Assembly (NCBI GenBank): GCA_964291465.2
Contig: OZ219935.1
Location: forward strand, 8,229 to 72,228
Length of the DNA stretch: 64,000 nt
Origin: Dehalococcoidia bacterium
GTDB lineage: Bacteria; Chloroflexota; Dehalococcoidia; Lucifugimonadales; JAGWBF01
Direction: 5' to 3'
Part shown: positions 1-64,000 of the stretch, piece after piece
Numbering within the stretch: position 1 is the first letter of the stretch
How the letters are laid out: each line of letters begins with the position of its first letter
Translations under genes and position numbers: made by a program
Notes under the pieces: generated by a model
The model's input: only the letters and a program-made list of their open reading frames with translations
Database searches by the model: none
Told to the model about the DNA's origin: nothing

Positions 1-69
1 GATGAGCAGCGAGCCCAGGACGGCCTCCTCGGCCTCCACGTCGTGGGGTAGGAGCTTCTCCTGGTACAT
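1..69 (-). CDS. dnaB: replicative DNA helicase DnaB, first 23 codons (gene runs off window start)
   Basis: Minus-strand ATG at 67-69, 4 nt after the rplI stop. It reads MYQEKLLPHDVEAEEAVLGSLLI, and PHxxEAExAVLG is the typical DnaB N-terminal motif. rplI-dnaB adjacency is common. Confidence 0.5.
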   Translation of the reverse strand, partial: MYQEKLLPHDVEAEEAVLGSLLI

Positions 70-73
70 CTCC

Positions 74-523
74 CTACTCTTCCGCCTCCGCGGTAACGAG
101 GATGGTAGCCTGGATGTTGGCGGCCAGATGGAGGACCACCTCGTACTCCCCAGGGGCGCGGATGGGCTCCACCGCGTCCACCAGCTTCCGGTCCACCTCC
201 CGGCCGATGACGTCGCCCAGCTCCTGGGCGATCTGGCCCGGGGTGATGGCCCCGTAGAACATGCCGGCAGGAGTCAGCCGCGCCCTTACGGTGATGGCGG
301 TCCCCTCGAGCTGGCCGGCCAGGACCTCCCACTGCTCGGTCTCCCTTATCCTGCGCTCGTCCCCCGCCCTCTTGATGCGCTCTATGCGCTTCATCTCCTC
401 GGGGGTGGCCACCATGGCCAGCTTCTTGGGCACCAGGTAGTTGCGGGCGTAGCCGTCGGCAACGTCCTTCACGTCGCCGGCGTTGGCCTGCTGGGGAACG
501 TCCTCGAGAAAGATAACCCTCAC
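74..523 (-). CDS. rplI: 50S ribosomal protein L9
   Basis: 149 aa with a GTG start. MRVIFLEDV...GDVKDVADGYARNYLVPKKLA is the conserved bL9 N-terminal domain. Confidence 0.9.
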   Translation of the reverse strand: MRVIFLEDVPQQANAGDVKDVADGYARNYLVPKKLAMVATPEEMKRIERIKRAGDERRIRETEQWEVLAGQLEGTAITVRARLTPAGMFYGAITPGQIAQELGDVIGREVDRKLVDAVEPIRAPGEYEVVLHLAANIQATILVTAEAEE

Positions 524-677
524 TGTGAATCTCCTTTAGCGGGCCCCTGTAGCGGGTCCCTGGTAAGCGGTCCCTGCACTCCGTTGCTTCCTGAAATTAT
601 ATCCGATGTTGGGGGAGGCCGGAAAGGACGCGGCGGCAGCCGCCGCCCATCCTCTACGGACCACCCAGGGCGCCGCG

Positions 678-2876
678 TCAAGCCCCGGCCAGGTCTGCCA
701 CGCGGACGTCGAGCAGCCCGTCTATGGAGAACCGGCCTCCCGGCGAGACCCTCCCCAGCTCCACCAGCGGCACCTCGGCCTCCTCCGCCATCCGTGCCAG
801 GAGGGCCGCTCGGTCCGGGGGCGTGGAAACGACGATGCGCGACTGGGACTCCCCGAACAGGGCGGCGTCCCATCGGCCGGAGACGGGAAACACGCCGTCG
901 AACCCCAGGCCCGAGGCGATGCAGCTCTCGGCCAGGGACACCGCCAGCCCGCCGTCGGAGCAGTCATGGGCCGAGGTGACCACGCCCTCCGCCACCGCGC
1001 GGCGGCATAGCTGTTGGACCCGGCTCTCCATCGCGAGGCTTATCTCCGGCTTTCCCGCCACGAGTCCGTGGACCGTCTCCAGGTACTCGCTGCCGGCCAG
1101 GTCCTCGGCGCGTCCCCGTACCTCGGCGCGGCCCAGCAGGAACACGGTCTCTCCCGGGACCCGGAAGCCGGAGGTAGCGTGCCTCGTCACGTCTTCCAGG
1201 AGTCCCAGGGCGCCCACGATGGGAGTGGGGTATATGGGCCGGCCCTGGGTCTCGTTGTAGAGGCTGACGTTGCCGCTGACCACCGGGACATCCAGCGCCC
1301 TGCACGCGGCGGCCATCCCCCTTATGCACCACTCGAGCTGGTAGTAGTTCTCCGGCACCTCGGGGCTGCCGAAGTTGAGGCAGTCGGTCAGGGCGATGGG
1401 CTCCGCGCCGGAGCACGAGAGGTTGCGGCACGCCTCTGCCACGGCGATGGCCCCTCCGGCATATGGGTCCAGGTAGCAGTAGCGGCCGTTGCCATCGGTG
1501 CACATGGCGATGCCCCTGCGGGTGCCCTTGATCCGCAGCACGGCGGCATCGGACCCGGGAGGCGTCACAGTGTTGGTCTGCACCTGGTGGTCGTACTGCC
1601 GGTACACGGCCTCCTTGCTCCCGATATTGGCCGTCCCCAGCAGCCTCAGCAGCACCTCTCCGGGACCCGCGTCGGGAAGGGGGACCTGGTCCAACGCATA
1701 GGCGGCCAGACGGTCCTGCTCCCCGGGCCTGGCGCCCCTGGGCCGGTAGGCGGGGGCTTCGGTGAGGACCTCCACGGGCAAGTGCGCCACGGCCTCATCC
1801 CCGTCCTCCACCGTGGCGTAGCCCGTCGCGTCCGCCGACCCTATCTCCACGCACGGCACCTCCCACCGGCGGAACACCTCCTCCAGGGCGGCCTTCTTGC
1901 CGGGGGTAGTCACCAGGAGCATCCTCTCCTGGGACTCGGAGAGCATCACCTCGTAGGGGTCCATGTCCGACTCCCGGCGGGGCACCCGGGACACGTCCAG
2001 CCGCAGCCCGGTCCCGGCGCGGGCCGCCGACTCCATGGCGGCGCTGGTCAGCCCGGCGGCCCCCAGGTCCTGCATTCCCTCCAGGCAGCCGGTGCGCCCG
2101 GCCTCCAGGCAGGCCTCTATGAGGACCTTCTCCAGGAAGGGGTTTCCGACCTGCACCGTGGAGCGCAGCTCCCGGTCCTCCTCGAAGGTCCGTGACGCCA
2201 GCCCCGAGGCGCCGTGGATGCCGTCCCGCCCCGTCTCCGCGCCCACCAGAAGGAGGACGTTGCCCGGCTCGCCCAACGAGGCGCTTACGAGCTGGTCCTT
2301 CCGCATCAGCCCGACGCACATGGCGTTGACCAGCGGGTTGTGGGAGTAGCAGTCGGCGAAGACCACCTCGCCGCCCACGTCGGGCACGCCGATGCAGTTT
2401 CCGTACCAGGAGATGCCGGCGACCACGCCCTCGAACAGATGCCTGTTGGCGGGGTCGTCCAGGGGGCCGAAGCGAAGGGAGTTGAGCAGGGCGATGGGCC
2501 GCGCCCCCATGGCCAGGATGTCTCTGACGATCCCGCCGACCCCCGTGGCGGCCCCCTGGAAGGGCTCCACGGCCGAGGGGTGGTTGTGGGACTCGATCTT
2601 GAACACCACGGCCAGCCCGTCGCCGATGTCCACGACTCCCGCGTTCTCCCGCCCGGGCGGAAGGAGCACCCTCCGGCCCTCCGACGGCAGCAGCCCCAGC
2701 AGCGGCCTGGAATGCTTGTACCCACAGTGCTCGCTCCAGAGCGCCCCGAACATGCCGAGCTCCACGGGTCGCGGCTCCCGGTCGAGGCGGTCGACTATCA
2801 GCCGGTACTCGTCTTCGCTGAGGGCGATCTCGTCAAGGACCTTCTTGTCCACACCACCACCGTTGCAATGGTCCAC
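678..2876 (-). CDS. purL: phosphoribosylformylglycinamidine synthase subunit PurL (FGAM synthase II)
   Basis: 732 aa. It carries the WSEHCGYKHS and ESHNHPS motifs and duplicated AIR-synthase-like halves, and purQ is adjacent. The exact start is uncertain (an internal GTG is possible). Confidence 0.93.
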   Translation of the reverse strand: MDHCNGGGVDKKVLDEIALSEDEYRLIVDRLDREPRPVELGMFGALWSEHCGYKHSRPLLGLLPSEGRRVLLPPGRENAGVVDIGDGLAVVFKIESHNHPSAVEPFQGAATGVGGIVRDILAMGARPIALLNSLRFGPLDDPANRHLFEGVVAGISWYGNCIGVPDVGGEVVFADCYSHNPLVNAMCVGLMRKDQLVSASLGEPGNVLLLVGAETGRDGIHGASGLASRTFEEDRELRSTVQVGNPFLEKVLIEACLEAGRTGCLEGMQDLGAAGLTSAAMESAARAGTGLRLDVSRVPRRESDMDPYEVMLSESQERMLLVTTPGKKAALEEVFRRWEVPCVEIGSADATGYATVEDGDEAVAHLPVEVLTEAPAYRPRGARPGEQDRLAAYALDQVPLPDAGPGEVLLRLLGTANIGSKEAVYRQYDHQVQTNTVTPPGSDAAVLRIKGTRRGIAMCTDGNGRYCYLDPYAGGAIAVAEACRNLSCSGAEPIALTDCLNFGSPEVPENYYQLEWCIRGMAAACRALDVPVVSGNVSLYNETQGRPIYPTPIVGALGLLEDVTRHATSGFRVPGETVFLLGRAEVRGRAEDLAGSEYLETVHGLVAGKPEISLAMESRVQQLCRRAVAEGVVTSAHDCSDGGLAVSLAESCIASGLGFDGVFPVSGRWDAALFGESQSRIVVSTPPDRAALLARMAEEAEVPLVELGRVSPGGRFSIDGLLDVRVADLAGA

Positions 2877-2909
2877 CGGGCCGCCGGGGTCTGGCGCCGC
2901 GCCGCGTGG

Positions 2910-3617
2910 TCAGCCGCTCTTCCGGGCCGCCCAGCCAACGGCCGACTCGAAGATGAGCCTGCCGTCGCACCCGCCCATGATCTCCTCGCAGCACCTCTCG
3001 GGATGGGGCATCATGCCCACGACGTTGCCCGCCGGGTTGGAGATACCCGCGATGTTGTTGGCCGAGCCGTTGGGGTTCGCCTCGGGGGCCGGGTCCCCGT
3101 CGGGCGAGGTGTAGCGGAACACGACCCGGCCCTCGCCCTCCAGGCGTGACAACGTGTCCTCGTCGGCGAAGTAGTTGCCCTCCCCATGGGAGATGGGCAC
3201 CTTCAGCACCTGGCCCGGGGTGCATGTCCGGGTGAAGGCCGTATCGGTGCGCTCGACCCTGAGGTTGGTCCACTGGCAGCGGTACTGGAGATGGCTGTTT
3301 CGCATGAGCACGCCGGGCAGCAAGCCGGCCTCGCAGAGGACCTGGAAGCCGTTGCAGATGCCGATTACGGGACGGCCCGAGGCCGCAAAGTCCGCCACGG
3401 AGCCCATTATCGGGGAGAAGCGGGCGATGGCCCCGGCCCGCAGATAGTCGCCGTAGGAGAAGCCGCCGGGGAGGACGATACCGTCATACTCAGCGGTGAG
3501 ATCGGGACTGTCCCGGTACCACAGGTAGTCCGCGGTGTGGCCCAGAAGGGTATCGATAACGTGATGGCAATCGCCGTCGCTCCACGTGCCGGGGAACACC
3601 ACGATGCCGAAGCGCAT
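2910..3617 (-). CDS. purQ: phosphoribosylformylglycinamidine synthase subunit PurQ (glutaminase)
   Basis: 235 aa. MRFGIVVFPG..., GICNGFQ (nucleophile Cys) and MMPHPER are class-I amidotransferase triad motifs. Confidence 0.93.
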   Translation of the reverse strand: MRFGIVVFPGTWSDGDCHHVIDTLLGHTADYLWYRDSPDLTAEYDGIVLPGGFSYGDYLRAGAIARFSPIMGSVADFAASGRPVIGICNGFQVLCEAGLLPGVLMRNSHLQYRCQWTNLRVERTDTAFTRTCTPGQVLKVPISHGEGNYFADEDTLSRLEGEGRVVFRYTSPDGDPAPEANPNGSANNIAGISNPAGNVVGMMPHPERCCEEIMGGCDGRLIFESAVGWAARKSG

Positions 3618-3678
3618 TCACATCTTCTCCCGGCAATCGGAGGGGGCCAAGGGGCCCCACGAGCGGTGTGGCGTAAGG

Positions 3679-3861
3679 TTAGCTGTTGCGCCTGCTCTTG
3701 CGGCGTTTGGCGGCGGCCTTCTTCTTGCGCCTGATGCTGGGCGACTCGAAGTGGGCCCGGCGCCTGATCTCCGAAAGGATGCCGTCTTGCTGCACCCTCT
3801 TGTTGAACCTTCTCAGAAGGCTCTCAAAGGTCTCGCCTTCTGCGAGCCGTACGTCGGACAA
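3679..3861 (-). CDS. rpsU: 30S ribosomal protein S21
   Basis: 60 aa and very basic. ESLLRRFNKRVQQDGILSEIRRRAHFESPSIRRKKK matches the bS21 pattern. Confidence 0.88.
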   Translation of the reverse strand: MSDVRLAEGETFESLLRRFNKRVQQDGILSEIRRRAHFESPSIRRKKKAAAKRRKSRRNS

Positions 3862-4164
3862 AGGGGCCTCTCCTCCCTATGGACGGGCCGTCTGTCGCTC
3901 TCCTGACAACCCAAGGGTATTATATGTCGGCCCCCTGGGGGTGTCAACCGGAGCAGCCACAGCCGACCCCGGTCCCCACCTCGTAGCTCATTCCCTCTTC
4001 GGCAAGCCAGTCCGACCTGGCTGACCCATCGTCGGCAAGTATGAGCACCTGGTACGTTTCTCTCCCCTTGTGCCGGGTTTCGTTCTGCAAGAGGGACCCG
4101 CCAGAGCGCACTCTGTCCCGGACTCTAGCTATAATGACTAGCTCAGGAGGGCCTCTCTTCAAAC

Positions 4165-5439
4165 GTGCCTATGAGACCGATCATTCCGGCCGGGATGGTT
4201 TACGCGGTATCCCCAACCGCCGCGGTGATCATGGGCGACTCTCTGATGTACGTCGTGCTGCCTGTCGCGGCAGTCGATTTTGGGGTCCATGCGCAATTCG
4301 GACTTAGCGCGGCGTTCTGGATTGGGCTTGCGCTCAGCATCAATCGCTTTGTCCGCCTGGTCAGCAATGCCCTCGCTGCATCCGTGTATCAGCAGTTTGG
4401 CGTACGCTGGCCCTTCGTTGTCTCCATTGCCGTAGGCGCTCTGAGCACACTTGCATACGGCTTCGGCAGTGGTCTGGTGTCACTGATGGTCGCCCGGGCC
4501 GCCTGGGGCGTGTCCTTCTCCCATATGCGATTGGCTGCACTACTGACGGCGTTCGAAGTTGGTACGTCCTCGATGCGAGGCAGGCTGGTTGGATTCTACA
4601 ATTCAGGTCAGCGCCTCGGCAGCCTTGTCGCAGTCACCGGGGGCGCTCTGCTGTTCCAACTCACGTCGAGGGAGGCAACCTTCGCAGCTCTGGCGGGCTT
4701 CGGGCTGGTTGGAATGCTGATCGCCACTCGAGTTCCCAACCTCAAACCGGAGCGCATACGACCATCCGGTGGAGGCCTGCGGAGCCGACTGAACCTCTGG
4801 GACCTCGCGGTATCCAGACTGCCCGAATCTGGGAGCGGGCTAAGGCTTCCCCTCCTCGCGATCAGCTTGATGCGGTTTGCAACAACGTTCGCGGCAAATG
4901 GCCTTGCCATTGCGACCGTGGCGCCATACCTGGCCGAATTCGCTGACGACAACGGAAAGGTACTGGGAGGGTCGCTTGCCGTCGTGACGCTCGCCGGTTT
5001 GCTGGTCGGGTTCAGGTGGTTTTCAGATCTTGGACTTGGCGTGCCGCTGGGCCACCTGTCGGACCGGATTGGCAGGCGTACGTCCATCGGCTATGGAATG
5101 ATCGCAATCTTCGCTGTGCTGGCCTTTATGGGCGCCCTCGACTCCCTGGCAGGCGCCATTGTCGGGATACCGCTTCTGTTCCTTGCAGGGGTTGGTGTGA
5201 ACACGGCGCTGGATGCGGCCATTGGCGAGACATCGCCCGGTTCAGCCCGCGCCGCTGTAGTAGGCAGATACTCAACCTGGCAGGATATGGGTTCGGCATT
5301 GGGCCCGTTTACGGGATTCCTCATCGCTGACAGGATTGGTTTCCAGGGAGGGTTCCTGGTCGCAGCCGCACTTGTGGCGGGCGCCTGGACGCTATACATG
5401 GTCGTCACAGGCAACCCGTTCCCACGAAGGGCGGGATAG
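4165..5439 (+). CDS. MFS-type transporter, substrate unknown
   Basis: 424 aa with about 12 hydrophobic helices in two halves. An alternative ATG lies at 4171. Confidence 0.7.
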   Translation: MPMRPIIPAGMVYAVSPTAAVIMGDSLMYVVLPVAAVDFGVHAQFGLSAAFWIGLALSINRFVRLVSNALAASVYQQFGVRWPFVVSIAVGALSTLAYGFGSGLVSLMVARAAWGVSFSHMRLAALLTAFEVGTSSMRGRLVGFYNSGQRLGSLVAVTGGALLFQLTSREATFAALAGFGLVGMLIATRVPNLKPERIRPSGGGLRSRLNLWDLAVSRLPESGSGLRLPLLAISLMRFATTFAANGLAIATVAPYLAEFADDNGKVLGGSLAVVTLAGLLVGFRWFSDLGLGVPLGHLSDRIGRRTSIGYGMIAIFAVLAFMGALDSLAGAIVGIPLLFLAGVGVNTALDAAIGETSPGSARAAVVGRYSTWQDMGSALGPFTGFLIADRIGFQGGFLVAAALVAGAWTLYMVVTGNPFPRRAG

Positions 5440-5706
5440 GCGAACCCGATGCATACGCTCCAAGGCGCCCGCGTCTGTGCTACCGTATGCTGGAAACCAA
5501 CAGGAACCAGATAGAGCGAAGGCTAAGGCGTGAGGGATGGTACCTGCATCGTCACGTTCAAGGCCCTGCACGTCGCAGGCAGGCCCGGGATTGACTGTCC
5601 ACATGCCCTGCGATATGATGGCTGGTGCGTCGGCGGGCCCGTAGCCACGCCTGTACAGGTGGACTCATTCAGGACGTCTCGCCGCATTCTATGGAGGAAT
5701 AAGAGC

Positions 5707-6501
5707 ATGAGCACACGCACGCTACCTGGGAATCCCGCCGAGGTCAGGAACATGATCGAGACCGGGGAGTGGAGGGGCGTCACCGCCGGCGTTGCCCCCG
5801 GCTTCGTACAGGCCAACCTGGCGATCCTGCCCAAGGAGCAGGCCTTCGACTTCCTTCTCTTCTGCCAGCGCAACCCCAAGCCGTGCCCCGTCTTGGAGGT
5901 CATAGAGCCCGGTAAGGTGGAGCCCAAGATCATGGCCCCGGGAGCGGACATCCGCACGACCATCCCCAAGTACCGGGTCTACAACAACGGCGAGGCCGCG
6001 GGGGACGAGGACGACGTCCGGTCCGTCTGGCGGGACGACCTGGTGTCCTTCCTGCTGGGGTGCAGCTTCTCCTTCGAGAACGCGATGGTCAACGCCGGGA
6101 TCCCCCTCCGCCACATCGAGCGCCAGCACAACGTGTCCATGTTCAGGACCAACATCGAGACCACCCCGGCCGGCCCCTTCTCGGGCCCCATGGTCGTCAG
6201 CATGCGCCCGGTCCACCACAGCCAGGTGGTCCGCGCCGTGCAGGTGACCTCCCGGTTCCCGGCCACCCACGGGGCCCCGGTGCACGTGGGAGACCCCGAG
6301 GCGATAGGCATAGAGGACATCACCAAGCCCGACTACGGCGACCCCACGGAGATCAGGGAAGACGAGGTGCCCATCTTCTGGGCATGCGGGGTCACCCCCC
6401 AGGCGGTGGCGGCCAAGAGCAAGCCCCCCTTCATGATCACCCACTCCCCGGGCTACATGTTCATCACCGACTGGCGGGACGAGGACATGGCCGTCCTGTA
6501 G
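5707..6501 (+). CDS. DUF1445 family putative hydro-lyase (D-glutamate cyclase-like)
   Basis: An in-frame ATG at 5707 sits inside track ORF 5530-6501. [46 protein letters not shown] is the DUF1445/UPF0317 signature. Confidence 0.72.
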
Positions 6502-6521
6502 CCCCCGACCGAGGAGGCGCT

Positions 6522-7376
6522 ATGACGACCATCGAGGACATCGTCCTGGGAAACGACCTGCGGGGCGTTTCCCACCTGAGACAGCACCTGCCGCCGGACT
6601 TCTGCCGCCAGGCCGCGGAGCTGGTGCTGGCCAACCCCGGCACCGTGTTCATCGCCACCGGGTTCTACATCCGCGCGGCCGACGCTCCCGAGTCCGACGG
6701 CCCTCCCGGCGCCATCGCCATAGGCAGGGCCCTGGCGTCCCTGGGCTGGAGGGTCGTCCACGTTACCGACAGGTACACGGTGCCCATCATCAAGCCCTTC
6801 GTCACCTCCGACACGGAGGTGATCGACTTCCCTATAACCGATGACGAGAGCAGCCGTCGCTTCGCCTCCAGGCTTCTGACCGAGCACGACCCCTCGGTGC
6901 TGATCGCCATCGAACGGTGCGGGCTCAACGAGAACGGCATGTACCTGAACATGCGAGGCCTGGACATCACCCCGCAAACGGCCCGCACGGACCACCTCTT
7001 CCTCCAGCACTCCCGGACGGTGGGAATCGGCGACGGGGGCAACGAGATCGGAATGGGCAACGTGGCCGAGTTCGTACCCCAGGTGGGCACCCTGGTGGAC
7101 TATCCCGCCCTCACCAAGACCACCCGGCTGGTGATAGCCAGCACCTCCAACTGGGGAGGCTACGGCCTCGTGGCGGCCATCTCCCGGGAGGTGGGCCGCA
7201 ACCTCCTGCCGGACCCCGACGAGGAGACGGAGCTGATAACCCGCATGGTCGACCTGGGAGCCGTGGACGGGGTCGTAGGGAAGAGCCAGTACGCCGTGGA
7301 CGCCATGGACCTGGACACCCACGGGCAGGCGCTGGTGAGCCTTCGCGCCCTGCTGGACTCCGAGGGCGTGAGCTAA
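6522..7376 (+). CDS. DUF4392 domain protein (D-glutamate cyclase-like partner)
   Basis: ATG at 6522 preceded by GAGGAGG (6511-6517). The ESDGPPGA and GIGDGGNEIGMGN motifs are typical of DUF4392. The N-terminal part of track ORF 6060-7376 overlaps the previous gene and is an artefact. Confidence 0.6.
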   Translation: MTTIEDIVLGNDLRGVSHLRQHLPPDFCRQAAELVLANPGTVFIATGFYIRAADAPESDGPPGAIAIGRALASLGWRVVHVTDRYTVPIIKPFVTSDTEVIDFPITDDESSRRFASRLLTEHDPSVLIAIERCGLNENGMYLNMRGLDITPQTARTDHLFLQHSRTVGIGDGGNEIGMGNVAEFVPQVGTLVDYPALTKTTRLVIASTSNWGGYGLVAAISREVGRNLLPDPDEETELITRMVDLGAVDGVVGKSQYAVDAMDLDTHGQALVSLRALLDSEGVS

Positions 7377-7409
7377 CCCAGGGCGGCCAGACTGGTCCGG
7401 CACGGGGGG

Positions 7410-8285
7410 TCAGGGGGCCTGGGAACCCTCCAGGGGCAGCACCAGCGAGGAGACGTCCAGCTCTCCTAGCCCGTCGGACATGGCCCGCTCCACCACCTGC
7501 AGCGTCCGCTCGCCCAGGGGGCTGCTGGCATTCAGGTCCCGGGCGTACTCCTGGGCCAGCCCCAGGTCCTTCACGAACAGCCTGAGGGGCGCGCGGGCAT
7601 CCTCGAAGTCCCGCCTGGCTATGACCGGGCCGTTGCGGGAGAGCATGAAGCTGGCGCCCCAGCTAGTGGCCAGCACCTCCTGCAGGGCCTCCAGGTCCAC
7701 GCCGGCCCGGCCACCCAGCAGCATCGCCTCGGCGGCGGCCAGGGAGTGAACGCTCACCAGAAGCTGGTTGATGAGCTTGAAGACGCTGCCCGCGCCGGCG
7801 CCGCCGACACGTCGGACGTTGCCCCCATAGGCGCGGAACACGGAGAGGGCCATATCGAAGGCGTCTGGGGCCCCTCCCGCCATTATGGTAAGGGTCCCTT
7901 CGGCGGCCCGCTCGACGCCCCCGCTGATGGGCGCGTCCAGGAAGGACGCTCCCCTGGCCTCCGCCGCCTCCGCTATGGCCCGGGAAGTCGACGGGCCCAC
8001 GGTGCTGTGGTCGACCAGCACCTGGCCTGGTCGGGCGACGGAGACGATGCCGTCCTTGCCCAGGAACACGTCCTCCACGGTGGATACGTCGGGTAGGCAG
8101 GTCAGGACGACGGTCGAGGTGCGGGCAACCTCCGCCGCCGAGGAGGCCCCCACCGCCCCCTCGCCGGCTAGCTCGTCGACCTTTGGGCGGCTGCGGTTGT
8201 GGACCGTGAGGTGGAAGCCGGCTTCCAGCAGGCGGCGGGACATGGGCATGCCCATCCGCCCCAGCCCTATGAAGCCGACCTTCAT
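7410..8285 (-). CDS. NAD(P)-dependent beta-hydroxyacid dehydrogenase (3-hydroxyisobutyrate dehydrogenase family)
   Basis: 291 aa. It has an MKVGFIGLGRMGMPM Rossmann motif, plus DAPISGG and the family-typical C-terminal helical domain. Confidence 0.85.
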   Translation of the reverse strand: MKVGFIGLGRMGMPMSRRLLEAGFHLTVHNRSRPKVDELAGEGAVGASSAAEVARTSTVVLTCLPDVSTVEDVFLGKDGIVSVARPGQVLVDHSTVGPSTSRAIAEAAEARGASFLDAPISGGVERAAEGTLTIMAGGAPDAFDMALSVFRAYGGNVRRVGGAGAGSVFKLINQLLVSVHSLAAAEAMLLGGRAGVDLEALQEVLATSWGASFMLSRNGPVIARRDFEDARAPLRLFVKDLGLAQEYARDLNASSPLGERTLQVVERAMSDGLGELDVSSLVLPLEGSQAP

Positions 8286-8318
8286 CGTCTCATTCCTTAA
8301 GGCGGGTCAGCCGGCGTC

Positions 8319-8516
8319 CTATCCCAGGTAGGCCCCGGGCTGGGCCATGAACTTGCTGCGGCACTCCAGGCTGCAGAAGTAATACCACTTGCCGTCGTGG
8401 AACTGGCGGGTCCCCCGCTGGGGGTCCACCTCCGTCGCACCATACCTCGTCTGACCGGTCTCCACCCTGGCGGCCGCTTCGTCCATCTCCTTGCCGCAAA
8501 CGGGGTCCATTGCCAT
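8319..8516 (-). CDS. YHS/TRASH domain protein
   Basis: 65 aa. The DPVCGKEM...GKWYYFCSLECRSKF pattern is typical of the YHS domain. Confidence 0.7.
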   Translation of the reverse strand: MAMDPVCGKEMDEAAARVETGQTRYGATEVDPQRGTRQFHDGKWYYFCSLECRSKFMAQPGAYLG

Positions 8517-8563
8517 CGTCCATACCTCGGTCTTGGAGCTGCCGGCATCCCGGCCGCCCGCAA

Positions 8564-9721
8564 CTAGCTACCCAGGCGCACCTTGCCCGGCGCGTCCAGC
8601 AACGCCCGGGCCAGCCGGGCCCGGTGCTCGAAGCTGGTGCCCATCCTCATGGTCCAGGCGGAGACCCTGCGGAACCACAGGTGCAAATCGAACTCCATCA
8701 TGAAGCCTATGCCGCCGTGGATGACCTGGGAGGACCGCACCGCCGCCTCGCACCTGTCGTTGCAGAAGGCCTTGGCCTGGGACACCTCGACGCCTGCCGG
8801 CAGGCCCTGGTCCATTCGCCACAGGGCCTCGTAGGTCAGGAGCTGCCCTCCGTCCACCCACACCACCATGTCGGCGCACAGGTGCTGGATGGACTGAAAG
8901 GCGCCTATCGGCCTGCCGAAGGCGACCCGCTGCTTGGCGTACTCCACGGCCATCTCCACGTCTTTCCTGGCGGCGCCCACCATCTGGGCGCACAGGAGGG
9001 CCGTCCCCCGGTCGAGCATCCTCTCGGCAACGGGCCATCCCTGGCCGAGCTCCCCTACCATGTTCGACCGGGGCACCCGCACCCGGTCGAAGGTCACCTT
9101 GCTCTGCCGGTCCTTGGCAAGGGTCACCAGCGGCACGTGGGACACTCCCGGGCTGTCGGTGTCCACCAGGAACAGGGTGATGCCCTCGCCGCTTTCCGAA
9201 GGCGGAGCCGTGCGGCAGGCCACCAGGCACTTCTCCGACGCCCCGAAGGAGTCCACGAAGGTCTTGGTCCCGCTCAGGAGGAAGTAGTCGCCCTCCTCCA
9301 CCGCCTCCATCCGGACCGACTCGGGGCGGTAGCGTGCGTCGCGCTCCGTGAAGGCCCAGCTCATCACCAGGTCGCCGCTGCAGACCCTGGGCAGCACCTC
9401 CCGGCGCTGCTCCTCGGTGCCGTCGGAGGCCACGGTAAGGGCCGGGACCATGGTGCTGTGGAAGGGGACCGGCGAGATGGCCCGCCCCACCTCCTCCAGG
9501 ACTATCCCCAGGTAGGTTAGGGTGGCGCCCTGCCCTCCGTACTCTTCGGGGATGGCCAGGCCCAGCCAGCCCAGCTCTCCCATCTGCTTCCACAGGGCGG
9601 GCGGGTAGCCCAGCTCGTCCCGCTCCATCTCCCGCGCCAGGCTCGGAGGCGACTCGGCCTCCAGGAACTCCCTGGCGCTGTTCTTGAGCATTTGCTCTTC
9701 TTCGTTCGGCAGTACGTCCAT
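8564..9721 (-). CDS. acyl-CoA dehydrogenase family protein
   Basis: 385 aa with three-domain ACAD architecture recognisable (MSWAFTE, GxGW, IHGGIGF...). Confidence 0.88.
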   Translation of the reverse strand: MDVLPNEEEQMLKNSAREFLEAESPPSLAREMERDELGYPPALWKQMGELGWLGLAIPEEYGGQGATLTYLGIVLEEVGRAISPVPFHSTMVPALTVASDGTEEQRREVLPRVCSGDLVMSWAFTERDARYRPESVRMEAVEEGDYFLLSGTKTFVDSFGASEKCLVACRTAPPSESGEGITLFLVDTDSPGVSHVPLVTLAKDRQSKVTFDRVRVPRSNMVGELGQGWPVAERMLDRGTALLCAQMVGAARKDVEMAVEYAKQRVAFGRPIGAFQSIQHLCADMVVWVDGGQLLTYEALWRMDQGLPAGVEVSQAKAFCNDRCEAAVRSSQVIHGGIGFMMEFDLHLWFRRVSAWTMRMGTSFEHRARLARALLDAPGKVRLGS

Positions 9722-9754
9722 GTCTTCGCCGTGGCCGCCCGCGGGCGCCGGCCG

Positions 9755-10957
9755 CTACCCCCTGGGCAGCCCCAGGCCCCGGCGGGCCATCTGGTCCCGC
9801 ATCACCTGGACGCTGCCGTGGTTGATCCCCGACTGGAAGGAGCCCATCACGTTGTGGGCGAACAGCCCCTCCTCTACGGCGTCCTCGGACCCCTGCAGGA
9901 GCTGGGCGTAGGGGCCCAGTATCTGGGTGATGGTCTCGGTGGTGCGGACGCCGTGCTCGGGGGCCCACACCTTCTCCGCCGAGCCCTCGTAGGTAAACTC
10001 ACCCCCGCGCTCGACGATGGACATGCTGCGCATGGTCATGAGGCGGCACACCTGGGCCTCGATCCACAGCTCGGCCAGACGGTCCCTCACCGAGTCCTCC
10101 TCGGCGGGGGAGTAGCCCTCGAAACGGTTCTCCTTCACCCAGTTGATGATGTCCTCGTCCCGCCGGACGGATATCAGGTACCGGTTGGCGCCGACCCTGT
10201 CCAGGTTCAGCGCCATGGCCCCCACGTACCAGCCCATGTTCTCCTCGCCCAGCAGGGCGTCGGTGGGGACCCGCACGTCCTCCAGGAACACCTCGTTGGT
10301 CCGGGCGGTGCCGTAGGTGGTGCCCGTGGGCGCCGGCGGGTCGTTCTGGATGGTCCACAGGGGGCGCACCGTTATGCCCGGCAGCTCCATGGGCACCAGG
10401 AAGATGGAGATGCCCCGGTGCCTGGGCGCCTCGGGGTCTGTCCGGGCCATGAGATAGATGTGGGTCGCGTAGTGGGCGGCCGACGTGAACATCTTCTGGC
10501 CGTTGATGACGTAGTGGTCGCCGTCCCTGACGGCCCGGCACTGCAGCCCGGCCAGGTCCGCCCCCGCCTGGGGCTCGGTGAACCCAAGGGCGAAGATGAT
10601 GTCCCCGTTGATCAGGCCCGGGAGGAAGTGCTTCTTCTGCTCCTCCGTCCCCGCCGCCAGGATGGCCGGAGCGCCGCTGCCGGCGCCGCCCACGGATATG
10701 CCCACCCTGGCGAACTCCTCCTCGACGATGTACTGGTCGATGCGGCTCCCGCCCTGGCCGCCGTACTCCCTGGGCCAGCTCATGCCGATCCATCCGCGGG
10801 AGGCGACCTCCTTGTACAGCTGCCTCGACAACGGGCCCCGGGTGTTCTCGCCAAAGTCCTCGACCTCCGCGATGAGCTCGGGGGTCACGTGCTCGGCTAT
10901 GAACCCCTGCACCTCTTCCCGCAGGGCTTCCTGTTCCGGCGTGAAGCCGAAGTCCAT
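9755..10957 (-). CDS. acyl-CoA dehydrogenase family protein
   Basis: The likely start is MDFGFTPEQEALREEV (ATG at 10955-10957, after GAAGAGGTGG). ACAD motifs are present (ALGFTEPQAGAD, KMFTS, TYEGSAE). Confidence 0.88.
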   Translation of the reverse strand: MDFGFTPEQEALREEVQGFIAEHVTPELIAEVEDFGENTRGPLSRQLYKEVASRGWIGMSWPREYGGQGGSRIDQYIVEEEFARVGISVGGAGSGAPAILAAGTEEQKKHFLPGLINGDIIFALGFTEPQAGADLAGLQCRAVRDGDHYVINGQKMFTSAAHYATHIYLMARTDPEAPRHRGISIFLVPMELPGITVRPLWTIQNDPPAPTGTTYGTARTNEVFLEDVRVPTDALLGEENMGWYVGAMALNLDRVGANRYLISVRRDEDIINWVKENRFEGYSPAEEDSVRDRLAELWIEAQVCRLMTMRSMSIVERGGEFTYEGSAEKVWAPEHGVRTTETITQILGPYAQLLQGSEDAVEEGLFAHNVMGSFQSGINHGSVQVMRDQMARRGLGLPRG

Positions 10958-11081
10958 GGTCCACCTCTTCGCCCGCTCGGCCGGGAGCCTGGGGGCCCGC
11001 CGGCTTCGCAGGAGGTATCTGGGCCCCTTCATTCTGCCCTTGCGCTGCGGGACTGTCAAGGCGGCGCGCTGAGGCCGCCCG

Positions 11082-12923
11082 TCACGAGCCGTCGTGAAGA
11101 AGCAGGGGGGCCAGCGCGTCGGCCAGGGGAGGCAGGTGGGTCTCCCAATCGCCCACGATGGTGAAGTCCGCCCCCTGCAGGATGGGACTGCGGCGGGGGT
11201 TGGGGTTGTTGTTGATGGCGAGTATGGTCCCCGCTCTCTGGATGCCCACCATGTGGTTGAAGTCCCCGCGTATGCCCACCGCTATGTACACCCGGGGAGC
11301 GATGGCCTTCCCCGTCAGACCCACCTGGAGCTGCCTGGGCAGCCAACCCGCGTCGGCCACGTTGCGGGTGGCCGCCACCTCCGCCCCCAGACTCCGGGCA
11401 ACGGCGTGGATGGCCGGCAGCTTCTCGGGGCCGCCGACTCCCATGCCCACGCCCACCACCACCCGGGCCCGCTCCAGGGCCAGGCCCCCGGCGTCCGACT
11501 CCCGGTGGACCTCCAGCAGCCTCATGTCCGGCGCCCCGGCCTCGTCGACGTCGACCACCTCCACCGGGGCGTCCAGGGCCCGGTCGGGCGCGACGGGGCT
11601 CAACAGGCCAGGGCGCAGGGTGGCCATGTACGGGCGGGTGCTCGAGAGTATCGGGGCCACCACGTTTCCGCCCAGGGCGGGCTTCAGCTGCACCAGGGCG
11701 CCGGAGTCGTCAATCTCCAGGTCGACGCAGTCCCCGGTCAGCCCCAGGGACAGGGCCGCCGCCACCCGGGACGCCACGTCCCGGCCGTTGGCGGTGGAGG
11801 GGAACAGCACGGCGTAGGGGCTGTGCTCCCGCACGGCCCCGGCCAGGGCCGAAACGCACGCCAGCCCCGCCGGGTGCATCGACTCCGTCGCCGCCAGGAC
11901 TATCACCCTGTCCGCTCCGTGGGCCGCAAGCTCCCGGACCTCCCCGGCCGGCCCGGCGCCCGTCAGCACCGCGACCACCTCGCCGCGGGTTATGTCAGCA
12001 AGGTGCCGGGCCTTGCCCAGTATCTCGAAGGTCGTGGCTCGCAGTCCCGAGGCAACGCGCTCGCCCACCACCCACAGGGCCGCGCCGGGCCCGCCCTCGT
12101 ACCTCTCCCAGACGGCGCGCGGGGCCGCCGCCGGGACCGGGGGCCTCTCGCTGAAGGCCTCCACCAGCTTCCTGGCCGCGTCCCGGGGGTCCTCCTCCTC
12201 GATGATCACCCCGGCGCGCTGGGAGGCCACGAACCGTATCTCCGAAACGGAGGTGGGGGAGCCGGCGGCGCCGAACAGGGACCCGTCATCGGACAAGTCT
12301 GGGGCGCCCAGGTCCGTGATGGCCGGGGCCTCCCTGGCCGCCAGCATGTCCTGACGGGACGGGAACCGCTCGGGCATGACCCCTTCGGTCACGCTCACCA
12401 CGGCGGGGAGGGGGCACTCGATGACCTCGTAGCCCTCGTCGGTCTCTCGCTCCACCCGGATGGGGCCCGCCTCGGAGGCGCAGTCCAGCCTGCGGACGTT
12501 GCCCACGTAGGGCAGGCCAAGGAGCTGCGCCAGCTCGGGCCCCACCTGGCCCGTCTCGGCGTCGGTGCTGTGCCGGCCGCACAGCACCAGGTCATGGGCC
12601 TCCCGCTCCAGCGCCAGCGACAGGCTCCGGGCGGTGGCCAGGGTGTCCGACCCGGCCATGGCCCGGTCCGTCAGGTGCACCGCTCGGTCCGCGCCCATGG
12701 CCAGGCACTGGACCAGGGCGTCCCGCGCCTGGGGCGGACCCATCGTATACGCAACTACCTCTCCCCCGACCTGCTCCGCGAGCTGGACAGCCCTGTCCAC
12801 CGCCAGCAGGTCGAAGGAGTTGACCTCCAGGGGGACGCCCTCCCGCACGATGGTCTTGGACTCGTAGTCGAAGGTGATCCGGGACAAGACGGGCACCTGC
12901 TTGACGCACACCGCTATTCGCAT
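11082..12923 (-). CDS. fused electron transfer flavoprotein beta-alpha (EtfB-EtfA) polypeptide
   Basis: 613 aa. The N-terminal ~250 aa is EtfB-like (MRIAVCVKQVP...CGRHSTDAETGQVGPELA). The C-terminal ~320 aa is EtfA-like (YIAVGIRGDFNHMVGIQRAGTILAINNNP...ADFTIVGDW). Confidence 0.85.
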   Translation of the reverse strand: MRIAVCVKQVPVLSRITFDYESKTIVREGVPLEVNSFDLLAVDRAVQLAEQVGGEVVAYTMGPPQARDALVQCLAMGADRAVHLTDRAMAGSDTLATARSLSLALEREAHDLVLCGRHSTDAETGQVGPELAQLLGLPYVGNVRRLDCASEAGPIRVERETDEGYEVIECPLPAVVSVTEGVMPERFPSRQDMLAAREAPAITDLGAPDLSDDGSLFGAAGSPTSVSEIRFVASQRAGVIIEEEDPRDAARKLVEAFSERPPVPAAAPRAVWERYEGGPGAALWVVGERVASGLRATTFEILGKARHLADITRGEVVAVLTGAGPAGEVRELAAHGADRVIVLAATESMHPAGLACVSALAGAVREHSPYAVLFPSTANGRDVASRVAAALSLGLTGDCVDLEIDDSGALVQLKPALGGNVVAPILSSTRPYMATLRPGLLSPVAPDRALDAPVEVVDVDEAGAPDMRLLEVHRESDAGGLALERARVVVGVGMGVGGPEKLPAIHAVARSLGAEVAATRNVADAGWLPRQLQVGLTGKAIAPRVYIAVGIRGDFNHMVGIQRAGTILAINNNPNPRRSPILQGADFTIVGDWETHLPPLADALAPLLLHDGS

Positions 12924-14368
12924 GGACCCTCCTTGGAAACGGGAGCCGCCTCACCTCCCGCTGCCACCGGTTCAGCCGCCAGGGCCGCCTCCATGCCCGT
13001 CCGCAGCTCGTCCAGCCGGGGGCTCATGCGTACGGGATACGCGGATGGGTCCCGAAGGGCCTTGACGCCGTCGTCCAGGGCCTCCAGGTCCCGGCGAAGG
13101 AGCTCCCGGGCCTCGTCCAGCCCGGGGACTTCCCCCATCGCCCTGCCTCCCCGCATCACCTGTCGCAGCAAGGGCTCGGAGGAGAGTCCCTCCCCACCGG
13201 ACGGGGGCGCCTCCTCGTCGCGCAGGGCGATGACGTCCCCGGCCAGACGCCCGGCCGGGTCGCGCCGCCTGAACACCTGCTTCTCTCCCGGGATGGAGGC
13301 CTTGCCCGTGCTCAGCTTGAGCACGGGGCGGCAGCCGTACTGCACCAGCTTGTAGGCCATGTCAGTCCAGGGGGCGTCGGCGGAAACGCCCATCTTCGTA
13401 CCCACCCCGAAGGCGTCGATGGGAGCGCCACTGCCGGCCAGCCTGTCGACGTCGAGCTCGTCCAGGCCGCCGCTGGCAACTATCCTCACGCCAGTAAGCT
13501 CGGCGTCGTCCAGCACGGCGCGGACCTCCCGGCTCAGGGAGTCCAGGTCCCCGCTGTCCAGCCTCACGCCGTCCAGGGACCTGCCCCGGGCCTTCATCTC
13601 ATTTCCCACCAGGGCGGCGTTGCGGGCCCCGGCCACGGTGTCGTAGGTGTCTATCAGCAGGATGGCCCTGTCCGGGAAGCTCTCGGCGTAGGCGCGGAAG
13701 GCGTCCACCTCGCGCTCGTAGCTGGATACGAAGGAGTGGGCCATGGTGCCGGCCAGGGGCATCCCGTAGGCCTTTCCCGCCATGACGTTGCTGGTCGCCT
13801 GGAAGCCGGCGATGTAGCTGCACCGGGCCACCTTCATGCCCGCGTCGACGCCATGGGTGCGGCGCAGGGAAAAGTCGACGATGGGCCTGCCCCGCCCCGC
13901 CTGGACGCACCGGGACGCCTTGGTGGCCATCATCGTCTGCAGGTTCACCTGGTTTATGACGTAGCTCTCCACCGCCTGGGCCTCCACCACGGGACCGGAC
14001 ACCTCCAGGACCGGCTCCTCGGCGAAGAAGACCCTCCCCTCGGGCATGGCCCGGACGTCGCCGGTAAACCTCACCCCGGACAGGTACTCCAGGAAGTCGC
14101 CGTGGAACATCCTGGTGGAGACCAGGTAGTCGATGGACTCCTCGGGGAAGCGCCACTCCTCCAGGTATCGCAGCACGTCTTCCAGCCCAGCCGCCACGAA
14201 ATAGCCCCGGTTGGGGGGATAGCTCCGGATGAACAGGCTGAAGGTGGCCCGGGATGACATCCCGTGCTGGAAATAGGTCTGGGCCATGGTCAGCTCGTAG
14301 AGGTCGGTCACGAGACCGGGCTCCGAGAGGCCGGCAAACGGCGCTTTCCGGTTGTCGGTAGGCGGCAT
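12914..14368 (-). CDS. pncB: nicotinate phosphoribosyltransferase
   Basis: 484 aa. LVTDLYELTMAQTYF at the N-terminus and GTMAHSF are NAPRTase signatures. Confidence 0.88.
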   Translation of the reverse strand: MPPTDNRKAPFAGLSEPGLVTDLYELTMAQTYFQHGMSSRATFSLFIRSYPPNRGYFVAAGLEDVLRYLEEWRFPEESIDYLVSTRMFHGDFLEYLSGVRFTGDVRAMPEGRVFFAEEPVLEVSGPVVEAQAVESYVINQVNLQTMMATKASRCVQAGRGRPIVDFSLRRTHGVDAGMKVARCSYIAGFQATSNVMAGKAYGMPLAGTMAHSFVSSYEREVDAFRAYAESFPDRAILLIDTYDTVAGARNAALVGNEMKARGRSLDGVRLDSGDLDSLSREVRAVLDDAELTGVRIVASGGLDELDVDRLAGSGAPIDAFGVGTKMGVSADAPWTDMAYKLVQYGCRPVLKLSTGKASIPGEKQVFRRRDPAGRLAGDVIALRDEEAPPSGGEGLSSEPLLRQVMRGGRAMGEVPGLDEARELLRRDLEALDDGVKALRDPSAYPVRMSPRLDELRTGMEAALAAEPVAAGGEAAPVSKEGPCE

Positions 14369-14375
14369 GGCGGTA

Positions 14376-15674
14376 CTATTGGGTCGAGGCGCCGCTGCGT
14401 ACGCGCCCGTTGGCGCTCCCCAGGACGTGGATCCGCACCCGCTCGATCTTGACCCGCTTCATCTCCGTCACCTGCATCCGCAGGTCACGGTAGTACAGGT
14501 ACTCTCCCTCCTGGGGGATGTGCCCAAGCTGCTCCAGGATGAACCCGGCCAGGGTCTGATAGTTCCCCTCGGGTAGGTCCAGGCCCAGCTCCTCGTTGGC
14601 CTCCAGGACTCCCATCCCGGCATCGGCGTCGTAGACGTTCTCTCCGACGGCCTCGAACTCGTCCCTGCCATCCTCCCCCTCCTCCCTGACGGGGCCCACG
14701 ATGACCTCCAGCAGGCTCTTGAGGGTCACCAGGCCCGCCACACCACCGTACTGGTCGATGATGATGGCCATCTGCTGCCCGCTCTCCCGCATCTCCTCGA
14801 AGAGCCGGCTCACCGACTTGGTCTCCGGCACGAAGTAGACGGTGCGCATGACCTCGGTTACGCTGGCGTCGGGACCGATGCCCGCTTCCGCCATGGTCTG
14901 CACCAGGTCCTTGACCGACAGCAGCCCCACCACGTTCTCGGTATCGCCCTCGTAGACCGGGAAGCGGGTATGGGTCTGCCGGGCGTACACCTTGAGGAAC
15001 TCGTCCAGCCGGGTGCCCTTCTCTACCCACAGGATCTCGGTCCTGGGAGTCATCACCTCGTGCACCTGGCGGTCGCCGAAGTGGAACACCTTCTCCAGCA
15101 TCTCCGCCTCGGTGGGCTCCACCGTGCCCGTCCGCGCCCCCACGGAGATCATGGTGCGTATCTCGTCCTCGGTCACCTGGGCCTTGGCGTTGTCGATCCC
15201 CACCGCCTTGCTGGCGAGCAGGCTGATCCCCTGGAGCACCGTCACGGCGGGCGCCAGGGCCAGTCCCGCCACCGTCAGCGGCCTGGCAACGATGAAGGCG
15301 GCCTCCTCGGACCGGCTCCACGCCAGGGTCTTCGGCAGGGTCTCGCAGAATATCAGGACCACCAGGGTAACCCCCACGGTGGCCGCCAGGACGGCTATGT
15401 CGGGGTTGTCGACGATGCTGATGGCGACGGCGGTGGCCAGCGCGGCCGCGGCGGTGTTGACGAGGTTGTTCCCCAGCAACACCGTGGCGAGAATCCGCTG
15501 GGGCCGCTCCATCAGCCGGGCCACCCGCCGGGCGCCCGGCCCGCCGCCGTCCTCGAGCTGCAGGAGGCGCACCCGGGAGAGGGCTATGAACGCCGTCTCG
15601 GAGGCGGAGAAGAAAGCGGACAGGAGCAGACAGAGAGCAAGGAGCGCCAGCTTCCAAAGGTCACCGGTTTCCAT
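14376..15674 (-). CDS. CNNM/CorC/HlyC family protein (DUF21-CBS-CorC_HlyC)
   Basis: 432 aa. It has an N-terminal 4-TM DUF21, a CBS pair, and a C-terminal CorC_HlyC domain (GHIPQEGE...VTEMKRVKIERVRI). Confidence 0.85.
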   Translation of the reverse strand: METGDLWKLALLALCLLLSAFFSASETAFIALSRVRLLQLEDGGGPGARRVARLMERPQRILATVLLGNNLVNTAAAALATAVAISIVDNPDIAVLAATVGVTLVVLIFCETLPKTLAWSRSEEAAFIVARPLTVAGLALAPAVTVLQGISLLASKAVGIDNAKAQVTEDEIRTMISVGARTGTVEPTEAEMLEKVFHFGDRQVHEVMTPRTEILWVEKGTRLDEFLKVYARQTHTRFPVYEGDTENVVGLLSVKDLVQTMAEAGIGPDASVTEVMRTVYFVPETKSVSRLFEEMRESGQQMAIIIDQYGGVAGLVTLKSLLEVIVGPVREEGEDGRDEFEAVGENVYDADAGMGVLEANEELGLDLPEGNYQTLAGFILEQLGHIPQEGEYLYYRDLRMQVTEMKRVKIERVRIHVLGSANGRVRSGASTQ

Positions 15675-15894
15675 GGTTTGCCACCCCTGTGGCCCATCCT
15701 CCTGAGCACCGAGTCAGACCCCGTCAAAAAACAACTGGCCCCGCACTCCGTCTTCGGAGCTCGAGGCCAGACACCGGTCTCTAGACTATCGTATTGCTAC
15801 ACACGAGAGAGTGCGAAGGGGATTGGCATACCCCTTACCGGATAGGATAGCACGACCGCCGGCGCCGATTCAACCGGCGGCCCGCGGGTCCCCG

Positions 15895-17316
15895 TTACAC
15901 CGCGGCCGTCCCCTGGCGTGAGGCCGGGGGAGGGATGTTGAGGTTCTGGCGGAAGAAGTTGGTGGGATCGTACTTCTCTTTGAGGGCAAGCAGGCGGTCA
16001 TAGCTGGCCCCGTAGGCCGCCCGCGCCTGGTCGACGGGCCCGCCGGACTCGGGGCTGTGGCCGTTGACGTATATGCCACCCGTGGACAGGGGCTGCACGG
16101 CCCGGGCCAGGTCCCGCGCCCACCTGACGTGGACCTCACCGTCGCCGGGGCCCTCCCAGGCCGCGCTGACGATCAGGTCGTACTCCGCCGCCCGGTGGGT
16201 AAACGCCCCCGCATCCGGGCCGCCCTCTCTCATGGCGCCGCCCATCTGCTGGAAGAACACGCCCGACCTGGGAGAGGTGACCCGGGCGAAGTGGTCCAGG
16301 ATGACGTCGATGAGCTCGTCGCTGATGGTCTCCAGGAAGCAGGACTTCTGGTAGTAGTGGACCCCGGGGGGCGTGGCGTAGTCGATCATGGACTGGATGT
16401 CGCCGTACTCCCTGGGGCGGATGGCGTCCTCCTTGGGGCCGTACTCGCGCAGGGGAGCCACGGCGCGCTCCGCCGCCTCCAGCGGCCCGTTGTAGCAGAC
16501 GCCGATGGTGATGTCGGGCAGGCCGTCGGGCCCCGTGCGGACCCCGCCTATGGTGTTCATCTCCCGGGGTATCTCCATGGAGAAGTCCCGGTAGAAGCGG
16601 AGCGTCTCTCTGGCCTCGTCGAAGGGATAGAAGGCCCGTCCTCCCGTGAACGGCCCGACGGGGTGCACACGGTATTGGAAGGCCGTCACTATGCCGAAGT
16701 TGCCCCCGCCTCCCCTGAGCCCCCAGAAGAGCTCCTCGTTCTCGGTTCGGCTGGCCGTGACGAACCTGCCGTCGGCGGTCACCAGGTCCGCGGACAGCAG
16801 GTTGTCGCAGGTGAGGCCGTGCTTGCGTCCCAGCCAGCCGATGCCGCCGCCCAGGGTCAGGCCCGCGATGCCCGTGTCGGAAACGGTGCCGCCGGTGGTG
16901 GCCATGCCGAAGGCCTGGGCCTCCCGGTCCAGCTCCGCCCAGGTCATCCCAGGCTGGGCCAGGGCCGTGCCGGCGGAGGGGTCGACCCGGGCGCCCTTCA
17001 TCGGGGAGAGGTCGATCATGAGCCCGCCGTCGCACACCGCCGCGCCGGACACGTTGTGCCCACCGCCGCGGACGGACACCAGCATCCCCTGCTCTCTGGC
17101 GAAACGGACGGCGTCGATGACGTCGGAAACACCCGCGCACCTGGCGATGAGGCCCGGACGCTTGTCTATCATGCCGTTCCAGACCTTGCGGGCGTCGTCG
17201 TAGCCGGGGTCCCCCTGGCGCAGCATCCGGCCGCCCAGACGCGCCTCGAAACGACGCACCGCTGGCTCGGGCACCCGGCGGCCGGATGTATCGAGGACCT
17301 CCCGCTGCGCCGTCAT
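15895..17316 (-). CDS. FAD-binding oxidoreductase (FAD_binding_4 plus BBE-like C-terminus)
   Basis: 473 aa. It has VSVRGGGHNVSG and the C-terminal YDPTNFFRQNLNIPP. Confidence 0.85.
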   Translation of the reverse strand: MTAQREVLDTSGRRVPEPAVRRFEARLGGRMLRQGDPGYDDARKVWNGMIDKRPGLIARCAGVSDVIDAVRFAREQGMLVSVRGGGHNVSGAAVCDGGLMIDLSPMKGARVDPSAGTALAQPGMTWAELDREAQAFGMATTGGTVSDTGIAGLTLGGGIGWLGRKHGLTCDNLLSADLVTADGRFVTASRTENEELFWGLRGGGGNFGIVTAFQYRVHPVGPFTGGRAFYPFDEARETLRFYRDFSMEIPREMNTIGGVRTGPDGLPDITIGVCYNGPLEAAERAVAPLREYGPKEDAIRPREYGDIQSMIDYATPPGVHYYQKSCFLETISDELIDVILDHFARVTSPRSGVFFQQMGGAMREGGPDAGAFTHRAAEYDLIVSAAWEGPGDGEVHVRWARDLARAVQPLSTGGIYVNGHSPESGGPVDQARAAYGASYDRLLALKEKYDPTNFFRQNLNIPPPASRQGTAAV

Positions 17317-17341
17317 CTGATCTTCTCCGCCCTGCTTCGCC

Positions 17342-18373
17342 CTACAGGGAACTCAGGAGCCGGTTTACCGCCGCCACGATGCGCGGCGTGTCGGGTATGT
17401 AGGACGACTCCAGTGGCTTGCTCTTGGGCACCGGTGTGTGGGGGGCCGTCACCTTGATGGGCGGGCCGTCCAGATAGTCGAAGGCCTCCTCCGCCACCGC
17501 CGCGCAGATGTCCGTGGCGATGCTGCAGCGGGGCGTGTCCTCGTCCACGACGACGACCCGGTGGGTCTTTCGCACAGACTCCAGGACCAGATCGTAGTCG
17601 ATGGGGGATATGCTCATCAGGTCCACCACCTCGGCGTCGACGCCGTCGGCGGCCAGGGTCTCCGCCGCCTCCAGGCAGAGCCTCGTCATGCGCGAGACTC
17701 CCACCAGGGTGACACTGCTTCCGGGCCGGACGACGCGGGCCTTGCCCAGGGGTATGGCGTAGGGCTCCTCGGGCACGGGCCCGGTCTCCGGGTACAGCAG
17801 CTTGTGCTCGAAGAAGACCACCGGGTCGTCGTCCCGGATGGCGGAGATGAGCAGGCCCTTGGCCGAGTAGGGATCGCTGGGGACGACTCCCTTGATGCCG
17901 GGGATATGGCTGAACATGGAGTAGAAGGACTGGGAGTGCTGGGCCGCCGAGCCGGTGCCGGCGCCGATGCGGGTCACCAGGGTGAAGGGCACCTTCACCT
18001 GCCCACCGTACATGTACCGCATTTTCGCGGCGTTGTTCAGGATCTGGTCCAGGCACACGCCCACGAAGTCCACGAACATCAGGTCGGCGACGGGCCGGAG
18101 CCCGGTGGAGGCGGCGCCGATGGCGGTGCCTACAAACCCGGCCTCCGACAGGGGCGTGTCCATCACCCGCCTGGAGCCGAACTTGGTTATCAGGCCCTTG
18201 GTGGTCCGGAAGGAGCCCCCCCAGGAGTCTATGAACCCCTGCTCCTCCCTGCCCGCGCCGCCGGCCACGTCCTCGCCCATGTAGATGACGGTGGAGTCCC
18301 GCTCCATCTCCTGGACCAACGCCTCGTTGATGGCCTGCCTGTAGGGGATCTCCCGGGTCGCGGTGGTGGTCAT
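17342..18373 (-). CDS. 2-oxoacid (pyruvate/acetoin-type) dehydrogenase E1 component beta subunit
   Basis: 343 aa with transketolase-like pyrimidine-binding and C-terminal domains (YMGEDV...DTPLSEAGFVG). Confidence 0.9.
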   Translation of the reverse strand: MTTTATREIPYRQAINEALVQEMERDSTVIYMGEDVAGGAGREEQGFIDSWGGSFRTTKGLITKFGSRRVMDTPLSEAGFVGTAIGAASTGLRPVADLMFVDFVGVCLDQILNNAAKMRYMYGGQVKVPFTLVTRIGAGTGSAAQHSQSFYSMFSHIPGIKGVVPSDPYSAKGLLISAIRDDDPVVFFEHKLLYPETGPVPEEPYAIPLGKARVVRPGSSVTLVGVSRMTRLCLEAAETLAADGVDAEVVDLMSISPIDYDLVLESVRKTHRVVVVDEDTPRCSIATDICAAVAEEAFDYLDGPPIKVTAPHTPVPKSKPLESSYIPDTPRIVAAVNRLLSSL

Positions 18374-18418
18374 CGGTCTCCTCTCGCTGCGAGCCCTTCC
18401 GTCCGGTCCGCCTCCGGC

Positions 18419-19441
18419 CTAGACGGTCATGTTGGTCCCGCGCCGCAGGGCCTCCAGGGGGTAGTCCACGTACACGTCGGTGTACAGCTCGTCGGGGGAG
18501 GGAAAGGGGCTGTCGTCGGCGAACTTGATGCCGTCCTGGATCTCCTGCTCGACGGACGAGTCGATCCCGTCCAACTCCTCTTTGTTGAAAGTTTCGGCGG
18601 CAATTACCCTGTTCCGGAAGAGGACCAGGGGGTCCCGGTCCCGCCACAGCTTCTCCTCCTCCAGGGTGCGGTAGCTGTAGCGGTCGTCCCCGCCGTGGTG
18701 TCCGTAGAAACGGTACGTCTTGCACTCCAGCAGGCTCGGCCCCTGGCCGGCCCGGGCCCGGGCCACCGCCTCCCCGGCGGCGGCGTACACGGCGAAGACG
18801 TCCATGCCGTCCACGACGACCCCCGGCATGTTGTATCCGGCGCCCCGGTCAGCCACGTTGGGGATGGCCGTAGCGTACTCCACGGGCGTGGACTCGGCGT
18901 ACTGGTTGTTCTCGCAAACGAATATCACGGGGAGCTTCCATACCGAGGCCAGGTTCATGCTCTCGTGGAGCACACCCTGGTTGGCGCCGCCGTCGCCGAA
19001 GAAGGCCACGGCCACGTTGTCGGTCCCGTTCACACGGCTGGTGAGGGCCGCGCCCACGGCCAGGGGGACGCTGGCAGCGACGACGCCATTGGTGCCCAGC
19101 ATACCCTTGCTCATGTCGGCGATGTGCATCGACCCGCCCTTGCCCTTGTTGCACCCGGTGGCCTTGCCGAACAGCTCGGCCACCATCAGCTTGGGGTCCA
19201 CGCCCTTGGCGATGCAGTGGCCGTGGCCCCTGTGGGTGCTGGCGATATAGTCGTCGTCCCGGAGGTGGGCGCATATCCCCGTGGGCACCGCCTCCTGGCC
19301 GGCCGACTGGTGCATGGACCCCGAGATCTGCCGCTGGGCCACCGCATTGGAGGCCAGCTCCTCGAAATGCCGGATGGTGACCATCGTGACGTACAGCGTC
19401 CGAAGGGTATCTTTGCTAAGCTCCATGGCACCCCCAAGCAA
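18419..19441 (-). CDS. 2-oxoacid dehydrogenase E1 component alpha subunit (TPP-dependent)
   Basis: 340 aa with the TPP-binding GDGGANQG...NN motif and YRFYGHH. Confidence 0.9.
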   Translation of the reverse strand: MLGGAMELSKDTLRTLYVTMVTIRHFEELASNAVAQRQISGSMHQSAGQEAVPTGICAHLRDDDYIASTHRGHGHCIAKGVDPKLMVAELFGKATGCNKGKGGSMHIADMSKGMLGTNGVVAASVPLAVGAALTSRVNGTDNVAVAFFGDGGANQGVLHESMNLASVWKLPVIFVCENNQYAESTPVEYATAIPNVADRGAGYNMPGVVVDGMDVFAVYAAAGEAVARARAGQGPSLLECKTYRFYGHHGGDDRYSYRTLEEEKLWRDRDPLVLFRNRVIAAETFNKEELDGIDSSVEQEIQDGIKFADDSPFPSPDELYTDVYVDYPLEALRRGTNMTV

Positions 19442-19534
19442 CTAGCGTGTCCAAGCTCCGACGCCCCAATCTTAGCACGGCCAGGGGTCGTGTCAATGGC
19501 CGCGACCCTGCGGTGACAGGGGCCGCCGCTCCTT

Positions 19535-20358
19535 CTATCCGGGACCGGAGGATAGGGCGGCCTCCACCCTCACTGCGTCCCCGACCCCCGCGCCAAGGGC
19601 CTCCGCCGCGCTCCCGTTCCTCACCGCCACCTCCAGGGTGGCGGTGCTTCCCACGATGGCCAGCAGCGGCCCGGCCTCGGCGTAGGAGCGGCTCAGTCCG
19701 TGGATCCGACGTCCCTTCACTTGGACCACCAGCTCCCCTGGGCCGCGCAGCAGGCCCTCGGGAATGTCGGTGACCAGGTTCCCGTACCGGTCCACGTGGA
19801 CCACGCTGCCCTCCAGCACCGGGCCGTCCCACTCGCGCTTCGCTTGGGGCAGCAGGGTGAGCTGCGACAGCCGCGGACCGACCTCGTCGTGCGGCACGCC
19901 CAGCGAGAGATGGGCCGCAACAGGTGCGAACACGTCCCGGCCATGGAAGGTGTCGCTGGGGGGCCCAGCCACAGCTCGCGGTTGGACAGCTCGTATACCT
20001 CGTACCCCGGAGCCAGCCCCTGGCCGTCGACGTAACCCGGCCCTGCCACGTGGGTGAGGACCCCGTTGTCGGGCCCAAGAAAGCGTCCCGTGGGTGTCAC
20101 AAGCAGAACCACCTTCCGCGACGTCCCCACACCTGGGTCGACGACGACCACGTGGATGGTCCCGCTGGGAAAGAAGCGGTGGCTGCTGCCGACGATGAAG
20201 GCCCCTTGGGCGATGGCCTGGGGCTCCACCTCGTGGCTCAAGTCCACGATGGCCGCCCGGGGGTTGATCCCGAGGATAACGCCCTTCATCACGCCGACGT
20301 AGGCATCGCGGGCGCCGAAATCGGTAGTCAGGGTGATGATCGGAGGGGGAGCCGCCAT
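19535..20358 (-). pseudogene. DUF62 / S-adenosyl-L-methionine hydroxide adenosyltransferase-like gene, frameshifted
   Basis: ORF 19717-20358 gives the N-terminal half (IITLTTDFGARDAYVGVMKGV). ORF 19535-19972, in another frame, gives the C-terminal half (SDTFHGRDVFAPVAAHL...VDRYGNLVT). The frame switch maps at the G6 run at 19958-19963 (C6 on the coding strand). Confidence 0.75.
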
Positions 20359-20397
20359 TTACCTCCCACGGAGGGCGAAGCCGGCAACCGTGCTAGC

Positions 20398-20561
20398 GTG
20401 CCGTCTCACGGGTCCGTTGGATAGGCCCGTCCGTCTCCGGCCAAGTCCCGGTCCACCGGTGGTCGGGGGGTCCTTTGCCCGCGCGGAGCGCGGGGTGTGA
20501 GGGTGGGCTCGATAACCCGGGGAGGGGCCTGAGGGTCCAACCAACTTCGGAGATAGGACAC
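20398..20561 (+). ncRNA. unclassified structured RNA-like element, copy 1
   Basis: It aligns end to end with 61404-61552 and shares the P1/P2/P3 helices, including one compensatory pair swap and conserved G-U pairs that favour the + strand (see findings). Confidence 0.4.
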
Positions 20562-20770
20562 TAGAAGAACCGTACGCTGAGTATCGACACCAACAGGAAT
20601 ACGGCGGCAAGGACGATGGTGAACTGGAACAAGGTCTTCTCCAGGCCCCGGCGGGTGCGGTAGCTGGCCTGGGCGCTGCCGAACAGCCCGGACCCCGACT
20701 CCCTCACCTGCATGAGGATCACTATAATGAGGACGCCGGAGATCAGTATCTGCAGAATGTTAAGAGCCAT
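20561..20770 (-). CDS. secG: preprotein translocase subunit SecG
   Basis: 69 aa with two TM helices flanking a Gly-rich loop (RESGSGLFGSAQ). Confidence 0.85.
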   Translation of the reverse strand: MALNILQILISGVLIIVILMQVRESGSGLFGSAQASYRTRRGLEKTLFQFTIVLAAVFLLVSILSVRFF

Positions 20771-22277
20771 TGGCCACCCTCACCCTCTCGAGCTTCCTCT
20801 TCACCAGGTCGTTGACCAGGGCCGGCTTGGCCCGGCCTCCCGTGAGCTTCATCACCTGCCCCACGATGAACCTGGCGGCCGTCTCCTTGCCCTTGACGTA
20901 GTCGGCCACCGCCTGGGGATGGGCGCCCACGGCCTCCTCCACCGCCGACTCCACGGCGGTGGAGTCGCTGATCTGGGCGTATCCCCGGTCCCGGACGACC
21001 ACTGACGGGAGCTCGCCGGTCTCGAAGGACTCTTCCAGGACCCTCTTGGCCAGGGTGCCGCTGATTGCGTCCGACTCCACCAGCCGGGCCAGTTCCGCCA
21101 TGTGGACCGGCTCGACCCTGCTCTCCCGGATGCCGACGCCCTCCCGGCCCAGCAGGTGCCCCAGCTCCACCAGGACCCAGTTGGCGACGGTCTTGGCCCT
21201 TGCCGGACCGGCCTCGGCCCCGGCCCCGGCCCCGGCCCCGGTAAGGGACATGCACTCCTCGAAGTAGTCCGCCGTTGCCCTGGCGCCGGTCAGCAGGCCC
21301 GCGTCGTAGGCCGGCAGTCCGTACTGCTCCATGAACCGGCTGCGGCGTTGCTCGGGCAGCTCGGGCAGCGACCGGCGCAGCTCCTCGACCCAGGCGGGCT
21401 CGATGGACAGGGGGGGGATGTCCGGTTCGGGGAAGTAGCGGTAGTCGTGGGCGTACTCCTTGCTCCTCTGGGAAACGGTGACGCACCGCTCCTCAACCCA
21501 TCCCCGGGTCTCCTGCGCCACCGTGCCGCCCTCCTCGACCACCCGGGCCTGGCGCCCGATCTCGTACTCCAGGGCGTCGTGGACGGCCTTGAAGCTGTTC
21601 ATGTTCTTGACTTCCACCCGGGACATGTACTCACGGCTTCCCCGTGGCCTGACGCTCACGTTGGCGTCGCAGCGGAAGCTCCCGTCCTCCATGTTGCCGG
21701 TGGACACCTCCAGGTACCGGAGGATCGACCGGAGGCCCGTGAGGTAAAGACGGGCCTCCTCGGCGGACCGCAGGTCCGGCTCGCTGACGATCTCCATCAG
21801 GGGAACGCCGCCCCGGTTTACGTCCACCAGGCTGTACTGCCCGCCCCGGTCCTCGGCGTCCCGGAAGTGCTGCAGCTTGGCAACGTCCTCTTCCAGGTGG
21901 ACCCGGGCAACGCCCACGCTCCTGGTATACGCCCCGTCGCCGCTTCCCACGTCCACTTCCAGGCAGCCGCCGGTGGCCACCGGCGCGTCGTACTGGGAGA
22001 TCTGATACCCCTTCATCAGGTCCGGATACAGGTAGTTCTTCCGGTCGAACTTGGTGTACGCGGCGATGTCGCAGTCCAGGGCCAGGCCCGTCACTATGGC
22101 GTGGCGTACCGCCCTGCGGTTGACCACGGGCAGGGTGCCGGGCATGCCAAGGCATACGGGACATACGAGGCTGTTGGGGTCCGCGGACTGGTACTCCGCG
22201 CGGCAGGAGCAGAACATCTTGCTGCGGGTGAGTAGCTGAACGTGGACCTCCAGTCCGATTACAGGCTCGTATTCCAT
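20760..22277 (-). CDS. gatB: Asp-tRNA(Asn)/Glu-tRNA(Gln) amidotransferase subunit B
   Basis: 505 aa. It has MEYEPVIGLEVHVQL, the PVCLGMPGTLPV zinc motif, and a C-terminal GatB/YqeY domain. Confidence 0.95.
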   Translation of the reverse strand: MEYEPVIGLEVHVQLLTRSKMFCSCRAEYQSADPNSLVCPVCLGMPGTLPVVNRRAVRHAIVTGLALDCDIAAYTKFDRKNYLYPDLMKGYQISQYDAPVATGGCLEVDVGSGDGAYTRSVGVARVHLEEDVAKLQHFRDAEDRGGQYSLVDVNRGGVPLMEIVSEPDLRSAEEARLYLTGLRSILRYLEVSTGNMEDGSFRCDANVSVRPRGSREYMSRVEVKNMNSFKAVHDALEYEIGRQARVVEEGGTVAQETRGWVEERCVTVSQRSKEYAHDYRYFPEPDIPPLSIEPAWVEELRRSLPELPEQRRSRFMEQYGLPAYDAGLLTGARATADYFEECMSLTGAGAGAGAEAGPARAKTVANWVLVELGHLLGREGVGIRESRVEPVHMAELARLVESDAISGTLAKRVLEESFETGELPSVVVRDRGYAQISDSTAVESAVEEAVGAHPQAVADYVKGKETAARFIVGQVMKLTGGRAKPALVNDLVKRKLERVRVANGS

Positions 22278-22373
22278 CGCACTTCCGACCGCGGGCGCGG
22301 ACGCACCGGCGGAGCGGCTACCAGTATATCAGGGCCCCGAAAGGAATACAACGAAAAGGGCCCGCCCCCGTCC

Positions 22374-23030
22374 TCACTCCTCGGGCCATGCGTCCGGCCC
22401 AATGAGGGGCACGAACCGGCAAGGGCCCAGCAGGGAGACGCTGGGACCCTCGTCGGTCCTGAGCACCCTCACCAGCTCCTGCTGCAGACGGGTCCCCACC
22501 GGAATCACCATGCGGCCTCCCGTCGCCATCTGGTCCATGAGGGCACGGGGAAGGGCCGGGGCGGCGGCGGTCACGATGACGGCATCGAAGGGCCCCTTCT
22601 CGGGACAGCCGAGGACACGCCTCTCCACGAGCACCTCGACGTTGTCGCGTCCCAGGCGCAGCAGCTCGACCCGGGCCCGCTCGGCCAGCGAGGGGATGCG
22701 CTCCACCGTCAGGACATATCCATTGGGCACCAGGTGCGAGAGGACCGCGGCCTGGTACCCGCTGCCCGTGCCCACCTCCAACACACGCTCTGTGCCCCGC
22801 AGGCCCAGGCAACTCGTCATGAGGGCCACGATGTACGGCTGGGAGATCGTCTGCTCCCGGCCTATCGAGAGGGCTATGTCCTTGTAGGCCAGGTGGCGGC
22901 TCTCCGAGGGCACGAAGGCCTCCCGGGGGACGCGCTCCATTCCGGCGATTACCTTTTCGTCGCCTACCGTCCGTCTGAGGCTCCGGAAAAGGTCACGCCG
23001 GTCCCGCTCTATGCTCCCCTTCGGCGCCAC
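22374..23030 (-). CDS. pcm: protein-L-isoaspartate O-methyltransferase
   Basis: It has VPREAFVP, TISQPYIVA and the SAM motif VLEVGTGSGYQAAVL. I prefer the GTG start at 23028-23030, because the longer track ORF (to 23156) runs through the REP-like palindromes. Confidence 0.82.
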   Translation of the reverse strand: MAPKGSIERDRRDLFRSLRRTVGDEKVIAGMERVPREAFVPSESRHLAYKDIALSIGREQTISQPYIVALMTSCLGLRGTERVLEVGTGSGYQAAVLSHLVPNGYVLTVERIPSLAERARVELLRLGRDNVEVLVERRVLGCPEKGPFDAVIVTAAAPALPRALMDQMATGGRMVIPVGTRLQQELVRVLRTDEGPSVSLLGPCRFVPLIGPDAWPEE

Positions 23031-23127
23031 GGTCCCCCCCACCGTTCTTACTATATCACGGAGTACGGGACGTAACAACTTGGGGCACCGAACGGAGGCA
23101 GGCGCAAAACTCAATCGTGCCGCCGCT

Positions 23128-23211
23128 CCGTCTCTCCCGCGAACGCGGGAGTCCAATATGCCCGTGCCTGGAGCCTCGGGACTTGGATACCCGCTTTCGC
23201 GGGTATGACGG
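23128..23211. repeat. REP-like pair of inverted palindromic units
   Basis: Unit A (23128-23156) is ccgtctctcccgcgaacgcgggagtccaa. Unit B (23183-23211) is its imperfect reverse complement. Each contains an 8-bp GC-rich hairpin (ctcccgcg/cgcgggag and atacccgc/gcgggtat). Confidence 0.5.
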
Positions 23212-23268
23212 ATAAGCTACAGTCTGCCGGCGAGGGAATGACGGCAAGCAGACGGCGGGTCCGGAGGG

Positions 23269-24606
23269 CTATCCGGCATTCCGCGCCAGGACCGTGCGGA
23301 AGGCCTCCACGAAGGCGTCCACCTCCCCCTGGCCCATGGGGTTGGACACGGCCCCGACCAGGTTCGCGGTGGACAGGATTCCCTCGTTCATGAGCCCCCA
23401 GAAGACCCTCTGGCGCAGGTCCCTGTCGCTGGAGTGCACGTCGCGGTAGGTCCGCACGGGACGGTCCAGGAAGTGGATGCCGAACAGGGACCCCAGGCCC
23501 GTCACCCGCACAGGGACGTCCAGCTCGGCGCAGGCGTCCCGGACGCCCTGGCGCAGGCCCTCGGTAAGGGGCCCCAGCCGGTCGTAGACGTCGGGGGTCA
23601 GGTCCTCCAACGTCACGGCGCCCGCCACCATGGTCATGGGGTTCCCGTTGAAGGTGCCGGCATGGCCCACTACGGGACCCGCGGTCGGGTCGTACAGGTC
23701 CATCAGGTCCCTGCGACCCCCGAAGGCGCCCACGGCAAATCCCCCGCCGATGATCTTGCCGAAGGTGGTCATGTCGGGCCGGATGCCGTAGTGCTCCTGG
23801 GCCCCGCCGTGGGACGCTCGGAAGCTGATGACCTCGTCGAATATCAGGACGCTGCCGTCCACCTCTGTGAACTCCCTCAACGCGTCCAGGTACTCCTGGT
23901 CCGCGGGGACCATCCCCGACCCTCCCAGTACCGGCTCGACTATGACGGCGGCCAGCTCCCCAGCATTGTCCTCCAGGATGGCTCGGGCAGCCGCCGTGTC
24001 GTTGAACGGCATCACCACCACCTCTTCGACCACCGACGGGGGGAGGCCCGCCACGCTGGGGACCGCCGTGGGACGCTCGGGGCTCCCTCCCATGGCCGGG
24101 TCCGTCCGCACGCTGACGGACACCACGTCGTGGGTGCCGTGATAGCCGCCCTCGCACTTGGCGATCTTGGTCCTGCCCGTAAAGGCCCGAGCGGCCCTCA
24201 CGGCGTTGAGGGTCGCCTCGGTGCCCGAGTTGGTGAACCGGACCAGCTCCACCGAGGGCACCCGCCGGCACAGCAGCCGGGCGAGACGAACCTGGTGCTC
24301 GTTGGGGGCGTTGTAGACCAACCCCCGGGCGGCCTGCTCCTGCACCGCCTTGACGACGGGGGGGTAGGCGTTGCCCAGGGGCAGGCTGGTCATGTTGCCG
24401 ATGAAGTCCAGCCTGTCGGTGCCGTCCAGGTCCACGGCATGGCAGCCGCTCCCGTCCTGGATGTAGACGGGATAGGGCGCCCAGAAGATGCTGTTGCGCG
24501 TGTCGCCGCCCGGGAGGTAGCGCTTGGCCTCCTCCCACATCTCCCTAGACCTGGGGGTGGTCTCCAGGTACCGGTCCAGCTCGCTATAGACCGTGTCTTC
24601 AGCCAT
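23269..24606 (-). CDS. class-III (glutamate-1-semialdehyde aminomutase-like) PLP aminotransferase
   Basis: The likely start is MAEDTVY (ATG at 24604-24606, with GGAGG 9 nt upstream). It has typical GSGMV, DEVISFR and GKIIGGG motifs. Confidence 0.85.
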   Translation of the reverse strand: MAEDTVYSELDRYLETTPRSREMWEEAKRYLPGGDTRNSIFWAPYPVYIQDGSGCHAVDLDGTDRLDFIGNMTSLPLGNAYPPVVKAVQEQAARGLVYNAPNEHQVRLARLLCRRVPSVELVRFTNSGTEATLNAVRAARAFTGRTKIAKCEGGYHGTHDVVSVSVRTDPAMGGSPERPTAVPSVAGLPPSVVEEVVVMPFNDTAAARAILEDNAGELAAVIVEPVLGGSGMVPADQEYLDALREFTEVDGSVLIFDEVISFRASHGGAQEHYGIRPDMTTFGKIIGGGFAVGAFGGRRDLMDLYDPTAGPVVGHAGTFNGNPMTMVAGAVTLEDLTPDVYDRLGPLTEGLRQGVRDACAELDVPVRVTGLGSLFGIHFLDRPVRTYRDVHSSDRDLRQRVFWGLMNEGILSTANLVGAVSNPMGQGEVDAFVEAFRTVLARNAG

Positions 24607-24673
24607 AGATCGTACCTCCGTCTTGCTCGCCCCGGGCCTGCTCACGCCGGGCCAGCCGTCGGCGGGTCCGGCC

Positions 24674-26260
24674 CTAGTCCCGGCCCTTCCGGAGCACCCG
24701 GCCCGCGGCGTCGCCGGTGAACCGCCCGCCGTCGACGGAGACCCGTCCGTTGACCAGGACGTACTCGATGCCCTCGGGGTACTGCCTGGCCTCCTCGAAG
24801 GTGGCCCTGTCTATCACAGTGTCCGGGTCGAAGACGACCACGTCGCCATCGGCGCCGGGCCGCAGCATCCCCTTGCCTTCCAGCCCCAGCTTTCGCGCCG
24901 GGAAGGAGGTCATGCGGCGCACCGCGTCCTCCACGGTCAGCAGGCCCTCCTCGCGGACGTAGCGGCCAAGTATCCGGGGGTAGGTGCCGTACACCCGGGG
25001 GTGGGGGTTCCCCGGGGTGTACAGGCCGTCGGTGCCCACCATCATGGTGGAATGGACCATCACCGTGCGCACGTCCTCCTCGGACATGGCGAAGGACACC
25101 ATTGCCACGGCGCACCGCTCTTCCAGCAGCAGGTCGAAGATGGCGTCCACCGGGTCCTGGCCGCGCATCCCGGCGATCTCCTGGATGTTGCGGCCGATGA
25201 ATCGCTGGTTGGCGTCGCCGGGCAGGGATGAGATGGTCACGTTGTCCAGCGTCGCACCCATGCGCGTCTCACCCTCTGCGTTCAGCACCTCGCCCCTGAT
25301 GCGCTCCCGGGTATCGGCGTCGTCCAGGCGGGCCATCACCTGGTCCACGCCGCCCTCCTGGGCCCAGGGAGGCAGCACCGCCTGGAGGGTCGTGCTGCTG
25401 GCCCGATAGGGGTACTGGTCGATGGTTATGTCAAGTCCCTCGGCCCTGGTCCGCTCGATGAGCGCCAGGGAGTCGCGCACCTTGCCATGGTGGGCCCTGC
25501 CGACGGCCTTGTGGTGGGAGACCTGGACGGGCAGCCCGGCCCTGTGCCCGATCTCGATGGTCTCCGCCACCGACCGCACGAGGTCCTGCCCCTCGTTGCG
25601 CATGTGGGTGGCGTAGATCCCGCCGTACTCCCCGGCCACCCGGGCCAGCTCCACGATCTCCCCCGTCTCGGCGTAGGTCCCGGGCACGTACACCAGGCCT
25701 GTGGAGAGGCCGAAGGCCCCCGAGCCCATCGCCTCGCCGACCAGCGCCTTCATGCGCTCCAGCTCGGCGGCCGAGGGCGCCCTCTGGTCGAACCCAGTCA
25801 CCGCGATGCGCACGGTGCCGTGGCCCACCAGCGGGGCTATGTTGGTGGAGGGCGACGAGGCGTCCACCGCGTCCAGGTACTCGTCGAAGGTCCGCCAGTC
25901 CCACGAGACGCCGCTGGGAGGAGTGATGAAGGCCATGTACCGCTTCAGCATCTCCTCGGTGTCCGGGTTGAGGGGCGCCCCCGTGAACCCGCAGTTGCCC
26001 GCGACCTCCGTCGTAATCCCCTGCCTGAGCTTGTAGTCCTGGACGTCCTTGTAGAACACCGTAAGGTCCGCGTGGGCGTGCATGTCTATGAACCCGGGAC
26101 ACACGCACATGTCCCGGGCATCGATGACCCTGGCGGCGCCCTGGGAGCGGGCCTTACCCACGTACTCGATGTGCCCGTCCGTGATGGCGACGTCCCCTCG
26201 AAACCAGGGGTTCCCCGTGCCGTCGACGATCCTGCCGTTGCGTATCAGGATATCGGTCAT
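24674..26260 (-). CDS. N-acyl-D-amino-acid deacylase (D-aminoacylase) family amidohydrolase
   Basis: 528 aa. It has ILIRNGRIVDGTG...GFIDMHAHAD and a family-typical C-terminus. Confidence 0.85.
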   Translation of the reverse strand: MTDILIRNGRIVDGTGNPWFRGDVAITDGHIEYVGKARSQGAARVIDARDMCVCPGFIDMHAHADLTVFYKDVQDYKLRQGITTEVAGNCGFTGAPLNPDTEEMLKRYMAFITPPSGVSWDWRTFDEYLDAVDASSPSTNIAPLVGHGTVRIAVTGFDQRAPSAAELERMKALVGEAMGSGAFGLSTGLVYVPGTYAETGEIVELARVAGEYGGIYATHMRNEGQDLVRSVAETIEIGHRAGLPVQVSHHKAVGRAHHGKVRDSLALIERTRAEGLDITIDQYPYRASSTTLQAVLPPWAQEGGVDQVMARLDDADTRERIRGEVLNAEGETRMGATLDNVTISSLPGDANQRFIGRNIQEIAGMRGQDPVDAIFDLLLEERCAVAMVSFAMSEEDVRTVMVHSTMMVGTDGLYTPGNPHPRVYGTYPRILGRYVREEGLLTVEDAVRRMTSFPARKLGLEGKGMLRPGADGDVVVFDPDTVIDRATFEEARQYPEGIEYVLVNGRVSVDGGRFTGDAAGRVLRKGRD

Positions 26261-26922
26261 GACACCTCCCGGGCCGCGGGCCCGCCGAGGGTCTTGGCGA
26301 AGAACTCCACGGCGTGCCCCGTCGCCTCGGCTTCCCTATCCCACCAGAAGTGGTCCACTCCCTGGGCTATCCGCCACTCCACCGGCCCTCTCATGGACTC
26401 CAGCCGCTCCGTCAGGGGCCCCACGGGCGCCGACTCGTCGCTGTCGCCGCACACGACGAGCTTGGGCCTGGGGTCGGCGTCGATCCCGGCGTGCTCCAGG
26501 AATCGGACGGGCGGCGAGAACAGGACGATGGACCTGGCCGATGCGTAGCCGGACAGGTTCCGGAGAATGACACCGGTCCCGAAGGAGTAGCCGGCGATGC
26601 CCAGGCGGGCCGCGTCGACGCCCTCGGCCTCCTCCAGGGTCCGCAGCGCGGCCTCGGCGTCCTGTACCTCCATCTCTCCCTCGGTGTGAGTCCCCTGGCT
26701 GTTGCCCACGCCCCGGAAGTTGAACCTGAGGGCGGCGAATCCGGCCTCCACCAGGCCGTGGTAGACCGAGAGCACCAGGTTGTTGTTCATGTTTCCGCCG
26801 CGCAGGGGATGGGGATGGCACAGCACGACGCCGGGGAACGGGCCGGGCCCCTGGTCGGGGAGCCCCAGGACCCCTTCCAGCTTCAGGTCCTCCGCATGGA
26901 ATGACAGGGCCGTCTGACGCAT
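26257..26922 (-). CDS. alpha/beta hydrolase (COG2945-like)
   Basis: 221 aa. It has VLCHPHPLRGGNMNNNLV and the nucleophile-elbow-like GYSFG. It overlaps the upstream gene by 4 nt. Confidence 0.72.
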   Translation of the reverse strand: MRQTALSFHAEDLKLEGVLGLPDQGPGPFPGVVLCHPHPLRGGNMNNNLVLSVYHGLVEAGFAALRFNFRGVGNSQGTHTEGEMEVQDAEAALRTLEEAEGVDAARLGIAGYSFGTGVILRNLSGYASARSIVLFSPPVRFLEHAGIDADPRPKLVVCGDSDESAPVGPLTERLESMRGPVEWRIAQGVDHFWWDREAEATGHAVEFFAKTLGGPAAREVS

Positions 26923-27206
26923 GCTTCAACCCCAGTCGAGATAGCCCCATCTTAAGTTCCAGGGGTGCTTTTGACAAGGCGGGTAGGTCGGGGCCAAGGG
27001 CATAGAGGAGTTGGCTTCGATGACGGGGAGCTTGCAGTGGAAACGTGCACAGCAGCGAAATGGGTAGGTCCAATCGAACACACTAGTCATTTGCGGGAAT
27101 TGAGCGCCGCGCTAGCTGGTTGACATTGAATTCTTGGGTAATGTCTAATATGAACGTACCGGAGTGGTAGTCGACGGACCCACTAGTCGGGAGTTACCAA
27201 CGGGCT

Positions 27207-27566
27207 ATGGTAGCAGCTACGCCACCCTATAGGGAGCAAGCGCACACATTTTTCAAGCAGGCACAAGACGAATTTGTGGCAGGAGACCTACGACAAGCGT
27301 CAGAAAAGGGTTGGGGAGCCGCCGCGCAGATGGTTAAAGCGGTAGCCGAATGTCGCGGATGGGACCATAGGACACATAGGGACTTGAACCGCGTGGTAGC
27401 TCGCCTAGACGACATGCAATTGAATAACGATTTTGGCTTGGCACAAAGCCTCCATCAGAATTTCTATGAAGGTTGGCTCGAAGAGTCACAGGTCGAGCAA
27501 TATTTATCGGCGGTCGGCGCGTTCTTGGATAGACTAACCCCCCACGCAGACGACCAACACGCCTAG
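27207..27566 (+). CDS. PaREP1 family (HEPN-superfamily-like) protein
   Basis: 119 aa. RQASEKGWGAAAQMVKAVAE...H..L...LAQSLHQNFYEGW matches the PaREP1 pattern (QASEK.W.AA..VKA.A...LH.NFYE). Confidence 0.55.
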   Translation: MVAATPPYREQAHTFFKQAQDEFVAGDLRQASEKGWGAAAQMVKAVAECRGWDHRTHRDLNRVVARLDDMQLNNDFGLAQSLHQNFYEGWLEESQVEQYLSAVGAFLDRLTPHADDQHA

Positions 27567-27689
27567 TACCTAGTGAGGGCAATAAGTCCCCGGACAGGCT
27601 ACGGGACGTGTATCAACCGGGGATGATTGGCCGCTTGGAAAATTCCGCACGCCGCGCATTGACTTCCGGCCAAATATATGCGAATGTAA

Positions 27690-27767
27690 AAGAGTAGGAG
27701 TCAGGGGACCACTCGACCGGCTTGGTACGCCGGAGCGAGAGAAACGCCCCCCCTGGCTCCTACTCTT
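27690..27767 (+). repeat. long inverted repeat (18-bp arms, 42-nt spacer)
   Basis: 27690-27707 (aagagtaggagtcagggg) pairs with 27750-27767 (cccctggctcctactctt). There are 17 Watson-Crick pairs plus one U-G pair that is only valid on the + strand. It is followed by the AT-rich palindrome ttgatatatcaa (27766-27777). Confidence 0.6.
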
Positions 27768-27910
27768 GATATATCAATGCTAATGCTTATATAAACCCGT
27801 GTCAATACCGCGAGCCCCCGTACCGGCCCACACACCGAGCGCCAGCACCGTTAACGGCCCCTATCGACCCCTCTTCTTGCGCCCAGCTTTGTCCCCACCC
27901 CGCGGCCAAG

Positions 27911-28192
27911 ATGCGCTTCTCGCGAGGTACGCCCAAGATGGATGATAGGCTAATCAACTCCATCGGGTTAGCCCTTGACATCATTGGCGTCATTCTCGTC
28001 TATAGGTTTGGGATCGCCTCCGATGTGAGGCCAAGAGCTAGCGGGACCGTGATTCAATTTCCCCCTTACCCCACCGAAACTGAGCAAAGAGAAACGAGGG
28101 CACGATGGAAACGTTACCAGCGAATGGCGCTGCTCGGTTTGCTTTTTTTAGTGATAGGGCTGGCTCTGCAAGTGGCCAGCAATTACATCTGA
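27911..28192 (+). CDS. small 2-TM membrane protein, unknown function
   Basis: 93 aa with two hydrophobic helices (IGLALDIIGVILVY and MALLGLLFLVIGLALQVA) flanking a ~40-aa charged, Pro-rich loop. Confidence 0.4.
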   Translation: MRFSRGTPKMDDRLINSIGLALDIIGVILVYRFGIASDVRPRASGTVIQFPPYPTETEQRETRARWKRYQRMALLGLLFLVIGLALQVASNYI

Positions 28193-28270
28193 GCTCCGTC
28201 TGGGGGACCACTTAAAGAATGCCCACGTGCCCGGCCCTGCGCCGGCGCGGCTACGGCAGCATCACAATGG

Positions 28271-28546
28271 TCACCGCGGGGCTGGCCGAAAAGGCCCTAA
28301 CTGGAATGGCTCCTCGGTTGGGAATGTCACCTTGAAGTCGTCGCCGGAGTCGCAACGGTCAGGGTGCCCCAATATCTCGGAATCCTTCTCCCCCCAAGGA
28401 CGGTAGTCGCTTATGGCTTGCTCCAAGGACGGGCGTTCCCTTCCGGCGTAGTCACAAGGCGGCGCAGCGGTGATGTACAGGTACAGCGCCACCCCGAGCC
28501 CACCGCCGAGCACAGCCCCAATGGCCAACGACCGGAGCACCATCAC
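28271..28546 (-). CDS. small N-terminally anchored protein, unknown function
   Basis: 91 aa with a single N-terminal TM (LAIGAVLGGGLGVALYLYI). No recognisable domain. Confidence 0.3.
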   Translation of the reverse strand: MMVLRSLAIGAVLGGGLGVALYLYITAAPPCDYAGRERPSLEQAISDYRPWGEKDSEILGHPDRCDSGDDFKVTFPTEEPFQLGPFRPAPR

Positions 28547-28889
28547 GGGGCACCGCTTTTTGGGCGGGCCGCTCCTAGGCGGGCAATAGTCGCAAGGTAC
28601 CCTAGGTTGCCGCGCCGCGCACCGGCACCTTCTTAGGATACGCTGCCTGCATCGTGCAGGGCCGAATGGTAGCTGTCTGCGCTAGCGGGGCTCATGCCCC
28701 CATTCTACTCCTAGGGGCGGAGATGGGGAAGGCCCGGCGGCGAACGTCGTCCTAGGCAGGGCCATAGGTCTGGACGAATGCCGCAGAATGAGCGGGAGCC
28801 CAGCTAGGGGGGCGGGACGAGGCGAGGTCGCCGTGGTTATTTTACTGCGGGCCAAGCGCCGCCCCCTTAAAGGCGAAGGGGCGGGCCGG

Positions 28890-29141
28890 TTAAAAGATGG
28901 TCGGCGGGGTGGGCGGGGATATGTGAAACGGCCCTACCTCGGCCCTCAACTCGTTAAGGTCAATCCCGGTATTGCGTAGAGCGTTTTGGACCACAACCTC
29001 TGGCAGAGAGGTAACCCCGGCGGGGAGCACAATGACCTCCCGCAATCTTTCCAGCACTAACTCGCCGCCCTGTATGTTCAGGGTTTTGAACCCGCGCTTA
29101 TAAAGACTATCTAGTAATCTATCTTGCTGCCATCGGTGCAT
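28890..29141 (-). CDS. HicA-like (YcfA-fold) small protein lacking the catalytic His
   Basis: 83 aa. LLDSLYKRGFKTLNIQGGELVLER..VIVLPAGVTSLPEVVVQNALRNTGIDLNELRAE follows the HicA pattern (GF..., vvP..., l..il+q.Gi..eef), but GGE replaces GSH. Confidence 0.35.
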   Translation of the reverse strand: MHRWQQDRLLDSLYKRGFKTLNIQGGELVLERLREVIVLPAGVTSLPEVVVQNALRNTGIDLNELRAEVGPFHISPPTPPTIF

Positions 29142-29436
29142 AATCTAGCCGGAATGACTCCTGCGGCTCATACTCCAAATTCACTTCCGGCAAATGGCGG
29201 ATGTCTAGCCCGATGGAGTGTATTGCGGGGTTTTCGACCATTTGGGAGGCGGCAAGGTATGTTAAGAACGAGCGGATGAGGCTCTGTGTCGCCGCGTCTT
29301 GTGTCCATCCAATGCCGCTGATGGGATATTCGTCGCACACAAGTATTATGCTCTCGCCATCCCGATAAACGTTCCCGCTTAAGGTATATGTCTGCGACAT
29401 TTTGGCTGTTCCCTTATCGCTATCTTCCGCAGGCAC
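29119..29436 (-). CDS. HicB-like small protein
   Basis: 105 aa (GTG at 29436, alternative ATG at 29400). YTLSGNVYRDGESIILVCDEYPISGIGWTQDAATQSLIRSFLTYL resembles the HicB N-terminal fold pattern. It overlaps the downstream gene by 23 nt. Confidence 0.35.
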   Translation of the reverse strand: MPAEDSDKGTAKMSQTYTLSGNVYRDGESIILVCDEYPISGIGWTQDAATQSLIRSFLTYLAASQMVENPAIHSIGLDIRHLPEVNLEYEPQESFRLDYAPMAAR

Positions 29437-29475
29437 AAAACGCCCCCCCTACCGCGGAAATTGTCCCCTCGCCCG

Positions 29476-29511
29476 CATATTGTATCATGGGAAGGCCCGG
29501 CCCACAATATG
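29476..29511 (-). promoter_or_regulatory. candidate sigma70-like promoter with overlapping inverted-repeat operator
   Basis: On the minus strand there is TTGTGG (29507-29502), a 17-nt spacer, and TACAAT (29484-29479) with an upstream TG. An 8-bp inverted repeat, catattgt (29476-29483) and acaatatg (29504-29511), covers both hexamers. Confidence 0.4.
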
Positions 29512-29754
29512 GCCCCTCGCTTTAGCGAGGCGCATAAGGACAGGTGTTTTAGACAGGGGTCTAATACTCGAAGTAGTAGACGCTCCACCCAGCGAAAATG
29601 CTGTCCGGGTCGGCCCCGCCCCCGGAGGCCGCGCAGCCGCGCTGTCGCGCTTCCGAGGTCTCCCGCCGCTGGGCATCTACCCTGGACAACCCGGCAATAT
29701 ACCTACCCTACAAGGCATTGCTTCCCCTCCTATTTGGTCAACGATTTCCTCAAA

Positions 29755-29791
29755 CCCTAGGCCGGTATGCTATCCGCATACCGGCCTAGGG
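29755..29791. terminator. perfect 16-bp stem / 5-nt loop hairpin at the 3' end of the HEPN-like gene
   Basis: ccctaggccggtatgc-tatcc-gcataccggcctaggg. The stop codon of ORF 29757-30329 lies inside the left arm. There is no clear U-tract. Confidence 0.4.
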
Positions 29792-30329
29792 CATTGTAGA
29801 TCATTATCAAGAAATCGGCCTCAAATTCTACCCACCACTTTCCCAGCGAGTATTCCTCGAAAGAGTATCTCCGCAGGAACAGCGTGGCATCGTCAAGATG
29901 TACCAGCATGTCGTGGAATGATGGCCCCACAACATAAGCTGGCCCGTCCGGAGCGGGGGCGCGAGTTGTCAATGCTCTTGCTATCGTCTTGCATTCGCCT
30001 GCATCCCATTCTTGAATGGTGGCCTTGTACGCCGTATCTAGGTCGGCTTGTATCCCCTTGTCGAATAAACCATATAGCTCCGCCAGGGAATGGGTGCGCA
30101 ATGACTTCGCGGCTGCCGAGGAGTTCAGTTTGTGGTGGATTAACTTTAGTCCTAGCTCGATAGCTAAGCCGGCGTTGACCATCATTGCAGTCTTAAGGCT
30201 GGTGCGGGCCGTTGAAGAGGGCTGAGCGCCAATAGAGGCTATGTGATCCTCAGATAGCCGCGCTATCTCAGCAAAGGCGCGGGCATCGCACGTAAGTTTG
30301 GTTAGTTGGTCCGGGGTAAGACGTGACAT
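29757..30329 (-). CDS. HEPN-like alpha-helical protein, unknown function
   Basis: 190 aa. GLAIELGLKLIHHKL...LRTHSLAELYGLFD resembles the classical HEPN helix pattern (a.E..lK.l....THdL..L). There is no canonical Rx4-6H. Confidence 0.35.
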   Translation of the reverse strand: MSRLTPDQLTKLTCDARAFAEIARLSEDHIASIGAQPSSTARTSLKTAMMVNAGLAIELGLKLIHHKLNSSAAAKSLRTHSLAELYGLFDKGIQADLDTAYKATIQEWDAGECKTIARALTTRAPAPDGPAYVVGPSFHDMLVHLDDATLFLRRYSFEEYSLGKWWVEFEADFLIMIYNALGRYADSIPA

Positions 30330-30445
30330 TTTTGGAGCCCCTCCATAGCGTGTGCAGCGAGGTGGCGAGGGCGATAAGGGTTGAACGGAGCGGGAATGGG
30401 CGTTCCTGGTGGCCCCGCACTTGGGCGTGGTATAGTGCGTTTGCG

Positions 30446-30985
30446 ATGCTACAGCCCATGCTCCGTACTGCGCGGTATTTGCTAGAGCTACCTCGCCGAA
30501 TGCTGCGTAATACGCGAGGGCTCCTTAGCTCGCGGCTCCGTGTATGCTACGACGCCGATGCCGATGTCACAGGCGAGGCACTTGTGCTAGCCGGTATGAA
30601 GTTGGGCGGGTGCATAGCAGCTGTGATGGTCTTGGTCCTATTTGATGCGCTATGGGTGCTCGGGATAACGGTTTTGCCAAGCGCTAAGGCCCCGCTGTAT
30701 GCAATAGTGACGGCCGCCGCATTGTGCGCAGCCGCCATACCTTGGGGGGCAGCCCCGTCCCGCGATGGGCGGTTCTTGAGCTGGGGCTGTCGTGCTGTGG
30801 CCGGCATCGCCAGTGTTGATACCGGGGTTAATTGGATGCTCGGAGCCGACCCACCGTATATGCTGCGATTCGTGGGTTTGACATTGGGTCTGGCATCTAT
30901 GGCAAGCCTGGCCATTGCAATAGTGATGGTCCGTAGATTGATGAAGCGGCTAGGGCAGGAACGCATTACGCAATATGGAAGCTAG
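30446..30985 (+). CDS. multi-TM membrane protein, unknown function
   Basis: I prefer the ATG at 30446 inside track ORF 30323-30985, which has at least 4 hydrophobic helices. TGgTATAGT (30428-30436) lies just upstream. It is divergent from the HEPN-like gene. Confidence 0.4.
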   Translation: MLQPMLRTARYLLELPRRMLRNTRGLLSSRLRVCYDADADVTGEALVLAGMKLGGCIAAVMVLVLFDALWVLGITVLPSAKAPLYAIVTAAALCAAAIPWGAAPSRDGRFLSWGCRAVAGIASVDTGVNWMLGADPPYMLRFVGLTLGLASMASLAIAIVMVRRLMKRLGQERITQYGS

Positions 30986-31207
30986 GCCCAACAGAGCCAG
31001 GGCGACACCAGCCACCTTGAGGTACCAAGGCCACGGTTCTGAGGATTCGCGGTCGCTGTCGCGGTCGTTCATCTCCCCCCCATGTGTATGCCGTCTGAGA
31101 CCATGCTAGATGTGTCACGCCGGATTGTCAACGAGATTGACCCGCCCCGGCCATGTCCCCAGGCGGGCCGAGTGCCAGGACTTCCGCCGAGAGGGGGGCG
31201 AGCCTAC

Positions 31208-31414
31208 CTACCACCCCAACCTTGCCGCGTTATCCTCGTTCATGTACTCCAGCGGCTCCCCCTCAACGATAAAGGCCTTGGGCGACGCTTCCGGCCCCGT
31301 CACTACTTCCGGGGCGGCCACGTACTGAAACGGCCACCACCGCCCTATCGCCAACCATACCTCGGCCTCGGCATCGCACATCTCTAGTGCGGCTATCAAT
31401 TCCTTGACCAGCAT
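31208..31414 (-). CDS. small hypothetical protein (phage-like N-terminus)
   Basis: 68 aa. The MLVKELIAALEMCDAEAEVW opening is common in small phage and island proteins. It lies 25 nt downstream of the preceding ORF. Confidence 0.35.
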   Translation of the reverse strand: MLVKELIAALEMCDAEAEVWLAIGRWWPFQYVAAPEVVTGPEASPKAFIVEGEPLEYMNEDNAARLGW

Positions 31415-31439
31415 TCAACGGCTCCTTAGCGGCGCGGGA

Positions 31440-31757
31440 TTAGGATGTGGCGACTTCCCGCAGCACAAGGGCCAGCGCGCACATCGCGCCTAGGCCCCAG
31501 GCAGCGACGGCCAGCCCCCACACGGCCAAGTTGCCGGGCCGCCACCGCATTATCGTCGCCCCCAGACAGGCCACGAAGGCTAGGTCAACCAGAACAAGTA
31601 GGGCCAAATACAACGGCGTCGGGGCGCCGACGAGCTCGATGGCAACGTTCTTCGCCACCCCCAATCCGAACATGACCATGGTGGCCCGTCCCCAAGGGAA
31701 CCGTAGCCACCATCCATCGGCATCCACCATCGGGATAAACCCGGCAACCTTGCGCAT
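31440..31757 (-). CDS. small membrane protein, unknown function
   Basis: 105 aa with 3 hydrophobic helices and GAGGAGG 8 nt upstream of the ATG. Confidence 0.42.
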   Translation of the reverse strand: MRKVAGFIPMVDADGWWLRFPWGRATMVMFGLGVAKNVAIELVGAPTPLYLALLVLVDLAFVACLGATIMRWRPGNLAVWGLAVAAWGLGAMCALALVLREVATS

Positions 31758-32313
31758 GTACTCCGCCTCCTCGTTGCCGGAAAAAGGGGAAGCCCCCCTC
31801 CGGCAAGGATTTAGCCTCTCGCCACAAGTTGCCGCATCTCCTCGGATTGAACCGAAGCCCAGAGGGGGGCACGAGCCCTTGCTCGTAGCTTCGGCTCAGG
31901 GAGTTCCGAGGAGGCCGGGGTACCTTGTGGCGAAGGCAGAGCCGAGTATACGCCCGCCCCTCTGGCGGGTCAACCGGCACTTGGGGGGACTTGGGGGGGC
32001 GGGTTCGGGGCGGGGGCGAGGTGGACCCTAGAGGGACATCAGTGGGATGCACGTGGATGCACGTGCGTCCCCTTGTGCTGTAACCATGATGGTGGTATAG
32101 TACCCCTTAACGGGTACTTTTAAACAAAAAGAACGAGCCACACACCCCCTCCCCCCGTCAAGGGAACTCGGCCTTCGGTGTTTGCGGCACCATTGAAGAC
32201 CAAGGTTGTCAGGCGCGATGCCGCTCGTTCAATCAAGACCATATCACAAAGCGGGTCGGGTGGGGAGGGGAGAATCGCCACCAAATTAGGTATACCCGCC
32301 GAAGGAGGAGCTA

Positions 32314-32736
32314 ATGACCCCAGAGGATACTAAGGCAAACCCGGCCCACCAACGGCTTATCAAACTGTCGGAGCTCTTCGCCAAGCTGGCCGAGGTATCG
32401 GCGGAGCATGAGCGTACAGGCGCGGAGAAGGCCGCCCTGGAGGCCGAGATAAACGAGCTGGCCGGCACCGCGATATGCCCCGCCAGCGACCAGGCCCCGG
32501 CCCGGCCCGTCGGCTCAAACACCGACCTTTATGTGCAGATTCTCCGGGAGAATGGCCGCCCCATGCACGCCAAGGAGATCACTCAACAGGCCCTGGCCCG
32601 CGGCCTCCAGCTGGCGGGCAAGATAGACAAGGCTCCGGAAAAGAAGGTGAGACACGCCCTGCACAGTTGCGATGATGTATACAACCTCGGCAGTAATTTT
32701 TGGTGGTTAACCGGGCAACCGGTCCCCGAGCCATAG
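32314..32736 (+). CDS. HARE-HTH (winged-helix) domain protein with N-terminal coiled coil
   Basis: 140 aa with GAAGGAGGAG before the ATG. LYVQILRENGRPMHAKEITQQALARGL...KKVRHALHS.DDVYNLGSNFWWL fits the HARE-HTH pattern. Confidence 0.55.
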   Translation: MTPEDTKANPAHQRLIKLSELFAKLAEVSAEHERTGAEKAALEAEINELAGTAICPASDQAPARPVGSNTDLYVQILRENGRPMHAKEITQQALARGLQLAGKIDKAPEKKVRHALHSCDDVYNLGSNFWWLTGQPVPEP

Positions 32737-32750
32737 CCTAAGAACTGGTC

Positions 32751-32784
32751 GGGGCCGGGAGACGTTGCACCGTCTCCCGGCCCC
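32751..32784 (+). terminator. 14-bp GC-rich hairpin downstream of the HARE-HTH gene
   Basis: ggggccgggagacg-ttgcac-cgtctcccggcccc, starting 15 nt after the stop codon. There is no U-tract. Confidence 0.45.
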
Positions 32785-32828
32785 TATGCCAAAACAGGAG
32801 TCCCTCGCCTAGGCGCGATTTAACTCGT

Positions 32829-34055
32829 ATGGCACCTACTAATTGTAGCATACTGGCCCAGGGCCGGTTTCCGGGCGGAGAGCTAGCCTGCCTGGAAGCC
32901 ACCCTTGATGCCCTTGACGATCGGGCGCTGGTTGGCCATATGGTCGAGCACCGGCGTAATGGCCGCCCAGGGTACCCGGCCCGCGTGATGCTGAGGGCCT
33001 ACGCCGTATCCTTCGCCCTCAACCTAAGCAGCACCAACGCCCTAATTAGGCTGCTTAGGCGGGACGCGGCCATTAGGGATATGTGCGGGTTCGAGGGGCT
33101 TAACCTCCCCTGCCGCCGTACCTTCAATCACTTCATACGCTGGCTGGCCCGGCACCTGGATATGGTGGAGGGCATGCTGGCCGGCGTAACTGACGAGCTC
33201 CGCCAGTACCTGTCCGACCTGGGCGACGTGGTGGCCATTGATTCAACGAACGTCCGCACCCACAGCAACCCAAACCGACGCCGTGTAAGTGACCCCGAGG
33301 CCGACTGGGGCGTGAAACATAGCCCGCGGGCCAAGGCCGGGGACAAGGAGTTCTTCTACGGCTACAAGGTGCACATGGTGGCCGACGCCACCCACGGCCT
33401 GCCCCTGGCTGTGATAGTCACCGCGGGCAACCGAAACGACACACTGCTGCTGCCTCGCGTGATGGACCGGGCGGCGGGCATGTATCTGTGGTGGAGTCCC
33501 AGGGTGGCGATAGCCGACCGGGGTTACGACTCGTACGCGAACCATCACTGGCTTGATACGCGGGGCGTGGCGGCGGTGATCCACATCAGGAGGGCCACCG
33601 CCCACGACAAGCTATACGACGGGGTGTACACCACGGACGGCGTCCCGGTATGCCTGGGGCAGGTGCCGATGGAGTACGCGATGACGGACCCTAAAACCGG
33701 CCAGCATCTCTACGTGTGCCCGGAGGGCGGCTGCCACCTAAAGGAAGGCGGGCGCGGGGGCATCACATACTGCGATTCCGAGGTGTGGGAAGACCCGCGG
33801 GGCAACCTGCGCGTATCGGGCGGGCGGGTGCGCCGGGACAGCGCCGAATGGCGAGCCTACTACCGGCAGCGGCAATCCATAGAGCGGGTGTTCAAGGGGA
33901 TGAAAGAGAGCCGCCGGCTGGAGCGGCACTACACGCGGGGCCACCGCATGATAGCCCTGCATGCCACGATGAGTACGTTGGTCTACCAGGCCAACGCGCT
34001 GGCCCGGCTTAGGGCCGGGGCGGGCATGCTGTGGCAGGTAGATAGGGTGGGATGA
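32829..34055 (+). CDS. DDE transposase, IS4/IS5 family
   Basis: 408 aa. It has an N-terminal InsH-like domain and a DDE_Tnp_1 core (VVAIDSTNV..., IADRGYDS..., YRQRQSIERVFKGMKE...). Confidence 0.85.
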   Translation: MAPTNCSILAQGRFPGGELACLEATLDALDDRALVGHMVEHRRNGRPGYPARVMLRAYAVSFALNLSSTNALIRLLRRDAAIRDMCGFEGLNLPCRRTFNHFIRWLARHLDMVEGMLAGVTDELRQYLSDLGDVVAIDSTNVRTHSNPNRRRVSDPEADWGVKHSPRAKAGDKEFFYGYKVHMVADATHGLPLAVIVTAGNRNDTLLLPRVMDRAAGMYLWWSPRVAIADRGYDSYANHHWLDTRGVAAVIHIRRATAHDKLYDGVYTTDGVPVCLGQVPMEYAMTDPKTGQHLYVCPEGGCHLKEGGRGGITYCDSEVWEDPRGNLRVSGGRVRRDSAEWRAYYRQRQSIERVFKGMKESRRLERHYTRGHRMIALHATMSTLVYQANALARLRAGAGMLWQVDRVG

Positions 34056-34075
34056 AAACTAAAGAGGAGTTGATT

Positions 34076-34234
34076 ATGGAGACGGAGATACGGTTGGTGG
34101 TTCGGTGCCCGAAGGCCCGTTGCCAGAAGGACGAGGCGGTATCCGACCCCTTGGAGTTTATGGCGGAACATCTGGCCCTGGACGGGTGGCCCTGCGGGCA
34201 CGACGGGCCGGGGCTGTTCGTCGGGCTCGCGTAA
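34076..34234 (+). CDS. small Cys-containing ORF directly after the transposase
   Basis: AAAGAGGAG lies 6 nt before the ATG at 34076. The ORF is 52 aa, METEIRLVVRCPKARC...WPCGH. It is followed by the hairpin aaaggcc-ccacc-ggccttt (34234-34252). Confidence 0.3.
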   Translation: METEIRLVVRCPKARCQKDEAVSDPLEFMAEHLALDGWPCGHDGPGLFVGLA

Positions 34235-34349
34235 AAGGCCCCACCGGCCTTTAGTTGCTGACTATTCATGTGATTAGCGGGGGGGACTCTTCCCCTTACC
34301 GTTAGGAGGCTCGGCAATCGTCCCCTGCTGAACGAAAGTAGCCTTGGGC

Positions 34350-34991
34350 TCAGGATGCACCTTGAAATAGGCGGGACGGCAGCACCCACAACAAGGCAAA
34401 CACGGCCCCCAACAGCCCAAATGAGCCCAGAGTTAACAACAAGAATGCGACGTCCAGCTTACCTGGGGTTTGCTTGTCTGCCTCTCGGGCTTTTGGAATC
34501 AGGTTAGATACGGTCAGGAAGACTAGCATCATGCCTGCCGCTGGGATAAGTGCGGTCAAAAACGGGACGGGATTCCCACCGGTGGCGCTCAAAAGCCAGA
34601 ACCAACCTGCTGCGCCCGCTGCAACCACGCTGGTGATGGCAGACAACAAACTGAGGCGCCGGGTAGGCTTGTCGGAGGTCCAAAGGCTAACAGCCAGAGC
34701 TCCGGCACCCAGTACCGCCAGGGTTGCGGCCTTCGCACTGTATAGCTGGGTCGGGCTCAATGCTGCTTCGGCCAGCGGAATTTCCCATCCGGGGACAGCC
34801 GGATTCCGAAAGTCGGCCATGATAGTAGCGATCACAAGCCCGGCGATTGCCGACCATAGGACGCGGCGAACCTGGAAGGTCACCCCGGTGCGGGTGGGGC
34901 GGCGGAAGACAAAATTAGAACATAGCCGACGCCACAGACTCATAGAGGCTGCCAGTAACCGCGCCAAGCGCGTGACCGCGACGGCTATCAC
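34350..34991 (-). CDS. multi-TM membrane protein, unknown function
   Basis: 213 aa with about 5-6 hydrophobic helices and no recognisable domain. Confidence 0.4.
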   Translation of the reverse strand: MIAVAVTRLARLLAASMSLWRRLCSNFVFRRPTRTGVTFQVRRVLWSAIAGLVIATIMADFRNPAVPGWEIPLAEAALSPTQLYSAKAATLAVLGAGALAVSLWTSDKPTRRLSLLSAITSVVAAGAAGWFWLLSATGGNPVPFLTALIPAAGMMLVFLTVSNLIPKAREADKQTPGKLDVAFLLLTLGSFGLLGAVFALLWVLPSRLFQGAS

Positions 34992-35367
34992 GGGGCGATT
35001 GTATCACGCAAGACCTCGTGCCGGAGAGCTAGAGCAGCTCCAGCGTGCTGTAGTGATTTGGGCGTCTGGGGACCGGCGGGGTAGGACTTAGAAGTTGACC
35101 CGGTAAGCCCGCAAACATCTAACCACGGCCCGCGCCTGCTTTGACGGACTTCCCCCGTACGTACCCCCGATTGGCCGGCGTTACCTCCTGGGCTAAGAGC
35201 ACGTATCCCATAACCCCTTCTTCTCTCTGAGCATACCGCTTGAGGGCGCGGACATCGAGAGATTGTGGGCTCCGACATAGCCGAAGTACAATGGCCCCAC
35301 CACGTCAAAGGAGGGTTCAAACATTAGCGTATACGAACGGTTCCTCAGGATTGCTTGGATATACAAA

Positions 35368-36027
35368 TTGTTTTTGGCCGCTGCCCTTATAGCGGGTGGG
35401 GTCTATGCCCATACTAACCACAGCCTGATAACTGACGCTGGCATCCGGGCAGCTCTTATGGGAGTCTGTGCTGCCGGCATCCTATTCGTCGATATGCTGC
35501 CCAATACAGGCGGACCGTATGGCGCCATAGCCACGGGGTTCGTTCGTATCGGCGGGGCGCTACTTACCGTGGGGGCGGGCTGGCATTGGGTCGCTAGCAC
35601 AACCGATGGAGAACCGTGGCGTTACCTATGGCCCATGCTGTTCGTGATTCTGCTAATGTTGCCTGGTATGGTTGGCGGCGCGTTGATGTCGGTGTTCGTC
35701 GTACAACCGCGGCAAACCCAACCCGACCGATGGCACGCGGTCCTAGACGCGCTTGGCGGCGAGGCCGAACGATTTCGTGAGGCAATGTATGATGACAAGA
35801 CCCGCCCCGATGAAATTGCAGGAATCGTTATGGCCCTAGAGGTACAATTGGCCAATCTCCTCATGTTTCTCAGATACGATCCCAAGAGCGGGCTCGGCCG
35901 CAAAGACCTTGCCCGTCTTCTCCAATATGCCGACACGCCGACAAGCGATAGCCCGATTGCAGACGCTTCCCGAGGCCACTTTCGGCGCGTGCGCGCTTAT
36001 GTACGCAGCATTATGGGCGAACCGTAG
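35368..36027 (+). CDS. membrane protein with soluble C-terminal domain, unknown function
   Basis: 219 aa with a weak TTG start. It has about 4 TM helices followed by a ~100-aa helical cytoplasmic tail. Confidence 0.38.
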   Translation: MFLAAALIAGGVYAHTNHSLITDAGIRAALMGVCAAGILFVDMLPNTGGPYGAIATGFVRIGGALLTVGAGWHWVASTTDGEPWRYLWPMLFVILLMLPGMVGGALMSVFVVQPRQTQPDRWHAVLDALGGEAERFREAMYDDKTRPDEIAGIVMALEVQLANLLMFLRYDPKSGLGRKDLARLLQYADTPTSDSPIADASRGHFRRVRAYVRSIMGEP

Positions 36028-36162
36028 GGAGAGCCCATGCCTCCTCATATGCCGCTGCGGGACGACTGACGGCACCCTCCGTGAACTACTACTGCCTGGC
36101 TATCCCTCCACTACGCGGCCTCGGCCCAGACTTATTGCCCTCGCTACTAGTACCCAGACGTC

Positions 36163-36191
36163 TTGCCTGGGTCAGGCGGCGCTGATATGAT
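36163..36191 (+). promoter_or_regulatory. candidate promoter of tatA
   Basis: TTGCCT (36163-36168), a 17-nt spacer, then TATGAT (36186-36191). GGGAGG precedes the ATG at 36228. Confidence 0.4.
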
Positions 36192-36227
36192 ATTGGGGGA
36201 CTCCAGGCACGAGCACAGGGAGGTACG

Positions 36228-36470
36228 ATGAGCTTGCTGGGTGAGCCGCCCCTCTTGTTCTTACGGGGCATCGGCGGACCTGAGATCGCCATCATAGCCG
36301 TCGTGATCCTCCTGCTCTTCGGCGCCACGCGGCTGCCCAAGATCGGAGCGTCCCTGGGCCAGGGGCTGCGCGCCTTCAAGAGCGCGGTGACCGGCCAGGA
36401 GGTCATCGACCTGGAAGAGCCCGACGAGGACGCCAAGAAGGTCAAGTCCGGGTCGAAGAAGTCAGGCTAG
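36228..36470 (+). CDS. tatA: twin-arginine translocase subunit TatA/E
   Basis: 80 aa. GGPEIAIIAVVILLLFGATRLPKIGASLGQGLRAFK is the TatA TM plus amphipathic helix signature. Confidence 0.8.
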   Translation: MSLLGEPPLLFLRGIGGPEIAIIAVVILLLFGATRLPKIGASLGQGLRAFKSAVTGQEVIDLEEPDEDAKKVKSGSKKSG

Positions 36471-36500
36471 CTCTCGTCCCGGGCATCCCCGCCGTGGCCG

Positions 36501-37265
36501 TCATCCCCCTTCGGCCGTCGCCTCCGAATACGTTGAGGAGCCGGGGCGGGCCGCGAACCTCGCCAGCCATATCCCCAGCTCGTACAGCAGTATCAGCGGC
36601 ACCGCCACCAACCCCTGGTTCACGGGATCGAAGGTGGGCGTGATCAGCGCCCCCAGGATGAACGACACCACCACCCAGTACCTGCGCCACCGGGCGAACC
36701 CCCTCCAAGACACTATCCGCAGCTTGGCCAGCAGGAACATGACTATGGGCGTCTCGAACACGACTCCCAGCCAGAACAGCAGCGTCACCACCACGTTGAC
36801 GTAGTTGCCGATGCGGATCATCGGCGTGGCGATGTCGCTGCCCCAGCCCACCAGGAACCTGATGGCCGGGGGTATCATCACGAAGTAGCCGAAGGCCACC
36901 CCCGCCGCGAAGGCCAGCACCACCCCCGGCATGAACGCGAACACGTAGCGCTTCTCCCGGGACGTGAGCCCCGGCGCGACGAACATGATGATCTGGAACA
37001 ACACCACGGGGAAGGCCAGCACCAGACCGGACAGCAGGGAGACCTTCATCGTCACGGCCAGCATCTCGGTGACCTCGACGAACACGAGGCCCGCTCCGCC
37101 GTCGGCGGCCGCCTCCAGCTCCGAGGGGCGCAGGAGCAGCCGGATGATCTGCTCGTGGAAGACGAAGGCCACGCCCACGGCGGCGACGACGGCCACCACC
37201 GAGATGATCAGCCTCCTGCGAAGCTCCTCCAGGTGCTTTCGCAGCGGGGTCTCCGTGACGTTCAC
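36501..37265 (-). CDS. tatC: twin-arginine translocase subunit TatC
   Basis: 254 aa with 6 TM helices. It has PLRKHLEELRRRL at the N-terminus and the typical TatC loops. Confidence 0.9.
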   Translation of the reverse strand: MNVTETPLRKHLEELRRRLIISVVAVVAAVGVAFVFHEQIIRLLLRPSELEAAADGGAGLVFVEVTEMLAVTMKVSLLSGLVLAFPVVLFQIIMFVAPGLTSREKRYVFAFMPGVVLAFAAGVAFGYFVMIPPAIRFLVGWGSDIATPMIRIGNYVNVVVTLLFWLGVVFETPIVMFLLAKLRIVSWRGFARWRRYWVVVSFILGALITPTFDPVNQGLVAVPLILLYELGIWLARFAARPGSSTYSEATAEGG

Positions 37266-37549
37266 CGGGGCTGCCCCGGCCCCTCCGGCCCCCTACGGTC
37301 CACCGGCTCGGGGCGCCCAGGCCCCTCCGGTCCTCTATGGTCCACAGGCTCGGGACGGTTCATGCCCTTCTCCAGCTCCCTCTCCTCCGCCTCCACGGCC
37401 TTGGACAGGTCGGTCATGGAACGACGCACCTCGCCCAGCATCTTGCCGATGGTCCTGGCGCCCTTGACAGTTCCAGCCGGGCCCAGGACCACCACCGCGA
37501 TGAGAAGTATGACCAGAAGCTCCAGGACGCCGATGCCAAGGAAGTCCAC
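37262..37549 (-). CDS. tatB: TatA/TatB family protein
   Basis: 95 aa with MDFLGIGVLELLVILLIAVVVLGP. The C-terminus carries an in-frame 42-bp tandem duplication (RPEPVDHRGPEGPG / RPEPVDRRGPEGPG). It overlaps tatC by 4 nt. Confidence 0.72.
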   Translation of the reverse strand: MDFLGIGVLELLVILLIAVVVLGPAGTVKGARTIGKMLGEVRRSMTDLSKAVEAEERELEKGMNRPEPVDHRGPEGPGRPEPVDRRGPEGPGQPR

Positions 37550-37733
37550 TCGTCACCATCCCTTCTCTGACCATACCAATATAACCCAACCCGTATCGGG
37601 TGCCAAGGAACCCCCGCCGTCCTTGACAGGACTCCGGCCCACGGGTATAAACTGAACCCAGCGGGCGGCCTCATGGACCCCCGGCCCTCTGCTGCCATCG
37701 GACGTACACTACCCCACGGAGGGAGGGAGCAAA

Positions 37734-38060
37734 ATGGCTGGGACATATCCGGTTACGGACCAGGACTTCGAGGAGAAGGTGCTGCAGTCGGACATGCCCG
37801 TACTGGTCGACTTCTGGGCCGACTGGTGCATGCCCTGCAAGATGATAGCGCCCATCGTCGAGGAGCTATCCCAGGAGTACGACGGGAAGGCGGGGTTCGC
37901 CAAGCTCGACGTGGACGCCAACCCCACCACGGCGATGACCTACGGGGTGCGCAGCATCCCGACCCTGCTGGTGTTCAAGGGCGGCCGGCCCGTGGACCAG
38001 ATCGTCGGCGCGGTGCCCAAGGGCGCCCTGAAGAAGAAGATCGACTCCGCCCTGGAGTAG
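37734..38060 (+). CDS. trxA: thioredoxin with non-canonical WCMPC active site
   Basis: 108 aa. VLVDFWADWCMPCKMIAP...PTLLVFKGG is a thioredoxin fold with Met replacing the usual Gly. Confidence 0.88.
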   Translation: MAGTYPVTDQDFEEKVLQSDMPVLVDFWADWCMPCKMIAPIVEELSQEYDGKAGFAKLDVDANPTTAMTYGVRSIPTLLVFKGGRPVDQIVGAVPKGALKKKIDSALE

Positions 38061-38073
38061 GACGTCCCGGCAA

Positions 38074-38169
38074 GGGAGTGGATGGGGCCCGGTGGCTCTT
38101 GCGGACTTCAAATCCGTTGTGCCTCGTTAGCACGGGGTAGGTGGGTTCGACTCCCTCCCACTCCCGCCA
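38074..38169 (+). tRNA. selC: tRNA-Sec (anticodon UCA), CCA encoded
   Basis: Structural features:
- 8-bp acceptor stem GGGAGTGG/CCACTCCC, discriminator G, CCA.
- 6-bp D-stem (38084-89 with 38094-99) and 4-nt D-loop CGGU.
- Anticodon loop CUUCAAA, with TCA at 38108-38110.
- 23-nt variable arm.
- 5-bp T-stem with one U-U mismatch, and T-loop TTCGACT.
This is the bacterial 8/5 tRNA-Sec architecture. The blocks GGACTTCAAATCC and GGTTCGACTCC match E. coli selC. Confidence 0.85.
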
Positions 38170-38279
38170 GACTCCCGTTCGGTCCTCTGCCTCATCCGCC
38201 TTCAAACGTATCCGCGATAGTCGGCCAGTACGCCCGCATACCACGGGCGTCTCTTGTGTCTGGTCGCAGGAACGGCATG

Positions 38280-39845
38280 CTAGTCCCCCTCGGACTCAAC
38301 CATCACCCGTACCCTGGCTTTGGCGCTTTCCAGGTCTTGGGCGCGGTTGTCTGGGCGCAGGGTCCCGAACGCGGTCAGCATCGTTCCGGGTTGCCCGTGT
38401 AGCCCGGAAACTACCACCGGCTTGCGGTCTATGACCTTGCCGATGAGTGACGCTGCAGTATCGTCCAGATAGTCAGTGCGGCTGAAGTCCATGATGGTCG
38501 CCCGGCTGGCCTGTATGGCTCCGCCAAGAATCCTGGCAAGCTCTCGTGCGGACGCCACAGACACTCTATCAGGCATGACTATCAGCCCGACCCTCGCTTG
38601 GTAGGGGTCTGAGTCGGGCCATATCTCGGTATCGAGAAGTGGCACGGACACCAGCCGCTCTAGCTCACGTCTGTGGGACTGTGTAGCGTCCACCAGTGTG
38701 GACAGGACCAGCCCCGCTAGAATCGCCATCGTGAAGTCGATGAGCAACGCGACAGCGGCGGTCACCAGCATCACCACCGTATAGCCGACGGGTATGCGCC
38801 GGACCCGTCGCAAGAACTCCCAGTCCACGAGCCGGTAGCCCGTGACCATGATGATGCCCGCAAGCATGGACAGCGGGACCCGGTTGAACGGCACCATCAA
38901 AGCCAATGCGACCACCACCGCAGACGTCACACCTGCAATCTTGCCCCGACCACCTGATTGCAGGTTCAGGAACGTGATCGAGCTGACGCCCCCGGGATTA
39001 CCTCCGATGAGTCCCGCCACGACGTTACCGACACCCTGGGCCACCAGCTCCCGGTTCGGCTGATGGCGCCCGCCGGTCGTGGCGTCGGCCTGCAGGCAAG
39101 TTAGCAGCGTCACGGCGGAACACAGCAGGGCCATTGTGAAGGCCGATGGAATTACCTGTGGCTCAAATGCGGGCCAGATTAGCGTCGGCAAGCCTCGCGG
39201 CACCTCGCCTATCACGGGAGCACCGGTGAACCAGATGATTCCGGCTGCGCTCCCCACCAACAGGGCCACGAACTGGCCCGGAGCATACCTGGACAGCCGG
39301 GCTGGCCAAAAGACCCCGACCGCCACGGTTACCACGGCAACAGCGAGAGCGTCAAAGTCGACGGTTGCGCTACTCCATGCTCTGACACTGCCGACGACAC
39401 CGCCCGACGCCGGAGGCAGACCGATGGCTGGCAAGACCTGGGTGACGACCAGGACCATGCCCGCGGCGGTGAAGAATCCCGACAACAACGAGTGGGGGAT
39501 GTAGACGACAAACCGCCCAAGTCTGGTGAATCCGAAGACCATAAGGAAAACACCGGATACGAGAGCGGCTGTAAACCCGGCCTCCACCCCATGCTCGGAT
39601 ACCACCGACGCCAGGACGATTGTGACAAATATGTTGGGGCCTGAGATGAGCCCGCGGGTGTTCCCCATGATTGCAGCCAGAAGCCCGAGCACGATAGCCC
39701 CGTGGAGGCCCGCCACTGGCCCCAGGCCCGCAATGACACCGTAGGCCATCGCCGTTGGCACCAAGACAACACCGACCAACACCCCGGCCAACAGGTCAGT
39801 GGATATGCTTCTCATCGGACTGTCCGGGACTGCTGACGTGGTCAA
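38280..39845 (-). CDS. SulP family anion permease with C-terminal STAS domain
   Basis: 521 aa with a multi-TM Sulfate_transp core and a soluble STAS-like tail (ATIMDFSRTDYLDDTAA). Confidence 0.85.
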   Translation of the reverse strand: MTTSAVPDSPMRSISTDLLAGVLVGVVLVPTAMAYGVIAGLGPVAGLHGAIVLGLLAAIMGNTRGLISGPNIFVTIVLASVVSEHGVEAGFTAALVSGVFLMVFGFTRLGRFVVYIPHSLLSGFFTAAGMVLVVTQVLPAIGLPPASGGVVGSVRAWSSATVDFDALAVAVVTVAVGVFWPARLSRYAPGQFVALLVGSAAGIIWFTGAPVIGEVPRGLPTLIWPAFEPQVIPSAFTMALLCSAVTLLTCLQADATTGGRHQPNRELVAQGVGNVVAGLIGGNPGGVSSITFLNLQSGGRGKIAGVTSAVVVALALMVPFNRVPLSMLAGIIMVTGYRLVDWEFLRRVRRIPVGYTVVMLVTAAVALLIDFTMAILAGLVLSTLVDATQSHRRELERLVSVPLLDTEIWPDSDPYQARVGLIVMPDRVSVASARELARILGGAIQASRATIMDFSRTDYLDDTAASLIGKVIDRKPVVVSGLHGQPGTMLTAFGTLRPDNRAQDLESAKARVRVMVESEGD

Positions 39846-40013
39846 GACTCGATAGGCCCATAGTATGAGTCCTCACATGGCCCAGCCCAGTATAAGTCCA
39901 TGAGACCAACGAAATCGAGAACTGACACCCCGAGGTTCAGTTCGCTACTGTATTGGAGGTCGACTCGGGAACCCGTCGCTAACCCGAACCACGCCCCCCA
40001 CCCCTCGTCGCGG

Positions 40014-40022
40014 TGGTATAAT
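40014..40022 (+). promoter_or_regulatory. candidate extended -10 element upstream of the amidase gene
   Basis: TGgTATAAT at 40014-40022, 42 nt before the ATG at 40064. I see no good -35. Confidence 0.3.
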
Positions 40023-40063
40023 CGTGCCTGCTGGCCCACTAGAGCACGAAAAGGGGGCATCCC

Positions 40064-41473
40064 ATGGACAAAGCCGACATCCCGTTCCTGAGCGCCGCCC
40101 ATCTGTCCCGGCTGATCCGCAGCAGGGAGGTGTCGCCCGTGGAGGCCACCGAGGCCTACCTGGACCGCATCGACCAGGTGGACTTCAGGTTCAACGCCTA
40201 CCTCACCGTCTGCCGCGGCGAAGCCCTCCAGGCGGCCCGCGAGGCCGAAGAGGCCATCGCCGGGGGCGGCTACCTGGGGCCCATGCACGGTGTCCCCGTC
40301 GCGGTCAAGGACCAGATGTGGAGCAAGGGAGTCCGCTCCACGGGGGGCTCGCGCATCCTGGCCGACTTCGTGCCCGACGAGGACGCCACGGCCGTGGCCA
40401 ACCTGAAGAGGGCCGGCGCGGTCCTCCTGGGCAAGCACAACATGACCGAGTTCGCCATCACCGCCTTCTCCCACCGTTTCCGAATCCCCCACAACCCGTG
40501 GGACCTGGACTTCTCGCCTGGCGGGTCCAGCAGCGGCTCCGGCGCGGGCACCGCCGCCTTCCTGTGCGCAACCTCCGTCGGCGAGGACACGGGAGGGTCT
40601 CTGCGACGCCCCTCGGCCTGGTCCGGGCTCGTCGGCATGAAGCCGGGATGGGGCCGCGTGAGCCGCTACGGCGTCATGCCCGGCGTCTGGTCCATGGACA
40701 CCCTGGGGCCCATATCCCGCGGGGTGGAGGACGCCGCCATAACCCTGGGGGCCATCGCCGGCTACGACCCCAAGGACCCCTACACGTGGAACACCCCCGT
40801 GCCCGACTACGCCGCCGCCTTGGACGGGAATATAGGCGGCATGAGGGTCGGCGTCATATCCGAGGAGGTCCACAGCGAGGTGGCCGACCCCCAGGTCCTG
40901 GCCGCCGTGGTCGCGGCCACGAAGGTCCTGGGAGGGCTGGGCGCCTCGGTGGAAGAGGTCTCCATACCCCTGGCGCGGCACATGACGGACGTATCCGGCC
41001 TGCTGATCCGCGTGGAGTCGGCAGCCTACCACCAGGAATCTGTCCGGGAACGCCTGCATGACTTCGGCCACGACAACCGGGTGGGCCTGCTGACGGGCAG
41101 CGTCGTCCCCGCCCAGGTCTACTACAAGGCCCAGAAGCTGCGGACCATGCTGCGGGACCAGGTCCTGAAGGCGCTGGAGGAGTACGACGTGCTGGCCCTG
41201 CCCACCTCGGCCAGGACCGCTCCCAGGATACAGGAAGGCGACCTGGTCATCACCGACAAGGCGTCGGCGGAGCAGCTCCCGTTCATGCGCACCAGCGCCT
41301 TCAACCTGGCCAGCACCCCGGCGGTCTCCGTGCCCTGCGGCTTCAGCACCACCGGACTGCCCATCGGCCTGCAGATTACGGGCCGCCCGGGAGCCGAGGA
41401 GACGGTCCTGAAGGTGGCCCACGCCTACGAGCAGGCCACACCCTGGCACACCATGCGGCCGCCCCACGCCTAG
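40064..41473 (+). CDS. amidase signature (AS) family amidase
   Basis: 469 aa. It has the Gly/Ser-rich GGSSSGSGA motif and a GatA-like fold. Confidence 0.85.
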   Translation: MDKADIPFLSAAHLSRLIRSREVSPVEATEAYLDRIDQVDFRFNAYLTVCRGEALQAAREAEEAIAGGGYLGPMHGVPVAVKDQMWSKGVRSTGGSRILADFVPDEDATAVANLKRAGAVLLGKHNMTEFAITAFSHRFRIPHNPWDLDFSPGGSSSGSGAGTAAFLCATSVGEDTGGSLRRPSAWSGLVGMKPGWGRVSRYGVMPGVWSMDTLGPISRGVEDAAITLGAIAGYDPKDPYTWNTPVPDYAAALDGNIGGMRVGVISEEVHSEVADPQVLAAVVAATKVLGGLGASVEEVSIPLARHMTDVSGLLIRVESAAYHQESVRERLHDFGHDNRVGLLTGSVVPAQVYYKAQKLRTMLRDQVLKALEEYDVLALPTSARTAPRIQEGDLVITDKASAEQLPFMRTSAFNLASTPAVSVPCGFSTTGLPIGLQITGRPGAEETVLKVAHAYEQATPWHTMRPPHA

Positions 41474-41579
41474 AGGAGCCCTGTCCCCAAAGCCCTCTTC
41501 GGTTGAACGATGCTTTCCAGGCGACCATAGTTGCGAACTGCCGAGCGTCAGAGATAGTGCATCGGGAAAAGGGACGTGC

Positions 41580-41918
41580 TCACCGCATCGCGGCCTTGCT
41601 CCTACCCGAAAATGTCAGTGTCGCTCCGAGCAGCAGGAGCACCGTTGCCAGAACATACGCCGCCGAGATCGCAATTACGCCCACGACTGCCGACATGAGC
41701 ATCAGGGCTGCAGCCACTCTGGGTCTAGCTATGGACATAGCAGCGCCAACGAGTCCGACGATAGAGGCAGCCAAGGCAACGAACCCCTGGACCGTCACTG
41801 CTTGGGCACCCTCGGCGCCAACGGCGCCGCCAATGCCTCCCACAGCCATGGCGATGAGAGCTCCAATGAACCCGGCTACGGAGCCAAAGACGCCTAGCAG
41901 TAGTCCTGCTACCCTCAT
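41580..41918 (-). CDS. small Gly/Ala-rich membrane protein
   Basis: 112 aa with about 4 hydrophobic segments. Hypothetical. Confidence 0.4.
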   Translation of the reverse strand: MRVAGLLLGVFGSVAGFIGALIAMAVGGIGGAVGAEGAQAVTVQGFVALAASIVGLVGAAMSIARPRVAAALMLMSAVVGVIAISAAYVLATVLLLLGATLTFSGRSKAAMR

Positions 41919-41927
41919 AGTCTTACC

Positions 41928-42365
41928 TCATGACTCGTCGAGAACAGTGCAACCGACTACTTCGATGGCGAAGGGGTCTCTATCTTCTCCCTCTGCTCCC
42001 TTCCCTCGCAGGGTTACCCGGTCTCCCTTTGCAACCGAAGTAAGGTCGTTCAACTGGCTGTGGCTGAAATAGCAACGCACACTCGTCAGCGTGAAGTCCC
42101 CTACAGAGAGATCTATGTAATAGGCGCTGTCATCGCCGCCTCCGAAGTCTTCGGCCACCCCACTGACCGCTAAGACCTTGCCGTCGTACTTTTGGTTGGC
42201 CGCTACTTCGTTGGTCTCGTAGTCGTCGTACATACGTTTGGCGGTAACTCGCAATTCGATGGGCGCATCTGCGATGTCGAGCTCCGCCTGTTCGGCGTCT
42301 TCCTGGGATACAGTGCAGGACAGCGAAATCACCAGGAGCACGAGACACACCATCGACTTGACCAT
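41928..42365 (-). CDS. putative lipoprotein with OB-fold (tRNA_anti-like) domain
   Basis: The start is MVKSMVCLVLLVISLSC, a lipobox-like signal peptide (ATG at 42363-42365). EVAANQKYDGKVLAVSG...VTLRG is the tRNA_anti-like OB pattern. Confidence 0.5.
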   Translation of the reverse strand: MVKSMVCLVLLVISLSCTVSQEDAEQAELDIADAPIELRVTAKRMYDDYETNEVAANQKYDGKVLAVSGVAEDFGGGDDSAYYIDLSVGDFTLTSVRCYFSHSQLNDLTSVAKGDRVTLRGKGAEGEDRDPFAIEVVGCTVLDES

Positions 42366-42468
42366 CCAAGACCCCCCCCAAGCCTCGTCCGGGAGGCATC
42401 GCACCAAGGTTATAGACTTATAGTCTATGGACACATAGTCTATGCATTGGTAGCGTCCCGGTCAAGGG

Positions 42469-42696
42469 ATGTGGACGGCTTATCAATCGGCGTTTGGCAA
42501 CCACATACGGGCTATGCGGCTGCGACGGGGCGAGACCCAAGAAGACGTCGCCGACCGCGCCGGGGTCCACGTGACATATCTGTCGGGGATCGAGAGAGGG
42601 GTCCGGAATCCGTCGCTCCGGAACATTCTTGCGCTGGCCAAAGCCTTGGGTGTCGACACCGCTGAGTTGTTCGCCTTCGAACTGGAACGCAGGTAG
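42469..42696 (+). CDS. XRE family helix-turn-helix transcriptional regulator
   Basis: 75 aa. IRAMRLRRGETQEDVADRAGVHVTYLSGIERGVRNPSLRNILALAKAL is a canonical Cro/C1 HTH. Confidence 0.82.
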   Translation: MWTAYQSAFGNHIRAMRLRRGETQEDVADRAGVHVTYLSGIERGVRNPSLRNILALAKALGVDTAELFAFELERR

Positions 42697-42791
42697 CCTG
42701 ATACATCTGAAACCAGGCCATTATGGCCGGACGGTGGGCCTGTGGTTCGGCTGGCCACCAAGGCACGAGCAAGGCTGGGTGGTTTCCCGCT

Positions 42792-44348
42792 TTACCGAGC
42801 CTCCTGCTCTTTCACCAGGTCCGCGGCCCGCTCCCCGATCATGATGGCCGTGCCGTTGGTGCCGGCGGAAACGATGTCAGGCATGATGGAAGTGTCGACC
42901 ACCCTCAGGCCCTCCACGCCGTGGACCCGGCAGCCCTGGTCCACCACCGCCGTCGCGTCCGACTCCGGCCCCATCTTGCACGTCCCCGACATGTGCTGCG
43001 TCGTGGTCGACGCCACCGTCCTCATCATCCAGCGGTCCAGCGCGCCGTCCGATTCCAGGTCCTCGTCGGCGGGCTCCACCCTCCCCGCGACGATGCCCCT
43101 GAACGCCTCGTGCTCCAGCAGGCGGACGCACAGGCGCACGCACTCCCGCAGCCTCTGGCGGTCCCAGGGCTCCTCCAGGAAGCGGTAGTCCAGTTTCGGC
43201 TGGACGTGGGGGTCGGCGGAGGAGAGGGTCAGCTCCCCCGACCCCGCCGGCCTGTACAGCGACGGCGTAAGACGCAGCCCGTCGTGCTGTCTCGGGTCCT
43301 GGCCCAGCCTGATGGCGAAGGAGGCGGGCATGACCATCAGGTCGTTGGGAGTGTCCGAGCCCGAGGCCGTGAAGTGCAGGGCGCACTGCCGCCGGGGAGC
43401 GTCCGGGTCCATGACGACGCCCTCCTCGACGGCCAGCCGGACCCCTATCTGCGGGTGCTCCTTCATGTTCTTACCCACGCCCGCCAGGTCCTGGACGACC
43501 GGTACGCCCAGGCGGCGTAGCTGCTCCCCGGGCCCCACTCCCGACACCAGCAGCAGGTGCGCCGACTTGATGGCGCCGGCGCTGAGCACGACCTCCCGGC
43601 CCTCCACGGTGAACTCCCGGCCGCCGCTCTCGACGCGGACGCCGGTGGCCCTCCTCCCCGAGAACAGGATGCGGGTGACCAGCGCGTTGCCCCTGACCGT
43701 GAGGTTCAACCGGTGGCGGGCCGGGTTGACGTACGTCAGGGCGGCACTCATCCTCACGCCGTCCACGTTGTTGACCGCCAGGGGGCTGATGCCCGTCGCC
43801 TCCGGGTGGTTGATGTCCGGGTGCTCGGGGAACCCGGCGTCCAGGCAGGCCCGGTAGAAGGCCTCGGGGAAGGGCAGGAAGTCCGGGCGCTTGTGGTGTC
43901 TCACGGGCACCGGCCCGTCGGACCCGTGGAAGTCGTCGCGGTAGTCCAGGTCCCGCTCCATCTTCCGGAAGTAGGGCAGCACCTCGACGAAGGACCAGCG
44001 GGGGTTGCCAGCGGCGGCCCAACCGTCGAAGTCGTGGGGACTCCCCCGCAGGAGCACCGCGCCGTTGACGGCGCTGCCGCCTCCCATCACCCTGCCCCGC
44101 ACCATGGGGGTGGGCGCGGGCTGGTCCGGCGTGGGCCAGCCGTCGAAGGACCAGACGTGGGGACCGCCCACCGACGACGCCATCTGGTTGTTGCTGTACT
44201 TGATGTCGTCGGGAAGGCGCTGGAAGTCCGGGTAGTCCGGGCCCGCCTCCAGCAGCAGCACCGACCGGGCCGGGTCCTCGGACAACCGCGCCGCCAGGGC
44301 GCACCCGGCGTTGCCGCCTCCAACCACGATCACGTCGTACTTCATCAT
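42792..44348 (-). CDS. GMC family FAD oxidoreductase
   Basis: 518 aa. It has YDVIVVGGGNAGCALAARLSE and the C-terminal GMC signature (HMSGTCKMG...RVVDTSIMP). Confidence 0.9.
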   Translation of the reverse strand: MMKYDVIVVGGGNAGCALAARLSEDPARSVLLLEAGPDYPDFQRLPDDIKYSNNQMASSVGGPHVWSFDGWPTPDQPAPTPMVRGRVMGGGSAVNGAVLLRGSPHDFDGWAAAGNPRWSFVEVLPYFRKMERDLDYRDDFHGSDGPVPVRHHKRPDFLPFPEAFYRACLDAGFPEHPDINHPEATGISPLAVNNVDGVRMSAALTYVNPARHRLNLTVRGNALVTRILFSGRRATGVRVESGGREFTVEGREVVLSAGAIKSAHLLLVSGVGPGEQLRRLGVPVVQDLAGVGKNMKEHPQIGVRLAVEEGVVMDPDAPRRQCALHFTASGSDTPNDLMVMPASFAIRLGQDPRQHDGLRLTPSLYRPAGSGELTLSSADPHVQPKLDYRFLEEPWDRQRLRECVRLCVRLLEHEAFRGIVAGRVEPADEDLESDGALDRWMMRTVASTTTQHMSGTCKMGPESDATAVVDQGCRVHGVEGLRVVDTSIMPDIVSAGTNGTAIMIGERAADLVKEQEAR

Positions 44349-44622
44349 CGAGCCTGCGGACGGGGCTCCCCAGCGGGCTCCCCAAGCCCCATTCTATGCC
44401 TCCCCATGCAGGCACGGCAAGGCACGCGTAAACGGTGTCCACGTCCACGCCGCACCTGAGTTCCGGCCTGCCCCGGAACGACGAGTTGGGCGATTCGCCA
44501 ACAGGGGCGCTGCCAATCTACTTTCAGAGTAATCCCCCATGCCGGTTGCCAGCGCTGCCACGAAGGATGAAGACCCCTGTTCCGTGATGAATGCCGGTTA
44601 GCCCCCGGCAGGGCCGCCCCGT

Positions 44623-44651
44623 TTGACCGCAGGGTCCCACACTGGTACATT
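44623..44651 (+). promoter_or_regulatory. candidate promoter of the SDR gene
   Basis: TTGACC (44623-44628), a 17-nt spacer, then TACATT (44646-44651). AGGAG (44671-44675) lies 6 nt before the ATG at 44682. Confidence 0.4.
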
Positions 44652-44681
44652 CTCTCCATCCCAACGGTGCAGGAGTTTCAC

Positions 44682-45464
44682 ATGGGCAGAATGGACGGCA
44701 TGGTAGCCATCGTAACCGGCAGCAGCAGGGGCCTTGGGAGGGCCATCGCACGGCAGTTCGGCCGCGAGGGGGCCACGGTTGTGGCCTCCGCCCGCCCCAA
44801 GTCGCCCACGGGCCTTCCCGGCACTCCCGACGACACCGCCGCGGCCATAGAGGCCGAGGGGGGCTCCGCCATATCGGTCCCCTGCGACGTCTCGTCCAAG
44901 GACCAGGTGGACGCCCTGGTCGACACCGTGGTGGACCGGTACGGCAGGATCGACGTCCTCGTGAACAACGCCGGCATCATGGTCATCGGGGAGACCCTGA
45001 TGGAGATCGACGAGGCCCGGTGGGACCTGTCCATGGGGACCAACGTGCGCGGCCCCTACCTGATGTGCCGCCGGGTGGTGCCCGTCATGAAAGAGCAGGG
45101 CCGGGGCAGCATCATCAACATCGGGTCCAGAATGGGCTACGACCACCTCAGGGGCGGCGGCGTGCTGTACAGCTCCAGCAAGGCCGCCCTGCACATGTTC
45201 AGCCGCATCCTTGCCGAGGAGCTCCGGGAGCAAAACATCGCCGTCAACATCCTGAACCCGGGCAGCCTGGCCAGCGAGGGGTCGTCGGTCATCCCCTGGG
45301 CCCAGCACGACTGGCACCAGCGGGCGGACCCGGCCGTGGTGGCCCCCTCCGCCGTGTACCTCGCCCTGCAGGACGCCTCCTCCATGACCGGCGAGATGGT
45401 CGCCAGGGACGAGTTCGGGCGCACCTGGGGACAGGACTTCGACCAGGGGCAGGGCCAGGGATAG
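44682..45464 (+). CDS. SDR family oxidoreductase
   Basis: It has VAIVTGSSRGLG, NNAG and the YSSSK catalytic motif. I prefer the ATG at 44682 over the GTG at 44667. Confidence 0.85.
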   Translation: MGRMDGMVAIVTGSSRGLGRAIARQFGREGATVVASARPKSPTGLPGTPDDTAAAIEAEGGSAISVPCDVSSKDQVDALVDTVVDRYGRIDVLVNNAGIMVIGETLMEIDEARWDLSMGTNVRGPYLMCRRVVPVMKEQGRGSIINIGSRMGYDHLRGGGVLYSSSKAALHMFSRILAEELREQNIAVNILNPGSLASEGSSVIPWAQHDWHQRADPAVVAPSAVYLALQDASSMTGEMVARDEFGRTWGQDFDQGQGQG

Positions 45465-45531
45465 GGTAAGGTAGAGGCCGGCGTTGCCGGCTTGGGAATC
45501 GAGGGGAGCTGCGGTCTGCCCGGGCGCTCCT

Positions 45532-46332
45532 CTAGGTCCCGATGCGTACCGGGTCCGTCGCGTCCCTCACCGAGCGTATGATGGACAGCACCGTCAGCCG
45601 CCCCGTCCGGGGGTTCTCGGTGGGCGTGTTCTCGATGTGAATGGTGAGCAGGCCGAACTCCCCTTCGACCTCCACGTCGTGGCAGTTGCGCTCCAGGCCG
45701 GGCACCGCCAGGATCCTGATCATGGTCCTGTCGGGCCCCAGTCCGGCCAGGCTCACGGCGGCCGACACGTTGACGTTGGCCGGGAACCCCCGGCACGCCT
45801 CGCGCGCCGTGCCGTAGAAGACGTCCATCTCGTGGTCCAGGCCCTCCAGGTCGATGCCGTTCTCCACCAGGTAGGGCGCCCCCTCCAGGGCCTCGGGGGG
45901 CTTGCGGGTGACCATCGTCACCCGGTCCACGCCCCCGGCGCACGCCGACTTGATGCCGTCCAGCCCGGCGATGGCCCCCGAGGGCGCCATCAGCCTGCAC
46001 CCTGTCTCCCGGGAACGATCCATCACCTCCGGGTGGTCTAGGAGCGCCCCAACGCTTATGACCATCAGGTCCTTGCCCGCGTCGAAGGTCTGCCTGGCGA
46101 GGTCGGGCACGATGTGCCCCCCCGCCGCCTCCACCACCAGCGTGGACCGGTCGATCAGCTCCTCCAGGTCCAGGTAGGGGGGCGGGTCACCGAGCTCGGA
46201 CAGAAAGGCCTTGGCCTTCTCGGCGTTCCGGCTTGCGACTCCGGCCACGGGAGGAATCCCTCCCGACTGGGCCTCCCGCACCAGGGACCTCCCTATCGCT
46301 CCGCAGCCGACAATGCCGATGGAAGCAGCCAT
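45532..46332 (-). CDS. L-aspartate dehydrogenase-like (NadX/DUF108 family) protein
   Basis: The start is MAASIGIVGCGAIG (ATG at 46330-46332). NVNVSAAVSLAG...NCHDVEVEGEFG...NPRTG matches aspartate dehydrogenase motifs. Confidence 0.75.
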   Translation of the reverse strand: MAASIGIVGCGAIGRSLVREAQSGGIPPVAGVASRNAEKAKAFLSELGDPPPYLDLEELIDRSTLVVEAAGGHIVPDLARQTFDAGKDLMVISVGALLDHPEVMDRSRETGCRLMAPSGAIAGLDGIKSACAGGVDRVTMVTRKPPEALEGAPYLVENGIDLEGLDHEMDVFYGTAREACRGFPANVNVSAAVSLAGLGPDRTMIRILAVPGLERNCHDVEVEGEFGLLTIHIENTPTENPRTGRLTVLSIIRSVRDATDPVRIGT

Positions 46333-46520
46333 CGCACCCCTCTCCTCGTGAATGTCTCCCGCCCGGGCAGGACACTCATTATACACCGGCGCCCAAGACC
46401 GGCCGGGGGACCAGGCGCCAGTCCAATCCCCAAGTATGGGCAGGAGGCCCCGGGGCGAGTACAATAGCACTGTCCGCACCGACCATCCGCCGCCGTCAGG
46501 CCGCTCCCCGAGGAGGAGAC

Positions 46521-47603
46521 ATGATCATAGACAACCACGTCCACCTGTTTCCGGACCAGGCAGGCCCCGCGGGATACGAGGACGTAGCCGCCCACGAACA
46601 GGAGCTGCAGAAGAAGGTCGGCAGGCTGTGGAGAGACCGCATGGTCACCAGCCACACCGACCACAGGTACATCCCCGAGCCCGGCGAGGACGTCGGGTTC
46701 TCCGTGGGCAAGTACGGCAAGTGGAACTGGACCAAGCACGGCGAGACCTGCTGGATGCTCCGGGGCCCCGTGATGCTGGAGGACATGGTCCACAGCCCCG
46801 AGCAGATGCTGGCCCACATGGACGCCGTGTGCGTGGACATGGCCGTCCTCGAGGGCGGCTACATGGAGCCCAACTACGAGCGCACCCGGTTCGTCCCGGA
46901 GATCATAAGCAAGTGGCCCGACAGGTTCATCGGCACCGTCTCCATCCAGTACGACCTGACCCAGAGCGACGAGTACCTCCAGGGCGAGATACTGAAGCTG
47001 ACAGAGGCGGTGGAGGAGCACGGCTTCAAGGGGCTCTTCTCGGCGTTGCCCAAGGGCCAGCCCGTGGACGACCCCCGCTGCGACCCTCTGTGGAAGGAGG
47101 CGGTGCGCCTGGGCATACCCGTGTGCATCGACACCGGCCTCAACTCCAGGGACGACTACATGGCCGAGATACGGGCCATCGAGAGCGTCTGCCGCAGGTT
47201 CCCGGAGCTGAACGTCATCGACGGCCACGTGGGCGGCAACCTGCGCAACCCGAGGGACCCCGAGTACGTGGACAACCCCAGGGAGTTCTTCGACCTGCTC
47301 AAGCTGGGCAACTTCTACCTGGAGTTCGGCTGCGTGCTGATCTTCGAGCGATGGTCCACCTGGGGACGGGACTACGAATACCCCTACCGCAGGCACCAGC
47401 AGTTCCTCAAGACCGCCTACGAGAACTTCGGCGCCCGCAACCTCATCTGGGGCACCGACATGCCCTGGTGCCAGCGGGTGGTCACCTACCGCCAGAACTG
47501 GGACGTGGTGCGACTCCACACCGAGTTCATGACCGACGAGGACCGCGCCCTGATAATGGGCGACAACCTGGCCAGGATATACAGGGTCGCCCAGCCCACC
47601 TAG
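46521..47603 (+). CDS. amidohydrolase-2 (TIM-barrel metal hydrolase) family protein
   Basis: ATG at 46521 after AGGAGGAG, with MIIDNHVHLFPD as the metal-binding HxH motif. The upstream part of track ORF 46233-47603 is an artefact. Confidence 0.75.
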   Translation: MIIDNHVHLFPDQAGPAGYEDVAAHEQELQKKVGRLWRDRMVTSHTDHRYIPEPGEDVGFSVGKYGKWNWTKHGETCWMLRGPVMLEDMVHSPEQMLAHMDAVCVDMAVLEGGYMEPNYERTRFVPEIISKWPDRFIGTVSIQYDLTQSDEYLQGEILKLTEAVEEHGFKGLFSALPKGQPVDDPRCDPLWKEAVRLGIPVCIDTGLNSRDDYMAEIRAIESVCRRFPELNVIDGHVGGNLRNPRDPEYVDNPREFFDLLKLGNFYLEFGCVLIFERWSTWGRDYEYPYRRHQQFLKTAYENFGARNLIWGTDMPWCQRVVTYRQNWDVVRLHTEFMTDEDRALIMGDNLARIYRVAQPT

Positions 47604-47632
47604 GCAACAGCCAGGGCCCAACAACCCCCTCT

Positions 47633-47728
47633 CCCCATGGGAGAGGGCCGGGGTGAGGGCGCAAGCCCCATGGGAGAGGGCCGGGGTGAGGGCGCAAGCC
47701 CCATGGGAGAGGGCCAGGGTGAGGGCGC
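47633..47728. repeat. 3 x 33-bp tandem repeat (REP-like, hairpin-forming)
   Basis: The unit ccccatgggagagggccggggtgagggcgcaag starts at 47633, 47666 and 47699. The junctions form GGGC-GCAA-GCCC hairpins, and the first unit extends to the 9-bp palindrome ccctctccc-cat-gggagaggg. Confidence 0.8.
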
Positions 47729-48045
47729 CGCTTCCCAAAGCCGCGGGGCCTGTGTTATATTGTCTGCAGCGAACAAGCGTGGCGTCAGGCCATGGCATCT
47801 GAGGTAAACGTATTCTCGGCAAACTGCTCCGCAAGCTGACCACCGTAGTTCCAGGAAACACGCCCACCAGCCCCACCGTCGAACAGAGCCCCCCGGAGAC
47901 CGCCCCTCCCCATCGGACCGCTGTCCCGGCTGCAGCTGAGTCCCCCGCGCCGCCCGCCCCGAAACGGCCATCCAGGAGAAACCGTCGTGGCCGCGGCCGG
48001 CGTCCGCGCACGGGGGAGCCGCCCGACACCCCTCGCTCCCCGGCC

Positions 48046-49200
48046 GTGGCCCCCCCGGACAGCGGGCGGCCCGCCCCCGCCTCCTTCGGAGGCCTGGACG
48101 TCTCCCCGCCTGTGGGCAGCGCCCTGGCCGCCATGGGATACGAGGCGCCCACCCCCATCCAGGAGCTGGTCATACCCATCGCCAGGGCCAACAGGGACCT
48201 GGTCGGGCAGGCCCAGACGGGCACCGGCAAGACAGCGGCCTTCGGCATTCCCCTGGTGGAGGCCGTAGACCCCGGGGCCCGGCACATCCAGGCGCTGGTA
48301 CTGACGCCCACTCGAGAGCTGGCCGTACAGGTGTCCAAGGAGCTGTCCCGGCTGGCCGAGTTCTCGGGGATACGCTCCGTCGCCATCTACGGCGGCCAGG
48401 CCATGAGCCGCCAGCTTACGGCGCTCTCCGAGGGAGTCCAGATAGTCGTGGCCACTCCGGGCCGCCTCATGGACCACATGCAGAGGCGGACCATCGACAT
48501 CGGCAGGGTGCGCCACGTGGTCCTGGACGAGGCCGACCAAATGCTGGACATCGGCTTCGCGCCGGACATCCACTACATCCTGCGGCGCACCCCCGAATCG
48601 CGCCAGACCCTCCTCTTCTCCGCCACCATGCCCGGCCCCATCCACGCCCTCGCCCGCCGGTACCTCACCAACCCCGAGTGGCTCCGGGTGGGCGGGGACG
48701 CCGAGCCCGTGGAGCAGGTCAGCCAGATATACTACGAGGTCTCCGAGCGGGACCGAGCCGCCTTCTTCGAGGAGCTGCTCGGCGACGAAGGACGAATCAC
48801 CCAGGCCCTGGTGTTCCGTCGGACCAAGATCGGCGTGGACAGGCTGGTGGACCACCTGCGCCGGCGGCAGCACGACGTGCAGGCCATCCACGGCGACATG
48901 ACCCAAGCCCACCGGGACAGCGTCATGGGCAGGTTCCGGGCCGGCAAGCTCAGGGTCCTCGTGGCCACCAACGTGGCCGCCAGGGGCCTGGACATCCCCG
49001 CGGTGTCCCACGTGATCAACTACGACATCCCCGACAACGTGGAGGAGTACGTCCACCGCATCGGCAGGACGGCCCGGATGGGCCGCTTCGGCACCGCCAT
49101 CACCTTCGTCTCCGAGTGGGACTTCGCCGTGCTGGACATGATCCAGGCCCACGTCGGCGACGACCTCCAGCGCGCCGACCTGCCGGCCCTGCGCCGCTAG
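48046..49200 (+). CDS. DEAD-box ATP-dependent RNA helicase
   Basis: 384 aa with a GTG start. It has a Q-motif (PTPIQ), AQTGTGKT, DEAD, SAT and HRIGRTAR. Confidence 0.9.
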   Translation: MAPPDSGRPAPASFGGLDVSPPVGSALAAMGYEAPTPIQELVIPIARANRDLVGQAQTGTGKTAAFGIPLVEAVDPGARHIQALVLTPTRELAVQVSKELSRLAEFSGIRSVAIYGGQAMSRQLTALSEGVQIVVATPGRLMDHMQRRTIDIGRVRHVVLDEADQMLDIGFAPDIHYILRRTPESRQTLLFSATMPGPIHALARRYLTNPEWLRVGGDAEPVEQVSQIYYEVSERDRAAFFEELLGDEGRITQALVFRRTKIGVDRLVDHLRRRQHDVQAIHGDMTQAHRDSVMGRFRAGKLRVLVATNVAARGLDIPAVSHVINYDIPDNVEEYVHRIGRTARMGRFGTAITFVSEWDFAVLDMIQAHVGDDLQRADLPALRR

Positions 49201-49400
49201 GCGCTTTCTTCCTCGACCATTCCCGGCGCGCAACACCCTGGCATGACGCCCCTTGGCGCGGATGACACATCGCCCTTGACAGGCCCGAGACCAGCTCCTC
49301 AGACTGATACCGTAGCGACACCACGCCATCGGCCAAGACCCTCGTCGGCCGCTTTTGACTGGGCACTGGAGGCTTCGTACCCGTGACCGAATTGTCCCTT

Positions 49401-49424
49401 AATTGTTCCTCCGGAGGAACAATT
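49401..49424. promoter_or_regulatory. 24-bp perfect palindrome upstream of adh
   Basis: AATTGTTCCTCC/GGAGGAACAATT. A partial half-site, aattgtcc, lies at 49390-49397. It sits 115 nt before the TTG start at 49539. Confidence 0.4.
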
Positions 49425-49538
49425 CCATCCCTCCTCACCGTCGTTCCGGCTCGGGTGCCGGAATCCCCCTCTACCCACTGCCCGTGTTCCGGGCTATAAT
49501 TGGTTGGGAATCGTGGAATCCACCCGTAGGAGCGTCCC

Positions 49539-50618
49539 TTGAAAGCTGCCGTCGTCTACGAGCCCCACGCACCCATCAGGGTAGAGGAGCTGGACCTTGA
49601 CGGTCCCGGGCCCCAGGAGGTCCGTGTGAAGCTGGTCGGCGGAGGTGTCTGCCGCAGCGACTATCACACGGTGGACGGCCACACCACCCCCATCAGCTTT
49701 CCATGGCTGCTGGGCCACGAGGGCTCCGGTGTCGTCCAGCAGGTCGGAGCGGCGGTGACGGACCTGGCCCCAGGGGACCACGTCATCTTCTCCCTGGCCG
49801 GCCAGTGCGGCCACTGCCGCACCTGCGTGACCGGCAGGCCCAACCTGTGCGAGACCTACCCCACCTACATGAGACAGGGCGCCGACGCCCGGTTCAGCAA
49901 GGACGGGGTCCCCTACGCCCACGGGCTCGCCACCTTCTCCCAGGAGACGGTGGTCAGGTCCAGCTCCCTGGTGAAGGTCCCCGAGGAGATCCCACTGGAG
50001 AAGGTCTGCCTCATCGGCTGCGCCGTGATGACGGGAGTGGGCGCGGTGGTCAACCGGGCCAGGGTCGAGACGGGCAGCAACGTCGCCATATTCGGATGCG
50101 GGGGCGTAGGCCTGAACGTCGTGCAGGGCGCGAGGCTGGCGTCAGCGGCCAGGATAATCGCGGTGGACACGTCCGACTTCAAGCTGGAGAAGGCCGGCGA
50201 GATGGGCGCCACCCACTTCGTCAACGCCGACAAGGAGGACCCGGTCAAGCGGGTCCTGGAGATCACCAACGGCGGAGTCGACTACGCCTTCGAGGTCGTG
50301 GGCTTTCCGTCGATAGTGCGCCAGGCCTTCGACTGCACCGCCCCGGGCGGCACGGCGGTCATGGTGGGGGTCCCTCCCACCGGGTCCGAGGTCTCCGTCC
50401 CGGCCCAGACCCTGTTCCGGGACCGGGGCCTCCTGGGCACCTTCTACGGCGCCGGCAGGCCCAGGGTGGACTTCCCCTGGCTCCTGAGCCTCTACATGGA
50501 TGGCAGGCTCAAGCTCGACGAGATGATCACCAGGTATCGTCCCCTGGAGGAGATCAACGAGGCCTACGAGGACATGCGGAGCGGGGTCGCAACCCGCTCC
50601 ATCCTCACCTTCGACTAG
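49539..50618 (+). CDS. zinc-dependent alcohol dehydrogenase (class III / mycothiol-formaldehyde dehydrogenase-like)
   Basis: 359 aa. It has GVCRSDYH, GHEGSGVV, the structural zinc motif CGHCRTCVTGRPNLC, and GCGGVG. Confidence 0.9.
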   Translation: MKAAVVYEPHAPIRVEELDLDGPGPQEVRVKLVGGGVCRSDYHTVDGHTTPISFPWLLGHEGSGVVQQVGAAVTDLAPGDHVIFSLAGQCGHCRTCVTGRPNLCETYPTYMRQGADARFSKDGVPYAHGLATFSQETVVRSSSLVKVPEEIPLEKVCLIGCAVMTGVGAVVNRARVETGSNVAIFGCGGVGLNVVQGARLASAARIIAVDTSDFKLEKAGEMGATHFVNADKEDPVKRVLEITNGGVDYAFEVVGFPSIVRQAFDCTAPGGTAVMVGVPPTGSEVSVPAQTLFRDRGLLGTFYGAGRPRVDFPWLLSLYMDGRLKLDEMITRYRPLEEINEAYEDMRSGVATRSILTFD

Positions 50619-50707
50619 GCACGGGCGTCCAGCTTCGCCCGGCCCGCGGGGCAGGCTCCAGGCGGGCACGGACGCGGGGCGGGCAACGCAACACCACGGA
50701 GGCGGCA

Positions 50708-51748
50708 ATGGCAAGCAGCGGCACGGGGTCCGGCATGGTCGGGGCCAGCGACTCCATCGAGGCCATCGAGGAGTGCTACAGACTGGGCTGGACCGACGGC
50801 CTGCCCGTCGTGCCTCCCGCCGACTACAAGGTCCGGCAGATGCTGGACGCGGCCGGGCTCGACGGGAGCGAGCCGTTGCTGGAGCTGAGGATGCGCCGGC
50901 GCCTCCTTACAGCCGAGAACGCCGCCGCCTGCGCCGTCATGGCCGGCTGCCTGCCCGAGTACTTCCCGGTACTGGTGACGGTCCTGAGGGCGCTGGACGA
51001 GGAGACCAACGTCGTCCACGGCTTCTCCGCCTCCACCAGCTCTCCCGTGCCCGTCCTGCTGCTCAACGGCCCCATCCGCAAGGAGATCGGGATAAACTGC
51101 GGCCACGGCCTGTTCGGCCCCGGCAGCCGCGCCAACGTCACCATCGGGCGGGCCATCCGCCTGGTCTTCATCAACGGCTTCGACGCCCGGCCCGGCACCC
51201 TGGACCGGGGCACCATGGGGGACGTGGGCAAGTTCAGCCTCTGCATCGGGGAGGACGAGGAGGGCAGCCCCTGGGAGCCCTTCCACGTCGAGCGGGGGTT
51301 CCGGGCCGGGGACAGCACCGTCACCGTCGCCTCGGGACACGCCCCGGTGACGGTCAACAGCCGCCACGGAACCGACGCAGAGAGCATACTACTCGCCTTC
51401 GCCGACACCATGTGCTCCGGGGCCATGACCATCGGCTGGCCTTGCGAGTGGATGCTGGTCGTGGGCCCCGAGCATGCCAGAACCCTCCGGGACGAGGGGT
51501 ACGACAAGGCCGCCATCCGGGGGTTCCTCCTGGAACACGCCAGGCGCCCGGTGGAGGAGCTGAAGCGCATGGGCATGTATCCGGGGAAGATCGAGGCGGG
51601 AGACGCCTCCACCATAGCCGTCGCCGCCAAGTCCCCCGGGGACATCTTCGTGCTGGCCGCCGGCGGCGACGGAGGCCGGTACAGCTCCATCATCAACCTG
51701 GCCATCTTCAGGGCCAAGACCCGGAAGATCGAGGCCCCCGGGGCCTAG
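50708..51748 (+). CDS. conserved hypothetical protein (~346 aa)
   Basis: ATG at 50708 after ACGGAGG, inside alternate-frame track ORF 49703-51748. It has coding-like composition and a GWTDGLPVVPP motif, but I recognise no domain. Confidence 0.55.
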   Translation: MASSGTGSGMVGASDSIEAIEECYRLGWTDGLPVVPPADYKVRQMLDAAGLDGSEPLLELRMRRRLLTAENAAACAVMAGCLPEYFPVLVTVLRALDEETNVVHGFSASTSSPVPVLLLNGPIRKEIGINCGHGLFGPGSRANVTIGRAIRLVFINGFDARPGTLDRGTMGDVGKFSLCIGEDEEGSPWEPFHVERGFRAGDSTVTVASGHAPVTVNSRHGTDAESILLAFADTMCSGAMTIGWPCEWMLVVGPEHARTLRDEGYDKAAIRGFLLEHARRPVEELKRMGMYPGKIEAGDASTIAVAAKSPGDIFVLAAGGDGGRYSSIINLAIFRAKTRKIEAPGA

Positions 51749-51797
51749 ACACGCAGCCCGCCCGGGCGGCGGGGACACGACGAGTAAAGGAGGAGCG

Positions 51798-52358
51798 GTG
51801 GCGACGGAAGTAATGGTAAGAGGTCTGCGGCTCGTGGACCCCACCGGCAAGGACATGGACCCCGAGGAGTTTCGTCTCACCAACAGGCCCGACGACCTGA
51901 GGGGAAAGACCCTGGGCCTGCTGGAGAACAGCAAGGCGAACTCGGACAAGGTGCTCAAGGAGCTGGGCGAAATCCTGGACCAGGAGTTCGAGTTCAGGGA
52001 CGTCCTCTACTTCAGCAAGCACAACGCCTCCCTGCCCACCAAGCCCGAGGTGATAAAGGACATCCTGGAGACGTGCGACATCCTGGTCATCGGAGTCGGG
52101 GATTGAGGGGGCTGCAGCTCGTGCAGTGTGCACGACGGAATCGAGATGGAGAAGCTGGGCATCCCCACGGCCACCATCATCACCGACATCTTCGACAACA
52201 CGGCCAAGGCCATGGCCCGGATGATGGGAGTCCCTGACTTCAGCTACGGGGTGGCCAGCCACCCCCTGTCCAGCCTGACGCCCGAGGGGATAACCGAGCG
52301 GGCCCGCCAGCTTGCGCCCCAGGTGAAGAAGATCCTCCTGGAGGGCAGGGCGGCCTAG
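51798..52358 (+). CDS. candidate selenoprotein (UxxC motif; UGA 52104-52106 read as Sec)
   Basis: Track ORFs 51798-52106 and 52128-52358 are in the same frame, separated only by TGA. The read-through gives ...CDILVIGVGD-U-GGCSSCSVHDGIEMEKLGIPTATIITD.... AAGGAGGAG lies before the GTG at 51798. A SECIS-like hairpin follows the TGA, and tRNA-Sec is present in this window. Confidence 0.6.
52107..52136 (+). other. SECIS-like stem-loop
   Basis: A 6-bp stem (52119-24 with 52130-35) with an AGUGU loop starts 12 nt after the UGA. An alternative hairpin, GCUGCA-GCUCG-UGCAGU, lies at 52111-52127. Confidence 0.4.
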
Positions 52359-52855
52359 GCCTCTTCCACTTCCGCCGCAGCCTCGTACTTGGAGGGGCAC
52401 TTCACGATCACCGTGTCGGTGTGGAACACCCCCCCGTCCCCGAAGCTGCCCTGCAGCACTATGTCCGAGTGGGGGTTGAAGAAGAGGTCCGGCAGGACGC
52501 CGTCGTAGACGCTGGGCAGCGCCTCGCCCTGGTCCGCAAGGGAGAAGGTCGCCAGGGTGGTGCCATCCACCCTCTGGAAGGAGTCGGGCACCAGCTTGCC
52601 CATGACCCGCAGGCTCCTCCCGTCCTGGTTGGTCTCGTCGGCCAGGAACTCGTCGACGGTGACGTAGTAGAGGGTATTCCCAGGGAAGGCGGCGTAGATA
52701 AGGTATCCCAGCGCCAGGACCAATACGAGCCCTACGACTAGCAGCCTGGTCTTATTGTTGATGATCCCGTTGCCTTCCGCCGCGGTCTCCAGGGGACCGC
52801 TCTTCTCGCCTTCTATCATATCCTGACTTTCACGGGCATGTCCTGACCGGCACAA
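52355..52855 (-). CDS. ccmE: cytochrome c maturation heme chaperone CcmE, CxxxY variant
   Basis: 166 aa (alternative start ATG at 52819). It has an N-terminal TM, an OB-fold (LRVMGKLV...), and a C-terminal VKCPSKYE where canonical CcmE has HxxxY. Confidence 0.8.
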   Translation of the reverse strand: MCRSGHARESQDMIEGEKSGPLETAAEGNGIINNKTRLLVVGLVLVLALGYLIYAAFPGNTLYYVTVDEFLADETNQDGRSLRVMGKLVPDSFQRVDGTTLATFSLADQGEALPSVYDGVLPDLFFNPHSDIVLQGSFGDGGVFHTDTVIVKCPSKYEAAAEVEEA

Positions 52856-52879
52856 ATATACACGGAGGCCGTCCCAGTT

Positions 52880-53062
52880 TCAATCCTCCATACGGGCGGC
52901 GGGCTCCCGCGGACCCTCCCGTTCTGCCAGCTCATTCCTGAGATCACGTATCTCGCGCTCCATCTCTCGTTGCTTCCGGGACATGAAGAAGACGTACAGA
53001 AAAAATGCCACCCACGTAACGGCGTAAGCGGCGAAGAGATAGGGCAGGTTGTCCGAGGGCAT
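52880..53062 (-). CDS. ccmD: heme exporter protein CcmD
   Basis: 60 aa with a single TM (YLFAAYAVTWVAFFLYVFF) and a charged tail, positioned between ccmC and ccmE. Confidence 0.6.
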   Translation of the reverse strand: MPSDNLPYLFAAYAVTWVAFFLYVFFMSRKQREMEREIRDLRNELAEREGPREPAARMED

Positions 53063-53080
53063 CGTTACACCACCGAGGTT

Positions 53081-53821
53081 TCAGGCTCTGGCGCCGGTCC
53101 GCACGGCGTATCCGGACCTCCTCAGATCGTCCTCGTTGCGCCGCATGGAGAACCTCTCCCGCAGCAGCACCGCGTACAGTACCGTGAAGGTGAGGACCGA
53201 GAACATCAGCACGGTCCTCATATCCGCATCGAGGCTTCCCGGCTCCGAGAGGGGCCCGACCACCACCGACGGGTGCGCCGCCCGCCACCAGTCGGCGGCG
53301 AAGTAGACTATGGGGACGTCGATGAACCCGACGATTCCGAGCACGGCGGCGAAGGTCGCGCCCCTGGACCGGTTGGGCGCGTACCCCCTCAACATCAGGT
53401 AGACCACGTAGATCACCCACAGTATCACCGACGTGGTCAGCTTGGGCTCCCACGTCCACCACACGCCCCAGACCGGCCTCATCCAGATGATCCCCGTGAT
53501 AAGGATCAGGGTGGCGAACACGACCCCGATCTCGGCGGCCGAGTAGGCCAGGGCGTCCCACCTGGAGTCCCGCTTCCACAGGTAGGCGATGGACGCCACG
53601 AAGACGACGAAGAAGGAGAAAAAGGCCACCCACGCTATGGCCACGTGGAAGTACATTATCCTCTGCACGTCCCCCATCACCTGCTCGGTGGGGGCCCACA
53701 TGAAGATGAGGTACAGGTCCACCACCATCAGGGCCGCCGCAGCGGCCAGAGCCAGCGTCCACGGCGAGACGAGCTGGCCCATAAGGGACGCGGACGGCCG
53801 GTCACCCCGAGTCGTAGCCAA
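53081..53821 (-). CDS. ccmC: heme exporter / cytochrome c assembly protein CcmC
   Basis: 246 aa with the W-rich motif WGVWWTWEPKLT and conserved His-containing loops. Confidence 0.9.
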   Translation of the reverse strand: MATTRGDRPSASLMGQLVSPWTLALAAAAALMVVDLYLIFMWAPTEQVMGDVQRIMYFHVAIAWVAFFSFFVVFVASIAYLWKRDSRWDALAYSAAEIGVVFATLILITGIIWMRPVWGVWWTWEPKLTTSVILWVIYVVYLMLRGYAPNRSRGATFAAVLGIVGFIDVPIVYFAADWWRAAHPSVVVGPLSEPGSLDADMRTVLMFSVLTFTVLYAVLLRERFSMRRNEDDLRRSGYAVRTGARA

Positions 53822-53824
53822 GGG

Positions 53825-54499
53825 TTACTCCTCCACCACGAGGCCGAATACCCACGGACATACTACCAGAAACACCGCGTCGAATACAGCTATGAGCCCA
53901 AGCCAGCGTGCTATGCCGATGGGGCCCTCGCCGCCTATGGCCAGGGACGACGCCTCCACGGCTCCGATGATGACGGGCACGATGACGGGCAGGAACAGCA
54001 CCGGGAGCATTATCTCCCGGGATCTGGTGTTCACGGCGATGGTCGAGAAGAGGGTGCCCACCGTGGCGAATCCCAGGGTCGCCAGGAGGATGGCCAGCAC
54101 CAGCCCAAGGGAAAGGGCCGAGAAGCCGAACAGGACCGCGAAGACCGGCAGCAGCAGCGCCTCCACCACCAGCATGAACAGCAGGGTGCCCAGCATCTTC
54201 CCGAAGTAGATGGCGTCCCGGCTGGCCGGCGTGAGCAGCAGGCCGTCCAGGCTGCCCCGCTCCTTCTCCAGGACGAAGGCCCGGTTCATGGCCAGGACCC
54301 CCGCGAACGCGAAGGCGACCCAGAGGATGCCCGCCGCCACCCCGTCGACCACCGCGGGGGTGACGTTCAGGGCGAAGTTGAAGACGATGACCGTCAGCAG
54401 GCCGAAGACCAGCACCGACACCACCACGTCCCGGGTACGGATCTCCAGCAGGATGTCCTTCCAGGCCAGGGCGACGACGGGGCCCAGTGCCCGCCTCAC
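53825..54499 (-). CDS. ccmB: heme exporter protein CcmB
   Basis: The GTG start (54497-54499) overlaps the ccmA stop (GTGA). The protein is 224 aa with 6 TM helices (VALAWKDILLEIRTRD...). The upstream part of track ORF 53825-55270 is antisense-like artefact overlapping ccmA. Confidence 0.85.
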   Translation of the reverse strand: MRRALGPVVALAWKDILLEIRTRDVVVSVLVFGLLTVIVFNFALNVTPAVVDGVAAGILWVAFAFAGVLAMNRAFVLEKERGSLDGLLLTPASRDAIYFGKMLGTLLFMLVVEALLLPVFAVLFGFSALSLGLVLAILLATLGFATVGTLFSTIAVNTRSREIMLPVLFLPVIVPVIIGAVEASSLAIGGEGPIGIARWLGLIAVFDAVFLVVCPWVFGLVVEE

Positions 54500-55233
54500 T
54501 GCGCCGCCGCGACGTACCGGCGGTAGACGCCCCGGAACCCCTCCACGTCCAGGGATTCCCGGTCCCCGTGGAAGGCGATCCTGCCGCCGGACAGTATGGC
54601 CACCCGCTGCCCCCAGGCGAGGCCTCGGTCCAGGTTGTGGGTGGTCATGACGACGGCGCGGCCCTCGTCCTTCCACCGCTCCATGAGCCCGCCCAGCAGC
54701 TCCAGCGCATCCTGGTCCAGCCCCGCCTCGGGCTCGTCCATGAGCAGCACGCGGGGGGAGTGCAGCAGGGCGCGGGCGATGGAGAGCCGCTTGTACATGC
54801 CGTGGGACAGGGTGCCGGCCCGCTGGCCGCCGCGGCCCTCCAGGCCGACCGACCTCAGCGACTCGTCGGCCCTTTCCCCGGGCCGCTCCAGGGAGTACAT
54901 CCGACCGTAGAACACCAGGTTCTCGCGGCACGTCATGTCCTCGTAGAGCATGCCGCCGTGGCCCACGACTCCGATGGTCCGCCTGATCAGGCCGTCGTTC
55001 CGGCCCCTCCTGACACCCGCCACCGATATCGTCCCGCCGTCGGGCCTGGCCTGAGTCGAGAGCACCTTCAGGAGGGTCGTCTTGCCCACCCCGTTGGCCC
55101 CGAATATGACCAGGGACTCCCCCCAGGCCACGGAGAGGTCCAGGTCCCACAGCACCGGCCGCTCCCCGAAGGCCTTGCGAAGGCCCCTGACCTCGATGGC
55201 CGTGTTGGGGGCGCGGCCGTTCATCGCACCCAT
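54496..55233 (-). CDS. ccmA: heme ABC exporter ATP-binding protein CcmA
   Basis: It has Walker A GANGVGKTT, the signature LSHGMYKRL and Walker B LLMDEP. The start is probably ATG 55231-55233 (MGAMNGR...). Confidence 0.85.
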   Translation of the reverse strand: MGAMNGRAPNTAIEVRGLRKAFGERPVLWDLDLSVAWGESLVIFGANGVGKTTLLKVLSTQARPDGGTISVAGVRRGRNDGLIRRTIGVVGHGGMLYEDMTCRENLVFYGRMYSLERPGERADESLRSVGLEGRGGQRAGTLSHGMYKRLSIARALLHSPRVLLMDEPEAGLDQDALELLGGLMERWKDEGRAVVMTTHNLDRGLAWGQRVAILSGGRIAFHGDRESLDVEGFRGVYRRYVAAAQ

Positions 55234-55369
55234 GATACCCGCAACGCAAAACGGGGCGCAAGGCGACCATCCCGGGCAGGCTCCGGCCTCGGACGACACC
55301 CAGATCGTTGACACCCCCGCGGGGCGACGACTATCATGTTGCGGGAACTGGGCAGAGGACGATCAGCGG

Positions 55370-55978
55370 ATGATGAAGAGACCCGACCAGGTGAAGACGG
55401 CGCCCGACCAGGGGTACGGCGAGCGCGTGCCGCCGGGGCAGTTCGTCAGCAAGAAGCTGCCGGTCCTCACCTACGGCCGGACGCCAAAGATAGAGCTGGC
55501 CGACTGGCGCCTGCGCGTCTTCGGCCTGGTGGAGAACGAGGTCGACTTGGACTGGCAGAGCTTCACCGACCTCCCCTGGACCGCCGTGCAGGCGGACTTC
55601 CACTGCGTCACCCAGTGGAGCACCTTGGACAACCTGTGGGAGGGCGTCCTCTTCGAGGATCTGATCGGCCTGGTGCGGCCAAAAGGAGAGGCCTGTTTCG
55701 TCATGGCCCACTGCTACGGCGGCTATACGACCAACGTCCCCCTGGACGTGGCCCGGGAGGGGGTCCTGGCCCACAAGCACAACGGCGAGCCCATCTCCCG
55801 GGACCACGGCTGGCCCCTGCGCCTCGTGGTCCCCAGGCTGTACGGGTGGAAGAGCGCCAAGTGGGTCACTGCCATCGAGCTCATGGCCGACGACCGGCCC
55901 GGCTTCTGGGAAGAGCGGGGGTACAACAATAACGGAGACCCCTGGAAGGAGGAGCGCTTCTGGCCGGAGCTGTCCTAG
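55370..55978 (+). CDS. sulfite-oxidase-family molybdopterin-binding oxidoreductase
   Basis: ATG at 55370 (MMKRPDQ...). FHCVTQWS contains the Mo-ligand Cys, and RLVVPRLYGWKSAKWV is also present. Confidence 0.8.
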   Translation: MMKRPDQVKTAPDQGYGERVPPGQFVSKKLPVLTYGRTPKIELADWRLRVFGLVENEVDLDWQSFTDLPWTAVQADFHCVTQWSTLDNLWEGVLFEDLIGLVRPKGEACFVMAHCYGGYTTNVPLDVAREGVLAHKHNGEPISRDHGWPLRLVVPRLYGWKSAKWVTAIELMADDRPGFWEERGYNNNGDPWKEERFWPELS

Positions 55979-56032
55979 CCGGAGGGCCGCCAATTCCCGG
56001 GACTCGTGAAGCCTCTGGAGGCGATGGGGCCC

Positions 56033-56122
56033 CTACCAGCCGGTGCGTCTCTTGCCGCACTCCTTGCAGAAGACGCTGCGCAACGGCCCGTTCTCCGCAC
56101 CACAGTGCTCACAACGCCACAT
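56033..56122 (-). CDS. 29-aa zinc-ribbon mini-ORF (below ORF-track threshold)
   Basis: MWRCEHCGAENGPLRSVFCKECGKRRTGW follows W-x-C-x2-C-x3-N-x7-C-x2-C, which is close to the RanBP2-type zinc-finger pattern. AAGGA lies upstream. Confidence 0.3.
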   Translation of the reverse strand: MWRCEHCGAENGPLRSVFCKECGKRRTGW

Positions 56123-56176
56123 GCCGAACCCATCCTTTCTCGGTATTCGAAGCCGCCGGCGTAGCCCGGGCGGCCG

Positions 56177-56371
56177 TCACAGGTACGCGACATCCAGCTC
56201 CGGCTCGGCCATGACCTCCACCTCCTCGTGGGACACGTCGACGGCCGGGGCGGGCGCAAGGTCCCTCAGGAGCCCGCACTGCAGGCACTTGAAGAACCAG
56301 CCGTAGGGGTCGTTGTCGACGATCACGTCGCCCATGCACTTGGGACATGCCTTCAAGTATAGAGTGTCCAT
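56177..56371 (-). CDS. small zinc-ribbon protein
   Basis: I prefer the ATG at 56369-56371 (MDTLYLKACPKC...FKCLQCG), giving 64 aa. The longer track ORF translates the upstream direct repeats. Confidence 0.5.
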   Translation of the reverse strand: MDTLYLKACPKCMGDVIVDNDPYGWFFKCLQCGLLRDLAPAPAVDVSHEEVEVMAEPELDVAYL

Positions 56372-56373
56372 TT

Positions 56374-56435
56374 CACTGTTCCTAGGGCTCACTGCTCCTA
56401 AGGGCTCACTGTTCCTAGGGCTCACCGTTCCCACG
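56374..56435. repeat. 3.7 x 16/17-bp direct repeat
   Basis: The cactgttcctagggct units start at 56374, 56390, 56407 and 56423 (the last is partial), immediately upstream of the zinc-ribbon ATG on the minus strand. Confidence 0.7.
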
Positions 56436-56469
56436 GTCCCGACACCTTAGTCAGTTCAGATTATAGGGA

Positions 56470-56506
56470 TTGACACGGTCCGTGTCAAGTGTTAGCATAC
56501 TGCTAA
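56470..56506 (+). promoter_or_regulatory. candidate hspR-grpE-dnaK promoter with two palindromic operators
   Basis: Promoter: TTGACA (56470-75), a 17-nt spacer, TAGCAT (56493-98). Palindromes: TTGACACGG-T-CCGTGTCAA (56470-88) and TTAGCA-TAC-TGCTAA (56492-56506). GGAG lies before the GTG at 56525. Confidence 0.5.
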
Positions 56507-56524
56507 GCTCAACCGGAGATATCA

Positions 56525-57007
56525 GTGGCACAACAACCAAGGCATAGGACGAGGACCCGGGCCAGGGCCGACGCCGGATCCATCCCCATCGAGCCCCGTC
56601 CCGAGGAGCTCTCCGTCGCGCCGGTGCCCAAAGAGGGCCCCGAGGATGGAGGCGAGCGGGAGCTCAAGGGCGTCTACATCATAAGCGTGGCCGCCCGCCT
56701 GCTGGAGATGCACCCCCAGACCCTGCGCAAGTACGAGCGTCTCGGGCTGGTAAGCCCCTCCCGAACCATCGGTATGCTGCGCCTCTACTCCGAGGAGGAC
56801 ATCCAGAAGCTCCGCCTGATCAAGTACCTGGAGGAGAGCCTGGGGCTGAACCTGGCCGGGGTGGAGTTCACCCTCAACCTGCTGAGCCACCTGCTGGAGA
56901 TGCAGCAGAGGCTCACCCAGATGGTGGAGGCCGAGGAGTTCTTCGGGGACATCGAACGAGAGATGGCCCGGCTTTTCCGCAACCTCAACTTGCCCCGGCA
57001 GGTGTAG
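56525..57007 (+). CDS. hspR: MerR family heat-shock regulator (HspR-like)
   Basis: 160 aa with a GTG start. YIISVAARLLEMHPQTLRKYERLGLVSPSRT...RLYSEEDIQKLRLIKYL is the MerR/HspR HTH. It heads the grpE-dnaK operon. Confidence 0.78.
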   Translation: MAQQPRHRTRTRARADAGSIPIEPRPEELSVAPVPKEGPEDGGERELKGVYIISVAARLLEMHPQTLRKYERLGLVSPSRTIGMLRLYSEEDIQKLRLIKYLEESLGLNLAGVEFTLNLLSHLLEMQQRLTQMVEAEEFFGDIEREMARLFRNLNLPRQV

Positions 57008-57028
57008 CCCCAGCCAGGAAAGGACGTC

Positions 57029-57610
57029 ATGCAAGAGCAACGCGGCGAGGACTCGCGCCCCTGCGGCCGGGGGGACCAGGGCCCCGGGGCGGAGGCCGCC
57101 GGCTTGGAGACCCGGATACAAGAGCTGGAGACGGACCTGGAGGAGTCCAACAGGGAGCGCAGCCAGTACAAGGAGGCGCTTCTCAGGGCCCAGGCGGACC
57201 TCAGCAACTACAAGCGGCGGTCCGACGAGGAGCGGGGCGAGCAGCTAAAATACGCCAACTCCCGCCTCATCCTGAAGGTCCTCCCCGTCCTGGACGACCT
57301 GGGCTTGGCCATGGACCACGTCGCCGAGTCCGACGCCGGGGCGTCCTGGCTGGAGGGGGTGCAGCTCATCCACCGGAAGCTGCAGGCCCTGGTGGAGTCC
57401 GAGTCCGTGACCAGGATAGAGCCGGAGGGGCGGGACTTCGACCCCACCGAGCACGAGGCGATGGGCTACCAGGAGAGTTCGGACCACGACGAGGGCCAGG
57501 TCCTCAGCGTGGTCCGGAACGGATACAAGCTCCACGGCCGGGTCATCCGGCCGGCGCTGGTGATTCTGGCCAAGAGGCCCGAGGAGAACGGCGACGACCC
57601 GGTCTCGTAG
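57029..57610 (+). CDS. grpE: nucleotide exchange factor GrpE
   Basis: 193 aa. It has a coiled coil, ADLSNYKRR, LDDL, and a C-terminal beta domain (YKLHGRVIRPALV). Confidence 0.9.
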   Translation: MQEQRGEDSRPCGRGDQGPGAEAAGLETRIQELETDLEESNRERSQYKEALLRAQADLSNYKRRSDEERGEQLKYANSRLILKVLPVLDDLGLAMDHVAESDAGASWLEGVQLIHRKLQALVESESVTRIEPEGRDFDPTEHEAMGYQESSDHDEGQVLSVVRNGYKLHGRVIRPALVILAKRPEENGDDPVS

Positions 57611-57644
57611 GGATAGGGCCTCGTAGAGATAAAGGAGAAGCAAG

Positions 57645-59543
57645 ATGCCCAAGGTGATAGGTATAGACCTCGGAACCACCAACTCCGTGACCGCGGTCAT
57701 AGAGGCCGGCGAGCCCCTGGTGCTGGAGAACGCCGAGGGCGGGCGCATCACGCCCTCGGTGGTGGCCTCCAACGCCAAGTCGGGAGAGACCTACGTGGGC
57801 CAGATGGCCAAGAGGCAGGCGGTCACCAACCCCCAGAACACCATCTTCTCGGTGAAGCGGCTCATGGGACGCAAGTTCGAGGACGCCGAGGTCCAGCGGG
57901 CCATCAACGTGCTGCCCTACAAGATAGTCAGGGCCGGCAACGGCGACGCCCACGTCCAGATGGGCAGCAAGACCTATGCCCCTCCCCAGGTGTCGGCCCT
58001 GGTTCTGCAGAAGCTCAAGCAGGACGCCGAGGCCAAGCTGGGCGAGAAGATCACCCAGGCGGTGATCACGGTGCCCGCCTACTTCAACGACGCCCAACGG
58101 CAGGCCACCAAGGACGCGGGCCAGATCGCCGGGCTGGACGTGATGCGCATAATCAACGAGCCCACCGCGTCGTCCCTGGCCTACGGCGTCGACAAGAACA
58201 AGAGCGACGCCACAGTCGCCGTCTTCGACCTGGGCGGCGGCACCTTCGACATCTCCCTCCTGCAGCTGGGAGACGGGGTGTTCGAGGTCAAGTCCACCAA
58301 CGGCGACACGTTCCTGGGCGGCGACGACTTCGACAACCGCATCATCGACTGGATGATCAAGGAGTTCCGGCAGGAGTCGGGCATCGACCTGGGCAACGAC
58401 CAGATGGCCCTCCAGCGCCTGCGGGACGCGGCGGAGAAGGCGAAGATCGAGCTGTCCACGGTGTTCGAGACCGAGATCAACCTGCCCTTCATCACCGCCG
58501 ACGCCAGCGGGCCCAAGCACATGGTCCTCAACCTCAGCCGCTCCCGGATGGAGCAGCTCGTCTCCGACCTGCTGGACAGGACCGTGGAGCCGTGCCGCCA
58601 GGCGATGAACGACGCGGGCCTCACCTCCGGAGGCATAGACGAGGTAGTCCTGGTGGGCGGGATGACCCGCATGCCCGCCGTCCAGGCCAAGGTGAAGGAC
58701 ATCTTCGGTAAGGAGCCGAGCCGCACCGTCAACCCCGACGAGGCCGTGGCCATGGGGGCCGCCATGCAGGCCGGCGTGCTGGTGGGCGACGTGCAGGACA
58801 TCCTGCTGCTGGACGTGACTCCCCTCACCCTGGGGCTGGAGACCCTGGGCAACGTCCTCACGTCCCTGATACCGAGGAACACCACCATCCCCACATCCAA
58901 GAGCGAGACGTTCACCACCGCCGCCGACAACCAGACCAGCGTGGAGATCCACGTGCTCCAGGGCGAGCGCCCCATGGCCCAGGACAACAAGTCCATAGGC
59001 AAGTTCATCCTGGACGGCATACTCCCGGCGGCCAGGGGAGTGCCCCAGGTCGAGGTCACCTTCGACATCGACGCCAACGGCATCCTCAGCGTGTCGGCCA
59101 GGGACAAGGGCACCGGCAAGGAGCAGAAGATAGTGATCCAGGCCAGCTCCGGCCTCAGCAAGGACGAGGTGGAGCAGATGGTCCACCAGGCCCAGCAGTA
59201 CGCCGCCGAGGACGAGAAGAAACGGGCCGAGGCGGAGACGCGCAACCAGGCCGAGAGCCTGGTCTACTCCGCCGAGAAGCTCCTTGCCGAGCAGGCGGAC
59301 AAGGTCCCCGCGGAGCTGAAGCAGGAGGTCGAGGAGAAGATCACTGCGCTGCGCACGGCCATCCAGCAGAACGACGTGGCGCAGATGCAGGCGGCCATGA
59401 ACGAGCTGAACGCCGCTCTCCAGAAGGTGGGACAGGCCGTCTACAACCAGCCCGGGGCCGAAACGCCCCCCGGACAGGACGGCGGTCCCTCGGACAACGA
59501 CCAGCCCGGCGGCACCGTGGAGGGCGAGTTCCGGGAGGTCTAA
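57645..59543 (+). CDS. dnaK: molecular chaperone DnaK (Hsp70)
   Basis: 632 aa. It has [28 protein letters not shown] and a full substrate-binding domain. Confidence 0.97.
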
Positions 59544-59629
59544 CCCCCACGACTCCGCCCTCTCCGGCGGAAACTGACGCCCACGGCAGGGGCGGGTGCG
59601 AGACCCGCCCCTGATTCATTCCGGCAAAC

Positions 59630-60760
59630 TCACCCGATCCTGTGGACCGGAAAGATGAGCCGCTTCACCTTCTCGACGCTGTCCTCCGCGAAGCTCCGGG
59701 CCTCGCCCCGGACCTTTTCGGGGACCTCGAAGGGGGCCTCGGCGTCCCGCAGCGTGTCGTAGCGGTACGTTTCGACGAACCGCGCCGGGATGTCGTCGGG
59801 CCACTCCCTGCCCAGCATCACGCCGTAGGCCATGGACCAGCAGCGGGCCACCGCCCCCAGGTCGTACCCGCCTCCTCCGGTGGCCAGCCACGGCAGCCCC
59901 ATGCCGGCGAACTCCCTGACCGCCTCCACGTAGCCCCGTGAGGTGAGCAGCACGTGGGCCAGCGGGTCGTTGTAGTAGCTGTCGATGCCCAGCTGGGTGA
60001 CCAGCACGTCGGGCTTGAAAGCCTCTATCAGCGGGGGTACCACCTGCCTGAAAGCCCACAGATAGGTGTCGTCCTCGGTATACGGGTACAGGGGGAGGTT
60101 CACGGAGTAGCCCGTCCCCGCCCCGGAGCCCGTCTCCTCCACCGCGCCGGTCCCCGGGAACAGAAAGGCGCCGGACTCGTGGACCGAGATGGTCAGCACC
60201 CGGTCGGAGCCGTAGAATGCCGCCTGGACGCCGTCGCCGTGGTGGACGTCGATGTCTACGTACGCGACCCGCAGCCCCTTGCTCAGGAAGTAGTTGATGG
60301 CCACGGCCGGGTCGTTGAATACGCAGAAGCCCGAGGCGTTGCCGGCGGCGGCGTGGTGCAGGCCGCCGGAGATGTTGAAGGCCACCGCCGCGCGCTTGCC
60401 CTCCAGGACCTCCGCCGCAACCATGGACGCTCCGGTGCTCAGGGCCGCTGCTTCGTACATTCCCTCGTAGACGGGGTTGTCCCCGCCCGTGCTGAAGTTG
60501 AACCGGGCGGGGTTGGCGCTCATGTCGCCCCGTCCGAAACCCTTCACCGCTTCGATGTACTCCCGGGTGTGGAGGGTGCCTATCTCCTCGTCGGTGGCGG
60601 GCCTGGGCTCCAGGAGCAGTGCGCCAGCTTCGTCGAAAGCGCCGTAGGACCGCAGCAGGTCATAGGTGTACCGCAGCCTCACCGCCCTCAGGGGATGGTC
60701 GGCTCGCAGCACGTGGGCGGAAAGGGCGTCGCTGTAGACGAAGGCCACCCTGGCGCTCAT
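59630..60760 (-). CDS. histone deacetylase family / acetoin utilization AcuC-like deacetylase
   Basis: 376 aa. It has GGLHHA, DIDVHHGDGVQ and typical Zn ligands. Confidence 0.88.
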   Translation of the reverse strand: MSARVAFVYSDALSAHVLRADHPLRAVRLRYTYDLLRSYGAFDEAGALLLEPRPATDEEIGTLHTREYIEAVKGFGRGDMSANPARFNFSTGGDNPVYEGMYEAAALSTGASMVAAEVLEGKRAAVAFNISGGLHHAAAGNASGFCVFNDPAVAINYFLSKGLRVAYVDIDVHHGDGVQAAFYGSDRVLTISVHESGAFLFPGTGAVEETGSGAGTGYSVNLPLYPYTEDDTYLWAFRQVVPPLIEAFKPDVLVTQLGIDSYYNDPLAHVLLTSRGYVEAVREFAGMGLPWLATGGGGYDLGAVARCWSMAYGVMLGREWPDDIPARFVETYRYDTLRDAEAPFEVPEKVRGEARSFAEDSVEKVKRLIFPVHRIG

Positions 60761-61251
60761 GGATCACCGCTCCTCGGGAGTCCGAGCTCCCTGCACATGT
60801 TGTCCCAATGGGTCCCGCGCCAGTACACCCTGCCACATGCGGGACACGCCATGAAGGAGTCCTGGGTCCGGTAGACGTACGGTGGGACCAACCCCTCCAC
60901 GGACCCCTTGGGCCTGGGGTCCAGCGGCTCGTTGCAGCGGACGCACCTGGAGAAGCCGTTCCTCCCGTCCAGGTCCAGCTCTCCTCGGACCTGGTCGATC
61001 TGACGCCTGATCTCGTCGTCCCGGACGAGGACCACCCTGATCCGCCCGGTGGCCGCCAGCCTCCGCTCCGCGAGACCGCTGTCCCTGGTTACTATGACCC
61101 TTCCCTCCCTGAGGGCTATTCGCACCAGCTCGTTGTCCTCGACGGGGTCCTGGAACACCGTATCGTAGCCCATGATGCGGAGCCACGTCGCCAGACGACC
61201 CACGTTGACGTCCACTATGAATCTGGGCTCCACCCGCTGCAGGCTCCCCAA
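60757..61251 (-). CDS. Mut7-C RNase domain (DUF82, PIN-like) protein with C-terminal zinc ribbon
   Basis: 164 aa. It has FIVDVNVGRLATWLRIMGYDT, VIVTRD, and RCVRCN...CPACG. It overlaps the downstream deacetylase gene by 4 nt. Confidence 0.75.
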   Translation of the reverse strand: MGSLQRVEPRFIVDVNVGRLATWLRIMGYDTVFQDPVEDNELVRIALREGRVIVTRDSGLAERRLAATGRIRVVLVRDDEIRRQIDQVRGELDLDGRNGFSRCVRCNEPLDPRPKGSVEGLVPPYVYRTQDSFMACPACGRVYWRGTHWDNMCRELGLPRSGDP

Positions 61252-61403
61252 GCCGGCGCCTCCCCCACGCCTCCCTGGACGTCGAGTCTAGTGAAGTCGC
61301 GGCACCCGGTCAAGGGCGTCGGCCGCGCCGCCTGGACAAGCATTCACCTTCTCCCTAGAATAGGCCTCGCCGCGGCGCTTCCAACCCCCAGCCGTGCCCT
61401 CGT

Positions 61404-61552
61404 GTGCCGTCTCACAAGTGCGACCGACTCCCGCCAAGTGCCGGTCCACCGGTGGGTGGGGTTCCTTTCCCGCGCGGAGCGCGGGGAGGGAAGGTGGGCT
61501 CGACAACCCGGGGAGGGGCTCAAGCGTACAACGAACTTCGGGGACAGGACAC
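61404..61552 (+). ncRNA. unclassified structured RNA-like element, copy 2
   Basis: It is homologous to 20398-20561 and ends 12 nt before the ATG at 61565. The helices P1 (61404-13 with 61541-52), P2 (61430-35 with 61455-60) and P3 (61462-92) can be drawn in both copies. Confidence 0.42.
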
Positions 61553-61564
61553 TAGCCCCCAGCC

Positions 61565-61963
61565 ATGTTCGAGAAGGAGAGAGACGTGACGACCCAAGAG
61601 AAGCAGGCCTACCTGGACAAGATATACAAGGACCGGGGATACATTCTGGAGATGCACAAGCTGATGGTGGAGGCCGACCTGGAGTGGGTGAAGGCCTACG
61701 ACCCCTTCGTGGAGATCACCTACACGGCCGACCGGACGCTGGACCGCAAGACCAAGGAGCTGCTCCAGATCGCCGTGGAGACGGCCCTGAGGGCGGACGT
61801 GGAGCAGATCCAGGCCCACGTCAGGGTGGCCCTGCAGCACGGCGCCACCCCCCAGGAGATACTGGAGGCCCTTCAGACCGTCGTGATGCCCATGGGGATG
61901 CTGGCCATGCGCCGGGGCCTCCAGGCATGGGCCGCCGAGGTGGGGGCCCGGACCGGGGAGTAG
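61565..61963 (+). CDS. carboxymuconolactone decarboxylase (CMD/AhpD-like) family protein
   Basis: 132 aa. LDRKTKELLQIAVETAL......HVRVALQHGATPQEILEAL is the CMD pattern. There is no CxxC. Confidence 0.78.
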   Translation: MFEKERDVTTQEKQAYLDKIYKDRGYILEMHKLMVEADLEWVKAYDPFVEITYTADRTLDRKTKELLQIAVETALRADVEQIQAHVRVALQHGATPQEILEALQTVVMPMGMLAMRRGLQAWAAEVGARTGE

Positions 61964-61989
61964 CCCGCGGCCACTCCCGTCGGGCGGCC

Positions 61990-62799
61990 CTACTCCTCGG
62001 CCACCACCCGGTTCCTGAGGACGCCGATGCCGCCGATCTCCACCTCGACCACGTCGCCGGGCGACATGTCTTCGGTGGCGCCCTCGGTCCCCATCCACAG
62101 GACGTCGCCGGGATGGAGGGTTATGTACCGGGTTATCTCGCTGATATAGTGGGCCGTGTCGAAGATCATCGTGCCCGTGTTGAACTGGGAGACCACCCGC
62201 CCGTTGAGCCTGATGGTGGTCTCCAGGTTGGTGGGGTCCAGGCCAGGCACGATCCAGGGCCCCATGGGCTTGAAGGTGTCTGTGTTCTTGGCCCTCCACA
62301 GGGTCCGGTCCTCCCGCTGCCAGGCCCTCTCGCTTACGTCGTTGCCGATGGTGTATCCGAGGACGCACTCCAGCGCCTCGTCCTCGGACAGGTGCTTGGC
62401 GGTCCTCCCGATGACGGCGACAAGCTCCCCCTCGTACTGGAACTCCCCCGAGGAGTCCTTGGGCATGACGATGTCCTCCGCGTGGGCGATGAGGGCGTTG
62501 GGAGACCGGTACCCCACGTCGGCCTTCTTCGGTATATTGGGCTGGGTGCCCGCCTTCTTGGCGGCGAAGGTCACGTGCTCTGGATAGTTGATCCCCGCGG
62601 CGTAGAAGTTGGGCGGGACGACGGGCACCAGCAGCTTCACGTCGGCCAGGGCATGAGTGTCGGATGTGACCCGGTGTTCGCCGAAGGGCGTGCCGGACAC
62701 AGCGGCAACCCGGTCTCCATCCACCGTCCCATAGCTCGCCCGGCCGTTCACCTCGAACCGGCACCAGATCATGTCGGCCCCTCCTTCCGCGTCTCTCAC
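61990..62799 (-). CDS. fumarylacetoacetate hydrolase (FAH) family protein
   Basis: 269 aa. It has YEGELVAVIG, NDVSER, and a C-terminal PGDVV. Confidence 0.9.
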   Translation of the reverse strand: MRDAEGGADMIWCRFEVNGRASYGTVDGDRVAAVSGTPFGEHRVTSDTHALADVKLLVPVVPPNFYAAGINYPEHVTFAAKKAGTQPNIPKKADVGYRSPNALIAHAEDIVMPKDSSGEFQYEGELVAVIGRTAKHLSEDEALECVLGYTIGNDVSERAWQREDRTLWRAKNTDTFKPMGPWIVPGLDPTNLETTIRLNGRVVSQFNTGTMIFDTAHYISEITRYITLHPGDVLWMGTEGATEDMSPGDVVEVEIGGIGVLRNRVVAEE

Positions 62800-62908
62800 T
62801 TATCGGACCACCCCGGTCACGGGCAATTCTGACACCCGAGTATCTCCGGGTCAAGCTGGACTTGCTGGAGAGATTTCCGGCATCCGCCAATTTGGCCCGT
62901 GATATCCC

Positions 62909-62936
62909 TTGACAACTCATATTTCTTCGGTAGAAT
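62909..62936 (+). promoter_or_regulatory. candidate strong sigma70-type promoter upstream of rpoB
   Basis: TTGACA (62909-14), a 16-nt spacer, TAGAAT (62931-36), 118 nt before the ATG at 63054. Confidence 0.5.
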
Positions 62937-63053
62937 TAAAGGTTACAGGATGCCTCACCGGTATAAGGCCCCAACGTCTACGCCCCAGGCTGAATCCCTA
63001 CCCCCTTTTGCCCTTTTTTGGCCCTAGCTTTTCCCGCCTAGGAGGCCCCGCGC

Positions 63054-64000
63054 ATGGTTGCTAGCCTGTCCCCGATGGACGGTGCGTCCGTTGCCGTCAA
63101 CAAGACCTACGCCCGGATTCCCCAGGTCCTGGACATACCCAACCTGATCCAGAGCCAGATACAGTCTTTCGACTGGTTCACGGCGGAGGGACTGGGTGAG
63201 GTGTACAGGGAGATTTCCCCCATCCAGGACTACACGGGCAACAAGTACGAGCTGTACTTCCTCGACCACTACTTCCGCGACGCCAAGTACAGCCCCGAGG
63301 AGTGCAAGGAGAAGGAGATAACCTTCGCCACGCCTCTTTATGTCAAGACCCGTCTCGTCATGAAGGAGACGGGGGAGATCAAGGAGCAGGACATCTTCAT
63401 GGGCGACCTGCCCATGATGACCGTCAACGGCACCTTCATCGTCAACGGGGCAGAGCGGGTGGTGGTCAGCCAGCTTGTCCGCTCCCCCGGGGCCTACTTC
63501 GTCCTGGAGAAGGACATCCCCAGCAACCGAGACCTGTGCTTCGCCAAGCTCATACCCTCCCGGGGCGCCTGGCTGGAGTTCGAAACCAGCACGCGGAACG
63601 TCCTGTCGGTGAAGGTGGACCGGAAGCGCAAGGTATCGGCCACGACCTTCCTGCGGGCCATCGGCATCGCCACCGACGAGGAGATCCTCGACCTGTTCTC
63701 CGACGTGGACACCCACGAGGTCTACAAGTTCATCCCCTCGACCCTGGACAGGGACCCGGGCCCGGACGAGAGGGACGGCCACTTCCGGGAAGACGATCTG
63801 AAAGCCCTCTGGGCCTGGCTGCGCCCCGACGAGGAGTACGACCAGACCAAGGCCCGCGCCATCGGCTCCGCCCAGATCGAGTTCTACCGCCGGCTGAGAC
63901 CCGGCGAGCCGCCCAGCCTGGAGAACGCCCGCAACCTGGTGCACGACCTGTTCTTCGAGCCCCGGCGCTACGACCTGGGCCGGGTAGGCCGGTACAAGCT
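63054..64000 (+). CDS. rpoB: DNA-directed RNA polymerase subunit beta, N-terminal part (runs off window end)
   Basis: This gene is not in the ORF track because it has no stop in the window. AGGAGG lies 8 nt before the ATG. The protein reads MVASLSPMDG...YARIPQVLDIPNLIQSQIQSFDWF...FMGDLPMMTVNGTFIVNGAERVVVSQLVRSPG, which are classic RpoB N-terminal motifs. Confidence 0.92.
   Translation, partial: MVASLSPMDGASVAVNKTYARIPQVLDIPNLIQSQIQSFDWFTAEGLGEVYREISPIQDYTGNKYELYFLDHYFRDAKYSPEECKEKEITFATPLYVKTRLVMKETGEIKEQDIFMGDLPMMTVNGTFIVNGAERVVVSQLVRSPGAYFVLEKDIPSNRDLCFAKLIPSRGAWLEFETSTRNVLSVKVDRKRKVSATTFLRAIGIATDEEILDLFSDVDTHEVYKFIPSTLDRDPGPDERDGHFREDDLKALWAWLRPDEEYDQTKARAIGSAQIEFYRRLRPGEPPSLENARNLVHDLFFEPRRYDLGRVGRYK

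What the first reader, a model, noticed from the sequence alone, without database searches (positions are those of the whole stretch)
51798..52358. Candidate selenoprotein: in-frame UGA in a UxxC motif with a SECIS-like hairpin
The two track ORFs (51798-52106 and 52128-52358) are in the same frame. TGA at 52104-52106 is the only interruption.

Read-through gives one 186-aa protein: ...KDILETCDILVIGVGD-U-GGCSSCSVHDGIEMEKLGIPTATIITDIFDNTAKAM.... This places Sec in a U-G-G-C (UxxC) redox-type motif, followed by a second Cys pair.

Coding-like sequence continues seamlessly across the stop. The second ORF has no RBS of its own.

Twelve nt after the UGA there is a 6-bp stem with an AGUGU loop (52119-52135). 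This resembles the spacing (about 11 nt) and the GU-containing apical loop of bacterial SECIS elements.

tRNA-Sec is encoded 14 kb upstream in this same window.

The layout is reminiscent of small Sec/Cys redox proteins such as the family NCBI labels 'UGSC family (seleno)protein'. I cannot verify membership.
Basis: partly seen in the sequence, partly recalled or inferred. Interest (0 to 1): 0.7.

Follow-up and report, generated by a model that had tools for sequence, protein, structure and literature searches.

The report
UGSC-family selenoprotein gene with SECIS
The two short ORFs are one gene for a selenocysteine-containing protein of the already described "UGSC" family, with a working-looking recoding hairpin right after the UGA; the call is correct but the family is known, and the main new lead is a conserved, uncharacterised partner gene next to it.

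Summary
Window 51798-52358 (+) is one frame with a single TGA at 52104-52106.

- **Family:** with U read as C, the 186-aa product passes the curated cutoffs of NCBIfam NF041046 and Pfam PF24696.
- **TGA conservation:** the TGA is at the same codon in all 80 Dehalococcoidia/SAR202 genome loci (one also has an extra in-frame stop) and in 79/79 scorable divergent metagenome loci.
- **Cys forms:** rare full-length Cys forms align across both halves, with Cys at the Sec column.
- **Hairpin:** the 17-nt hairpin (52119-52135) shows frozen synonymous sites in SAR202. In divergent relatives it shows compensatory changes (0/500 shuffles reach the score).
- **Loop position:** its loop G and U lie at nucleotides 23-24 from the UGA, as in E. 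coli fdhF.
- **Sec trait:** tRNA-Sec is in the window. selA, selB and selD are not, and cannot be assessed in 64 kb.

The family is a long-known selenoprotein of unknown function, so this is a new member of a known kind.

Additions from this work:
- The motif is the rare U-G-G-C variant.
- The "second Cys" lies in the hairpin-coding stretch and is not family-conserved.
- A confident model looks flavodoxin-like, not thioredoxin-like.
- An uncharacterised 346-aa gene (50708-51748) is a conserved same-strand neighbour, even across swapped gene order.

The parts
51798..52358 (+). UGSC-family selenoprotein gene (GTG start, 186 codons including Sec, TAG stop)
   Evidence: Single frame. NF041046 scores 140.8 bits against a cutoff of 125. 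PF24696 scores 190.7 bits. Orthologue N-termini begin MAT/MAE at the same point.
51789..51793 (+). Shine-Dalgarno-like GGAGG, 4 nt before the GTG start
   Evidence: Read directly from the sequence.
52104..52106 (+). UGA read as selenocysteine (residue 103)
   Evidence: TGA is at this codon in 80/80 genome loci and 79/79 metagenome loci. Cys is aligned here in full-length homologues.
52104..52115 (+). U-G-G-C motif (a rare variant of U-G-S-C)
   Evidence: Of 159 homologous Sec-form loci, 157 read UGSC. Only L001 and L002, plus the window itself, read UGGC. The Cys form P0361 reads CGGC.
52119..52135 (+). SECIS hairpin: stem 52119-52125 with 52129-52135, loop GUG at 52126-52128 (G23 and U24 counted from the U of UGA)
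   Evidence: Synonymous sites are frozen. RNAalifold consensus keeps 7 pairs in 77/77 sequences. Covariation at pairs 18-30 and 19-29, with 0/500 shuffles reaching the score. Rival hairpin A is unsupported.
52101..52103 (+). GAU codon directly 5' of the UGA, invariant in 78/78 SAR202 sequences
   Evidence: Synonymous entropy is 0 at D102, while other Asp codons vary. Its role is inferred only.
50708..51748 (+). Conserved partner gene: 346-aa uncharacterised protein, 49 nt upstream of the UGSC gene
   Evidence: Same-strand upstream neighbour in 70/80 SAR202 loci and next to the UGSC gene in 42/45 divergent loci. No Pfam, NCBIfam or PDB-sequence relative. Family of more than 4,700 proteins.
38074..38169 (+). 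tRNA-Sec (anticodon UCA)
   Evidence: ARAGORN. Rfam RF01852, 71.2 bits against a gathering score of 47.

Best explanation
Window 51798-52358 is a single gene for a 186-residue selenoprotein of the UGSC family.

**Decoding.** During translation the UGA at 52104-52106 is read as selenocysteine. A 17-nt hairpin starting 12 nt downstream (52119-52135) presents a G-U-containing apical loop at nucleotides 23-24 from the UGA. This is the geometry that SelB-GTP-Sec-tRNA(Sec) uses on E. coli fdhF. The tRNA-Sec gene lies in the same window. This decoding step is strongly supported by comparative evidence, but not shown biochemically.

**Protein.** The model is a single alpha/beta domain. Sec103 sits between strand 95-101 and helix 105-119, followed by Cys106. 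The family-conserved polar residues (N44, K46, N48, K74, D102, H155) all follow strands of the model.

**Inferred function.** My inference is that U103 and C106 form a redox-active selenol/thiol pair that cycles through a selenenylsulfide. I further infer that the protein works together with the product of the adjacent 346-aa gene (50708-51748). Chemistry and substrate are unknown.
For: - **Family membership:**
- **TGA conservation:** TGA at the same codon in 80/80 Dehalococcoidia/SAR202 loci and 79/79 divergent metagenome loci.
- **Database truncation:** 120/120 best database homologues stop at residue 102. 85/85 hits to the second half are separate short ORFs. Most of the top 150 cluster representatives, down to 30% identity, end at the same point.
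- **Cys forms:** full-length Cys forms align across both halves with Cys at the Sec column.
- **Downstream half is translated:** it is conserved as protein while its synonymous sites vary.
- **TGA is an ordinary stop here:** for example purL and ccmC end in TGA.
- **SECIS, synonymous constraint:** normalised synonymous entropy is 0.118 for codons 106-113 against 0.670 elsewhere (Mann-Whitney p = 4e-6), while pairwise 4-fold-site difference elsewhere is 0.55.
- **SECIS, pairing:** all 7 pairs are kept in 77/77 sequences.
- **SECIS, covariation:** in 44 distinct divergent sequences 96.8% of cells pair. Pair 18-30 shows GC/GU/CG/AU/UA and pair 19-29 shows UA/CG/GU. No shuffle of 500 reaches the score, and slid registers collapse.
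- **Loop:** G23 and U24 are invariant while position 25 takes all four bases.
- **fdhF reference:** sequence verified in E. coli genomes. The rule (stem-loop at nt 15-31, G23/U24, SelB contact) is taken from PMC8659212.
- **tRNA-Sec:**
- **Structure:** AF2 pLDDT 89.7, pTM 0.84.
- **Partner linkage:**
Against: - No selA, selB or selD among the window ORFs scanned. The window is only 64 kb, so this is uninformative rather than negative.
- The hairpin lacks the bulged U (U17) that matters for E. coli SelB.
- No Rfam model matches the hairpin.
- Longer stretches around the hairpin do not fold better than shuffles.
- No experimental evidence of selenium incorporation exists for any member, as far as the papers read here say.
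- The redox mechanism and the cooperation with the partner are inferences from motif, model and gene order.
- The structural model rests on 8 aligned sequences, and I could not inspect its coordinates.
Confidence: 0.93

Rival explanations
1. Two independent genes. Translation ends at the UGA, giving a 102-aa protein, and a separate 76-aa protein starts at the GTG at 52128. This is how public gene callers annotate it.
For: Gene calls in public data split the locus this way everywhere. Termination at UGA would be the default outcome if selenium or SelB were limiting.
Against: - Full-length Cys forms are single proteins spanning both halves.
- Both halves hit one Pfam domain model end to end, positions 2-171 of 172.
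- The 21 nt between the TGA and the GTG encode invariant residues.
- There is no ribosome-binding site before 52128.
- One confident compact domain is predicted across the junction.
Confidence: 0.03
2. A pseudogene or a sequencing or assembly error created the in-frame TGA.
For: Single in-frame stops are common artefacts in metagenome assemblies. One relative, L070, does carry extra in-frame stops in both this gene and its neighbour.
Against: - The same TGA at the same codon occurs in 159 independently assembled loci.
- Purifying selection acts on the downstream half.
- A covarying hairpin sits at a fixed distance.
Confidence: 0.01
3. UGA is read through, but not as selenocysteine. It could be read as Trp, Gly or Cys through code reassignment or near-cognate suppression, with the hairpin acting as a generic read-through stimulator.
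For: The Sec machinery genes were not seen in the window. Sec insertion has not been shown experimentally for this family in the papers read.
Against: - TGA is an ordinary stop for verified genes in the window.
- tRNA-Sec is encoded 14 kb away.
- The homologous residue in non-UGA forms is Cys, the hallmark of Sec sites.
- The loop G-U is at the SelB-type position.
Confidence: 0.03

Closest known systems
UGSC family (seleno)protein (NCBIfam NF041046; Pfam PF24696; 'UGSC-containing protein' of Zhang & Gladyshev, PMC2398784 and PMC1976440)
   Same: - Passes both curated HMM cutoffs.
- About 180-aa single domain.
- Sec at the first position of the U-G-x-C motif.
- Sec forms far outnumber Cys forms here, as reported for GOS: 255 Sec against 21 Cys.
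- Aquatic, uncultured hosts.
   Different: - The motif is U-G-G-C, not U-G-S-C. Only the window and 2 of the 159 homologous Sec-form loci share this.
- The literature guesses a thioredoxin-like fold. The model built here matches flavodoxin/Rossmann-like folds only weakly and matches no thioredoxin-fold protein.
E. coli fdhF-type bacterial SECIS element
   Same: - Hairpin directly downstream of the UGA within the coding sequence.
- 17-nt minimal stem-loop at nt 16-32, against 15-31 in fdhF.
- Loop G23-U24 at the identical distance.
- 3' arm GCAC at nt 27-30 in both.
   Different: - No bulged U17.
- 3- to 5-nt loop instead of 6.
- No supported lower stem.
- Binding by this organism's SelB is untested.
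GrdB/PrdB reductase selenoproteins (Pfam PF07355), which also carry UxxC and act with a partner subunit
   Same: UxxC motif. A conserved adjacent gene suggests a two-protein unit. This is an analogy only.
   Different: No sequence relationship: no PF07355 hit even at E <= 10 for 8 divergent members. The partner has no detectable relation to PrdA or GrdE, or to any other Pfam family.

Membership tests
UGSC family (seleno)protein (NF041046 / PF24696) | Whole-protein HMM score above the curated cutoff | tested here: met
   NF041046 scores 140.8 bits against a cutoff of 125, covering profile positions 2-146 of 147. PF24696 scores 190.7 bits against a cutoff of 25, covering 2-171 of 172.
UGSC family (seleno)protein (NF041046 / PF24696) | Sec (UGA) or Cys at the first position of the U/C-G-S-C motif after the G-x-G-D strand end | tested here: met
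   UGA at 52104-52106 follows VIGVGD, the same column as Sec in 159 loci and Cys in full-length forms. The third motif position is G rather than S, a variant also seen in the Cys form P0361.
UGSC family (seleno)protein (NF041046 / PF24696) | A single domain spanning both sides of the UGA | tested here: met
   Alignment with full-length Cys forms across residues 12-181. One compact model with pLDDT 89.7.
UGSC family (seleno)protein (NF041046 / PF24696) | Selenium actually incorporated at the UGA | not testable with these tools
   Needs 75Se labelling or mass spectrometry.
Bacterial SECIS (fdhF type) | Stem-loop starting about 11 nt 3' of the UGA, inside the reading frame | tested here: met
   The stem starts 12 nt after the UGA. 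The consensus structure is kept in 77/77 sequences. Covariation is supported, with 0/500 shuffles reaching the score.
Bacterial SECIS (fdhF type) | Conserved G-U in the apical loop at nt 23-24 from the UGA | tested here: met
   G23 and U24 are invariant in 44 distinct divergent sequences, while position 25 varies freely. The fdhF reference was verified, and the rule is cited from PMC8659212.
Bacterial SECIS (fdhF type) | Bulged U in the 5' arm (U17 in E. coli) | tested here: not met
   The stem is perfectly paired with no bulge. From my own knowledge, this feature is E. coli-specific rather than universal.
Bacterial SECIS (fdhF type) | Binding by SelB and SelB-dependent read-through | not testable with these tools
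   Needs biochemistry or a reporter assay.
Sec-decoding trait of the host | tRNA-Sec gene | tested here: met
   38074-38169 (+), anticodon UCA.
Sec-decoding trait of the host | selA, selB and selD in the genome | not testable with these tools
   None was found among 29 sizeable window ORFs scanned. Only 64 kb of the genome is available.
Thioredoxin-fold oxidoreductases (the fold proposed for this family in the literature) | Thioredoxin fold, with the redox motif at the N-terminus of helix 1 | tested here: not met
   The motif is at a helix N-terminus. However, the Foldseek top 50 PDB hits are lumazine synthase, flavodoxin, FtsZ N-domain, PTS IIB and the MetH B12 domain (TM <= 0.5), with no thioredoxin-fold protein. 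No thioredoxin-type Pfam hit appears even at E <= 10.
GrdB/PrdB selenoproteins (PF07355) | Sequence match to the GRDB model | tested here: not met
   No hit at E <= 10 for 8 divergent members.

The most novel reading that the evidence does not exclude
The UGSC selenoprotein and the adjacent ~345-aa protein (invariant Cys23 and Cys81; no Pfam, NCBIfam or PDB-sequence relative; more than 4,700 homologues) may form a previously undescribed two-protein selenoenzyme that is widespread in SAR202 and other aquatic bacteria. The Sec/Cys pair sits on a flavodoxin-like scaffold, not a thioredoxin-like one, and would act on a substrate or intermediate held by the partner. This is loosely analogous to the subunit logic of glycine and proline reductases. 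The pairing survives partner divergence to 30-46% identity and a swap in gene order, which is what a functional unit predicts.
Probability: 0.4. Interest if true: 0.65.

Novelty: new member of a known kind. Interest (0 to 1): 0.35.

Why it matters
For annotation: this gene and hundreds of its relatives are split into two "hypothetical" ORFs in public data. A simple rule recovers the true 180-190-aa selenoprotein: G-x-G-D, then TGA, then GSC, plus the UCGUGCAGUGUGCACGA-type hairpin.

For biology: UGSC proteins are among the most abundant selenoproteins in ocean metagenomes, yet their function has been unknown for nearly two decades. Three results from this work could make that question testable:
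- a conserved partner gene;
- a confident non-thioredoxin model, with the conserved residues following strands;
- evidence that the SSCSVH stretch is fixed by the RNA rather than by the protein.

Together these give concrete handles, such as co-expression, pull-down and U103/C106 mutants.

Tried and rejected
- **Rfam:** nothing at gathering thresholds except tRNA-Sec. A permissive scan of 52060-52200 gave only a meaningless 10-nt hit.
- **Rival hairpin A (nt 8-13 with 19-24):** it is the minimum-free-energy fold of the 42-mer. I rejected it because it shows no compensatory change, no excess over shuffles, and a broken 5' arm in many relatives.
- **Lower SECIS stem:** suggested by the 62-nt fold but not supported in the alignment.
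- **PDB sequence searches:** nothing convincing for the UGSC protein, the UGSC profile or the partner profile. The de novo TIM-barrel hits are short repeat artefacts.
- **Single-sequence AF2 of the read-through:** unusable, pLDDT 49.
- **Alignments of N-half and C-half fragments on the window scaffold:** misaligned by MAFFT and abandoned.
- **Is the 'Unknown_1' domain fused to UGSC in the GOS paper the partner?** Could not be decided. The figure is an image, and the stored datasets are cut.
- **Partner as a second selenoprotein:** rejected. The one in-frame TGA (L070) aligns with a variable column.
- **Small ORFs inserted between partner and UGSC in 22 loci:** heterogeneous insertions, not extra subunits.
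- **Most divergent clade (GH-U-GSCTTGTVRDG):** it has a different invariant 19-nt segment whose fold I could not resolve, because the segment does not vary.
- **Literature on SAR202 and selenocysteine:** nothing useful.

Full report
**1. The observation**

Window 51798-52358 (+) translates in one frame with a single stop, TGA at 52104-52106.
- The product is 102 residues + Sec + 83 residues = 186 aa, reading ...ILVIGVGD-U-GGCSSCSVHDGIEMEK...
- A GGAGG lies 4 nt before the GTG start. Nothing comparable precedes the GTG at 52128.
- The hairpin UCGUGC(A)-GUG-(U)GCACGA occupies 52119-52135, 12 nt after the UGA.
- tRNA-Sec is at 38074-38169.
- A window-wide scan for coding-like frames (GC3 > 0.8 on both sides) interrupted by one TGA returns this gene only.
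- TGA is otherwise an ordinary stop here, for example in purL and ccmC.

**2. Family membership**

With U read as C, the protein scores 140.8 bits on NCBIfam NF041046, 'UGSC family (seleno)protein' (cutoff 125). It scores 190.7 bits on Pfam PF24696, covering 171 of 172 model positions across the UGA. Eight divergent members hit only this Pfam family, even at E <= 10.

**3. Is the UGA conserved, and is Cys found there?**

- The 120 best homologues in the 5.8-billion-protein collection are almost all exactly 102 aa, so gene callers stopped at the same codon.
- All 85 hits to the C-terminal half are 47-92-aa fragments.
- In 80 genome loci, all Dehalococcoidia/SAR202 MAGs, the codon aligned to residue 103 is TGA in every one. 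It is followed by 83-90 open codons. One locus, L070, carries an additional TAG upstream.
- An exhaustive search of 1.84 billion cluster representatives found 679 relatives. Most of the top 150, down to 30% identity, end at the residue aligned to D102.
- A few are full-length and carry Cys at the Sec column: P0361 GD-C-GGC, and P0386/P0395/P0436 GD-C-GSC. P0408 has lost the motif.
- In 79 scorable divergent metagenome loci the codon is again TGA.

**4. The SECIS element**

*Within SAR202.* Nucleotides +9 to +32 after the UGA are almost invariant, including third codon positions.
- In 78 distinct sequences Ser108 is always UCG, Cys109 UGC, Ser110 AGU and Val111 GUG. Other invariant Ser, Val, Leu and Gly codons use 3-6 codons.
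- Normalised synonymous entropy is 0.118 for codons 106-113 against 0.670 elsewhere (p = 4e-6). Pairwise difference at 4-fold sites elsewhere is 0.55.
- RNAalifold selects the 7-bp hairpin. All pairs are kept in 77/77 sequences, and the only change is G-C to G-U.

*In divergent relatives.* The hairpin varies but stays paired.
- Pair 18-30 is GC (35), GU (5), CG (2), AU (1) and UA (1). Pair 19-29 is UA (42), CG (1) and GU (1).
- 96.8% of cells pair. None of 500 shuffles reaches the covariation score, and shifted registers collapse.
- The competing hairpin, nt 8-13 with 19-24, has no support.
- G23 and U24 are invariant, while position 25 takes all four bases.

*Comparison with E. coli fdhF.* I verified the fdhF sequence I recalled against E. 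coli genomes; it matched at 99% identity or better in 5,413 records. There the minimal element spans nt 15-31 with G23/U24 in the loop, and G23 contacts SelB (PMC8659212). The window's element spans nt 16-32, has G23/U24 in the loop, and shares GCAC at nt 27-30. It lacks the bulged U17. No Rfam model matches it.

**5. A consequence for the protein motif**

The peptide S-S-C-S-V-H is encoded by the hairpin.
- In Cys forms, which need no SECIS, this stretch diverges (TSWTVH, TAWTID, ASYSVY, SAATTA) and C109 is lost.
- Several divergent Sec forms also lack C109: GSCSARSM, GSCTSGSV, GSCTTGTV.

The 'second Cys pair' is therefore better explained by RNA constraint than by a second redox centre. U103, G104 and C106 are the conserved core. 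Position 105 is Ser in 157 of the 159 homologous Sec-form loci. It is Gly only in L001, L002 and the window itself.

**6. Structure**

A single-sequence model was useless (pLDDT 49). An 8-row alignment of the window protein (X at Sec) with full-length Cys forms gave pLDDT 89.7 and pTM 0.84.
- Order of elements: strand 38-43, helix 47-64, strand 68-73, helix 83-92, strand 95-101, U103, helix 105-119, strand 124-129, helix 130-142, strand 151-153, helix 162-182.
- Foldseek against the PDB found only weak three-layer alpha/beta/alpha matches: lumazine synthase (E = 5e-4), flavodoxin, FtsZ N-domain, PTS IIB and the MetH B12 domain, with TM <= 0.5. No thioredoxin-fold protein is in the top 50.
- The 'likely Trx-like fold' of the literature is therefore not supported. 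The domain has no close solved relative.
- The family-conserved residues N44, K46, N48, K74, D102, U103 and H155-P156 all follow strands. In this kind of fold that is where the ligand-binding edge lies. This is an inference; I could not inspect coordinates.

**7. Neighbourhood**

The gene 49 nt upstream (50708-51748, 346 aa) has no Pfam, NCBIfam or PDB-sequence relative.
- It belongs to a family of more than 4,700 proteins, all labelled hypothetical.
- Cys23 and Cys81 are invariant.
- It is the same-strand upstream neighbour in 70/80 SAR202 loci, within 200 nt in 43 of them.
- The other neighbours (ADH, DEAD helicase, ccm genes) are shared only with the two closest relatives.
- In divergent metagenome loci (partner 30-46% identical) it is again next to the UGSC gene in 42 of the 45 loci with enough flank. 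In the most divergent clade the order is swapped, with UGSC first and the partner immediately after. The two are not fused.
- ORFs inserted between the two genes in some loci are unrelated insertions.
- The partner is not itself a selenoprotein.

The papers read describe the family only as a selenoprotein of unknown function and do not mention this partner. A 'UGSC/Unknown_1' fusion is reported there, but I could not establish whether Unknown_1 is this protein.

**8. Verdict**

The gene is a genuine Sec-form member of a selenoprotein family known since about 2007 and now covered by NCBIfam and Pfam models. It is therefore a new member of a known kind, and interest is modest. The parts worth following up are:
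- the conserved partner gene;
- the non-thioredoxin fold;
- the overlap between the SECIS and the apparent second Cys.

selA, selB and selD could not be assessed.

Noticed in passing
window 50708-51748 (+): A 346-aa protein with no Pfam, NCBIfam or PDB-sequence relative. Its family has more than 4,700 'hypothetical' proteins, with invariant Cys23 and Cys81. It is a conserved same-strand neighbour of UGSC genes across deep divergence, and across a swap in gene order.
   Followed up: partly
L070:3228-4265 and L070:4916-5458: This relative has an extra in-frame TAG at UGSC codon 74, and an in-frame TGA at partner codon 204, which is a variable column. It is probably a degraded or mis-assembled copy.
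   Followed up: partly
window 52101-52103: The codon before the UGA is GAU in 78/78 SAR202 sequences, although the genome strongly prefers C or G at third positions. This may be a context requirement for Sec insertion.
   Followed up: no
L141-L161 (e.g. L148:2729-2773): The most divergent Sec-form clade reads ...GH-U-GSCTTGTVRDG. Its invariant 19-nt segment after the UGA (CCGGCACCGUGCGUGACGG) is different, and its fold could not be resolved. The partner gene lies downstream instead of upstream.
   Followed up: partly
window 37734-38169 and 38280-39845: tRNA-Sec sits 14 nt after an ordinary Cys-type thioredoxin gene (W-C-M-P-C). It is next to a SulP-family permease on the opposite strand.
   Followed up: no
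window 26000-36000: A lower-GC stretch (0.59-0.63, against about 0.68 elsewhere) with few strong ORFs and a DDE-type IS transposase at 32829-34055. It may be a mobile or foreign island a few kb from the tRNA-Sec gene.
   Followed up: no
protein P0443: A UGSC N-half carrying a ~127-aa N-terminal extension that resembles D-2-hydroxyacid dehydrogenases (my own reading of the sequence; not scanned), truncated at the Sec codon. It is either a real fusion or a gene-calling artefact.
   Followed up: no
window 52355-52358: The TAG stop of the UGSC gene overlaps the stop of the convergent ccmE gene (52355-52855, minus strand), within the palindrome CCTAGG. A ccmE/D/C/B cluster follows on the minus strand.
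   Followed up: no
L081:7001-7567: Public gene calls split UGSC genes into a ~102-aa ORF and a ~75-aa ORF essentially everywhere. Both halves carry the PF24696 label.
   Followed up: yes
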